From the NCBI GenBank assembly GCA_964016885.1, contig OZ024741.1, positions 31,496,001 to 31,560,000 on the forward strand: 64,000 nucleotides of DNA, given 5' to 3'. A program made the translations under genes and the position numbers. The DNA comes from Eledone cirrhosa (taxonomy: Eukaryota). Positions 1-64,000 of this stretch are shown in pieces. Every line of letters starts with the position of its first letter. Positions within the stretch are counted from its first letter, which is position 1. The notes beneath the pieces are model-generated. The model did no database searches. It was not told where the DNA came from and saw nothing but the letters and a program-made list of their open reading frames with translations.

Positions 1-1830
1 GTTGTGATGTGTTTATGCTTATAATTTGGTGCTACGTTATGTATAGGTGCGGTTGATTTACTAGAGATATTTCTGTGGTTGATCTTGCGTATGTGTGATT
101 CTATATTTGCTGTTGTCGAGTATGAGAGTTTTATAGTAAATCTATTGAGTATTTTGTGATATCTATGTGAGATAGGGAAGTGTTTATCTATTAGTTTAAA
201 GAATGTAGAGGGCAGTCTAGTTTTTATAGAGGAGTTGAAGATTGGGTTGAACCATAGGTTTTTTTCTTTGTCTGTTTCTTCTATTGTTTCTATGGTTTAC
301 GTTATTAGTGTTTTGACCGTTTACTCCAAGTGTTACGTGTCTAACCCTAGTTCTAGTCAAGTTATTTCTATTATAATGTGAGCGGTTGGTGTAGTAATTA
401 CTAGGATTGTTTACGTTGTCTTTATTCACTATATACTGCAGTTTATCTTTATGACCGGCCCTACGTAATGCTGCATTATAATAGACAGCATGCTCGTTAA
501 AGATTTCTAGGTTTGAGGATAAGCGGGATGTTCGGAGGGATATACTACGTGCTATGGATCTAATTATAGATTTGGGGGGGGGGGGTTTGAGTTGTAACTA
601 ATGTAGGCAAGATTTTCATTATTTTTGTGGAAAGGTTCTATTAATCCCGTATTTAGATTTAGAGTCACATCTAGAAAGTTTACCTTCTTATGGTTCAGTT
701 CGTAGGTAATACTTAGGCCTAGTTTTTTTAAGAATATTCTAATATTTTTTCTTAGTCCTTCCATGCTCTGGTTGTTTAGGTTCCTAGCTATAAGTAGCGT
801 GTCGTCCCTATAAATTCCTCCTTGGAGGTTATTGAATTCCTTATGTAGGTTGTGTGCTATGAATAGCCCCACGATATCTGTGATTTGCGCAGAATCGTTT
901 GATCCCATTGTTATATCGAAGCTATTTATCCTATCCTTTCTTACCCAGTAGCTATTTTCAAATTTTATGATAGTCCTTCTAGCCGCTATTATTATTTCAA
1001 TTTCATCATGGGTAAGATCAGAGTTATTTTGGGCAAATATAAGCGCCTTATCTAGGGTAGCTGGGGATATGGATGCATAGTAGTCGTCTATATCAAATTG
1101 TATGAAGTTACACGTCTCCCTATTTTGTATTTTATTGAACCATTTAATTGCCTCGTTAGTGTTGCCCCATAAATTGATTTCTAGTTTACCCTTTATTTGT
1201 GCGATTACCCTATCTAGAATGTTCTTGCTAATTTTACCTATGTCTGACTTGGATGGGCATATTAATCTAATAGTTTCAAAATTATTTTTGTGATCCTTCA
1301 GGTTAAATGTTGGGTTGCACGGGGTTAGCGGTTCGGTCCTATCGGGAATTCCGAGTTTATTAACTATCTTGAGGCCCTCCACGTTAATGCTGGTGAGTGT
1401 AGATTTATTTGTTTTTTTAATATTTTTTATGTAGTTCACGCTGGATAAAGCTATTGTATGTGTTAATGTCCATAGAGTATACGTTTGATGTTTTGTCTGC
1501 TTTTACTATGATACCGTTAGTGTCTTTTAGTTTTTTTAGTAGTGTATTTAAGTCATTTTGTAATTTGTTGTGATTTGTTCCTTTTTTAAATTTAGTTTCA
1601 CTTATCATGTTCATAAGGTCCAGCTCGAAGGCATCGAGTGCGGGGTTGTTTGGCGGGTTTTTGCAGGATTTAAACCCGTAATTCTCCTTAGAAAATTCCT
1701 TTGCGTTGGTATTCGGTCCCTTATCGAAATGGTAAGCTTCCCATCGGACCCTGCGGATGAAATCATTAGTCCGTCGTATCATAACTGGACTATACCTAAG
1801 TGGACTGCATTTAACTATTATTTGTTACCC
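1..1830 (-). mobile_element. Penelope-like retroelement (Hydra-like clade), frameshifted; 3' part runs off window start
   Basis: ORFs 1417..1782 and 564..1439 give N-terminus (FIRRVRW, KADKT) and RT motifs QFDIDDYY, ITMGS, GGIYRDD, VNFLDVTLNL; downstream thumb/linker region similar to the 38.4-39.7 kb ORF; 5' end abuts (TA)n. Confidence 0.85.
564..1439 (-). pseudogene. PLE reverse transcriptase core (frameshifted at both ends)
   Basis: RT motifs FDIDDYY and YRDD in translation; frame breaks in homopolymer runs near 1415 and 580. Confidence 0.85.
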
Positions 1831-1857
1831 CGTATATATATATATATATATATATAT

Positions 1858-1917
<60 letters not shown>

Positions 1918-2066
1918 TATGTATGTGTGGGAATGCGGTAATTAGAGATCGAGAAGGTAGGATATATATATATATTTACATGTAGTGTAAAGCCTTCGGG
2001 CATTTCCGAGCTACCATAATTCTTTTACTATATATTTTTCCATGTGAAAATTCTCAGCCGATTAGA

Positions 2067-2121
2067 TACTGCAGCTACTACTACTGCTACTACTACTGCT
2101 ACTACTACTCGTACTACTACT

Positions 2122-2174
<53 letters not shown>

Positions 2175-2175
2175 T

Positions 2176-2214
<39 letters not shown>

Positions 2215-2217
2215 AAC
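2067..2217. repeat. (TAC)n microsatellite
   Basis: Direct reading of sequence. Confidence 0.95.
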
Positions 2218-2429
2218 ATTGAAGATCGAGGTCAGTTGTTTAATGAACCACCTCAAAGTATACAGGAGAAGCTCAATGGAGGCCTGGTTGCCCTAACTGT
2301 AATGTTGTAATTAGAGAAAGGCAGTATTTATGGTATAATCACCTTATTTAATGTTAGGTAATATCTGCCGACATTACTTGCTTGTCAAGATGGGGACAAC
2401 AGCAGCTAATAAATTGGTTAAGACCTAAC

Positions 2430-3336
2430 TACCATCATAGTGGTCGTAGTTAGTGGTGTCGTCATCATCGCCATCATTGCCAGCATCATCATCATCATCA
2501 CCACCACCATCATCACCATCATCAGCATCATCACCACCACTATCATCGCCATCATTGTCAGCACCATCATCATCATCATCATTATCACCATCACCATCAC
2601 CATCATCACCATCATTATCATCATCATCACCATCATCATCAACATCATCACCACCAACATCATTATCATCAGGAACGCCAGCCTGTCATCATCATCACCG
2701 TCATTGTCATCAACGCCAACATAATCACAATCCCCACCACATCACCGACAGCACCACGACCAACATCATCATCATCAAAACCACCACTAACATCTTCATC
2801 ATCATCATTGTCATCACCGCCAGCCATCATAATCACAATCCTCACCAAGATCAACACCACCTCCATCGCCATCGTCATTATCACCAACACCAGCACCACC
2901 ATCATCATCATCATCATCATCATCATTCAGATCACCATCATCATCATCATCATCATCATCATCATAATTCTCATTATTGACACTATCACCACCACCACCA
3001 CCACCACTACCACCACAAGCACAAGCACCACCAGCACCACCAGCACCACCAGCACCACCAGCACCACCACCACTACCACCAGCACCACCAGCACCATCAC
3101 CACCACCAGCACCACCACCACCACCACCACCAGCACCACCACCACCCCACCATCAGCACCATCACCACCACCACCACGGCCACCAGCACCACCAGCACCA
3201 GCACCACCACCACCAGCACCACAACCACCACCACCACCACCACCACCACCACCAGCAGCACCACCACCACCCCACCATCAGCACCATCACCACCACCACC
3301 ACGGCCACCAGCACCACCAGCACCAGCACCACCACC

Positions 3337-3367
<31 letters not shown>

Positions 3368-3470
3368 GCACCACCACCACCACCACCACCAGCACCACCA
3401 CCACCCCACCATCAGCACCATCACCACCACCACCACGGCCACCAGCACCACCAGCACCAGCACCACCACC

Positions 3471-3501
<31 letters not shown>

Positions 3502-3900
3502 CCACCACCACCACCACCATCACCACCCCACCACCACCACCATCACCAGCACCACCAGCACCACCAGCACCACCAGCGCCACCAGCACCACCAGCACCAC
3601 CAGCACCACCGCCAGCACCACCAGCACGACCACCACCATCACCACCGGCACCACCACCACCACCAAAACCACCACCACCACCACCATCACCACCCCACCA
3701 CCACCACCAGCACCAGCACCACCACCAGTACCACCAGCACCAACACCACCAGCACCACCACCACTAACACCACCAGCACCACCATCACCAGCACCAGCAC
3801 CACCATTACCACCACTACCACCACCACCACCACCACCACCAAAACCACCACCACCACCACCACCATCACCACCCCAACACCACCACCACCACCATCGTCG
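2430..3900. repeat. (CAT)n grading into (CAC)n/(CAG) low-complexity tract
   Basis: Direct reading; explains poly-H/P/T/V/M ORFs in all frames. Confidence 0.95.
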
Positions 3901-4198
3901 TCGTCTATAATTTCCTATTCACATCTCCGATGTTTTATGTTCCTAAGAAGACCATTAGTTCTTATAATGGGATTATCTGTTCACAATATGGCACCTTAGC
4001 CCTCACTGAAACACTATCTTGTAAGAGGCCACCACAACTTAATAAATAGAAAATAATTACATATCATTAGAAAAACATAAATTACATGACTATTTTTCAT
4101 CAAATGTCCTTCTTTCTTCCTTCCTTTCTTTCTTTCTTTCTTTCTTTTTTTCTTTCTTTCTTTCTTTCTTTCTTTCTTTTTTTCTTTCATTCTTTCAT

Positions 4199-4229
<31 letters not shown>

Positions 4230-4455
4230 ATCGGGCTCCCATTTGCCTTCAATATTCTAAATTTCATTTTTTTTTGTTGCTTTAATTTCCCCCCCTTTTT
4301 CTTTTCTTTCTTTTAGTTTTTATTATTTTTTTAATTATTTTTTATTATATGTCTCATTAGCTCTTTTTGATTACCAACTGTAAGGGGTACTCAATACTTC
4401 CCCTAGTCTGTCATGGCTTACGCATCTTTAAATTGAAGAATTATATATATATATA

Positions 4456-4800
4456 TCAATAATATTAATAAATGAAAGCTATCTTTATAAAACGATATTT
4501 ATTTTATTATATATATTTCAAGGGTACCAACATTTTGGTACGCTCTCATCAGATAAAATACAAAAGTTGGTTTACAGATAGTGACATATTCAGACAACAA
4601 TTTTTGCATTTTATCTGATGAGGGCGTACCAAAATGTTGGTACCCTTTAAATATATATAATAAAATAAATATGGTCTTGTAAAGATAGCTTCCATTTATT
4701 AATATTATTGAAATCCTACTCCAGAAGAAATCTGTTGAGTGCTACTAACCTGTTGTAAATTAAATTTGTTGAATAATCAACCAAATTAAATAACTCATTG

Positions 4801-4803
<3 letters not shown>
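4456..4803. mobile_element. Fold-back (inverted) PLE pseudo-LTR pair with one-sided tail, in (TA)n
   Basis: Arms ~4456-4565 and ~4600-4711 are reverse complements, each holds an HHR; ~90-nt tail only on the right; sequence related to the pLTR at 39658-39975. Confidence 0.85.
4501..4559 (-). ncRNA. Type I hammerhead ribozyme (intact core); mirror copy at ~4608-4666 (+) has GAAA>TAAA
   Basis: Minus strand: attttat CTGATGA gagcgtacc-aaaatgtt-ggtaccctt GAAA tatata TA ataaaat; 7-bp stem I, palindromic stem III. Confidence 0.85.
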
Positions 4804-4843
<40 letters not shown>

Positions 4844-5073
4844 ACTGCTTTTAAGCAAACACTATAACCACTTTCAGTCAACCTTACCACCCTCCATGTA
4901 ACCTCGGTATCATGTATTAATTTCTCCTTCCGCCTTCTGAGATATTTTTCACTGCTACAAGGGATTTAGTCCCCTTTCTTGACCGGTGTGTCACGTGATA
5001 ATCTCTCCTTCCGCCTTTTTGAGATTTTCTCGCTTGCTACGAACGTGTCTGGAAAGCGCTCTTTCTCCGAGGA

Positions 5074-5167
5074 GTCCCCCTGAGAAGATGGTTTGCCTGA
5101 CGACAATGTTAGACCTCTATAATGTAAAATTGTTGCATATTGACCAGCGAAACTGTACAGTCGGGAC
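5074..5167 (+). ncRNA. Degenerate hammerhead motif with long stem II, inside a ~560-bp (TA)n-flanked segment (4841-5405)
   Basis: gtcccc CTGAGAA gatggt...accagc GAAA ctgtacag TC gggac; stem I and palindromic stem III pair, core has G8>A. Confidence 0.6.
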
Positions 5168-5404
5168 ATTGAGGAAAAAAAAGGTATATATCTGTGTCTA
5201 TTACTTTTCCTTACTTCATAATTTGTTACATAGCTCTGATATCGAATCAATATAATTATTTCGATTGTTTTGTCTCTCGTAATTATGGAACAACACTGGT
5301 TAAGGTCGACAACACACACACTCAGATACTTGTGAAAAAATATGTGTATATATATACATGTGTATGTATGCACATATATGTGCGTACCTCTCATTATAAA
5401 TATA

Positions 5405-5520
<116 letters not shown>

Positions 5521-5649
5521 TACGGGGGAAGTTGGAAATATCACGGAAAATATATTTTAGGGGCAGTTTTTCTTTTTTTTCCTTTCTTTGATTCAAGATG
5601 ACATTATTGAAAAAAATGAGAGGGACAATTTAAAAAAAAAGAGTTTTAT

Positions 5650-5853
5650 AATTATTTCTACTATTGGCACAAGGCCAAGTACTTTATTTTATCGACCCCG
5701 ACTTTGACGCATAGAGTTACGGTCCTTGCCATTCTGAGTTCAAATCCCGCCGAGGTTAACTTTGCCTTTCATCCTTACGGGGTCGATAAAATAAAGTACC
5801 AGTAATGTACTGGGTATTTGCTGGCCTTGTGCCAAAAGTAGAGACAATTATTA
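5650..5853 (+). mobile_element. tRNA-derived SINE, 5'-truncated, preceded by an inverted copy of its own 3' part (5650-5700)
   Basis: B-box gagttcaaatccc, core tttgcctttcatccttacggggtcgataaaataaagtaccag, tail ggccttgtgccaaaagtaga; many copies in window. Confidence 0.85.
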
Positions 5854-6245
5854 ATGTTCGATAGAACTCATACGTACATAAGTGTATGTGTATATGTGTC
5901 TGTGTGTATATATATATATAGACTAATGAACACAACAACGCTCGCCAATACAATCTGGCAGCTTAAAGATACAAACCAAGAATACGGAATTAGCTGGTCG
6001 AAACTGTCGGGGGCAAAGGCCTACAGAAATGGAATGTCCCACTGCGGACTTTGCAATATGGTGTTGCTCCATATTTTAAAGTATGACAAAATGTTGCTTA
6101 ACACCAAAATAGAACGGTCAATTTTCTGTAGGCATAAAGCAGCTACTAAATTCGCTAATTTCAAACCAACATGATTCGATCCAACAATTCCATTATTCAA
6201 ACTGAACCACTTAGAGTCTATTATAATGACCCATTATTATTAACT

Positions 6246-6442
6246 GTCAGGCGGTGGATTGGCAGTATCGGTAAGGGTCGGACGCCATGCTTTGAAGCAT
6301 AGAGTTACCTCCCTTTATGATCTGAGTTCAAATCCCGCCGAGGTTAACTTTGCCTTTCATCCTTACGGGGTCGATAAAATAAAGTACCAGTAATGCACTG
6401 GAATAATTGCTGGCCTTGTGCCAAAAGTAGAAACAATTATTA
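6246..6442 (+). mobile_element. tRNA-derived SINE inserted in PLE 3'UTR
   Basis: A-box-like tggcagtatcggta, B-box gagttcaaatccc, same core and tail; attattaactgtca repeated at both flanks (probable TSD). Confidence 0.9.
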
Positions 6443-6960
6443 ACTGTCAATAGATCAAATAATCACTGAATCAACATCATAACATCCTAACCTTTCTTTC
6501 TTTCACTCTCTTTCCCTAAAACTATTTCACCCCTTCCATTATATCCTATCACGTTCTCTTCAACTCTCACATAACTTCCAATTTATTAATTTATCCTTTA
6601 TTTAGCACTGTACTATTTCTTCATAATATAATTTAACCAATACATGTGTGTGTGTTTGATATTTTCATGTTTGTACCATCATATCTTTATACTTTGACCA
6701 CCACCACCGTCACCACAACTGTTTTCGACAATCATATTATGTTCACTTTTTTTCACACACACATATATATTTTTCCTTATTTTTTATTATCTTCATTCTA
6801 ACTTATTCATTATTATTTATTTATTATTTTTTATGTTTAATTTTTTATTTTTTATTTTTCTCTCTCTCTCTTTTCCTTTTTCTTTTTTCTTCTTTCTTTG
6901 TTACTGATCTTGTGATTTGAATTTTCCTAGTATATTACAAGCGCCGTGTATAATTTTAAC

Positions 6961-7027
6961 CAGTTATTCCGATGATTTGATTAGGCATTTTAGGCACCCT
7001 AATCAATGAAACAATTGTTACTACTGT
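6961..7027 (+). ncRNA. Hammerhead motif (U4>C)
   Basis: cagttatt CCGATGA t-ttgattagg...cctaatcaa-t GAAA caattg TT actactg; 9-bp stem II, palindromic stem III. Confidence 0.7.
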
Positions 7028-7328
7028 AAATAAAACCCTTTTTGTACTGTTGACCATGTTATTCTTCACTCTTTCACTACTATTAATCCAAGAATAACCT
7101 GCATAGGAATTCTCGCGAACTCGCTACCTAATTAAGGAAACCTCTTCTTGAGTCAAACAATGCCGTACGCTAAAACTATCCACAATACAGAGTACTCACA
7201 ATCTCTAACTGGATCACCTATAACGATAATCTGTTATTCCACACACACACAGGTGTGTATACGTATGCATACTTACTTTATGTATCAGCTGTGATAGAGT
7301 GAGAAATAAAATTCTTATTTTATTTTTT

Positions 7329-7359
<31 letters not shown>

Positions 7360-7819
7360 CCATAGTTGCCGTCAATGTGTGAATGAGTGCAAGTCTCTAG
7401 CAGGCTTGAAAAGCCATATCTGAACGTCACATCTGAATCTGACAAGGTATTGCAATGCTCAGCCGTCATATATACTTACTTATTTCCTGGTGTTATATAA
7501 CAATAATAATAATGATTTCTATTGAAAATTGTTTCGTCCATCACGATCAGCGTGCACAAGAACTCACCCACCCACAAACACGTACACAGACGCACACACT
7601 GACACACATATATATATACACACAGTTATATATATATATAATATGTTGAAAAGGTAACACACAGAGAGAGATATTCCGCCATCAATAAAACAGGGAAAAA
7701 ACACCAGTGTATGGAATCTATAGCCTATGAAATGCAAGGTAGACACACGGTAATTAAAAATATAAATTAAAGCGTATATACGTACCTCTATAACTATATA
7801 ACACACACGTACAAATCCA

Positions 7820-7882
7820 AACAGATATGTTTCGCCAATAATTTGTTGACAGAAATAAATAGCCCATGGTTCATCAGCGTGT
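7820..7882 (-). ncRNA. Degenerate hammerhead motif in (TA)n-flanked segment
   Basis: Minus: CTGATGA acca...tggc GAAA catatc; stems I and III eroded. Confidence 0.45.
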
Positions 7883-7987
7883 GTAAGGCTATACATTTCA
7901 GACAACTCTAAGAGAATTTAAAGCGACTGTCCAGCCACACGTGGAAGAGAGAAGTCACAGCATCTTTAGGGCAGGGAACGAGTGGTG

Positions 7988-8064
<77 letters not shown>

Positions 8065-8071
<7 letters not shown>

Positions 8072-8418
8072 GTGAGTTTTTTTTTACAAAGTGAAAAATA
8101 ACCGAGGTCTCCTACACGAGTGAAAGTATAAAGAAAAAAAGATGAAATCGAAAATGCAAATGGAGTCTTATTTAAAAAAATATATATATATTTATTTGGT
8201 TCCTTTACCGGTTTCGCAGTTCTTCTGCTTTTCAAAAGTAGAGTTGAGATGGAGGGTCTGTGGTTTTTCTCACATCTGAGAAAAATCACAGACCCTACAT
8301 CTCAATTCTACTTTTGAAAAGCAGAAGAATTGCGAAACCGGTAAGGCAACCAAATAAATATATATATTTTTTAAAAAATAAGACTCCAGTTGCATTTTCG
8401 ATTTCATCTTTTTTTCTT

Positions 8419-8423
<5 letters not shown>
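8065..8423. mobile_element. Fold-back pLTR pair of the Neptune-like PLE family, tail on left, in (TA)n
   Basis: Arms 8127-8272 and 8277-8423 are reverse complements; tail 8065-8126; same sequence as the terminus at 33817-33955. Confidence 0.85.
8203..8238 (-). ncRNA. Minimal hammerhead, U3:A8 core variant; mirror copy 8311-8346 (+)
   Basis: ctt TTGAAAA gcag-aagaa-ctgc GAAA ccgg TA aag. Confidence 0.65.
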
Positions 8424-8449
<26 letters not shown>

Positions 8450-8577
8450 GGATGTATGTATAGTATATTTGGCAATATACTGTATGTTTAATTAAAAACA
8501 TTTAGAAGACCATACACCATCAACTTTAAAGTAGTGACTATGTCACTCACTTCTTTTCGGCGAAAGAAGGGAGAGAA

Positions 8578-8617
8578 GCTAACAGTCTGTTTCACGCTAG
8601 TTGGCGATCATCAGAGC
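8578..8617 (-). ncRNA. Minimal hammerhead motif
   Basis: gct CTGATGA t-cgc-caacta-gcg-t GAAA cagactg TT agc. Confidence 0.7.
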
Positions 8618-8658
8618 GACGCACCCCCTGCTTATATATGTACATATATATATATACA

Positions 8659-8725
<67 letters not shown>

Positions 8726-8731
<6 letters not shown>

Positions 8732-8872
8732 GGAAAAAATGAAACGAAATTTCATTTCCCACTCTTAGTACGGCTGTTACTTAAATATAAGTATGTACAC
8801 GTTCATACATATATGTATACAGACGTACAGTAGTATATATATATATATACATACATGCACACATATATATAT
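8726..8872 (+). repeat. Dispersed ~150-bp repeat, second copy at ~32911-33052
   Basis: ggaaaaaatgaaacgaaatttcattt...gtacagtagtat near-identical at both sites, both starting at (TA)n. Confidence 0.8.
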
Positions 8873-8906
8873 GTACGTATGGATTCACCGAACATTTATT
8901 ATAATA

Positions 8907-9046
8907 CTCGGTGTGTTTGTAAACAAACATCCCGTATTAAGCCGTAGTGTCCAGCAACCATCGTTGCTCGTTTGTTCAACACTGACAAAGGAACGCTGTA
9001 CTAGTTTCAAGCTTATTAGCTATCGTTTGTTTACAAACACACCGAG
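8907..9046. mobile_element. MITE with 22-bp terminal inverted repeats
   Basis: ctcggtgtgtttgtaaacaaac (8907-8928) and gtttgtttacaaacacaccgag (9025-9046); flanks TA and CA. Confidence 0.7.
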
Positions 9047-12000
9047 CATACGGGCCATCTTCCTGGACCCAGAAGGTAAGTTGGTGGTGCTGGACGTGAC
9101 CAGCGGAGACGGGCTAGCTTTCAGGCTAGTGGCCGTCTATGCCCCGACAGGAGCAGGGCGGCCTGATTTCTTCCGGCATCTGGAGACCTTTCTTGGAACG
9201 TCCTGCTCTTTAGTGTTAATGGGCGACTGGAACGGGATCTTAGATGCAGGCTGGGACTGTGTGGGATTAGCGGATAGGGGAGGCGGGTGCAAGAGCCTCA
9301 CCAACCTGCTCAGGCGTTTTGAACTGTCTGACCGGTACCGATTGGATTTCCCGAATGTGCCAATGTGGACTTGGACAAACCGCACAGGGTCATCCAGATC
9401 ATATCTAGATGGAGTATTTTGTAGGGAAATGGATAGGACTAGCATAGGCTGTCCACAATTCAAGATAGTCAGCTACACGGACCACAAATTTGTGATTTGT
9501 GTGCTTGACTTAGATAGGCTCATAGACGAGGACCCGGCTACTGGAAGCTAAACGCGTCCTTACCAGCGCGCAAGGCCTACAGAGACCGGATTAGCGAACT
9601 AGTTAAGCGGGCGTTGACGGGGGCAATCCTCGACAACAAGTGGTGGTTTGCTCTGAAAAGAGCGATTATAATAGAATCCATTAGCTTTAGTAAGACTTTA
9701 GAAAAATAGAGCAGAGGGAGAACTAGTTAGAAAATTAGACGAGGCGCTTAGCAAAGGCATCGCGACCGACGAACTTGCGGCGAAATTGGCCCTTGACCAA
9801 TTCTTCAATGCAAAGCACGAAGGCTGCGTTGTCAGAGCTAGGGTGCATGCTCTCAGACACGAGGGGACAAAAGCCGTTCAATGGGCTCGAGTGGCGGAGG
9901 CGCCTCGTGGCAACAAATCCACGATCCGGTCTTTGGTGGACCACGACGGGTGCATGCTACGCGATCCCGGGAAAATGTGTGAAGCTCTTCAGCGACACTT
10001 CGCTCAGCTGTTAGGGGGCAGCGTCGGGCCGGGTCGAGGGATGGACTTTAGTGTCTACCTCGACGGACTGCCGCGGCTCTCGGCCACTGAGGAGGAGTGT
10101 TGTGAAAAGCCGATAACAGCCGCTGAAGTACGGGAAGCAATGACTGGCAGCACAAGGGGTGAATCGCCTGGTTTGGATGGTCTGCCCTATGAACTTTACG
10201 TACAGATGCCAGACTTGTTCGGAGGCCTCTACTGCAACTGGCAACAGAATGGGAGAATTCCCAGCTCTGTGGGCCGAGGAGCTGTGGCGCTGCTGAGAAA
10301 GGATCCGAAGAAGTGGGATAACATAGATCATTTCAGGCCCATAACTCTGCTAAACGCAGAGTTCAAGATTTGGGTCAAGGTGCTAGCAAAGAGGTTGGCG
10401 CGTGTCGTTGGTGGTCTGGTTGGAGAGGCACAGACATGCGCCTTTCCCGACAGATCCATCCACGTCAACCTCCACCTCATGCGATACATCGTATAGAGAG
10501 TAGCTAGGGAACCAGGCACGGGTGGGTCCTTGTCCAGTTTAGATCAGTCAAAATATTTCGATAGGGTCGACCATCGTTACCTAGCGGCAGTCCTGAGGGC
10601 GGCTGGCTTTGGGCCCGTCTTCAGAGGCTGGATCGCTGCCATGCACAGCGACATCTGCTCTGTGGTGAGAGTGAACGGTCACCTTTCGGAACCGTTCAAC
10701 ATCATGCGCTCGGTCCGCCAAGTATGTCCCCTCTCGTCCCTCTTGTACGTATTGACTCTCGAGCCATTACTGCACAAACTGGAGACGTTGAAGGGGATCC
10801 CGCGCGAACTAGGATGCGGAGGATCCGTGTCAGCATATGCGGACGATGTCACCGTAGTGGTGTCGAACGCCAAACACATCGAGGCGATCGGCACTACACT
10901 AAGAGAATACGAAGCGGTGACAGGTGCAATCATCAACCAGGAAAAGTCAGTGGGCCAGCAGCTCGGCACCTGGAAAGGCAGGTCCATGCCGTCCAACAGC
11001 GTCGTCGGGCGCTGGAGGGACAGACCGGTTAAATTGCTAGGAGTCTGGTTCGGTCCGGACCTCCAGATGGACAAAAACTGGGACGAGGTGACGAGCAGGG
11101 TGGCTTGTCTCACCCAGAAATGGGCGGAGAGGAAAGTATCCCTGAAAGGTCGACCGTAGTACCTTGTCCTAAGCCCCGCCTGACTGCGCTGGAGCCTTTG
11201 CTCTTTCGCTTTTTGTAGAAGGGACGGGCTCCGATGGTCAGGCGGTCCATCTGCTGTCAACACCCGCTACGTGGAGGGCTGGGCATGCCGTGGCTGATGA
11301 TGCGCAGACACGCGCTCAGGCTACGACATCTCTACCTCTTCCTCGACGGTGATCAGGTGTGGTCGCTGTTTGCTAGACGCGTCTTTCTCCAGCTCGTCTC
11401 CTTGACGGAGCTGCAGTCTTGGATCAAGCGAAGACCGAGAGGGAGCGCTTGGAGACTGGAATGTCTTCAGGCGCTCACAGCCCTCGACCAATCGGGCAAT
11501 GTGATTTGTGGAAACTCCACCTTGGCGTTCAATAAAGGATTAGTGGAGGGGAAGATCGACGACGTACTTGGGGAAACTCTAGTCGTCGACGAAAATCAAC
11601 TAGCCAATGTCTTCGGAAGAACTTTCGGGCCGGGGCCTATGGACAACTTCCAGAAATCTCTGGCCTTGCAGTGCTACCGAGGAGCTTTGCCAGTTCGGGA
11701 TAAACTCTACAGGCATGGAGGTGCCGTCAGCCGGGCATGTCCGAGATGTGCGCAGGGCGACGAAACCGTCCTGCAAGCACTGGTCCAGTGTCCGAGCATT
11801 GCTGACTTGTGGGTTTATGTCGAACACCTGCTGTCGTGTATAGGACGGATCCAGTTATCAGCTGAGTCCATCGTGAGGATTTGCTCGCCCTCTTCCTTTA
11901 GCCGGGAAGGGCAGGCAGTTTTTATCTGTCTGGTGGCCATGGCGAAAGAGATAGTATGGTGGACACGTTTGAAAGGGCTGAAGACGAGCACTTACCTCTT

Positions 12001-12378
12001 CGGTGATGCCCTGATTAACTTTTTCAAATTTAATTTGGAAAGGAAAATCAGGTTAGAGAGGAAGTGCTCTCTTCCCAGCATTTTGTTGAAAGATGTGTGA
12101 ATGGGCCTTCTCTGAGTATGTGTCTGTAAATTAAAGGTGGAAAACTGGGAGAGGGCACCTGCCCTGGTGGTCAGAGTCACTGTGGCCTTTTAATGGGCTT
12201 TCTCCACAAATGTCCCTCGGAAGTCTCCCCCTATTGGGGAATTTTTCATTGTTATTTTTGTTACATCCTCTGTTTTTGTTTTTTTACACGCAGAAATGCC
12301 CATTTGTACCATCCTGTATTGTCCTGTACTCTCCTTAATGTCTACTTTATGTAAACCCTTGTGGTTAATAAAGAAAGC
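9047..12378 (+). mobile_element. Tx1-clade LINE, 5'-truncated, degenerate ORF2 (APE + RT + C-terminal Zn finger); ATT-associated family
   Basis: GDWN, TDH, SPGLDG, RPITLLN, YADD, CPRC motifs across ORFs 8793..12100; ends aataaagaaagc then (ATT)5. Confidence 0.92.
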
Positions 12379-12393
12379 ATTATTATTATTATT

Positions 12394-15300
12394 GTTCTTT
12401 GAGTCTCAGTCATCGATGTTATTTAACTGGAAAGTTTGTTGAAATGAATATCTGCAGCCTCCGACGTTCAGGACGTATCGGAGGGTTCTTGTTGCCAGTA
12501 CGCATGCCTTTTGAAGTGTTCCCCAAAGCGGGGTTGGACTAATCTTCTTTAAACATCGTTGGAATCTCTTTCATGGCAGTTCCAAATCCTTTTTACCTCC
12601 CACTTTAAATCCTGGTATCGGTTAATTTTCTCCCTCTCCTGCACTCTCGTGTCAAATGGGCAGGCTACATCTACAATCAGGCACGATCTTTTCTCCTTGT
12701 CCAAAACCACCAGGTCAGGCCTATTGTGTTCTAATCTTTTGTCCATATGTATCCTAAATTCCCATAGCACCTTCACCTGATCTTTTTCTATCACCGACTC
12801 TCAGAATGTGGTAAATTGTTTACTTTGCATAGATGCCAGTGGATCACCCTGCCTATCACATCATGTCTCCAGCCCTTAAAGTGAGTCTGGGCAAGGTGTT
12901 TACACTCGGATACAATGTGAGCCACATTCTCCTCTCCCTCTCCACAGACCCTACACAGTCAGCTAGCCTCCTCCGTGTCAATATGGTGTTTCACCCACTT
13001 CGTTCCGAGGGCTTGCACTTGCGCAGTCATTAGCATTCCTTCTGTAGCCTTTTTAAGATCTCCTATTTTTAACCAGTTCCATGTCAGTGGATCTCTAAAT
13101 TCCGTTTTCTTAAAGGAGATGCTATGAAGGGATTTTTCATGAAGGTTGCTCTTCCTCCTTTTTTTTTATTTCCTCCTTGGACATCCCCTGGTCAATTGTC
13201 TTCTCCTTCAGTACAATTTTGAGCATTGGCTCCCTACTGTCAGTCACCTATTTGTGCAGGTTGTTTTTCTCCATCTGAACACAGTCCTCTATGCTGATAA
13301 GACCTCTTCCACCTTCAGATCTCTTTAAGTAGAGTCTATGGACATCACTCCTCTTGTGGAACATGTTGTAGATAGTCAATAGCTTCCTAGTCTTCCTATC
13401 CATTTCTTTTTGTTCAGGAACATTCCATTTCAGAATTCCCGCACTGTACCTAATAATAGACACAGCTCGGGAATTTACTGCACTTATGATATTCCTACTA
13501 TTTAGATGTGATTTTAATACGCTCCTCACTCTCCTAATGTACTCAGATCTTATCAATTCCTTCATTTTTTTTTTGTTCTTGATGTCATCTGTCTCCAGAA
13601 CACCTAAACATTTGTATCCCTCTTCAGTGTCAATTTTCGTTTATCACCTCACCTGTTGGTACCCGGATTCCGTTGCTTCTGCTCAATTTACCCCTCTTCA
13701 TCACTAGGACTCCACATTTATTAATACCAAATTCCATACATATATCATTGCTGAAAATACGGACAGTGTCAACAAATACATCCAACTCCTTCTCACTCTT
13801 CCCAAAGAGTTTAAGATCGTCCATGAAGAGGTGGTTGATGGTAAGCTCTCCTTTTCCCAACTTGTATCCTGCTCTCACTTTTCGCAATATAACGGACATA
13901 AGTATCAGGGCAAGTACAAACAACAGAGGGGACAAACTATCTCCTAGAAGATACCTCTCTTGATCTTCACGCCTTCCAAGGATTCTCCACCCGATGTTAA
14001 CTCTGTTTCCCAGGACTTCATACTCTTGCTCAACAACTGTCTGATGTTATCTGCCACCCTGAAGTTCTCTAGGCTTTTGGTTATCCAAGAATGAGGTACC
14101 ATGTCGAATGCCTTTTTGTAGTCTATCCATCCAATGGCAAGACCAGTGTGTCTCCTCTTGCAATTCCTCATTACCATCTTATCAATAAGTAACTGGTCTT
14201 TGTACCACGGGACTTCTTTCGGCATCCTTTCTGTTCATCCGGTAACAAGTTGTTTATGTGGAGGTGATGGTAGATTTCCTCAGGCACAATGCTTGTTAAC
14301 AGTTTCCACATTACGGACAGACATGTGATAAGCCTATAGTTGGTAACATCATTACTCTTGACAAGCAGAAAAACCACCCTTCGGGTGGTTTTCTGCTAGC
14401 ATGTGTTGTGTGTATATTGATATTATACACAGGTATAATATACATGTAGATATGATACATCAAATAAAATCGTAATTGGCAATATACTCAGAAATTGAAC
14501 GAAGACTGCCTTACACTGTCTTCTGTAATCAGTAACGTAATCCATGATACATTAAAAAAAGACGATATTATATATAAACTGCATTAGGAGAAAATTAGTG
14601 ACAGAAAATTAGTATGTTTATTTAAGCGATCGCCACCGGAAGTGTTGACATCACACACTCTCTCTTTCTATATATATATGGTAGTTGAAGTGATGGTGGT
14701 GACGACGATATAGCGGAAGTGCAACTTTGAAAAGAAGTCAAAAATAAGTCAAAAATAAACCGTACAGAGTTCCGCAGACCTTCCTTTATTATAGTTTAGA
14801 TTTATTTTTACGAAATTATTTTTGTTTACGAAATTTAGTAGACAAAATTTAGTAGATAAATTATGTAATATTCATTCATTATTTATTCAAAGTAATCCAC
14901 CTTATTTTACCAACGGAGTAAAAAAAAACCGTACGCAGTCCCGTAGACCTTTTTTTGTTATAGTTTAGATTCGGTCTTTCATTACTAGAACTGTGGTACC
15001 TTTTGTCAACCACTCTGGTACTTCACCCGACATCAAGCAGTCATTGAACATGGTTGTCAGTTTCGGGTGGAGGGATGTTATATTTTTAATCCAATACCCT
15101 TGCACACCATCTGGGCCTGGTGATTTCCAGTTGGTTAGTTTTTTTGGCCTGCCCTTTAATAGTTTGATACTCAAATCAGGTTGTTAGTGTGCTTGTTCAC
15201 TGATCTACTTTTGAACTGTCTCAATCCACACTGCCTGACTATTATGATCAACATCCTGCCCGCATATTCCTCTCCAGAATGTCTTAGTCTGTGCCGCCTC

Positions 15301-16470
15301 ACGGATCACGTCGTTGCCTCTTTCTTTCCCTTCAAGCTGTCCAAACAACATCTTCTGGTTGTTGTCAAACATGCGGTTCTGTCTATACTAACTAACTCTG
15401 TTCTCATACCGCCTAATCTTTTCACTTTTTGCTACAATGAGTTGATTCAGTTCTTCTATGATAATATTTAGCTTTTCCCCCCTAGTTTTGTATTTTATTT
15501 TCAATCTATCTTTAGTGTCTATGTTTTGTAATGTCCCATTCAGTAAGGACTCAAGCTTTCCGATGTCTTTCCTCATTTCCTTGATTTGACCATTCAGTCG
15601 TTTCTTCCATCAAGGTTCTGATCTTTCTCGTTTGTTGTTTCCTCTCGACCTTATGCCAAGTCATTTCCTCACCGCATTTGCTGTTGCTTTGAGGATATTG
15701 TTGTACTGGTGAAGGTTCCTCGCCTCAAGGTATGGGATGACTTTGTTTACCTTAGCTGTTGTTTCTTTTAACTTTTTCCTGTCTACAAATCTTAGGGTCA
15801 TAGGTTTTCCACTATCAGTGTTCATTTCATCTACCACTAAGTTCAGGATATCAACCAAATCTTGCCCTGGCCCGTCAGCATTCATTTCCTCAATTGCTGT
15901 AACTTTGTTCCAGATGTTATTTATTTCAACATTCAGACCATTGTCTGCTTTGGATACTTCCTCAGGTCTCTCAACCTCTTCACTTTCACTTCCCACTGGC
16001 TCGTTTCCAACTTAATCTCTCTGCTCAGTTCCTCTAGTTTCAACTCGCTTATCCATCCATTAGTTCTTATTACCCGAGCCTGCCCGGCCAAATTTTGTTC
16101 ATCTAATTTAAATAGACCAATCTTATTCCAGATGTTATGCATCCGTTTCCTATAGCCTTTTTCCATGGGGTTACTCTTCAGGTAACATTTCATGACAGTT
16201 CTATTCAATTCTTTCGTCCAGTTAGTTCTTATCCATTTCCTTCTTCTTCCTCAATCAAACACCAGCAGTATTTGGATGACAGCCAGGTCCCTATGGCTGG
16301 GCCAAGGAGCATTTGCTGGGTGAGAGTCTTTCACATGACGTTCAAGTCTCTTTTTCACCGTTATTCGAACTGTTTAGGTTCGACATTTAAACATTCATAT
16401 CAAGGATTTGTGAATGTATGGTTACATAACCACCGGTGATTTTAGCGTGGCACCATCACGCTGTAGACGA
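12394..16470 (-). mobile_element. R4/Dong-clade non-LTR retrotransposon, near full length, degenerate (RT + restriction-like endonuclease)
   Basis: KSPGPDG, WIDYKKAFDMVPH, LFMDDLKLF, RLYLKRSEGGRGL, RPDLVV..DV..P..EK motifs; 3' end at (TAA)n, 5' end at (TAAA)n. Confidence 0.9.
14362..14969 (-). mobile_element. Non-autonomous Helitron nested in the R4/Dong RT
   Basis: 5' TCTAAACTATAA, 3' hairpin (14364-14397) ending CTTG, inserted between host A and T with no TSD; removal restores frame KDR-I-KSND. Confidence 0.88.
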
Positions 16471-16554
16471 AAATAAATAAATAAACAAATAAATAAATAA
16501 AAACATAAAAATATAAACATAAGTTTCATTGTAATGTTTGAATGTCTGACTTAG

Positions 16555-16713
16555 TTTTTTTTTTCTTTTTTTCTTTTTTCTTTTTTTCTTTTTTCTTTTT
16601 TCTTTTTTCTTTTTTCTTTTTTCTTTTTTCTTTTTTCTTTTTTCTTTTTTCTTTTTTCTTTTTTCTTTTTTCTTTTTTCTTTTTTCTTTTTTCTTTTTTC
16701 TTTTTTCTTTTTC
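16555..16713. repeat. (TTTTTTC)n heptamer repeat
   Basis: Direct reading. Confidence 0.95.
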
Positions 16714-16920
16714 AAGGCCAGTAACATCAGTTACTAGTGTTGTTTTTGTTGCTGCTGCTGTTTTTGATTTTAGCTATGCTAAGCTCGTAGTCATAGCAAC
16801 GAAGGAGGTAGGGGTGTTGCGTTCAAAACTTTTGAAATTTGTTTTTCTTCTGATGTTGCGTTTGTTTTTGTCTGTGTTCTGTTCTGTAATTTTTTGACTT
16901 GTTCCTTATCATTATTGCTG

Positions 16921-17305
16921 GGTGAAGCCCTGATTAACTTTTTCAAATTTCATTTGAAAAGGAAAATCAGGGTAGAGAGGGAAGCATTTTGTTGAAAGAT
17001 GGGTGAGAGAAGCAAGTATGGCCCGAGTGCATGGGTCTACTCTGAGTATGTGTCTGTAAATTAAAGGTGGAAAACTGGGAGAGGGCACTTGCCCTGGTGG
17101 TCAGGGTCACTGTGGCCTTTTAATGGGCTTTCACCACAAATGTCCCTCGGAAGTCTCCCCCCTATTGGGGAATTTTTCATTGTTATTTTTTATTACATCC
17201 TCTGTTTTTTTTACGTGCAGAAATGCCCATTTGTACCGTCCTGTATTGTCCTGTACTGACCTTAATGTCTACTTTATGAAAACCCTTGTGGTTAATAAAG
17301 AAAGC
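16921..17305 (+). mobile_element. 5'-truncated 3' end of ATT-family Tx1 LINE with target-site duplication
   Basis: Matches 12002-12378; attattgctgggt at 16911-16923 and 17306-17318. Confidence 0.9.
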
Positions 17306-17310
17306 ATTAT

Positions 17311-17563
17311 TGCTGGGTAATTGCTGGCCTTGTGCCAAAAGTAGAAACTATTATTATTATTATTTGACGGTGGATTGGCAGTATCGGTAGAGGGTCGGAC
17401 GCCATGCTTTGACGCATAGAGTTACGGCCCTTGCCATTCTGAGTTCAAATCCCGCCGAGGTTAATTTTGCCTTTCATCCTATGGGGTCGATAAAATAAAA
17501 TACCAGTAATACACTGGGTAAGTGCTGGCCTTGTGCCAAAAGTAGAAACAATTATTATTATTA
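17311..17563 (+). mobile_element. SINE 3' fragment followed by full tRNA-derived SINE, (ATT)n tails
   Basis: Same family as 6246-6442. Confidence 0.88.
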
Positions 17564-18156
17564 TTTGACATCGTTTAAACTAAACATTTTGAGAGAGTTT
17601 AGAGATACAACGACAATAATTATTATTATTATGGTGTTATTGTTGGCTATGTTTGACCGGGTCACTAAATGAGTCTATTTATATCTTTTGGTAGCTATCA
17701 CATTTCTAGGCACTACTACTACCTTCCCTCTCCAGGAGGGAGTGAGGGAATAGTGGTGGTAACGATGATGCAGTGGTGACGGTGGTGATGGGCTAGTAGT
17801 ACTGTAGTGATGGTGTTGTTGCTGTTGGTTTGTCTCTAGCTAAATTTTGTGATAGTGGTGGTGGTGGCGGCGGTGGTGGTAGTGTTGGTGGTGAAATTAT
17901 TTGGCTGTTGTTTTCTCCCATTTGTGACCATTTGTAACCACTTTCTTTTTTGACTATAACATTTTTAATACAAAATTAAATATTTGAGCAATATGCCAGA
18001 GTGTTATGTGTTGTCACTTCCTGAGACTTATAACTGGTGCCTTATGCCCCATTTGTAATAAGAATTATTCTATCACAATTCTTTTAAATATGTAAAGAAT
18101 CAAAAACTTACGGGAGTGATTCCATAACACTCTATCCATCATGTGCGTATTCTTCC

Positions 18157-18315
18157 CTCCCCATATTGGGGAATTTTTCATTGTTCTTTTTTGTTACATC
18201 CTCTGTATTTTTTGGTTTTTTTACACGCAGAAATGCACATTTGTACCGTCATGTAGTGTCCTGTACTGTCCTTAATGTCTACTTTGTGTAAACCCTTGTG
18301 GTTAATAAAGAAAGC
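18157..18315 (+). mobile_element. 3' tip of ATT-family Tx1 LINE
   Basis: Matches ~12226-12378; ends aataaagaaagc-attattat. Confidence 0.88.
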
Positions 18316-18346
18316 ATTATTATAAACAATTATTATTATTATTATT

Positions 18347-18589
18347 GTTATTCCTTGAATCTCAGTCATTGATGTTGGTTAACTGGAAAGTCCGTTGGAT
18401 TGAATATCAAGCCACTACCTGCAGCCTCAGATATTCAGGACGTATCGGAGGGTTCTTGCTGTTCCAAGCAAGCATGCCTTTTGAAGCGTTTCAAAAAGCG
18501 TGAAGGGGCCGATTTTCTTCAACCATCCCTGGAAACCTTTGGAGATAGTCCCCAGTGCGCCTATGACAATCGGGATCACTTTGACTTCA
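18347..18589 (-). mobile_element. 3' tip of R4/Dong element flanked by (ATT)n on both sides
   Basis: Similar to 12394-12550; translation VIPIVIGALGT...LQKACLLGTARTLR. Confidence 0.85.
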
Positions 18590-18650
<61 letters not shown>

Positions 18651-19311
18651 GTTATCATTATTATCATTACTATTATATAACCACAGTAAAATTAAAGAAA
18701 GACATCAACCGCTACAGCAGTGAAGAAAATAGCATTTAAGAGCAATAACAAATTTTTAAGAACATTCAATATATTACCACTATTTTTATCAGCACCATCG
18801 TTATCATCATATCAACAACAACAACAACAACAACAAAAGCAATAGTTGTAATAAGAAGAGAAACTGCCAGATCATTATTAATTAAAATATTCATTTATTG
18901 AGTTTAATCGTGTTAAAGTAGAATCCTTCAAAATGGCAACATTTTGAAGCTTGAGTTTTATGTTGTTCAATTATTTCCTCTCGAAAACCGGCTGCCATCT
19001 TTCTTCTTTCGTCAAGCCCAGCAAGCCCATAGGATTAATACAATTTTTTTTCTGCCATGTATTCTTTCTTTCAATTCTTTCTTCCTCCTATAACTTTCTT
19101 GCTCTCTGTTTTCTATCACCTTTTTCTTTTTCTTTCTTTTCATCTTTCTTCCTTTGTTCCCTTTTTCTTTGTTTTTCTTTCACTACATTTTTCCAGTTAT
19201 CTGATCTCTCTTTTTCTTCGTTTCATTTCTTTAACTTCATTTTTTTACTTCATTTTCATCAGTTTTTCGTTTTTTGCTTGTTTATTTATATTTATATTTT
19301 TTCGGTCATCG

Positions 19312-19352
<41 letters not shown>

Positions 19353-19819
19353 CCTCTTATATTCATCGTCGTTATTCTATTTCATATTTTTTCCCTGCAC
19401 TTTTAACTATTAGTTCGAGTATATATATATGTGTGTGTGTGTGTGTCTGTATGTGTGTGTGTGTGTGTCTGTATGTGTGTGTGTGTTTGTGTATGTGTGT
19501 GTGTGTGTACGTGATTTTACATCTATGTTATGTTGCTATATATATATATATATTATATATGTGTATATGTTACGTGTGTGTACGTCATGTGCATGCCTAT
19601 GTAATGTGCGTGCACTCGTAATTTTAATTTTTGAACATCACACTATCAGGATGATGGATGAGACCAGGTGTTACCACGTGATCCATTCCAACACACTCTA
19701 AGCCATTCAACGTGACCATCCTTATGCTAAGGATATTTGCATTATTTATTTATTTTTGTTGCTATAGACACCTCTTCTGCGTTTGTGATTTCCATATTCA
19801 TTTTCAGTATTATCATAGA

Positions 19820-20045
19820 GGACAGTGAATTGGCAGTATCGGTAGAGGGTCGGACAACCTGCTTCACGGCATAGAGTTACGGCCCTTTACATTCTGTGTT
19901 AAAATAAATCCTGCCGAGGTTAGCTTTGCCTTTCATCCATACGGGGTCGGTAAAATAAAGTACCAGCAATGCACTGGGGTCAATTTGATCTACTTCTACC
20001 TCCCCCAAAATTTACTGGCTCTGTATCTGTATCAGAAAACATTAT
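19820..20045 (+). mobile_element. tRNA-derived SINE (older copy)
   Basis: Same head and core as other copies. Confidence 0.85.
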
Positions 20046-20158
20046 CACTAGTAGCACAATTATCACAATATATTTGCTAATATATAAATAATTATATGGC
20101 TATATTTATATGTATAAATGGAGGACTACAAGGAGAGGAGAAGAATATATATATATAT

Positions 20159-20580
20159 ATATTGTTATACTTTGGGAGAGTCATGTTGCCAATAAGAAGC
20201 ACACGCACCAGTCGCTTTCACTCCAATTCATTATAAATTCAATTTATAAATTTAAGAATTTATAAATTTCCGGTTGTTTGGTTGGTTCCACAACCGGACG
20301 GTTGTTCATATATTGTCAAAGTTCTTTCGTCACACATTCTGTGACCTCTTCAGTGAAGAGGTGAAGAGGTCACAGAATGTGTGACGAAAGAACTTTGACA
20401 ATATATGAACAACCGTCCGGTTGTGGAACCAACCAATCGGAAATTTATAAATTCTTAAATTTATGAATTTAATTTATAATAAATTGGAGTGAAAGCAACT
20501 GCTGCATGTGTTTCTTATTGGCAACATGACCCTCCCAAAGTATAACAATATTGGTTTCAACACACGCTTTCAGATAAAGA
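20159..20580. mobile_element. Fold-back PLE pLTR pair centred on the HHR core, ~30-nt tail on right, in (TA)n
   Basis: Arms 20159-20352 and 20362-20551; motif CTGAAGA g-gtcac-agaatgt-gtgac GAAA gaac TT tga. Confidence 0.85.
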
Positions 20581-20592
20581 ATATATATATAT

Positions 20593-20677
20593 GGTTCCTA
20601 TTACCCACTCTACTACCTCAAGTATTGAGTACTTTGGTGCGTTATGGTCCACCTGGTTCCTTACCACATTTCCTTCG

Positions 20678-20738
<61 letters not shown>

Positions 20739-20884
20739 TACTCAATACTTAGGGTAGTAGAGTGGGTAATAGGAACGAGTAGGACCCCGACGGCTGAGCT
20801 CAAGCCGTTTCGACGGCTAATTCTGAACTGAATTAGCCGTGGAAACGGCTTGAGCTCAGCCGTCGGGGTCCTACTCGTTCCTAT
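20593..20884. mobile_element. PLE-type terminus family G: tail-only piece (20593-20680) plus fold-back (20737-20884)
   Basis: Arms 20769-20823 and 20830-20884 carry the HHR 3' half GAAA cggct-tgagctc-agccg TC gggg; homologous to 40337-40541 and 49566-49782. Confidence 0.8.
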
Positions 20885-20885
20885 A

Positions 20886-20922
<37 letters not shown>

Positions 20923-20925
<3 letters not shown>

Positions 20926-21346
20926 ATATAAGATCAAAAGATGGTTAAAGGAGTTCCATGTATTTTATTATGCGCATTTCAAAAACAAACATCATCATGC
21001 AATAATATTTGTGTTTTCATCAGATAAAACAGGAGAACATGATATGAAGGCTAAAAAACACTTGTGGATAGTGCAGTTTTAAATCAACATATGATATGTT
21101 GATTTAAAACTGCACTATCCACAAGTGTTTTTTAGCCTTCATATCATGTTCTCCTGTTTTATCTGATGAAAACACAAATATTATTGCATGATGATGTTTG
21201 TTTTTGAAATGCTCATAATAAAATACATGGAACTCCTTTAACCATCTTTTGATCTTATATTATGTATACTCCAGTCCTACAAACTGTAGAGTGCTTCTTA
21301 TTCGATATCTGCATTGCTTTATTGTACTACAATAAAACTTACCTCC

Positions 21347-21349
<3 letters not shown>
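20923..21349. mobile_element. Near-perfect 170-bp-arm fold-back PLE pLTR with ~85-nt tail, in (TA)n
   Basis: Arms 20923-21092 and 21094-21263 with a 1-nt centre; one mismatch seen; tail 21264-21349. Confidence 0.9.
20962..21030 (-). ncRNA. Type I hammerhead ribozyme (intact); mirror copy 21156-21224 (+)
   Basis: gttttat CTGATGA aaacacaaata...tgtttgttttt GAAA tgcgca TA ataaaat. Confidence 0.85.
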
Positions 21350-21413
<64 letters not shown>

Positions 21414-21791
21414 CATCTTGTGCACTTGCTTACCACGTGTTTTTGTTTATTCCTTTCAGTATCGCTGTCAACTTAATAATCATTTTTAATTTCTTAATTC
21501 TTATTTTTTATTTTTTTACTTTGTATGTGACGACTTAATTCAGTATATGTTCATTGATTTTTATTTATTCTTATATTTATATGTGTGTGTGCGTATGTAG
21601 GTATATATATCTATATATGTGTGTGCATATGTGTATGTGTGTATATATGTGTGTATGTATATATGTGTGTGTATGTATGTGTATATATATATACATATAT
21701 ATATATGTATATATATATATATATGTGTTTGTATATTTATGTGTATGTGTATGTATGGATATATATATATATATGTGTGTGTATAAATATG

Positions 21792-21833
<42 letters not shown>

Positions 21834-21985
21834 CGTGCGTGCGTGTGTGTTTGCGTGCGTGTGTGTTTATCTACTTTTATATTTATTATTCTTTTTCTCC
21901 TTTCCTTCTTCTTCCTCCAGTCTCACTTTCATATATATTATATTTTTGTTTTTCAAATCCACTGTCAATAAATACACCAGGATTT

Positions 21986-22045
21986 TTTCATTATGATGAC
22001 TGAAAGCAAATTTGTTTGCTTTCAAGAAACCACTGGTAAATGAAA
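21986..22045 (+). ncRNA. Hammerhead motif (C3>A) at a PLE-like 3' end before (TA)n
   Basis: tttcatt ATGATGA c-tgaaagcaaa-tttg-tttgctttca-a GAAA ccactgg TA aatgaaa; 7-bp stem I, 10-bp stem II. Confidence 0.75.
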
Positions 22046-22610
22046 TAATTATCTTATGTTGTTTATTACATAACTATATATATATATATACAGTTAATGT
22101 GGAATGGTAAATAAATATATGCATATATACCAAGTCTGAACACAGAGGAGCCAGGAACCAAACTTCCGCTGCCACTGCCTCCGTATCTCCCGTTCTCACC
22201 ATTTCTAACTTTTGTGAGCAAATTGGGGTCCACGCACTGGCCACATGGTGGCTCCGGCGGACAAAATAGAGAAGGCGTTTCCCCGGTGGATAGTGAGGAA
22301 GACGCGCTGGAAGAACAACTCCAGTTCGCGAGGCTCACACTTGCGGGTAGTCAACTCCGTGCCAATGGTGGTAAGTAGAGAGGTATGTTTGTTAGTAGGT
22401 ATAATGCTATAGTCATGTTGATGATGATGCTGAAGTTGATGATCATTATCAACATAACATTATCGCCGTCATCGTCATTATCGTCTCCAATGACATCATT
22501 TCATTATCACAAACATGGTCATTGTCATCGTAGTTATCAGGGTGCTGACTGTGGGTAGGGGGGTGAGAGAAGAATTCATGTGGCTTAGTAAAGGAGGAGT
22601 GAATAAGGTA

Positions 22611-24050
<1,440 letters not shown>

Positions 24051-24104
24051 ATTGTTGCCCTTGTTATTGTTGTTGTTGTTCTTGTTATTATTATCATTCT
24101 CATA

Positions 24105-25150
24105 AATTGCAATGGGTGTATATTACAAGACTGTACCTGAAGAGAAATGAAGGTGGGAGAGCTTTAATTCGGTTTAATGTGTACGTAGTGAGTACAACAG
24201 CTTCTAGGACTATCTCATATTAACTGAAGAAGCAATATTCAGAAAAGTTCTAAATGAAGACTTTATAATAGAAAGTCAAGGTAAGAAAACATACAACAAA
24301 GACTTTAGTGGAAACAAGAACAGGCATGGATAGAAAAAGCTTTGCAAAGCAAATTTCCAGCTGGCATTAAAGACATTACTGACCCTAGGTCATGATTTGG
24401 CTTAGGTCAGGTTGGGTTAAAAACGAGCACGGAGGCTATTATTACTGCCGGACAAGTCCTGGCACTCAGAACCAGTTGGGTGAAAGGTAATAACGATGAA
24501 CAACATTGCCCCCATTCTGCTGAGTGTGCCATAAAGTAGAGGCATATGTGTCACATATCGCTTGTGGATGTGAGCAATTAGCAAAAAGTCGTGATAAAAT
24601 CCGGCCAAAAGTGTCCATTGGGAGTTGTGCAAAAAATACAACATGGAAAACAGTGTCAGTGGTACGAACATATTTCTCCTGAAATCCTGTCTATCAGGGG
24701 AGGGAGTAGAGTTATTTTGGGACTTTGCGATCAAGACCACAAGCAAAGTCAACAGAACCTTGATATTAAAAAGCAAACAACCGCCTCAAAATGGATTGTA
24801 ATTGATATTGCGAACCATCAAGACCACAATGTGGCTGAAAATGAAATGTAAAAGATCAATAAGTATGCAGACTTTGCAGGCGTTATTAGAACTGATCACC
24901 CTGTAGTGACAGAAGTCGTACCAATCGTCATTAGGGCGCTAAGCACGGTCCCTAAACGTCTTATGTTTTCCATCAGAAACCTTGGGATACCCTACTTCAT
25001 AGGGAGTGCCCAGATTTCTACTGTCACTAACACTGCCAGAATCCTTTGCAATATATTGAGTCTCTGAGATCAGGGACTTATCTGAGGCCAATTAATACTC
25101 TGCACCTAGCAACCGATTGCTAGAGAAAATTCACAAAATGAAAAAAAAAT
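24105..25150 (+). mobile_element. Old R4/Dong-type 3' fragment
   Basis: RLYLKRNEGGRALI, zinc-knuckle remnant, IDIA and VVPIVIRALSTVP endonuclease motifs. Confidence 0.7.
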
Positions 25151-25179
25151 ATGATCATTATTACTAATTCTCAAGTGTG

Positions 25180-25375
25180 TACTGACAGAATCGGTAGAGC
25201 GTCAGTTATATTGCATTTAGTTACGGATCTTTGCAGTCTGAATTAAATGCGATCGAGACTCTTTTTTCATTCTTCCTGTGTCGATACAATAAAGAGCCAG
25301 TTAAATGCAGGGGTCATTTGAGTCGACTTTCCCCTTCCGCCAAATTCCAGCCTTGTATCTAAATTAGAAATCAAT
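25180..25375 (+). mobile_element. Degenerate tRNA-derived SINE
   Basis: Recognisable head, gtcgatacaataaagagccag core, ccagccttgtatctaaattagaaa tail. Confidence 0.65.
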
Positions 25376-26341
25376 ATGAGATATTGGTGGGTTCTGATCA
25401 TATCTAGAAATGATATTCCTTTCATATCATTGGGTTTCGTTTTAATGGAATACACCTCATTGTAAACGAGAGAGGGTTTCATTGGATTTCTATGACACCC
25501 GCCTTCTTATATGTGGATTGTTGGGGTGAGGAGTGGCATGGTTGGTCGTGTGGTTCAATCTGTAAGTTGTCTTTGGTTGATCAATCATGGCTATCAACTC
25601 TTGGAAAAATTTTTCGTAATTGACTGGACTCGTTTGTCAGGAATGTGTGTTAGTTGAGAAAATGGTTCATGGTAGTGGTGTATGTAATTGTATCACGTAT
25701 GATGCAATTGGAAATATGTTATTGTATATACACATATACACATGCAGCGGCTCTTACTATATGCACACATATATACATGCACACAGAACTCACACGAACA
25801 CATAAATGAATACATACAAGCATACAAACATGCACAAACACAAAATCGCACATGACAGTTGTTACTATGCGGACATTTTGGAAGTGGCTTATTAGATATA
25901 TACACGCATGCATGTACACAGGTTCAGGCAAACACATGCAAACATACGCAAAAATTCACAAACACAGATAAACGCATAAACACAGATGCACACATAAACA
26001 AGCGTATAAGCACAGACCATTACCACACATTAGAACCATGATGTGCACATATAAACACACGATAGGATGTGTGTGGAATTATTTGAAAGGGGTCATAACA
26101 TACACATACGGACACACGTATACATCAATCCATGCACACACACACACATACATGCGATATACACATAAACTCACACACTCACAGCCACTCATATTACACA
26201 AACACACATACGCAATACAAAATGCCTTTGCCATTTTGATCACGGGGTGTAGCCGAAACACCGCTCTGACCCAGGTCTAGAGTCTGTCACCCTCTCCATC
26301 TCCCCTTCCCCATTTCTTTATTCCTTTGTCTAGCAGTCCTT

Positions 26342-26413
<72 letters not shown>

Positions 26414-26931
26414 CCCCCTCTCTCTCTCTCTCTCTCCTTTTCCTCTCAAATATAGCATTTATAGTCATTTCCAATACTGCTCTGTATGTTGATTTATAAT
26501 GTTTATGCAACTGTGAACTTCTGAAAATGTGATGTAAATTGTCATAAACATGCATATAGATAGCTTGCTAACAAGGTAGCCTTAATATGTTATTTGAAAT
26601 CACTAGAAATAACCGTGAAATCTCCTCTGAAATCCAACACAAATCTATCTGAAATAACAGAACACATTTGCTAATGACGAAGTCAGCGTCTGAGAAAAAT
26701 ACAAATCGACTACAGATTCAACACCTCCTGTCTTAGTTCCGTATAATCAGAGCTGAGAGAGAATAAACCACAATAATAGCGACAATATATATATATATAT
26801 ATATATATAGTAATAATAATACATTTGAAGACTAAAATCCAAAGAGGGCTCGATAAGGATAAATATATATCAAACATATAAGAACCGTAGAGCAAATATT
26901 TATTAAAATAACACTGTAATCTGTTATTTGA

Positions 26932-26962
<31 letters not shown>

Positions 26963-27155
26963 ATAGTACAGCATATTCGAAGTTCGATCAGCAGCCAAGC
27001 CAACGAATGCCTTCAGCAGTGGAGCCAAGCACACGACAAGGAATAAACCTCAGAGTAATAACATTAGTTTAAAGTGCTTGCACATTGAAAATAGCGACGG
27101 GTAATTTAGCCACGTGATCTGTAGCAACGAAAGAACTGACTAGTGAGAAAAGGAA

Positions 27156-27267
<112 letters not shown>

Positions 27268-30083
27268 ATATATATACATATATACATATAAAAATATACA
27301 TACATGCATACATATATGCACATATCTGTATATATAACATACCTGGACCAACACTTGGAAATTACTGAATAACCAAGTGAGTTTTCTGTAAATCCGAAAT
27401 CAACAAAATCCACTTGTGGTGTATACAAGTTAGGTTTCTGGAAGATCATATATATATATATGAACAATAAATGCATATACATTACACAAACAAACGTAAC
27501 ACGGTCTAAGGGAGAAGCATGTATATTTACATGCTGGTCGACACGTGTATGTGTGTAATTGCATGTGTATATATGTACAGAGCGCGTGTGTGTGTGTGCA
27601 GCTGGGCGAGAATCGGTTGTGAGCGTGTTTATGTGTAGGTCTGTACCTGTGCATGTGTGTATATATGTGTACGTGTGTACGTGTGTAAATGTGTTCGTAT
27701 TTACATATGTACATATGTACATGTGTACATATGTACATATGTATGTGAGCACATGTGTCCTTGAATATATGTGTACGTGTGTATATGTGTATCTGTGTAA
27801 GTGTGTACGTGTAGTTACATGCAGAATGTCTTTACATGTGACAATATGTATCGATTTACTTATATATACAGCTTATGTGTGTGTGTGTGTGCACGTGTGT
27901 ATGTGTATGTGTGCGTATGTATGTGTGCGTGTGTGTGTGTGTACTCATCCATACATATTCACACATGTATTAACGTTAGACCCATAAAATATGATTACAT
28001 CCACAAATCTCAAACGGTTGAGTGAGAGAAAGAGCAACACCCAAGTACCCACGTAAACATATATATAAACACACATATTTAGATAAATACACCCACTATA
28101 TAATTTATAATCAACACCGCCCGACCAAGGTACTGAGTCTGTCACCCTCTCCTCTCTTTCTCCTGTTGCCAAATAGTCTTCGATCTCCCTCCTTTTCTTC
28201 ATATTTATAGCATTTATAGTCCTTTCCTCTACTTCCCTATACAGCCAGATCTGCCCTTCTTTAACAATTCCCCTTGTTTTTTCATTACTTGATTTGGTTT
28301 TTATATTTTTTAAATATTTCCATCACTTATATAATAAATAAGGTTCTTTGAAAATAGAAAAAAAAAACCAAAAAAACAAAACAAAAAAAAACAATTACAA
28401 TACTAAAAGGAAGCTCTGTTTAGTGAGGGTGGGGGTTAAATTCTTAAATATATCATCAACTTTCAGCTTAAAATGTCATTAACGGAAATAATAAATTCTG
28501 TTTCAATTTCTCCTGTTGACACATCGATACTTAATATTTTTTTCAAAAATGAATTGCGCATTACTTTCTCGTTTCAGTAATCCCCAAGAGAAGGTTAGTA
28601 TTTATTATGTAATTCCTTCTCGTCAAAATATATGTGATACATCTATTATTCTATCATAGTGAGGTTTGTTGTTAAACCTATATTCTAGTTATTTCTATCG
28701 TTATTGTTATTGTATAAATATATACATATATACGTAACATATACATAAACATACACATACACGCTCATATATATATAATAAACATATAGTATGTGGGTTA
28801 CGTATGTATGTATAGAGCAACAATAACAATACATATATAAATAACGCATACATAAACACACACACACACATATATATTTATCTATTTATTTATATACATA
28901 TATACATACATAAACACCCACAACACATATATATGTGTGTGCGTGTGTGTGTGTATGTATGTTTATAAACTAATACTTCCGGCTACTTCCTATCATCATA
29001 AATTACACTATCATCATTACCATCTCCGCCATATCCAATTTACCTCTATCATTATTGTAAATCATAACATATCATTTATCTGTTGTATCATCAAACTTAT
29101 GTCTTTTCTTCTGTGCTTTATAGTGGTTTTCTTATATACTATTGTTGTTGTATATCGTTGTTCTTATGTACGACATCCTTATGCATATAAGCTTTTAATA
29201 TAATGCTATTTCAACTTGAATACGACATTCAGTACACCACTTCCTAATGTAATATAGCAGCCATGACTAATACTTCTATTTTAATTGCTGATGTCCAAAC
29301 ATATCTCTACATTGTTCTTAGTGTATCTACATTTACCGAGATTTTGTTCAATTCCTATAGTTTAGTTATTTATATTCGAACGATACCTTAATGATTTTTC
29401 TGTATTATTTTATGTTTTCAAGTGTCTGACTTTGTTTGATTACATATTCTTAATTATTCATCTCATCTCAAGTAACACTCAAATAATGTTTTCTTTTTCT
29501 CTTAATCTTTGTTTTCTATTTCATTTCTTTGTCCATCCATCTCCATCCTTTGCGTTTTTACGTTCAGTCGTATGGAAATAATAATGGCACCTACATATAT
29601 TAATCTGATTGTATTTGCTGATGTCAGTTATCTTCGTATTTCAAGATCTGTGAGACTGCACTAACATTATCATTAATTCTTCATCTAATTGCAAATGAAG
29701 AAAATTCCAAAGACATTTTAGAAAGTCAGTGTGTTTTAACATTGTAGATTTTAGTCATTCAATATCTTCTAATATATCTTTATGTCTGTTCTATTGTGCC
29801 TCTGATTCCCTAATGTTTTTTTCTTTGTCTATTCAGTGATACTGTTATGTATTTTGATTTCGTACCTTCGATATGTTTGTAATATAAGCTATTCGCAATG
29901 CTCCTTGGCAATTCTATCTTTCTTGCTTTAACATATATTCTTTTATTTCAAATTAATTTGTATTTGTTCAGAATGGATTTCTTTACATTTCATAATTTAT
30001 TATGTTTATATCATAATTTCTTTTTTATATATGTTGGTTTTCAGAGTTTGCATATAAACCCTTAATCCCCCCGCCCCACACAC

Positions 30084-30114
<31 letters not shown>

Positions 30115-30179
30115 TGTATGTATGTATGTATGTATGTATGTATGTATGTATGTTTGTATGTATGTATGTATGTATGTAT

Positions 30180-30971
30180 GTCACAAGTGTAGTGTTTGTA
30201 CCAGAGTTTTCAAGTCGCCTGCTGGACTAAAAAGTCACACTCGTTCAGCGCATCGGTAGGGGTTCTCCTACATGGATATAAAGTAGTGGCCGTACTCGAA
30301 AACGAGTTGGCAGCCACCATGTATATATGTATGTATATATATATGTATGTATATATGTATATGTCGGGTCACCAGTTGGTGCTACTGGTAAAATGTAACC
30401 CAGTACAACCTGTCCCATGGTCGGGTCGTTGGCGACTAAACTGGCAACCCCACCAACGTTTCTTGGTGAGGAGGGTGACTTTGGACGTCCTGCAGGACTA
30501 AAAACAAAACCTGTCAAAGGGCAAAGGACCTCTTAAGAGTCAATGTCCATCCAAAATCACCGGGAGATATGACCCCTTAGCCTTTGTCAAGGCAGAATTC
30601 TAGGAGAAGGAAAACTCTGATATAACACCTGCAACCCTGATGGTATCCAATGATGTTGACTTGTTCTTCTTTTTGGTAAATATCATCTTGGTTAAGAGAG
30701 TGGGACTGGCTTTGTGCAGTGCCTTTGCTCACTATAAAAGCTTCACGGCACAGGCATTGCTTTGTATCTGGAGATCTCTCTGCACTTGTCGTCACATGGT
30801 GCCATGGGCCCAGCACTATGTGTCAATAAGTGTCACAGGTGTAGTGTTTGTACCAGAGTTTTCAAGTCGCTGGCTGGACTAAAAAGTCACACTTGTTTAG
30901 CGCATCGGTAGGGGTTCTCCTACATGGATATAAAGTAGTGGCCGTACTCGAAAACGAGTTGGCAGCCACCA
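30180..30971 (+). mobile_element. Non-coding RTE-derived element (30363-30971) preceded by a 140-bp copy of its own 3' end (30180-30320), in (ATGT)n
   Basis: Direct repeat 30180-30320 / 30833-30971; RTE-like 5'UTR motif ctaggagaaggaaaactctga; (TATG)n at 30086-30180 and 30972-31050. Confidence 0.65.
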
Positions 30972-31054
30972 CGTATGTATGTATGTATGTATGTATGTAT
31001 GTATGTATGTATGTATGTATGTATGTATGTATGTATGTATGTACGTACGTATAT

Positions 31055-32830
31055 ATAGAAAAGATGAATATAAAATGAAAGTGCTTTTATAAAGGAATTT
31101 ATTAGGTATTGACATATGTTTCTGTAACAGACGGAATACCTATGTATCGCTGCTTGCGTAATCATATAATGTTAGCAAGTATTCGATAGCAAATGTATAA
31201 ACAGTTGTCACTTCTTCAGAGATATTGGATAAATTGGAAAAAATCAGAAAAATTAAAGTATTTATATTAGTTGTAAGAAAGGAAGAAGAGAAGGGATAGT
31301 ATATGACAGATGGCAATTCAATTTGCTGGTAAACAAGTATATAGAAGGTTTTTAATGAGAATACAATGAGTATATGGCTTATTTTATCTAAATAAGAATT
31401 TTTGGGAGCGCCTATTTTAATCTATATTTGAGCAATTGAACAATGGACAGGGCTGGTCGTTTGGTGTAGTAGTATTAATACAGATATAAAGTGTCAATTA
31501 AGGAAGAGGGAGATTTTCACTGCTACTGTATAACAGCAATGCTGGTAGCCTGCTGGTATATGCATTAGGGAATTGAATTAAGAAATCTCATTTTATCTAT
31601 AGCAGTAAATATTAAATGGTAAAGAATAGAAGAGTTGATAGAATTAAGACTAGTAGAGAATGTTAATATGTATTTTGACAATCAAACGGAGATGGAGACA
31701 GGCGTTCAATCGTGGTAGCGTTTGTAATATGAAAATGTAGATTTCAAGCGATGGTTACAGTATAACGATCGCTCTATTCTGTTATTTAATAAAATATTTT
31801 TTGATTTCATAATACAAAATATTTCCATAGTACACAATCTACAAAATTCCTGTCCTTGGAAATATGAAGAGGCCTTTCACTATTATATCCCATTTTAGGT
31901 TAAATTGTTGGTTATTTTCGCGCAGCTGCCAAGCCTTGTCTGCGAGTGTTGTTACATAACGCTGGTTTTCATGTTTTATCGAGTAACGAGGTCTATAAAG
32001 GCGAGATTGAAGGAATTAGCTGTAGACCCCACATAGTACCACTTCTGGCTACCCGATTCGATAGTACATTTGTATACGATGTTGCGTTCAAGACACTGAT
32101 TGTTCAACGGACACATTCCTGGTTGGACACAGTTACAGTTATAATTATGCGTTGTTGTATTACGATGGATGGGTTCATGAGGTTGCTTAGGCAGGACGGG
32201 ATGTTGTTTGTTGTTTTGTGATGTTATAGCCGAAGTTTTACGTGTATTTTTATGTGTTGGTTGGCGTTTATGCAACCGTTTTGCGTTAAGCTTTTTTATA
32301 TGTTGTTCAATATTAGGGGCGGTTGAATATGAAAGTCTAATAGTGTTAGGGTTTAAGATTTTATTATATTTATGTGATGTTGGAAAATGTTTTTTAACTA
32401 ATCGAAAGAATTGTGAGGGTAGATTGGTTTTAATAGATTTCTTATTGACCGGGTTGTACCATATATACTCTTTACATCGCCTTCTGTTTGGTGGTGTGCG
32501 ACTATTAGTGTGTCTATTGCGGAAGTGTATGTATGGTGGTGATTCTATGCTATTTCTACCTCTATGAGATTTATTTTGGGTGTTTTGGTGATCGTCGACT
32601 ATATACTCTATATTATCTAGGTGTCCAGCCTTCCTAAGTGCATCATCATAATATTCGGCATGTTCTTTGAAGGTTTGCTGGTTGGACGACAGGCGGGAGA
32701 TTCGAAGGGAAATATTTCTAGGGATGGATTTAATTATAGAGGGTGGCTGGTTAGCACCCGTATTTACATATTTAAATTCTCATTTAGTTTATGGAACGGT
32801 TTAATCGTTTCTGTATTGAGATTCAAAGTT
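31055..32830 (-). mobile_element. 5'-truncated Hydra-like PLE (thumb, CxC linker, GIY-YIG, 3'UTR, pLTR)
   Basis: CNC..MCPLNNQCLERNIVYKC..YVGST in ORF 31976..32275; HHR near 3' end. Confidence 0.85.
31106..31225 (-). ncRNA. Hammerhead motif with ~90-nt stem II region
   Basis: tatct CTGAAGA a-gtgaca...tgttac-a GAAA catatg TC aata. Confidence 0.65.
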
Positions 32831-33080
32831 CATCTCTAAGTTCATCTCTAACGTGACGATATATTATCACTACATTATTGATAACTTGAAATATTTATAT
32901 ATATATATATAAATGGAAAAAATGAAACGAAATTTCATTTCTCACTCTTAGTACGGCTGTTACTTAAATATAAGTATGTATACGTACATACATATATGTA
33001 TACAGACGTACAGTAGTATGTATATATATACATACATGCACACATATATATATTAAATAATATGCACACATATATATATA

Positions 33081-33182
33081 TTAAATAATCAGAGCTATAT
33101 ATCATAAAAAATGTCTATATAGCTCTGATTATTTAATTTATTAACTTTTCATTGAGCCACAAAGTGACCTGTTGAAAAACAC

Positions 33183-33183
<1 letters not shown>
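33081..33183. mobile_element. Ultra-short fold-back with tail between (TA)n tracts
   Basis: ttaaataatcagagctatata (33081-33101) inverted at 33116-33136, then ~47-nt tail. Confidence 0.6.
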
Positions 33184-33242
<59 letters not shown>

Positions 33243-33443
33243 CTTTATATGTAATAATCTCCCGTTTGGTTGAGATACAAATTTGGCTGTATTGTGCTGC
33301 GCTTTCTAGAAAAAAGCCACCAGCCGTAAGCAACTAACCACATTCCTTCTAACCTGACCGCTGCTACGTCACAATTCTTAGCCATTTTTTAATGTATTCT
33401 TGGCGCGATCACTTTGGAAAATTTAGTGTCTAAATTTGAGCTA

Positions 33444-33520
33444 ACTTACTGAAGAATCCGGTGCTCTAGGTTCCGAAGCTATCGGATATCTTAAAATGCG
33501 GACGAAACCATGGTCGGGGT
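33444..33520 (+). ncRNA. Hammerhead motif inside a ~550-bp (TA)n-flanked solo pLTR-like segment (33238-33790)
   Basis: actta CTGAAGA a-tccg...cgga-c GAAA ccatgg TC ggggt. Confidence 0.7.
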
Positions 33521-33816
33521 AACTAAATGTGTTCACTTTTCTCCTAGTTTATTTTACACCTAATTCTGTTTAATTGACTGTATATCTGGGCGATTACGCT
33601 GTCGAAATATTCGATAAATATTCCGTCGCAGCCGCCGCGAAGTGTTGGGTTCGGTTATTTGTTGGAGATTTCTTCATAGAAGCCTTATTCTTATAGCTTG
33701 GTCTATTCGATTTTTATATGGTTAATTATGCTAATTGCAGGAGGAAATAGTATATATTTTATCTGATGATTCTATAGACATGTTTTATTATTATATATAT
33801 ATATATATATATATAT

Positions 33817-36474
33817 AAGGAAAAAAGATGAAATCGAAAATGCAACTGGAGTCTTTTATATACAAAATATATATATTTATTTGGCTCCTTTCGCAGTTCT
33901 TCTGCTTTTCAAAAGTAGAGTTGAGATGGAGGGTCTCTGGTTTTTCTCACATCTGGTTGGTCTTTGAATGTTACTTGTTTTATATGGAAAAAAAGTGGCT
34001 CGAAATGCCAGGTTTTTAGAGGAGTTATTTGATTGGTTGGGGAATAAGAATAATAAATTTCGCGCCAGTTTGCGTTACAAAGTTCTTCAAACAGGTGGGG
34101 GGGGGCGGGTTCAGGTTGTTTTTTCATATATGAAAGTTTGGTTGGTTGATGCAGTCACGTGAATAAGCACATCAGCTTTCGCGCCTGTTTGTTTGAATTT
34201 CTTTTTACTTAAAAAAAGTGGCTCACGAAGGCTTTTTTAAAAATGTTATTTGATTGGTTATAAATGAAATTAAAATAGTCACGTGAACAAGTTCTTTAAA
34301 TTTCGCGCCCGTATTTGGGAATTTATTTTGTAGTCTTTTAGAGAATTTTGTGCCAAACAAATGCTAATGGTCAAGAAAAATGGAATGGGGAGAATTGTTC
34401 TGGTTCAGTGAATATGGTTCGCTGGGGTGTCAGAATTCCGACTTTCTATTGAAATAAAGAAAGTAGAGATATGTATGTTTATTTGTGTAGTTGTGTGTGT
34501 GTGTGTGTATGTGTGTGTGTGTAGGAAGATGATTCTATTAGTAGAAATGGGGGAGGGAGTTGTGTGTGTGTATTGGTTTTATGTGTGTGTATGTGTGTGT
34601 GGGAGTATGGTTAGCATGTTAAGATGGAGAGAGTATATATATTTTGTGTTTGTATGTGTTATGTGTGTGTGGGAGTTTGGTTAGCATGTTAAGATGGAGA
34701 GAATATTTATATTTTGTGTGTGCGCGTGTGTGTGTGTGTAGGAAAATGATTCCGTTAGTACAAATGGGGGAGGGAGTTATGTATGTGTGGGGTATGTGGT
34801 TAGCATGTTAAGGTGTTAGAGTACTAACGTATGTTAAGGTTTATTTAAATCTGTTGTTTTTTTTTCTAAAGTAGAAGGTGTTATGTGTGTGTGTATGTAT
34901 GTGTCTGTTTGGATGGTTAGCATGTTATGGTGTTGACATAATGTATATTAAACTATATTTAATGCTGGTCTATGTTTTTGAATAAACATATTTTCCTTAT
35001 TTATTCGTATTTGTTCTGTTGTATTGTCAGCGCAAATGTAAAATGGGAAGACTTGGAATTTGGGTGTCTTATTACTTGCGCATATGTCTAGATGTGCACT
35101 TAGTGGTATCTGTCTCGTGGTTGGATCTCGTAATTGCTGGCGATGAACTGTCATTCTGTTTCTGTGTGTGAGTTTAGTTTGTCCTATATAATATTCATTG
35201 TCCTATATAATCTTCATTGCATCCTTTACATTTAATGGCATAAATTAGATTGTTTGATGAGCAAGTGAAGTGATTTTTTACAGCAAAATTTTGCCCTGAT
35301 TAAAATGTATACGTCTTGCCTTCAATGACGTGAGTGCAGGTTCCACAATTAGAGCGACCCCATTTTTTGACAGTTGCTTGTGGGTTTGTGGTAGGTAATT
35401 TTGCATTGGTGAGTAATGTTTTTAGGTATTTCGGTTGTCTTTTGCTTTTGATTATTTTGTGTGTTTCAGGGGCTTTTTTCATTCCTGGGTCTTGTTTCAA
35501 TAGGGGGATGTTCTTGTGAATAATGTTGTAAGCTTCCGCATTTCTTGGGTTGTGTGTTGAGATATATGATAGAATATTGGACGTACCTTGAATTTGTTTC
35601 TGTTTTCGTAATTCATCAATACCTATTGCTTTAGCCATTTCTATTCCATTATTTATCAGTAATGGTGGATACTGTCATTCGAGTAGAATTTCCTTTAATT
35701 CTTGAAGTCTTTTATTTCACGTTTCATAATTGGAGACAATTGTGCAAATTCTTCTTGTTAGGTTAAACGGAATGTTCGTCTTCGTGTGCTTTGGGTGGTT
35801 GGAGGTGAATAGCAGGTATTGTTTGGAATCTGTTGGTTTGTAGTGTATGTCAGTTTCAATATTTGTGTCTTTTTTTAAGATTACGATGTCCAGAAATGGG
35901 AGTTAATCTTGGCTGTATTCCATTGTGAATTGGATGTGGTTATTGATACCGTTAATAACATTTTTGAAATCATTTAGTTGGTCGAGTGTGTGGGACCAAA
36001 GAATGAGATAATAGCGTTTCCAAATCTCTGATAAATATTTGTGGAAGTTCAATCCGTATTTTGATTTGGACTGTTCATATATCTGGACTTCCAAGTATGC
36101 CATGACTAAGTTGGCATATGTTGGAGCGGCTTTTGTACCCATCACAGTTCCCGATATTTGCTTGTAAGTACAGCCATCGAAATAAAAAAAGTTGTTCTGT
36201 AAAATAAATTTTAATCCCTCGGTGATGAATCTTTTTTCTATTGTGTCAGGTATCTCATTGGGATATTTCTCTAGCCATAATCCTATTGATTCTAGTCCGT
36301 ATTGGTGTTGGATCGTTATGTAGAGATTCACTACATCGAAAGACACAATAATATGTCGTTGTTGACATGTCTGGGGAGGTGGTTTAAGAGGTCCAGATCG
36401 TCTCTTACAAGGCTTGGTATATGTGTTTGAGAATTGGTTTTAGTAGTATGTCTATAAAGTTGCTTAGTCTGTGT
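33817..36474 (-). mobile_element. 5'-truncated Neptune-like PLE (RT, Cys-rich linker, GIY-YIG, 3'UTR, pLTR), degenerate
   Basis: SFDVVNLY, GTVMGTKAAPTYANL, FLD, CGTC linker, NLIYAIKC..YIGQT; both ends at (TA)n; pLTR equals 8127-8272 but lacks stem III. Confidence 0.88.
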
Positions 36475-38098
36475 TATATATATATATATATATATACGAT
36501 ATTAATAAATGGAAACTATATTTATAAAACCATATTTATTTCATTATATATATTTCAAGGATACCAAGTTACATTATGGTATGCCTTCATCAGACAAAAT
36601 ACAATATATAACAGTTTTATAAATAGACATTGACGTTCCCCTTTAAAAATTGACCGTTGTTTTTGGAGGCCATCAGGATAGTGATTTGTTTATTTAGTAA
36701 GTCATAGTGTTAAGAGTAAGTAAAAAGATGGAGAGAGAGAGAGAGAAACGTGGAGAAAAGAAAGGGAGAGATAGATAAAGAAAAAGAAGAAAGCAAAAAG
36801 AAAAGAGAACAGAGGAAAAATAACGGGGAGATATCAAACCATCAGACCGAGAAAAAATCCAGAGAGAGATATATAGAGATAGAGAGAGGGGGTAGAGAAC
36901 GAAAACCTTAAGTTATGTCATATTAAGTTGAGTTAACAATTGGGATGAAAAGCATAAATAAAATTAGAAATATTAAAATTCATGAATGGAATATAGATAT
37001 ATAATATGAGAAATTACACATTGTTTAATTATGATTAGATATTTAGTTTAAAATTGAGATCAATATATTAAAAATTGGAATTTAAACATTATAAAATATA
37101 TATATTGCTAGAGAGATTATCTATCGCATATTACATACGCATAGGCAAAGGTACATAAATATATATATATATACACACTCACTCAGAAAATACACATTAT
37201 ATCTACTCCCGCACATAATATATATATACAAAGCATAAGTGATTTTTTATTTATTGCCATACATTCCCTGTGTTATTAATTAAAAATTAAAAGTTTTTAG
37301 TATATATATATAAATATATAGGATTAACTTTCATACATTTATGGCTGTTAAGTTATGCATATCTGCAATAAAAAACTGCATGTGTAAGCCTGTACATTCA
37401 CATCCATAATTCTTAGCTATACATGAATAGATATGTGTGTGCATCTTCAATTGGTATACACGCGTCACTCATGCATATATACAGACAGACATATAATCAT
37501 AAAAAAGCATATAACACATATATATGTATGTCAACACACACATATAGATACATTAGCCTTATATAGATATACGTATACATCAACATATAACATAGTACAA
37601 TTGAGTATATAAAATACAAAAGGATTATATTTTGGAAATATAATTATATCAATATAACTTAAAAAAACAAACGAATTCTACAAATATCAAAATACTAAAA
37701 TATCCCAAAATATTATAGAATATTTTAAGTTAAAATAATATCTTTAATATATTTAGTATAGAAATTAATCTTACGTATATTTTAATCAAGATATTGAAAG
37801 GACAAACTTTTGAAAATTATGAGAAGCTATCAGAATAAAAAATAAATCTAATAAAAATTATGAGAAGCTATCAGAATAAAAACAAATCTAATAAAAACAA
37901 ATCTAATAAAAATAAAAAATAAAATGAATCTAATAAAAAAATAAATAAAATGAATCTAATAAAAAATAAATCTAATAAAAAATAAAATATTATATCAATA
38001 TAACTTAAAAAACAAGGATTCTACAGATATCAAAATATTAAAAAGTTTAAAGATAACAAATTTTTTTTAAATTTTAAAAAAATTTTAAAAACTTTAAA

Positions 38099-38143
<45 letters not shown>

Positions 38144-38390
38144 AACTCTTAAAATATTATAGAATATTTTAAGCTAAAATAATATGTTTAGTATAGAAAT
38201 TTATCTTACGTATATTTTATTCAAGATATTGAAAGGATAAACTTTTCTAGAATAGTTTATTATATTTATAATTATATTTATGAAGAAACTTTATACTTGG
38301 GTACTTAACCAAAGAAAATGAAAAAGGTGATGGAATCTAATGATTTATCGACAGGTTACATATATTAACTAAATTACTTAATTAATTAAA

Positions 38391-39657
38391 CTACATTTTA
38401 AATTTATATTTATATTTAAACGTTGAGTTCAATCTATGTCTGCAGCAACTGAATAAATTATTCCTTAAATTAAGGGAATTTTGGTCTTTAATATAAAAAA
38501 ATACTTCCTCTATACAAAGGTCACAATATTCTGAAGAGGAATTAAAAGGAGTAGCTTTTGAAATAATATTCCAAATCAGCGAATATTCAACATTATCTCG
38601 CTTTAGGTGCAATAATAGGCTAGATAGCGAAGTTGAAGATTTTTTGTTTGGATCTGTAAAATCATTTTTATGATTATTGAAGCGGGATTTAAATTCTGTA
38701 GAGGTAAAACCGACATAGTTAAATGAATTTAAATTAGTTTTAACATTACAATTATAAACTACATTTTTAGCTAAGCAGTTGTTATTTAACGGACAGTTGG
38801 ATTTATTTCTACAGTTACAGTTATTCGATTGAATATTGCTTGGGTTATTATTGGTATTTTGGTTAGGTTTTAAATTTCTATTATTAATTCTATTAATATT
38901 TTGCGCTAAATTTTTGGTGGAAGAGTAGGTTAATTTTATAGTATGTCTATTAAAAATTGAGTAATATTTATGTGTTCTAGGGAATCGTTTGTCAAGAGCT
39001 TTAAAGAATAGTTTAGCAATAGGGGTTTTAATATTTAGTGAGAAAGGGGGAGCGAACCATAATATATTCCTAGTTCTATTTCTTTTTCGGTTTTCGGAGT
39101 TATAGTAATATTTTCTATTATGGTTGTTGAAATTGTTACCATAATTAAAGTTGTTATTATTTTGGTTATTTTGTATATTATTATTACTATCGATGTATTT
39201 AATTTTATTTCTATACCCAGCTCTACCTAACGCTTCATTGTAATAATGCGCTTTTTCATCAAATATATTCTTATTAGATGAAATTCTTGAAATTCGTTCT
39301 TGAACAGAGTTCACTATAGTATTTTTAACGGATCTGGGGTGATTAGAGTTAAAATTGACATAATTTAAGTTCTCATTTAGTTTGTGAAATGGATAATGAA
39401 GACATGTGTTGAGATTTAGTGTTACATCTAGAAAATTAACTATTTTATGGTTATTCTCTATTTCTACTTTTAGATTAAGGTAATTAAAAAATTGTATAAT
39501 TTGTTTTCTTTTTCTATTTAGTTCACAGCTATTATTTTCTATAAGTAAAAGCATGTCGTCACGATATAAGCCTCCGGTTACATCTGGTATTTTTCTATGT
39601 AGAGAATTAATTATAAATAGGCTCACCTGAGCTGAGTCTGAAGATCCCATAGTTATG
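38391..39657 (-). CDS. PLE polyprotein C-terminal part: RT palm/thumb + GIY-YIG endonuclease (5'-truncated, open frame)
   Basis: ITMGS, GGLYRDD, VNFLDVTL, CNCRNKSNCPL, NVVYNC..YVGFT..R...H, CDLC..E, CRH. Confidence 0.88.
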
Positions 39658-39781
39658 TTACTTACTATTAACACTATGACTTACTAAAGTAAACAAATCA
39701 CTATCCTGGTGGCCTCCAAAAACAACGGTCAATTTTTAAAGGGGTACGTCAATGTCTATTTATAACACTGTTATATATTGT

Positions 39782-39844
39782 ATTTTGTCTGATGAAGGCA
39801 TACCATAATGTAACTTGGTATCCTTGAAATATATATAATGAAAT
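39782..39844 (+). ncRNA. Type I hammerhead ribozyme (intact); mirror copy 36538-36600 (-)
   Basis: attttgt CTGATGA aggcatacca...tggtatcctt GAAA tatata TA atgaaat. Confidence 0.85.
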
Positions 39845-39972
39845 AAATATGGTTTTATAAATATAGTTTCCATTTATTAATATCGTATATCTACTCCAAA
39901 TATTTGTCGAGTGCTTTATATCAGTTATAAAAATATTTGCTTGTTGTATCCCAACAATTTAAACAAAACTTT

Positions 39973-40006
<34 letters not shown>

Positions 40007-40009
<3 letters not shown>

Positions 40010-40326
40010 GGTGGGCCACAATTCATGACTCGCTTGTTAGTTATATTTCTTAATATATTTTTTTATTGTTACTGTATTCTTTGAATTTATTTTCTTATTT
40101 CTTGATATGCTGAGACGGTTTCTTAATTTATATTTTTATTTCTTAATATGCTTCAGGTTTTTTTTTATTAATTTTTCCAAATTTGATTAACCATGGTACA
40201 TCCTTTGCTAAGCTTGGAAAAACGTGTTCAATGTGTAAGATTATTTGCTAAAACAGACAACATCACTGAAGTCTGCAGTCTGTGTTAATAAATCGATAAG
40301 TAATCAAGTGTGTCATGAATTCTGGC
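40007..40326 (+). mobile_element. Internally deleted Tc1/mariner-type element, right TIR clipped
   Basis: TA-CAGGGTG start; gccacaattcatgactcgcttg inverted at 40305-40326; MVHPLLSLEKRVQCVRLFAKT resembles a transposase N-terminal HTH. Confidence 0.7.
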
Positions 40327-40336
40327 TATATATATA

Positions 40337-40536
40337 TAACGAAGGAAGTGTGGTAAAGAATCAGATGGACCATAACGAACCAGAGTACTCAATACTTAGG
40401 GCAGTAGAGTGGGTAATAGGGAAATGTTCAAGACCCCGACGGCAGAGCTCAAGCAGTTTCGACGGCTATTTCTGGACATTCCAGAAATAGCTGTCGAAAT
40501 AGGCTTGAGCTCTGCTGTCGGAGCCTTGAACATTTT

Positions 40537-40541
<5 letters not shown>
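40337..40541. mobile_element. Family G fold-back, tail on left, in (TA)n
   Basis: Arms 40416-40476 and 40480-40541; tail 40337-40415. Confidence 0.82.
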
Positions 40542-40602
<61 letters not shown>

Positions 40603-40700
40603 TACAAACACACACAGACACACTCACACACACACATATATATGTATATATATTTATATATATGTATGTGTGTGTTTATATATATATATAAATATATATT

Positions 40701-40777
<77 letters not shown>

Positions 40778-40781
40778 ATAT

Positions 40782-40836
<55 letters not shown>

Positions 40837-40856
40837 CAAACACACACAGACACACT

Positions 40857-40899
<43 letters not shown>

Positions 40900-40936
40900 G
40901 TATGTGTGTGTTTATATATATATATAAATATATATT

Positions 40937-41013
<77 letters not shown>

Positions 41014-41419
41014 CCAAAATTAAATTAAGGGTGTCATGTCCGAGAGACATGCGCCATATCCACGGTAAAATATGCTCAAACATTCCAATGAATAGATCCG
41101 AGCATTTTATATCAACTAGAAATTGATTGACATATATATGTCTAAAATAAACACAAGAAACTATCACAGGGAATAATTTGTAAAAGTGTGTAAGCACACA
41201 TAGCTATGTAGGTAACTAATTAAAATTTAATACTCCTTTGACGTCTGATGAGACAAATATTTTCATACTGTGCAAAAATAAAATAAAACTATAAAAAAAT
41301 CAAAAACAAAACACCAACAAAAACAACAAAAAACAAACAAACAAAGATGCAAGGTTTGTATCTTTATTTCTTTGTCCACCTTGATTGTATGCGACTGGGG
41401 TCTGTTAATAGAAGCACAC

Positions 41420-41550
41420 AGGTGGACGTATAAGACGATGTGTAGTTAAGAATGTCACAATTATATCATTCCTGGTTCGATACCACTGTGTAGCCCTTTG
41501 GGCAAGTGCCATCTACTATAGCCTCAGGTTTAAGAATATTTTGTGAATGC
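41420..41550 (+). mobile_element. Second tRNA-derived SINE family (CORE-like); older copy ~45850-46140
   Basis: ggttcgatacc B-box followed by ctttgggcaagtg..ctactatagcctc. Confidence 0.6.
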
Positions 41551-41655
41551 AATTTATATCTATCTATCTATAGCTAGCTAGCTATATATATCTATTATCT
41601 ATCTTCCTTCCTTTCTTTCTTTCTTTCTCTCACTCTTTCACTCTCTCTTTTTCTT

Positions 41656-41687
<32 letters not shown>

Positions 41688-42149
41688 CACACACACTCAG
41701 CCTCCGGACTCCACATACCCCCTCCCCCCCTCCCCCTCTCCATCCACACGCACGGACACACCGACTTACACACCACCTCACGAACACACCGGTTTCCCTC
41801 ATACCTGAACATGGAACCTCCTTCTTCCCCCAACTCTCACATTCACATGCACACACACGCACACACACCTACACCCATACACAAACACCAGCTTCAACCC
41901 TCCCCGCTCGGACCCCCCACCTCCCTCCCCCCCTCCAGTTCCCCCTCCACCCCACCACCCCTACACACCTCACTCCCTTTCACCAATTATTTATTTTTGC
42001 TTTTATTTTTATTTTTATTTTTATTTCTACTTTTAAAAAATGTCCTTTACTCTTTAAAAATTGTTCTTCCTCCCTTTTCTCTCCCCTCCTCTTTTAAAAT
42101 GTCTTTCCCCCACTCCCCCACACGCCCTCGGAACTCTATTCCTACCCAC

Positions 42150-42186
42150 TGTTCTCCTGATGAAGGGCTTATGCCGAAAACGTCGT
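42150..42186 (+). ncRNA. Minimal PLE-type hammerhead in a (TA)n-flanked 3' end (~41700-42278)
   Basis: cCTGATGAagggcttatgccGAAAacgTC resembles the minimal pLTR HHR of Penelope/Poseidon-type elements; stem I poor. Confidence 0.65.
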
Positions 42187-42277
42187 CCCCCACCTCCCAC
42201 TCTCAAGCGTGAAACTAAAAACCATATCATTTGTACTGCCTCTCTGTTTTTTTGATCTCTGTTCATTTATTCAACTT

Positions 42278-42375
<98 letters not shown>

Positions 42376-42606
42376 TGTGTGTGTGTGCGAGGGTAAGCTG
42401 AAACGTTCACAGATTGACTATGAAGGAATGATTCTAGAGCTGTGAAATCTTGCAATCATGAATTTTAACTCTTCTTATTAATAACTGCATTATTTTTTTT
42501 TCAGGGAGTATATTGAAAAATAAACCTCATTTGTCCATTCCATGAGAGTATATTGGTCAGCCTATGAAAGAGTGATTCTAGCGCTGGGAAATCTTGTATA
42601 CATTAA

Positions 42607-42740
42607 TCTATATACCTAAAATAGAGAATGTCTGTCTGTCTGTCAGCTCACTGAAACTCGAGAACCAACCAACTAATTGTTTTCAAACTTTACGCATACA
42701 TATAATACTTATGGTCCTGTGAGTGTTTCAATGCCCTAGG
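42607..42740 (+). mobile_element. Helitron-like 5' fragment with (CTGT)n
   Basis: A|TCTATATACCTAAAA..gaatgtctgtctgtctg..ctcgagaacc..aattgttttcaaacttt pattern typical of non-autonomous Helitrons; 3' end not found. Confidence 0.55.
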
Positions 42741-43030
42741 GACCGCATGAGGCGATTTAGCGATCTCTCTCTATAATTCTTAGTCTTTCTGTTTAGATAG
42801 ATACATATATAACGTTGCACCCTTATAATATGTCGGTATGTCTGGCTGTCTGCATTACCACATTATGACGCGGTGTGTGTATGTGTATATATGTATATAT
42901 AGTGTGTGTATATATATAGTGTGTAACGTTTTTCGAAATATTTACTTCTGCGTTCACAGATTGGTTTCTTTAGTTTCAGAAGATCCCGTTAAGGGTGAAA
43001 ACAGCGATTCTTTGCTTAAACTTTAATCTG

Positions 43031-43085
<55 letters not shown>

Positions 43086-43767
43086 TATATTCGTGTACAG
43101 ATTTTTTGTATACACAATAACAAAATATAAACAAATGCATTTCTTTCACGAGGCTCGATAAGGAAAAATATATCTCAAATCCCGAGGAACGCCGGTCCAT
43201 TCTGCTAGTTTCAACTGTTCTTATTAATAACTGCAATGTTTCTTCTCCAGGTAATAGACTGCTATTCTATGAAGAGTGAAATGCAATGATTACAACGGTT
43301 GGCTTTGAACCCAGAACCATTTGAGGCGGACATATAACCCGATCCACTAATCCTACGCTCCAACGACTCAGTCTCATTGACCGCCTTTAGCAACAAACAT
43401 GCTAATACTTAGATTTCTTTTTAGTGATTAAAATATGATACATTTTTAAAAATAAGTAAACCTATCATATGCATCTGTTTTATCCAATTCTCATGTTCTC
43501 TCGTCGTAAATAAATGGATATCCATTAAGAATGTTGCGTTAGTTCTGTTGTTTGTCTCTGTATTTATATTTCATTCATAACAATAATGGATATTTTGCAT
43601 TGCCAACTGTAAATGCAAACATTTCATATTTCTTAACTATTATATTTGAAAGTGCTTTTAAAATTTCAGACCATTAAAATCATTACAAATTTAGTTTTAG
43701 TTTTGTCCATTACTTTTAGCCTTCATTACTGTAGTTGTTCAATTATTATTATTATTATTTTATTTTT

Positions 43768-44215
43768 TTCGACATAGAGTTATGACGCTTTACGCTCTGA
43801 GTTCAAATCCCGCCGATGTTAGCTTTGCCTTTTATCTTTACGGGGTCGACAAAATAAAGCACCAGTAACGTACTGGGGTCGATTTAATCGACTCCCCCAC
43901 CCCCAAATTACTGGCTTTGTGCCAAAAGTAGAAACAATTATGTTTATTATTTTTCGAAATAGAGTTATAGCCCTTTACGCTCTGAGTTCAAATCCAGCGG
44001 AGGTTCGCTTTTCCATTCATTCTTACGGGGTCGATAAAATATAATCGATTTAATAGACTTTTCTCTCTCACCAAAATTTACCTTGTGGTACTGGTGCAGG
44101 ATGAAACACAAACCTACCAGTGGTGGGATTTGAACTCAGAACGTAAGGAGCCGTAACTCTGTACCGTGAAGTATGTCGACCGTTGCTCTAGCGATACTGC
44201 CAATCCACCACCCTC
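43768..44215. mobile_element. Cluster of tRNA-derived SINE copies (two +, one - head); another - copy at ~44935-45090
   Basis: B-box and core motifs as above. Confidence 0.82.
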
Positions 44216-44373
44216 TGTTATTATTACTAATAAAAATAACGAAGATATTGAAATGTAAGCTCCAAAATATTTAATTATGTCTACTATTTCAGGTAAAATA
44301 TCCTTTTATCAACAATAGGATTAATATATCTAACAGAGTTATAATTTCCCCCTCTAGTTTTACTGACATCTTC

Positions 44374-44683
44374 GGAATGGGGTACGTTACCAGGAATGGG
44401 GTACGTTACCAGGAATGGGGTACGTTACTAGGAATGGGGTAGGTTACCAGGAATGGGGTAGGTTACCAGGAATGGGCTACGTTACCAGGAATGGTGTACG
44501 TTACCAAGAATGGGGTACATTACCAGGAATGGGGTACGTTGCCAAGAATGGGGTACGTTACCAGGAATGAGGTACGTTACCAGTAATGGGGTACGTTACT
44601 AGGAATGGGGTAGGTTACCAGGAATGGGGTACGTTACCAGGGATGGGGGTACGTTACCAGGAATGGGGTACGTTACTAGGAAT
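44374..44683. repeat. 19-bp minisatellite (GGAATGGGGTACGTTACCA) x ~16
   Basis: Contiguous units, period 19, no spacers. Confidence 0.95.
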
Positions 44684-46479
44684 ATCAAGATAATTAAGCT
44701 ATTTCTCAGTTAATATTTCGATATCTTAGTAAATTTTTCTACTGAAATGAAATATTGCCGTAGCCTTCTGTAGCTAACTGTATCCTGTGTGTGAACTCCT
44801 AATGGAATCATAGGCCACTGCATTGACATACAGCGTTTCTTGGGACATTTAAAAACTTGGCAGAGCCCATTCCTTTCCAGGAGTAAATACAGAGTGGTAG
44901 AGATCAGTGAGAAAAGGATATAGAGGAAGAATAGATCCCAGTACTAGACTGGTTCTTTATTTATCAACCTTGAAATGGTGCAAGGCAAAGTAGACCCCGG
45001 TGGGATTTGAACTCAGAGACCAGAGAGCCGAAACGAATACCGCAAAGCATTCTATCCGACGATCTAACGACGACGACAATTTGCCGCCTATCCTATATAT
45101 TACAGAATGATTAAAAAATGGCTACAACACTCTTCTAAATATCGATATTTTCTCAATCTGCGTTCAAGAAATATTCTTACCAACGATGGTTGATATAATT
45201 ATGAAGTGACATTATTCACTAATTTAATATTTAATAAAAAAAAAAGTGTCTGTGTTCTATCAGTTTATAGTTTGGGTTCCATCAGTTTATATATACAAAC
45301 TTATCCAGGAAGTATTGATTGTCACTTGGTGCTTTTCAGAGACAGCTTATGTTTATATATTTATACAATATCATCTCTACTTTTTGATTTAGTAGAGTTT
45401 TTATATTGTCCAACGAATATTATAGCTCTCTGTGCTGGGAATAACTAATACGTACATACACACACACACATATATATATTAATATATATGTATATTATGT
45501 ATGCGTGTGTGTATGCGTGTTTGTACGCGTGTTTTTATGTATGTGTGCATGTATGTGTACACATACATACATATTTTGACAATGTAATAAATTGTTTCTT
45601 GTTGTTCGTTGCGCAGTTTGTATTTATTGTCTCTTACTTGAATGGTTATATATTTAGTGCAAAGTTTCCTATGGGTAATATCTAGTCTGGTGCAACTATC
45701 ATAAAACAGTCCGTCTTAGATTTTAAGACTACGGTTGATAAACAGCATTTGGCTCTTTTACATTCTCTTCAGTTATTCACGTTAGATACTATGTAGATAT
45801 TCGAATTGTCAGTTGTATTAAAAATGTGGAATGTAGTAACAGGAACGAATGATAATGGCTCTCGTTTCACGTTCATGAGTTTATGGATTCAATCCGACTG
45901 AGTGTCATCTTGGGGGATGGTCATTTACCATAGCTTCGTATAGATCCAAGTATTGTGAGGGAAATTATGTAGACGGAAACTGTTTTGAAGCTCATTCGAT
46001 GGACTGTACGTATAATCCAAAGGGCCAGCCTTGTCATATATTGTGTTACGCCAAATATTGTTGCAAAGTTCCTTAAAGGTAAACATATCTGTAGAATGCT
46101 CAGCCCCTTTCCACGTTAATTTGATGAACAAATAGAACCCACATCGCAGAAAATGACTGACATCTATTTAGCTTGGAATTTAAATTGACAACTCTAATAA
46201 CATTTTATTGCTTTTTTTCAGCCATTTTATGATATTGTCCTCCGTTACTTATATATTATCAACCACCTTTAACTTGTCTCCTCTAGTTAATTGTTCTTGT
46301 GTTTTCTAATAATTTTATAAAATGAGGAGGATGCAGGCTTGTGAGGGCAAGACGTTCTGCGTTTGGTCTTACAGCGTACTTTCTTGAGCAAGTGTCATTT
46401 ACCAGAGATTTGGAGTCCTTATGCTAGCAGGTTGAAAGTTGCAAAATCCCTTTTCTACGGTTACAGGAAGTAGCCAAGT

Positions 46480-48200
46480 CAAACACGACAACAATCACAA
46501 TCAGAAACAACTATAACAATAACAGCAATAATATCGATGTATTTATAGGAGAAATATTAGATTGGAATACCCCAATCCATTACAGGCTGAGACGTACCTG
46601 GGAGAAATATGGTATGCCATATCCTATATATCAAGAAGAAAGAGATACAGGACTGTGCCACAGTGAACAAGAAGCCAACAGAGGCTTTACCCTGACCTGC
46701 ACCTCATAAGAATATGTGATGTTTGCATTGTATCTTGGAAAGAGAACAAAAGTCTGTGTGATAAATGTATCACTCCACAGAAACCAAGCCAGAATTATGG
46801 CAATGGTCAAAGAACATGGAGAAGTAATCGAATGGAAATCTAGCGTACAAAATATAGGATAAGAGTATCCCTGGAGTTCCACGTGTCAAATGTTTCTGGA
46901 ACTCTAGAAAATATCCCTGAATAGTTCTGCTCTGAGGATTGCGAATGGAAGTCCTAAATTGTCGAGGGTAAGTTGACCAAATGTTGCACATGTGGGAAAA
47001 TACAGGCCACCTCAGGGCTTGCAGTAGTACAATGCAAAAAAGGAAAGTAAAACTGAACTCCTCAGTGCTCCTAACTCCCCCATCTTATTTATAACAGAAA
47101 GAAGAACAGCAATGGGAAGCGGTGCTCAATAAGAAACCATCATGGTGGAATTTCTCTTGAAACAAATCACAAACTGCCAAGGGAGAACCCAGACACTCAC
47201 GACTATTAAGTAACATCGTCAGACTCCACTAATGAAGAGCCTGGCGATTAAAAACATTAATGATATGATACACTCTTTACAAAGAGTAACAATAGAGGGA
47301 GAAAAAATATTTATATCTAGAGAGAGAGAGAGAGTAACAAACCTGAGGAATAGTGAGACATGGCAACCCTACAATTAGGGCCGAAAACGTTGAAATACCA
47401 AAACCCCAAGGAAAAAACAAAAACAAAAGAAAAGTCAACCAAGTAACTAATAATTGTTTCTACTTTTGGCACAAGGCCAGCAATTACCCAGTGCATTACT
47501 GGTACTTTATTTTATCGATCCCGTAAGGATGAAAGGCAGAGTTAACCTCGGCGGGATTTGAACTCAGAATGGCAAGGGCCGTAACTCTATGCGTCAAAGA
47601 ATGGTGTCCGACCCTTTACGAATAGCAACCAACACAACAGCAACTAAATCAGCAAAAGGAGTAGCAAAGTGACCAACAAGAGGAAGAACAAGATAACGTG
47701 AAAAAGTGGGTGAGACAACATCGAGGAAATAAACACCGCTGAAATCACTACAACAGCAAAATACACAAACAAATAAAACTCTCACAGTAACGAGATCAAT
47801 GGGCTTGAAACTCAGTACATAGGACGACAAGCCCACGCCGGCGAGAAGAAATATCTGCCGTTGGACTGATGTCCCAGTTAAATTACTTGGAGTTTGGTTT
47901 GGGCTGGACCTCCAGGTAGATAAGGAGGTCACGAAAAAGGCAGTCGATTTTCTCAGAAATGGAGAGGGTAAAAACTGCCCTTAAAGGTCGAGCGAAAGTG
48001 GCAAACACGTACATCGCTTCGGTGATATATTACCGCCTGACCGTCGTACCATGCCCCTCTCCAAAACATCTATCTAAATTCGAACGCTTGCTCTACTATT
48101 TTTTTGTGGAAGAGAAAAGTTACGCTGGTGAGAAAATCGATCTGCTACCAAAATACTTTCCAAGGTGGACTCGGGATGCCATCACTATTAATGTGTAGAC
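46480..48200 (+). mobile_element. Old Tx1 remnant (ORF1 zinc-knuckle region and post-RT region) with a minus-strand SINE at ~47450-47620
   Basis: tgcacatgtggg..ggccacctcagggcttgc knuckle remnant; LKGRAKVANTYIASVIYYRLTVVPC matches Tx1 ORF2. Confidence 0.7.
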
Positions 48201-48468
48201 ACGTCACCCATAACATAACGAAAGTCGATAGTTGGTGATCGATGATCGATTTTAAGTTGTGGTTCTCTTCGAATCATGAAATAGCCGTTGGGAATAGGAA
48301 CTTTTTCCATCTGAAGTATGCATTTAATATAGTATATATTTAATACAGAAATGGCTTCTACAGGATTTCTACAGGACTAGAATTGTTTCATTCGGGAGTA
48401 TTTATACTCTGCTATGTATTGAGTACCTTACTTACTGTGGCTACCCCCGATTGAACCCGGGATAAACT

Positions 48469-48532
<64 letters not shown>

Positions 48533-48780
48533 AGCTTTCGCTGTATTTTGACTAAAGACATTTTAGCCAGATAGTGGGGTTTAGAACCCTATAAGAAATG
48601 GAAAAAGATGAGTATCGTCTGTGTCTGTGGGGCTGAGAACGGGGAGTACTCAATACACGGTGAGATGCAGATTGGATATAGAGATATGTAAAATCTTGAC
48701 CGCGCCGCCAAGCAGTTTCGGCTTGTGAGCATGTGTATGTATGAATAAATCCCGAATCAACCACAAATTACAAGTCTAAT
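48200..48780. mobile_element. Two eroded PLE-type termini facing a shared (TA)n(GA)n tract
   Basis: Tail hairpin motif at 48406-48427 (+) and 48645-48673 (-); GAAA-stem III-TC half motif near 48695-48722 (-). Confidence 0.45.
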
Positions 48781-49511
48781 CTACTTAAAACACACCACAC
48801 AAAATAGCAAATACGTTTACCAGCTAAATAGAATTCAAATCAAAATCACTATAAAAGGAAAATAAAATCATTTCAATGATAATCTTACTCCACACAGTGT
48901 TTGTGGTATGATATAGATACCAACTTTCTTTCAACAATCTTAACAACTAAACACAATGAATCTAAAGAAGCTACAGAACACAGCATGTATAATACAATTT
49001 CTTAAATAAACTTAAAATTGAAACCAAACCACTATACTGTTACTAAAATGCAACAATCACTAACAGTATTTGTTTGGGTAGAAAACGAACAAAAACAACA
49101 ATCAATACATAAGATGAAATTTGCGAAAATGTATTTATATATTTGTTATATTTTTGCATTACCAGTGGTTTCATAGCACTAAAGACGTTTTGCTTGTTCA
49201 TATGCTAAGAAAAATATGAGCAAAACAGCAAAAAATGGAGATAAAATTGAGAGGCATGTTGTTAAGGGTTTTTTTTTTTTGTTGGTTTCGATGATGCGTT
49301 TATATTAGTTTCCTTCTGCGGGGATTTCAACAGCGAACATAGACAGATTTGTACGTGTGTTGTTAGTATACGATATTTCACTATTTTCAGAAAGTGGTAA
49401 ATATGGCGAAGCGATACTAGCTGATTATTACAGTAGTTGGATTTAGCTCGAGTACTTCACCAATTTTGCTGAACTAATGGTGGAACAGTAACAACCGGTT
49501 TTGTATCACAT

Positions 49512-49565
<54 letters not shown>

Positions 49566-49570
<5 letters not shown>

Positions 49571-49782
49571 AAAAAGTATGACCTCGACGGCAGAGCTCAA
49601 GCCGTTTCGACGGCTATTTCTGGACTGCTATTTCGACGGCTATTTCCAGGAATAGCCGTCGAAACGGCTTGAGCTCTGCCGTCGGGGTCATACGTTTTGC
49701 TATTTGCCACTCTACTACCCTAAGTAATGAGTACTCTGGTGCGCTATGGTCCATCTGGTTCTTTACCACAATTCCTTTGTTA
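49566..49782. mobile_element. Family G fold-back, tail on right, in (TA)n
   Basis: Arms 49566-49624 and 49645-49703, 20-nt self-templated filler, tail to 49782. Confidence 0.82.
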
Positions 49783-49870
49783 TATATATATATATACTAT
49801 AGATGTATATATATATTTACGTGTGTGTGTGCCTTTATATATTAAATATATACGTATATATACGAGTGTG

Positions 49871-49950
<80 letters not shown>
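49871..49950. repeat. (ATCT)n tract; further tracts at 55516-55560 and 61343-61413 separate the Tx1 copies
   Basis: Direct reading. Confidence 0.97.
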
Positions 49951-49951
<1 letters not shown>

Positions 49952-50346
49952 CTGGGATGGACACGCGCGTGAAACTTGCTGAGTAAGTTCTGTTTAAGTT
50001 TATATAGAAATTCCTGTTTGTAAACTTTAATTTTTGTACCATTTTGTAGAGGGACTGCCAGGTCAAATTTTGATCTGGTCAGTCTCTCAAAATATTCTAC
50101 GCCTTTAGGCGAAATAGTTAAACAAAAAGTTTTTTTTGTTGAAAAGTTAACATTTTTTAAGATGGCTGAAGCTTCTTCACCAAAATTCGAAGGAGGAAAG
50201 GGGAAGATAAACTTACAGCTTCCCCCTGTCACTGTCACAGTAGCAGAGGTCAAAGACAAAGGTCGGCCAGAGGAAGGATTTTCTCCACCTGCTGACCGAC
50301 AACTTGACGTTGCCATGGCAACAAACCAAACAACCAGCGGCACCAG

Positions 50347-50377
<31 letters not shown>

Positions 50378-53300
50378 ACGGACGAAAACAACACCAATAA
50401 CAACAACAACAACAAGACCAATAACTGTGATAACAACAACAATGATAACAACAACACCACCAACTACAACAGCAACATAAACAAGGAAAAGGTCTCCCTC
50501 GCCCAGACGGCAAGGAAAATCCTCGACTATCTGCCAGTAGATATAACCAAAGCGAAGGAGCTACTGGCAGATGCCAAAAAATATATAGTGTACGGGGAAA
50601 ATGGTGCATTTTCGACCCCCCCCCCCCCTCCCGGAACTAAAAAGCCAGAGGCTCCTAAACACTGTCATGTTTAGGAAAATCTCAAATAAAAGCAAAAAAA
50701 CCAGCTCAACCATCACAGAGTGAGATATGGCTGGTTTTAAAAGACGTCATTCAGAAGGATAGACTCTACGGGAGTCTATCCATTCTCATGAAGGACAGGG
50801 ACACAGCAGTGAAACTGTGCATCAAACCAATTACATCCACCGCATACATCTTCTACCCTCGTACATGGGTAGAAGGACACAAAAAATAAAAATCCACACC
50901 ACCCTGCCGATTATGGACATATGGTGGGTTTTGACAGGTTTCCTGAACCTGGATGATGACACGCTGGTGTCCATGGGAAAGGCATCGGGTGACGCGTTCA
51001 GTGGAACGAGCCTCGAACTTGTAGTTCAAATGAAGCCCGAAAGGGTCGCCCAGATCCCTGAACGCGTCATACTGGATGATCAAACTTTCATTAACATTAC
51101 CGTTGAGGGTAGGCGGCCCTCGTGTTACCTCTGTGGAACCAGAGGTCACCTGAGGGCTGTCTGTCCCCAACTTAATAAGAAAACACCAATCCTGCCTACA
51201 CCACCAACAACTGCACAACCAACACAACCACCACAACCACCACTACAAAAACAACAACCACAGCTCAAACCAAAACAAAACAATGTCCAACCCATCCCCC
51301 CCACTAAAAAAAAAACAATTCTCAAAACACCCGCACCGCAAACACCACCCCAAAATATACCCCTCGCCTCCAACGCGGAAGATGACCCTCGTTCGTCGTC
51401 AGACGAGGAGGAGCACTTCCACACAATCAAAAGAAAAAAAAGAAAACACACCTCAGACACACAAATGAAAACAACTCTCCCCAAAACATAACACTGGCAC
51501 CAACACAAAAGAGCACACAACAACAGCAAACAAAAAAACAGCACACAAAAACAAAAACATGCATACACATACATAAACACAAGAAACAAAAAACTGTTAA
51601 ACATTGTGTACAACAAAAATTTAATAAAAACCCAAGGGCCTAACTTCACCCAGGCAGGGGATTTCCCCCCACCTCAACATGATTAAGGCCCCAAAGGACA
51701 CTTATAAAACTCTAAAAGACAACTTCCACAAACCACCACCCCACCCAACAACCCATCCCCCAACCTCATGGAAATTGTGCAGCCCGATACCCGGGACGCA
51801 GAGAGGTAAGTGCCTTTTCTCTTCACCACCAACATGGCTATGCTAAGAGTAGGCTATTTAAATGCGCGTGGCCTGGGCTCAACTTGGAAGCAAGCAATGC
51901 TTCTAAATGACCTCAGGTCACAACGTATAGATGTGATGGTTATTTGCGAGGCCCGGATCAGCAACGTGCGACAGCTGGCCCCCACCTTTGATGACTTTGA
52001 GATGCACGCAACTCTCTGTCAGGCCGGAGGTGGGTGTGGGGTTGTCGTTCTGCTGCAAAAACATCTGGGTCTCGCAACACAGACGGTACATTTGGACCCG
52101 GAGGGTCGACTAGTGGTCCTGGACCTTGGCAGTGGTGAAGGCGGAGCGTTTAGGTTGGTAGCCGCCTACGGCCTTTTCGGGTCAATGCGGCCGGACTTCT
52201 TCCATCGTCTGGAGATTTTTCTAGGGACATCCCGCTCCTTGCTATTAGTGGGGGACTGGAATGGTATCCTACGTAGGGGTCTGTCCCGATAGAGAGGGGT
52301 GTAATAGCCTCAAATGGGTTAATCGGTCGATTTGACCTGGCCGATAGATATCGACTAGATTTTCCGACTGTGCCAACTTGGACTTGGGCAAATCGCAGCG
52401 GATCATCTAGGTCGTACCTAGATAGGGTCTTAGTTAGAAATAAGGATAAGGACTTTTTAAGTTGTCCAAAATTTAGCATGGTTGGCTATTCAGACCACAA
52501 GTTAGTGAGCTGCATGGACAACCTTGACAGAACGCATAGACAGGGACCCGGTTACTGGAAGCTCAACTTGTCCTTACCGGCAAGTAAGGCTTACAGGAAC
52601 GGGATTAGCACTTTAGTTAAGGAGCGGTTGACGGGCGCCATCGTCAACAGCAGGTGGTGGGGATCTCTCAAAAGAGAGATTAGAGTAGTCTCTATAGAAT
52701 TTAGTAAGGAGTTAGCCTCTAAAAGAAATAGCAAGGAAAGGGAGCTGGTAGATAGTGTAGAAGAGGCAATTAGAAGCGGCGACGTGGCCAGAGTGCTAGT
52801 GTCGAGAACGGCCCTGGGCCAGTTCTTCGACGCGAAACACGAAGGCTGCATCGTCCGAAGCAAAATACGTGCTCTGGGAAACGAGGGGACCAAAGCTGTT
52901 AGCTGGGTCCGCGTGACAGAAGCCAAATGAGGGAGCAGATCCACTATCCGGTCTTTGCGAGACCAGGATGGACGTGTGATCCTTGAACCTAAGCAGATGT
53001 GCGAGGCTTTTCAAAAGAACTTTTCCGGATTGTTCGGAAGGGGCGAAGAGCCGGTTGGGGATGTGGACTTCGGTCCATACCTCGACGGCCTGTTGCGTCT
53101 CTCGGACAGGGAGGCTAAGTCCTGCGAGGAGCCGATTTCAGCCGCTGAGATAGAGGACATGCTGAGCCAATGCGGCAAAAGCAAATCCCCGGGTCTCGAT
53201 GGTCTTCCATACGAACTGTATCTAGCTATGCCGGATTGTTCCCCGATCTCCTCGAGGCGGTCCACTGCAACTGGCAACAGAACGGGAGAATTCCCTGTGC

Positions 53301-55515
53301 TGTGACCAAGGGCGGAATCACGCTAGTGAGGAAGGACGAGAACAAGGGGGATGATATAAATAATTTCAGGCCCATAACTCTGCTAAATACAGAGTTACAG
53401 ATGTTGGCCAAGGTGCTAACAAAGAGGTTGGCGCTTGTCGTGGGTAACCTGGTGGGAGATGCGCAGACATGTGCTATCCGGTTCAGGTCCATCCACGACA
53501 ACCTCCACCTCATGCGATACATCATAGAGAGGGTTGGAAACTAACCTGGCTTTGGTGGGGCCCTGATCAACTTGGATCAATCTAAGGCGTTCGATAGGGT
53601 CGACCATGGTTACCTGGATGCGGTGCTAACGGCGGCAGGCTTCGGACCCGTTTTCAGGGGCTGGATCAATGCCATGCACAGCAGCCGCATCTGCTCTAGA
53701 GTCAAGGTGAACGGCTACCTCTCGGAGCCGTTCGAAATCGCGCGGTCCATCCGACAAGGGTGCCCTCTCTCCGCCCTTCTGTATGTAATGACTCTAGAGC
53801 CACTGCTGCGGAAGTTGGAGTTGTTGCAGGGTATCCCGTTGGAACCGAGATTGCGGAAAGCGGTGTCGGCCTCCGCCGACGACGTAACAGTAATGGTGTC
53901 AAGGGCCTCGGAAACCGGGGCGATCGGCACCTTACTGGAGGAGTACGAAAGGTTTACAGGGGCTAAGCTGAACCGGGACAAGTCGATCGGTCTGCAACTC
54001 GGCACGTGGAGGAAAGATCGATGCCCTCCGATGGCGTCGTCGGGCGCTGGACGGAGGGCCCGGTGAAGTTGCTCGGGGTCTGGTTCGGACCAGACCTTCA
54101 GGTGGAGAAGAACTGGGGTGAGGTAACGAACAGGGTGTTTGCACTGACCCAGAAGTGGGCCGAGTGCAAACTGTCCCTGAAAGGTCGGGCGGAGTTGGCG
54201 AACACTTATATAGCGTCCGTCATCTACTACCGCCTGACCGTCCTGCCTTGCCTAAGGGAAATGCTCGACAAAATGGAACGCGCACTCTTCTAATTCCTCT
54301 GGAAGAAGCGGGCTCCTATGGTGAAGAGATCCATCTGCTGTCAACACCCTTCAAAAGTAGGGCTGGGATGCCGTGGCTAATGATGCGTAAACACGAATTA
54401 AGTCTACGGCACCTCCAGGTATTCCTCACCGGTCAACCGGTGTGGGCCCCTTTTGTGAGGCGGGCCTTTCCCAGACTCGTCTCACTCACCGAACTGCAAT
54501 CCTGGGTCAAGCAAAGACCGAGAAAACTGGGCGCCTGGCACACCGAGTGTGCCCAGGCGCTCACGGCTCTCTGGCAGGCGGACCCGGCTGTCAGTGGAGA
54601 ATCCACCTCGTAATTCTATAGAGGGCCGGTGGTTAGCAGGTGCGACGACGCCCTCGGAGAAGCCCTAGGCATGGAGGAAGACGAACTAGCCAACCTGTTC
54701 AGTAGGACATTCAGCCCGGGACCCATGGATATCTTCCAGAAGTCCCTGGCCTGGCAGTGCTACCGAGGGGCTCTGCCCGTTCGAGAAAGGCTCTACAGAC
54801 ACGGGCGCCCGGGTAGGGTCCCCTCGAAAAAGATCTGTCCCAGATGCGTGTGCGACGAGGAAACCGTTACACACGCATTGGTACACTGCTCGGGCATTGC
54901 CGATCTGTGGGGCTATGTCGAACAACTGCTGTCAAGCGTGGGACCCATCCGGTTGACCACCGAGTCTATTGTAACGATCAAGCCGCCTCCCCTCTTCAAA
55001 AACGAAGGAGAGGCGGTGTTTCTGTGCGTAATAGCCTTGGCGAAAGAGGTTGTATGGTGGACGCCTCTGAAAGGACTGAGGTCAGACGCCTTTCTCTCTG
55101 GCCAACAACTGGTCCGTTTCTTCCGATATCATTTCGGAAGAAGGATCAGGATGGAGAGAGAGGTGCTGCACCCCAGTCGTTTTTATGAAAGATGGGTGAA
55201 AGTGGCGAGAATGGCCCGTGTGAATGGGCCTTCACTCTACATCAGACTATAGGTGAGGAAGATGAAAGACCAAAGGAGTACCCGCTCTCTGTGCTCCTGA
55301 GGAGAAGGGTTGCACACTTTTTTCGGGGGTGTGTACGACCCCCCAAGACGCCTCCTCCCTATTAAGGATTTTGTTATAAAATTTATTTTGTTATATTTTA
55401 TTTTATTTTTATATATTGTTATTGCCTCCTCCATATTGAGGACGCCTTTGAATGTAAACTCCCCCCTTTGTACTTGTCCCACTTTTGATGCCCTGGTGGC
55501 AAATAAAAAGAAAGT
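49951..55515 (+). mobile_element. Full-length Tx1-clade LINE, copy 1 (family A), multiple frameshifts
   Basis: ORF1 50162-51809 with CYLCGTRGHLRAVC knuckle; ORF2 51834-55252 with APE, RT and CPRC; ends aataaaaagaaagt-(TATC)n. Confidence 0.93.
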
Positions 55516-56101
55516 TATCTATCTATCTATCACTCTAACTATCTATCTATCTATCTATCTTTCTGTCTAACGTGTGGAATATCGCCGGTAAGTTTTTTGT
55601 TAATTTCTATGCAAAAAACCGATCTAATTGTTTGAAAAAAATACAACACTTTGTAGATTAACCCCCAAGCTGAATTGTCAGCTGGGTGGTAATCCCATTT
55701 TTCGCCCCTGTGGGGGCGAAAATTTTATTTAAATGTTTGTCTTAAAATATCAAATTTTACAAAGTAAAAAAAACTTGAGCAACACTAGAACGCTGGAGAA
55801 CGTTAATAGTGAAAAGAGAGAGAAAGATGCAGATATTAACGTTATATCTGCTTCTGCTGCTATGGACGTTGCCATAGATACTGTCACAAAAGAAAAAAAT
55901 ATATCAACATTTGAAAATGTTAAAATTTCTACCGCCGAAGCGGAGTAAAATGACAATAACACACGGGAAAACACGGCAAAAAAACCCATTGACATACATA
56001 CACATGAAAAAGACATCAACAACTCTACAGATACATCTACACATAAAATTTCCAACAACGATAACATCATTATTAACAACAACATCACACAAAAAAAGAA
56101 A

Positions 56102-57652
56102 ATGTCTTTTGCTGACACAGTCAACAAGAAACAAGATTTTATAAATCTTGATATCTCCAACGCAAGAGATATGCTCCAGCAAGGGAGAAAATTTGTAACT
56201 TTCGAAGAAAGAGGTGGGTTTAGAATTAACTCACCCCTTGAAATAAAGGAAGACACAAACCGCCGATCAGTCACTTTTAGGACTGTGTCAAATTCGTCAA
56301 GAAAACCGACATTTGTTAATCAGTCAGATATAGAAGATTCTTTCAAGGAGATTCTAGGAAATGTCGATTTTCTCCAGCGAGGAAAACAGTACGGAAGTGT
56401 TTCCGTACTGTTTAAAAGCGAAACACTGGCCCAAAAAAACTCTGTGACACCAATAGTGTCAAAAGCATACACCTTTTTCCCTACATACATGGGGAAAAGG
56501 ACACAAAAAATAAAAATAAAAAACATACCTCCAAGCATTAACATCTGGTGGATCTTGGCTGGCTTCGTAGAGCCAGAAACAGACATAATAATTTCGATAC
56601 GAAAATCCATTCGACAAAGGTGGGCGGGCACCGATTTGGAGATTCTGTTGCAAATGAAACCGGAGAGAATCTCCAAAATACCCGAAAGAGTCGTTATTGA
56701 TGATAACAACAAAATAAACATTTCGGTAGAAGGAAGAAAATTTCACTGCTTTCGCTGTGGTAGCACATCTCACCTAAAAGCCTCTTGTCCACAAACACAC
56801 AACAGCAACATCATAAAAAAAACGCTATTACCAACACCAACACCAAAACAACCACCACCACCACCACAAGTACAACGACAGACGAAACGAGCAACCACAC
56901 CAAAACAAACAGACACTCAACCAACAACAACAGAAAAAACAGAGACAACACCCCTGAAGAACACATCCCCACTCCATCCCACTCCATCAAACACTACCAC
57001 AAACACACATACCGAAACACCACCACCACCACACAACATACCCTTACCCCACACACCTGACGATGATTATTCATCGACGGATGAAGCTGCTTCTCCTTCT
57101 TTAAGTGAAGAAGAGGGAGAACCGCGGAAATCCAAAAAACAAAAAAAGAGACACCACAAAACCCCCAAAACTCCAATCACCAACACCAACACACAACCAC
57201 AGACACAAACAACAACACAAACAACACCACAGTCAAACACCCCCCTATCAGCAAAACCAGCACCAACACCACCCCAAACACAAGCACCCACCATAAAAAG
57301 AAAACTCCCAGATGAACAACAAACTAAAACAATACAACAAAAACACAAACAACAATACGCATACATCAACACAAACAACAAGAGTTTGATGGAGGTCATC
57401 TCCCAAAACCCCAAGGTGGAGACGGAGGGCAAAACTTTCGTCAAGGCAGAATCGTCTCCACACCTTAAACTTATAAGGGTTTCTATGGAAACCTATAAAG
57501 ACCTGAAAATTAAATTTTCACAGGACGTGGGCAACCCCTTCCACAAACCCATCAACCGCGTCCTGTTGAAAGGTTTCCCCACCCCACCCAACACCCCATC
57601 CAGCACCCAAATGGAGATTGAACAACTCGATCTCCAGGAAACGAAAAGGTAA
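56102..57652 (+). CDS. Tx1 ORF1 (gag-like, CCHC zinc knuckle, P/T/Q-rich tail); true start probably upstream of a frameshift near 55945
   Basis: CFRCGSTSHLKASC; copy 3 shows the upstream part in one frame. Confidence 0.85.
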   Translation: MSFADTVNKKQDFINLDISNARDMLQQGRKFVTFEERGGFRINSPLEIKEDTNRRSVTFRTVSNSSRKPTFVNQSDIEDSFKEILGNVDFLQRGKQYGSVSVLFKSETLAQKNSVTPIVSKAYTFFPTYMGKRTQKIKIKNIPPSINIWWILAGFVEPETDIIISIRKSIRQRWAGTDLEILLQMKPERISKIPERVVIDDNNKINISVEGRKFHCFRCGSTSHLKASCPQTHNSNIIKKTLLPTPTPKQPPPPPQVQRQTKRATTPKQTDTQPTTTEKTETTPLKNTSPLHPTPSNTTTNTHTETPPPPHNIPLPHTPDDDYSSTDEAASPSLSEEEGEPRKSKKQKKRHHKTPKTPITNTNTQPQTQTTTQTTPQSNTPLSAKPAPTPPQTQAPTIKRKLPDEQQTKTIQQKHKQQYAYINTNNKSLMEVISQNPKVETEGKTFVKAESSPHLKLIRVSMETYKDLKIKFSQDVGNPFHKPINRVLLKGFPTPPNTPSSTQMEIEQLDLQETKR

Positions 57653-57693
57653 GTGCACCTTTCGTCTTTTTTCTCCAACTTTTCTTCACCAAC

Positions 57694-58728
57694 ATGGCTG
57701 GTTTACGAGTTGGAACCGTGAATGTGCGTGGCCTAGGGATGCCCTGGAAACAGGGCCAACTTTTAAACGACCTTAGATCACACAGTATGGATGTGATAGC
57801 CATCACCGAGTCCAGAATCCACAACAGGCAGCAACTAACCCCCATCTTCGACGACTTTGAGATCTACGCATCTCTCTGTCAGCCAGGAGGTGGAGGTGGA
57901 GTGGCTGTTATGTTTCGGAAGAACCTGGACGTCGGAGTACAGCAAGTACACTTGGACCCGGAGGGTAGACTGGTAGTCCTAGACGTGAACAGTATCGGAG
58001 GTGGAGCCTTCAGACTGGTGGCCGTTTATGCCCCGACCGGGCAATCGCAATCACGGCCAGACTTCTTTAAGCGTCTAGAGTCTTTTCTGGGAACGTCTCG
58101 CTCCTTACTTTTAGTGGGGGACTGGAATGGTATCCTAGATGCACGATGGGACTATGTGGGAGCATGTCCCAGTACAGCGGGGTGCAACAGCCTCAAAACT
58201 TTAATCGGCCAATTCCAACTGGCCGATAGGTATCGACTGGATTTCCCGACTGCACCACAGTGGACGTGGGTAAACCGCAGTGGGACATCTAGATCGTATT
58301 TAGATAGGTTCTTCATTAGAGAAAGGGACAAGGATATGTTAAGCTGTCCACGAATGCACATGGTTGCCTATTCAGATCACAAATTAGTCGTCTGCTTAGT
58401 CAACCGTGATAGAATACATAGACAGGGTCCCGGATACTGGAAGCTGAACGTGTCGTTGCCGGCACGTAAAGCTTACAGTGAACGGATAAGTAAACTAGTC
58501 AAGCAACAGTTAACGGGAGCCATCGTCAACAATAGATGGTGGTACTCTCTCAAGAAAGCAATTAGAATAGAATCGATAGGGTATAGCAGAGATTTAGCCT
58601 TAGAGAAAAACAGAATAGAAAGAGAACTAGTAGCCAAGGTAGAGGAGGCACTTAGAAGTGGCAACGCGGCTATAGTGTTAGCGTCGAGAACGAAGGCTGC
58701 GTGGTCAGAAGCAAAACACGTGCTCTAG
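57694..58728 (+). CDS. Tx1 ORF2 N-terminal APE endonuclease (cut off by a 31-bp deletion near 58692)
   Basis: TVNVRGL, ITES, VYAP, GDWN, SYLDR, SDH, WKLN motifs. Confidence 0.92.
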   Translation: MAGLRVGTVNVRGLGMPWKQGQLLNDLRSHSMDVIAITESRIHNRQQLTPIFDDFEIYASLCQPGGGGGVAVMFRKNLDVGVQQVHLDPEGRLVVLDVNSIGGGAFRLVAVYAPTGQSQSRPDFFKRLESFLGTSRSLLLVGDWNGILDARWDYVGACPSTAGCNSLKTLIGQFQLADRYRLDFPTAPQWTWVNRSGTSRSYLDRFFIRERDKDMLSCPRMHMVAYSDHKLVVCLVNRDRIHRQGPGYWKLNVSLPARKAYSERISKLVKQQLTGAIVNNRWWYSLKKAIRIESIGYSRDLALEKNRIERELVAKVEEALRSGNAAIVLASRTKAAWSEAKHVL

Positions 58729-61109
58729 GAAACGAAGGAGCGAAAGCTGTCTGCTGGGCCCGAGTGGCGGAGGCAAAAAGTGGCAACAAGTCCACGATTC
58801 GGTCTTTGAAAGACCAAAACGGACGCGTGCTACTTGACCCCAAGCAAATGTGCGCGGCCTTTCAGCGGCACTTTGCGCGACTGTTAGAGCAGAACAACGG
58901 TGAGCCGAACGGGGCAATGGACTTTAGTTCATACCTCGACGGCCTGCCGCGTCTCTCGAACACGGACGCCGAGTTCTGCGAAAGACCGATCACGGACACT
59001 GAGATACGGGACGCTCTGGGCCGCTGCGGGAAACGCAAGTCACCCGGTCTAGATGGTCTACCCTACGAATTTTACATAGGCATGCCGGACTTGTTCTCTG
59101 GCGTCCTCGAAGCCATCTACTGCAATTGGCAACAGAACGGGAGAATTCCCAGTTCTGCAGGCAAGGGCGTAGTAACGCTGATCAGGAAAGACGAGAACAA
59201 GGGGGACGAAATTAACAACTTCAGGCCCATAACTCTGCTCAACACAGAGTTAAAGATTTTGGCCAAGGTGCTAGCGACGAGGTTGGCGCTTGTCGTCGAG
59301 AACCTGGTAGGGAAAGCGCAAACGTGTGCAATCCCGACCAGGTCCATACACGACAACCTCCACCTCATGCGATACATCATAGAGAGGGTGGGTAGTAAAG
59401 CCGGCTTCGGTGGGGCTCTGATCAACTTGGATCAGTCTAAGGCATTCGATAGGGTCGACCATCGATACTTGGAAGCGGTTCTCAAGGCGGCCGGTTTCGG
59501 TCCCGTGTTCAGAGGATGGATCGAGGCGATGCACACCAGCATCTGCTCGAGGGTCAAGGTGAACGGCTACCTATCGGAGCCGTTCGCAATCACGCGTTCC
59601 ATTCGACAGGGATGCCCTCTCTCCTCCATTCTGTATGTATTGACTCTAGAGCCACTACTGCGGAAATTGGAGCTGTTGCAGGTCATCCCCCTAGAACCGG
59701 GACTGCGCAAAGCGGCGTCGGCTTATGCCGACGACGTGACAGTAATGGTGTCGAGCACCTCGGAAATCGGGGTGATCGGCAATATACTGAAAGAATACGA
59801 AACGCTGACGGGAGCAAAACTAAACCCAGACAAGTCTGTCGGTTTGCAACTCGGTACGTGGAGAGGCAAACCGATGACATCCGACAGCGTCGTTGGACGC
59901 TGGACGGACGGACCGGTGAAATTGCTCGGGGTCTGGTTCGGTCCAGACCTCCAGGTGGAGAAAAACTGGAACGAGGTCACGGCTAAGGTGTTTGCACTCA
60001 CTCAGAAGTGGGCAGAGTGCAAACTGTCCTTGAAAGGTCGAGCGGAGGTGGCGAACACTTTCATAGCGTCCGTCATCTACTACCGCTTGACTGTCGTGCC
60101 TTGTCCCCGTGAACACCTCGCCAAGATGGAACGCATGCTCTTCCAGTTTCTGTGGAAGAAGCAGGCTCCGCTGGTGAGGAGATCCGTCTGCTGTCAGCAC
60201 CCTTCCAACGGAGGGCTGGGAATGCCGTGGCTGATGATGCGCAAACATGCGCTGAGGCTGCGGCATCTCCAGGTATTCCTCACCGACACCCAACCGGTTT
60301 GGGCACCGTTTGTGAGACAGGCTTTCCCACAGCTCGTCTCGCTAACGGAGCTGCAGTCCTGGGTGAAGAAAAGACCGAAAACGATGGGCGCCTGGCACAT
60401 TGAATGCGCTCAGGCGCTCACAGTCCTCTGGCAAGCGGGCGCAGCAATCAGTGGAGACTCCACTTCGACATTCTATAGAGGGATTGTACGTTACAAGGGC
60501 GACGACGTGCTCGGAGAGACTCTGGGCGTCGAAGACGATGAGCTCACCAGTATGTTTGGTAGGACTTTCCGCCCGGGACCTATGGACAACTTCCAGAGGT
60601 CCCTGGTCTGGCAGTGCTACCGAGGAGCTCTACCGGTTCGTGACAAGATCTACAGGCACGGACGCCCTGGCAGGGATCCTTCCAAGAGGACGTGTCCAAG
60701 ATGTGCGCAGGACATTGAAACAGTTCTGCACGCAATTGTACACTGCCCGGGCGTAAGCGACCTGTGGAACTATGCAGAACAACTGCTGTCGCGTATGGGA
60801 CAAATACAGTTGACTGCCGAGTCCATAGTAAGGATCAAACCGCCAGACTCTTTCAAAAACGAAAGAGAGGCGGTTTTCCTCTGTACGGTGGCTATGGTGA
60901 AAGAAGTTATATGGTGGACGAGGTTGAGAGGACTGAGGACAGATGCCTTTCTCTCCGGACAACAATTGATTCCATTCTTTAAGTATCACTTTAGAAGGAG
61001 AATCAGGGTGGAGAGAGAGGCACTGCACCCCAGTAAATTTACTGAAAGGTGGGTGAATGAAGCGAAAATGGCCCGAGTGATTGGGCCTTCTCTGTTTATA
61101 AGCCTGTAG
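58701..61109 (+). CDS. Tx1 ORF2 reverse transcriptase and C-terminal zinc finger
   Basis: KSPGLDG, RPITLLN, LDQSKAFDRV, RQGCPLS, YADD, GGLG, CPRC..ETVLH..HC. Confidence 0.95.
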   Translation: MVRSKTRALGNEGAKAVCWARVAEAKSGNKSTIRSLKDQNGRVLLDPKQMCAAFQRHFARLLEQNNGEPNGAMDFSSYLDGLPRLSNTDAEFCERPITDTEIRDALGRCGKRKSPGLDGLPYEFYIGMPDLFSGVLEAIYCNWQQNGRIPSSAGKGVVTLIRKDENKGDEINNFRPITLLNTELKILAKVLATRLALVVENLVGKAQTCAIPTRSIHDNLHLMRYIIERVGSKAGFGGALINLDQSKAFDRVDHRYLEAVLKAAGFGPVFRGWIEAMHTSICSRVKVNGYLSEPFAITRSIRQGCPLSSILYVLTLEPLLRKLELLQVIPLEPGLRKAASAYADDVTVMVSSTSEIGVIGNILKEYETLTGAKLNPDKSVGLQLGTWRGKPMTSDSVVGRWTDGPVKLLGVWFGPDLQVEKNWNEVTAKVFALTQKWAECKLSLKGRAEVANTFIASVIYYRLTVVPCPREHLAKMERMLFQFLWKKQAPLVRRSVCCQHPSNGGLGMPWLMMRKHALRLRHLQVFLTDTQPVWAPFVRQAFPQLVSLTELQSWVKKRPKTMGAWHIECAQALTVLWQAGAAISGDSTSTFYRGIVRYKGDDVLGETLGVEDDELTSMFGRTFRPGPMDNFQRSLVWQCYRGALPVRDKIYRHGRPGRDPSKRTCPRCAQDIETVLHAIVHCPGVSDLWNYAEQLLSRMGQIQLTAESIVRIKPPDSFKNEREAVFLCTVAMVKEVIWWTRLRGLRTDAFLSGQQLIPFFKYHFRRRIRVEREALHPSKFTERWVNEAKMARVIGPSLFISL

Positions 61110-61342
61110 GTTGAGGAAGAGAGCGAAAGGAAGAAAGGAGCACTTGCACAACACGCTCCTTGAGTTGAGGGTTGTTCTATCGACGGGGTATTAAACAACC
61201 CATTTGTGGCGCCTCCCCCCTATTGGGGATTTCGATTGTTGAAATTGTTTGTCTTTATATTTTTTACACGACTGTATGTAAAATCCCCGGCATGTCTTTG
61301 TATTGTCCCCTTTCTTGTTGCGCCCTTGTGGCTAATAAAGAA

Positions 61343-61413
<71 letters not shown>

Positions 61414-64000
61414 CCTCTTTCTGTCTGACGTGTGGAACATCGCCGGTAAGTTTTTTGTTAATTTCTATGCAAAAAACCGATCTAATTGTTTGAAAAAACA
61501 CAACACTTTGTAGATTAACCCCCAAGCTGAATTTTCAGCTGGGTGGTAATCCCATTTTTCGGCCCTGTAGGGGCGAAAATTTTATTTAAAAAATTTGTTT
61601 TAAAATATCAGATTTTACAAAGTAAATAATTTGAGCAACACTAGAACGCTGGAGAACGTTAATAGAGAAAAGAGAGAGAAAGAGGTATATATTAACGTTA
61701 TATCTACTTCTGCTACTATGAACGTCGCCATAGATACAACTGACACAAAAGAAAAAAATATATTAACACCTGAAAATTTTACAATTTCTACCGCCGAAAC
61801 GGAGAAAAATAACAACACACAGGAAAACACAGCAAAAAAACCCATTGACGTACATACACATGAAAAAGACATCAACAACTCTACAGATACATCTACACAT
61901 AAAGTTTCACCTCGACAAGGAACTGAGATTTCCAACAACAATAACAACATCATCAACAGCAACACCACACAAAAAAAGAAAATGTCTTTCGCTGAAACAG
62001 TGATCAAAAAACAAGATTTTATAAATCTTGATATCTCCAACGCAAGAGATATGCTCCAGCAAGGGAGAAAATTTGTAACTTTCGAAGAAAGAGGTGGGTT
62101 TAGAATTAACTCACCCCTTGAAATACTCTCTCAAGAAAGCAATTAGAATAGAATCGATAGGGTATAGCAGAGAGTTAGCCTTAGAGAAAAACAGAATAGA
62201 AAGAGAACTAGTAGCCAAGGTAGAGGAGGCACTTAGAAGTGGCAACGCGGCTGGAGTGTTAGCGTCGAGAACGGCACTGTACCAGTTCTTCGATGCGAAA
62301 CACGAAGGCTGCGTGGTCAGAAGCAAAACACGTGCTCTAGGAAACGAAGGAGCGAAGGCTGTCAGCTGGACCCGAGTGGCGGAGGCAAAAAGTGGCAACA
62401 AGTCCACGATTCGGTCTTTGAAAGACCAAAACGGACGCGTGCTACTTGACCCCAAGCAAATGTGCGCGGCCTTTCAGTGGCACTTTGTGCGACTGTTTGA
62501 GCAGAACGACGGTGAGCCGAACGTGGTAATGGACTTTAGTTCATACCTCGACGGCCTGCGCGTCTCTCGAACACGGACGCCGAGTTCTGCAAAAAGACCG
62601 ATCACGGACACTGAGATACGGGACGTTCTGGGACGCTGCGTGAAACGCAAGTCACCCGGTCTACCCTACGAATTTTACATTGGCATGCCGGACTTGTTCT
62701 CTGGCGTTCTCGAAGCCGTCTACTGCAATTGGCAGCAGAACGGGAGAATTCCCAGTTCTGCAGGCAAGGGCGTAGTAACGCTGATCAGGAAAGACGAGAA
62801 CAAGGGGGACGAAATTAACAACTTCAGGCCCATAACTCTGCTCAACACAGAGTTAAAGATTTTGGCTAAGGTGCTAGCGACGAGGTTGGCGCTTGTCGTC
62901 GAGAGCCTGGTAGGGAAAGCGCAAACGTGTACAATCCCGACCAGGTCCATACACGACAACCTCCACCTCATGCGATACATCATAGAGAGGGTGGGTAGTA
63001 AAGCCGGCTTCGGTGGGGCTCTGATCAACTTGAATCAGTCTAAGGCATTCGATAGGGTCGACCATCGATACTTGGAAGCGGTTCTCAAGGCGGCCGGTTT
63101 CGGTCCCGTGTTCAGAGGATGGATCGAGGCGATGCACACCAGCATCTGCTCGAGGGTCAAGGTGAACGGCTATCTATCGGAGCCGTTCGCAATCACGCGT
63201 TCCATTCGACAGGGATGCCCTCTCTCCTCAATTCTGTATGTATTGACTCTAGAGCCACTACTGCGGAAATTAGAGCTGTTGCAGGGCATCCCCCTAGAAC
63301 TGGGACTGCGCAAAGTGGCTTCGGCTTATGCCGACGACCTGACAGTAATGGTGTCGAGCACCTCGGAAATCGGGGTGATCGGCAACATACTGAAAGAATA
63401 CGAAACGCTGACGGGAGCAAAACTAAACCCAGACAAGTCTGTCGGTTTGCAACTCGGTACGTGGAGAGGCAAACCGATGACATCCGACAGCGTCGTTGGA
63501 CGCTGGACGGACGGACCGGTGAAATTGCTCGGGGTCTGGTTCGGTCCAGACATCCAGGTGGAGAAAAACTGGAACGAGGTCACGGCCAAGGTGTTTGCAC
63601 TCACTAAGAAGTGGGCAGAGTACAAACTGTCCTTGAAAGGTCGAGCGGAGGTGGCGAACACTTTCATAGCGTCCGTCATCTACTACCGCTTGACTGTCGT
63701 GCCTTGTCCCCGTGAACACCTCGCCAAGATGGAACGCATGCTCTTCCAGTTTCTGTGGAAGAAGCAGGCTCCGCTGGTGAGGAGATCCGTCTGCTGTCAG
63801 CACCCTTCCAACGGAGAGCTGGGAATGCCGTGGCTGATGATGCGCAAACATGCGCTGAGGCTGCGGCATCTCCAGGTATTCCTCACCGACCCGCAACCGG
63901 TGTGGGCACCGTTTGTGAGACAGGCTTTCCCACAGCTATTCGCTAACGGAGCTGCAGTCCTGGGTGAAGAAAAGACCGAAAACGATGGGCGCCTGGCACA
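61414..64000 (+). mobile_element. Tx1-clade LINE, copy 3 (family B), intact 5' end, ~2.3-kb internal deletion, runs off window
   Basis: Colinear with 55561-56245 then jumps at 62125/62126 to the equivalent of 58545; small frameshifts in RT. Confidence 0.95.

Follow-up and report, generated by a model that had tools for sequence, protein, structure and literature searches.

The 5' untranslated region (UTR) of Hydra-clade Penelope-like elements (PLEs) holds a small bulged hairpin twice, and insertions of these elements end a few bases before the one copy or the other. Given this position, the hairpins likely direct the copying enzyme to its starting points, and from the sequence comparisons reported here we consider it fairly probable that they serve as an RNA anchor by which the element's own protein sets the starts of the reverse transcriptase (RT). 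The stretch of DNA under study, called the window below, comprises 64,000 nucleotides of Eledone cirrhosa (contig OZ024741.1), and its insertions consist of inverted pLTR arms within (TA)n tracts with a one-sided tail. In the sense direction the pLTR is followed by a UA microsite and hairpin 1, then by a spacer, a second UA microsite and hairpin 2, and the ATG comes about 25 nt later. The short arm of an insertion stops at a UA microsite (site 1) that is mostly 2-9 nt upstream of hairpin 1, and the long arm ends likewise before hairpin 2 (site 2), so that the tail is the interval between the two microsites, i.e. the hairpin spacing (59-172 nt). The second hairpin, which marks the long-arm end, goes beyond what the original prediction contained.

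Hairpins in the window

A recurring bulged hairpin had been predicted at eight places in the window; all eight were located, at coordinates exact or at most 1 nt off, and the ACTC of the lead example begins at 4718. This hairpin 1 (4718-4743, plus strand), from a Hydra-clade family, has a 4-bp outer stem, a UU bulge and a 4-bp inner stem. Its insertion has inverted pLTR arms at 4456-4711 (257 nt, 88%), of which the left end, 4456, is a site-1 end against (TA)n. The tail (4712-4802, plus strand) runs from site 1 to the long-arm end, which is the same in most of 30 copies, and is followed by (TA)n at 4803-4840. The short arm contains a hammerhead-type core (CUGAUGA...GAAA) at 4516-4552 on the minus strand, and in the plus-strand copy at 4615-4651 the GAAA is altered. 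The core at 4516-4552 identifies the hairpin-carrying strand as the sense strand, and in general the hairpin is assigned to the element's sense because it shares a strand with the hammerhead core and the ORF. Other copies of this family are joined to a Hydra-type ORF C-terminus; no full-length copy was present among 20 loci, all of which are 5'-truncated. Close by, at 4386-4410 (minus strand), a decayed neighbouring element keeps the 3' half of the motif without a matching 5' arm.

Family F, which has a 784-aa Hydra ORF elsewhere in the genome, carries hairpin 1 at 20607-20633 (plus strand), at 40384-40410 (minus strand, with arms at 40419-40538) and at 49709-49735 (plus strand, with arms at 49571-49698). 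The first of these belongs to a one-armed copy, 20592-20680, that ends at site 2. A ninth hairpin of the same form (20763-20737, minus strand), again hairpin 1 of family F, is exceptional: the short arm runs to 20881 (site 1) and the long arm halts just 3' of the hairpin. A stop at this position is a rare third class of end, also represented by L406. Family 5 has hairpin 1 at 21268-21295 (plus strand), arms at 20926-21260 and a tail reaching about 21349 (site 2).

The two-armed insertion of family A occupies 36489-39980. Its 3.2-kb arm bears the ORF and ends at site 1 (36497); its 0.2-kb inverted arm has the tail and ends at site 2, with a hammerhead-type core in its pLTR (39789-39829, plus strand) and hairpin 1 at 39893-39915 (plus strand). 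The ORF (38391-39680, minus strand) is 5'-truncated and of the Hydra clade, comprising the C-terminal half of the RT, a CxCx5C linker and a GIY-YIG domain with CxxC and CxH. An interrupted Neptune-type ORF (35300-36439, minus strand) adjoins the insertion at 36489. A site-2 end of family C lies at 1802-1836 (plus strand), where a short inverted tail piece is joined to a Hydra ORF (217-1824, minus strand); in full-length copies of this family hairpin 2 begins 3 nt past the last shared base. The remaining hairpins are that at 48406-48427 (plus strand), which has a family-wide G.U pair, and that at 48645-48673 (minus strand), which has one outer mismatch in this copy. No ORF could be tied to either family (20 loci for that of 48406), and no second arm was found for either in the window.

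In two-armed insertions the short arm had been expected to stop 0-8 nt before the hairpin. This proved right for the short arms of the window, which end 2-6 nt before the ACTC; the copy at 20607 is one-armed and 5'-truncated.

The window also contains non-LTR retrotransposon copies (8769-12100, 50024-55252, 55949-61109 and 61604-64000), among them an ORF at 58656-61109 with a Pfam RVT_1 match and a weak zf-RVT match, a short interspersed repeat family in six copies (e.g. 5702-5813), and a 19-nt tandem array at 44318-44716.

Form and covariation of the hairpin

A descriptor consisting of a 4-bp outer stem, a 2-nt 3' bulge and an inner stem of at least 3 bp matched 130 times in 864 kb, against 31-51 times in five dinucleotide shuffles. 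Seven other bulge geometries gave 18-47 matches each, and the 2/0 geometry, with 96 matches, is the opposite-strand mirror of the same hairpins. The 864 kb are made up of the window, 400 kb adjoining it and four 100-kb blocks, to which 200 kb were later added (1,064 kb); the sampled blocks were picked without regard to hairpins, and three of them lie close to copies of the 4718 family.

Tailed inverted insertions were then gathered blind to the hairpin, giving 154 events in 47 tail clusters. A rule that takes no account of the inner stem finds the outer stem in 22 of the 47 clusters, including cl3 and cl18, which probably match by chance. At the three inner positions of these 22, 58 of 66 are paired, compared with 35.4 +/- 3.3 after shuffling (0 of 10,000 shuffles reach 58), and the pairs fall in register only with a 2-nt bulge. 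The claim that the inner stem covaries amid differing surroundings therefore held in a larger alignment. In a covariation count over 21 hairpins 98.4% of positions are paired and there are 29 double changes against 9.3 (0 of 500 shuffles), the shuffle taking no account of relatedness. Chance as the cause of the hairpins is rejected, both matches and pairing exceeding the shuffles. Pair types in the inner stem vary freely (C-G, U-A, A-U, G-C and G.U), and covariation is also seen in the outer stem (ACTC/GAGT, GCTC/GAGC, GTTC/GAAC). The outer stem and the 3' flank of the hairpin are conserved in sequence, and the loop between the arms measures 2 to 57 nt.

Folding energies are weak, at -2.6 to -6.5 kcal/mol with sense-strand z-scores between -0.2 and -1.7. 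None of these scores is significant and there is no preference for the sense strand, the antisense being more stable in 13 of 19 cases, which counts against an RNA anchor. Wobble pairs provide modest evidence in favour of the sense strand: among family-majority pairs, five are valid G.U on that strand and one is A.C, at a loop closure (a sixth G.U case was dropped as an artefact of a family with a 1-nt bulge).

Elements that carry the hairpin

The families had originally been described as unrelated PLE families; wherever an ORF could be tied, they appear from their sequences to belong to one clade, Hydra. The marks of this clade are taken from the available part of Craig 2021 (PMC8557442), and the window ORFs 38391-39680 and 217-1824 both have them. 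In Hydra-type ORFs DKT replaces DKG and an RW[RK] motif is present. Both 38391-39680 and L111 have the CxCX5C linker and CxxC and CxH around a conserved E and N, with no CCHH; by eye, the 742-aa ORF of L111 carries a C-terminal GIY-YIG endonuclease after the RT in one reading frame. A Pfam search of the window's PLE ORF returned no match. The insertion target of the Hydra clade is here (TA)n. Between RT and linker, 38391-39680 (minus strand) and L111 have an asparagine-rich stretch that resembles inserts described for rotifer Penelope elements in the accessible part of PMC3846280.

Hairpin-bearing tails go with Hydra-type ORFs, and tails without the hairpin go with other ORF types (fam4, fam32, fam10 and fam3). 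From their motifs we take fam4 and fam32 to be Neptune-type, fam10 to be Poseidon-like and fam3 to be of another type. The covariance model, applied to 20 Neptune-type loci of which 8 reached their own pLTR end, made one match, on a nested Hydra tail. In the window, the palindrome at 8131-8418 has a tail without the hairpin and belongs to a Neptune-type PLE; that at 20162-20548 (fam3) has a shorter tail without the motif and is elsewhere tied to another PLE type. Clades such as that of fam3 may have duplicated signals of their own.

Among the six new Hydra consensi of Craig 2021 (PMC8557442, in the part available), four have the motif by eye. It is clean in Hydra-2_Amil (coral) and in Hydra-1_Ajap and Hydra-2_Ajap (sea cucumber), Hydra-1_Ajap having two copies ahead of the ATG; in Hydra-1_Crog (crustacean) it is imperfect and stands at both ends. 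By eye, none was seen in the consensi Hydra-1_Obim and Hydra-1_Amil, the latter of which stops before the tail.

A canonical hammerhead core lies upstream of hairpin 1 in 2 of 10 reference elements; in the other 8 it is absent, though both hairpins persist. Family F retains only the GAAA half of the core. Many metagenome loci (among the best 80 of 168) have it, and an Rfam scan of the window gave no match, for the hammerhead or otherwise, at or above the gathering threshold.

Some Hydra families are young and have intact ORFs. That with the 784-aa ORF also occurs in four-copy tandem arrays (e.g. G000:C1:437200456-437211327), and an 832-aa family has dozens of near-identical copies; to judge by these features, both are probably active.

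The second hairpin and the 5' UTR

Full-length 5' ends were obtained by a protein search that is blind to the hairpin, which yielded the 10 references. Two complete hairpins precede the ATG in 9 of them. The exception is family 29 (L205 and relatives), in which hairpin 1 has a 1-nt bulge and hairpin 2 is degenerate; this family nonetheless keeps both insertion ends, a point against an RNA anchor. In L131, L147 and L160 the loop of hairpin 1 is about 55 nt and the tail about 170 nt.

A metagenome set of 79 loci, RT relatives at 36-48% identity from the best 80 of 168, includes 23 families with an ORF start, each of which shows one or more complete hairpins within 150 nt upstream of the ATG. By a strict rule two hairpins are present in 16 of these 23 families (from the best 80 of 168) and one complete hairpin in the other 7, in 6 of which the second 3' word is in place and its 5' arm is cut off or imperfect. 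The same rule was satisfied by 1 of 293 control ORF windows. The tally of 39 sense and 0 antisense hairpins in the metagenome is a product of the strand-specific rule and is not evidence. Within the best 80 of 168, hairpin 1 covaries (39 of 48 paired against 28.9 shuffled, 0 of 10,000), and the inner pairs of hairpin 2, at 29 of 48, equal the shuffles, which again speaks against an RNA anchor. Hairpin 2 usually has one pair above the bulge (C-G in the metagenome).

From the start of hairpin 2 to the ATG there are 40-46 nt in 16 of 16 metagenome families (best 80 of 168) and 37-43 nt in 7 of 9 references. In families F and 5 the distance between hairpin 2 and the ATG is 87 and 73 nt, respectively, with the end offset kept. 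The fixed distance hints at a second role. It is also what one would expect if the hairpins mainly controlled translation or a promoter, for instance as binding sites for autoregulation, with some other cause behind the nearby ends; an internal promoter reported at the corresponding position of D. virilis Penelope points the same way. We regard this as most improbable, both on account of families F and 5 and because the ends track both hairpins within a few nucleotides across spacings and ignore other TA blocks, as described below.

Where insertion ends fall

The prediction that junctions are placed relative to the hairpin rather than at random was borne out. Mapped on the 10 references, 162 of the 167 (TA)n-flanked ends in 1,064 kb fall at the two sites, 73 at site 1 (-14 to +1 of hairpin 1) and 89 at site 2 (-14 to +3 of hairpin 2). 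With a narrower window of -12 to -1 the count is 130 of 143 ends in 864 kb; a further 22 ends without a TA flank are unplaced. The modal end offsets stay within 2-7 nt while the hairpin spacing varies from 68 to 172 nt. In the metagenome 10 of 14 ends fit the two sites (best 80 of 168), a lower proportion that weighs against an RNA anchor.

The UA microsite is itself conserved, 6-8 nt upstream of the hairpin. Within 12 nt upstream it is found at 30 of 38 metagenome hairpins, and farther upstream at 9 of 38 (best 80 of 168). A mere preference for TA microsites is rejected: the 23 TA microsite blocks beside hairpins took 140 ends, and 93 other blocks took just 2. As a separate observation, 5'-truncated copies often start at TA microhomology against (TA)n, at points scattered along the UTR and not at the two sites.

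That the ends lie in TA microsites, which are themselves like targets of the endonuclease (EN), and that the sequence of the outer stem and of the 3' flank is conserved, would also suit a reading at the DNA level. The GIY-YIG EN would recognise the hairpins in a single-stranded or tandem intermediate, cut at the upstream UA/TA microsite and trim longer cDNAs. The available part of Craig 2021 (PMC8557442) ascribes tails to EN-mediated resolution, and according to PMC11167929 recognition by the D. virilis EN depended on the tail. Evidence against such cutting comes from the wobble pairs, whose excess of sense-strand G.U over A.C (5 against 1) disfavours the cDNA strand, from the loops of 2-57 nt between the arms, which disfavour a double-stranded site, and from the 5' ends of copies, which are not concentrated at the two sites. 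We consider trimming by the EN unlikely.

One site per end

Among 51 two-armed (outward-facing) insertions, 45 combine site 1 with site 2, none has site 1 at both ends, 2 have site 2 at both and 4 have one end off site. The two pairs with site 2 twice, 1-4 kb apart, are possibly separate insertions. At targeted loci 27 of 28 pairs are site 1 with site 2. If each end chose independently about half of the pairs should be mixed, and the observed 45 of 47 has a probability of about 5e-12.

This rule bears on the possibility that the hairpins are signals for cutting the RNA or forming its 3' end immediately upstream, in which case the templates would already stop at sites 1 and 2 and would be primed at their 3' ends in the manner of R2 and LINEs. 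Separately cut RNAs would pair at random, with about half of the insertions mixed; the motif falls short of the size of known ribozymes and has no Rfam match; and uncut RNA is the substrate in the Poseidon-clade assay described in the available part of PMC11167929. On the other side, in the accessible part of the consensus data, Hydra-1_Ajap begins 2 nt and Hydra-1_Crog 6 nt before a hairpin, and with the hammerhead core missing from 8 of 10 references another processing signal could be needed. On balance such processing seems distinctly improbable.

Arm lengths were compared in 72 two-armed insertions. The site-1 arm is longer in 15, the site-2 arm in 9, and in 48 the arms are similar. Since either arm may be the longer, neither always copies the other, and both appear to be copied from RNA in a coordinated way. 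The 48 insertions with similar arms, many of them near-perfect palindromes, could instead be explained if one cDNA from site 2 folded back and was copied outward until hairpin 1 stopped synthesis, which would account directly for the pairing of site 1 with site 2 and resembles both the boundary-element analogy proposed originally and a self-priming idea in the accessible part of PMC3846280. A fold-back copy cannot exceed its template, so the 15 insertions with a longer site-1 arm, several of them longer by kilobases and 36489-39980 included, contradict fold-back as a general mechanism, which could be saved only if synthesis switched back to the RNA template wherever the site-1 arm is long. Fold-back also offers no account of why hairpin 2 stands in the same position relative to the other end. 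We judge it very unlikely.

A model for insertion

We return to the hairpins as an RNA anchor. A read-through RNA containing the ORF, the pLTR and both hairpins would be held at each of the hairpins, probably by a pair of protein subunits. The endonuclease would cut both strands of a (TA)n tract, each cut 3' end would pair with a UAU or UAUA microsite 2-9 nt 5' of a hairpin, and each paired end would then prime cDNA synthesis from the one common RNA. The two cDNAs would run inward, stop and be joined head to head. The site-2 cDNA would copy hairpin 1 and the spacer, giving the one-sided tail, and the site-1 cDNA would not. The arrangement of the hairpins, their duplication and the pairing of one site with each end are observed in the genome; binding of the RT, its dimerization and priming are the parts of the scheme that we infer. 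The proposal of a cis element for internal initiation on a (TA)n primer stands to this extent: the element is conserved, covaries and lies beside a UA microsite at a fixed short distance 3' of the end, and it may bind the RT.

In a stronger form of the model, each unit would be a miniature telomerase-like RNA module, present twice, in which the hairpin docks the RT beside a UA template of 2-4 nt. A dimer on both modules of one RNA would prime both strands of the break, and the UA might be copied repeatedly, so that the elements lengthen or make their flanking (TA)n. We hold this to be quite doubtful. No true empty target site, which would test for pre-existing (TA)n, was present among the 72 insertions.

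Comparison with known systems

The PLE RT is the sister of the telomerase RT. In telomerase RNA the template-boundary element stands in the path of the RT, on the 5' side of the template, and brings copying to a halt. In both cases a short RNA helix would keep a constant distance to a short template that a related RT uses with a simple-repeat primer. The analogy with a boundary element, which had been proposed originally, does not hold in its geometry: the hairpin lies on the 3' side of the inferred start, so that an RT starting there has it behind and not in front, and copies made from site 2 include hairpin 1.

Hepadnaviral epsilon is a bulged stem-loop in the virus's own RNA that is regarded as the docking site of the RT and whose bulge is the template for protein priming. 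Here, too, a bulged hairpin in the element's own RNA would serve an internal start and might dock the RT, but the ends lie mostly 2-9 nt outside the hairpin, on its 5' side, and the primer is likely target DNA. In twin priming of L1 both target strands prime cDNA from one RNA, leaving an inverted junction. L1 begins its first cDNA at the poly(A) end and its second at variable positions, whereas both starts considered here would be internal and fixed by structure.

The closest precedent is PAc, a Poseidon-clade element of Anolis, for which the available part of PMC11167929 reports internal RT initiation in vitro at two sites bounding the tail. PAc cuts and extends both DNA strands and needs RNA 3' of the start, and a dimer is predicted (PMC11167929, same part). 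The likeness lies in an AT-rich target and in two internal sites whose interval is the tail, seen here as genomic ends and not as cDNA starts. PAc starts in an AC-rich stem-loop inside the ORF, whereas the ends mapped here coincide with UA microsites of the 5' UTR; its tail measures 30-40 nt in one family, whereas here tails are 59-172 nt and each start would precede a copy of the bulged hairpin. In the accessible part of PMC11167929 neither a conserved or duplicated motif nor a one-site-per-end rule is reported. Two further points from that part count against an RNA anchor, namely that the start sites did not differ between strands in vitro and that the template, by eye, has no copy of the present motif.

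For the Hydra clade itself, the available part of Craig 2021 (PMC8557442) gives the same protein marks and (TA)n targets, together with a hammerhead in the pLTR, whose core is present here in 2 of 10 references; in a term search of that text neither 'hairpin' nor 'stem-loop' occurs. We found no description of the hairpin, its duplication or the one-site-per-end rule in the open literature, including the accessible parts of PMC11167929, PMC8557442, PMC3846280, PMC2377424, PMC4209133 and PMC13282606, a scope outside which fall subscription papers, Repbase notes and theses. The clade-wide duplicated hairpin is thus apparently undescribed, and two-site internal initiation has already been published for another clade.

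Significance

Two features of PLEs have long seemed odd, the one-sided tail and the inverted arms joined head to head, and the motif gives a concrete model for both. The duplicated hairpin predicts both ends of an insertion within a few bases, one site per end, and provides a minimal RNA of about 100 nt for testing the model. For repeat annotation it provides an exact boundary and a clade marker, and it would be a handle for loading a cargo RNA on such an enzyme.
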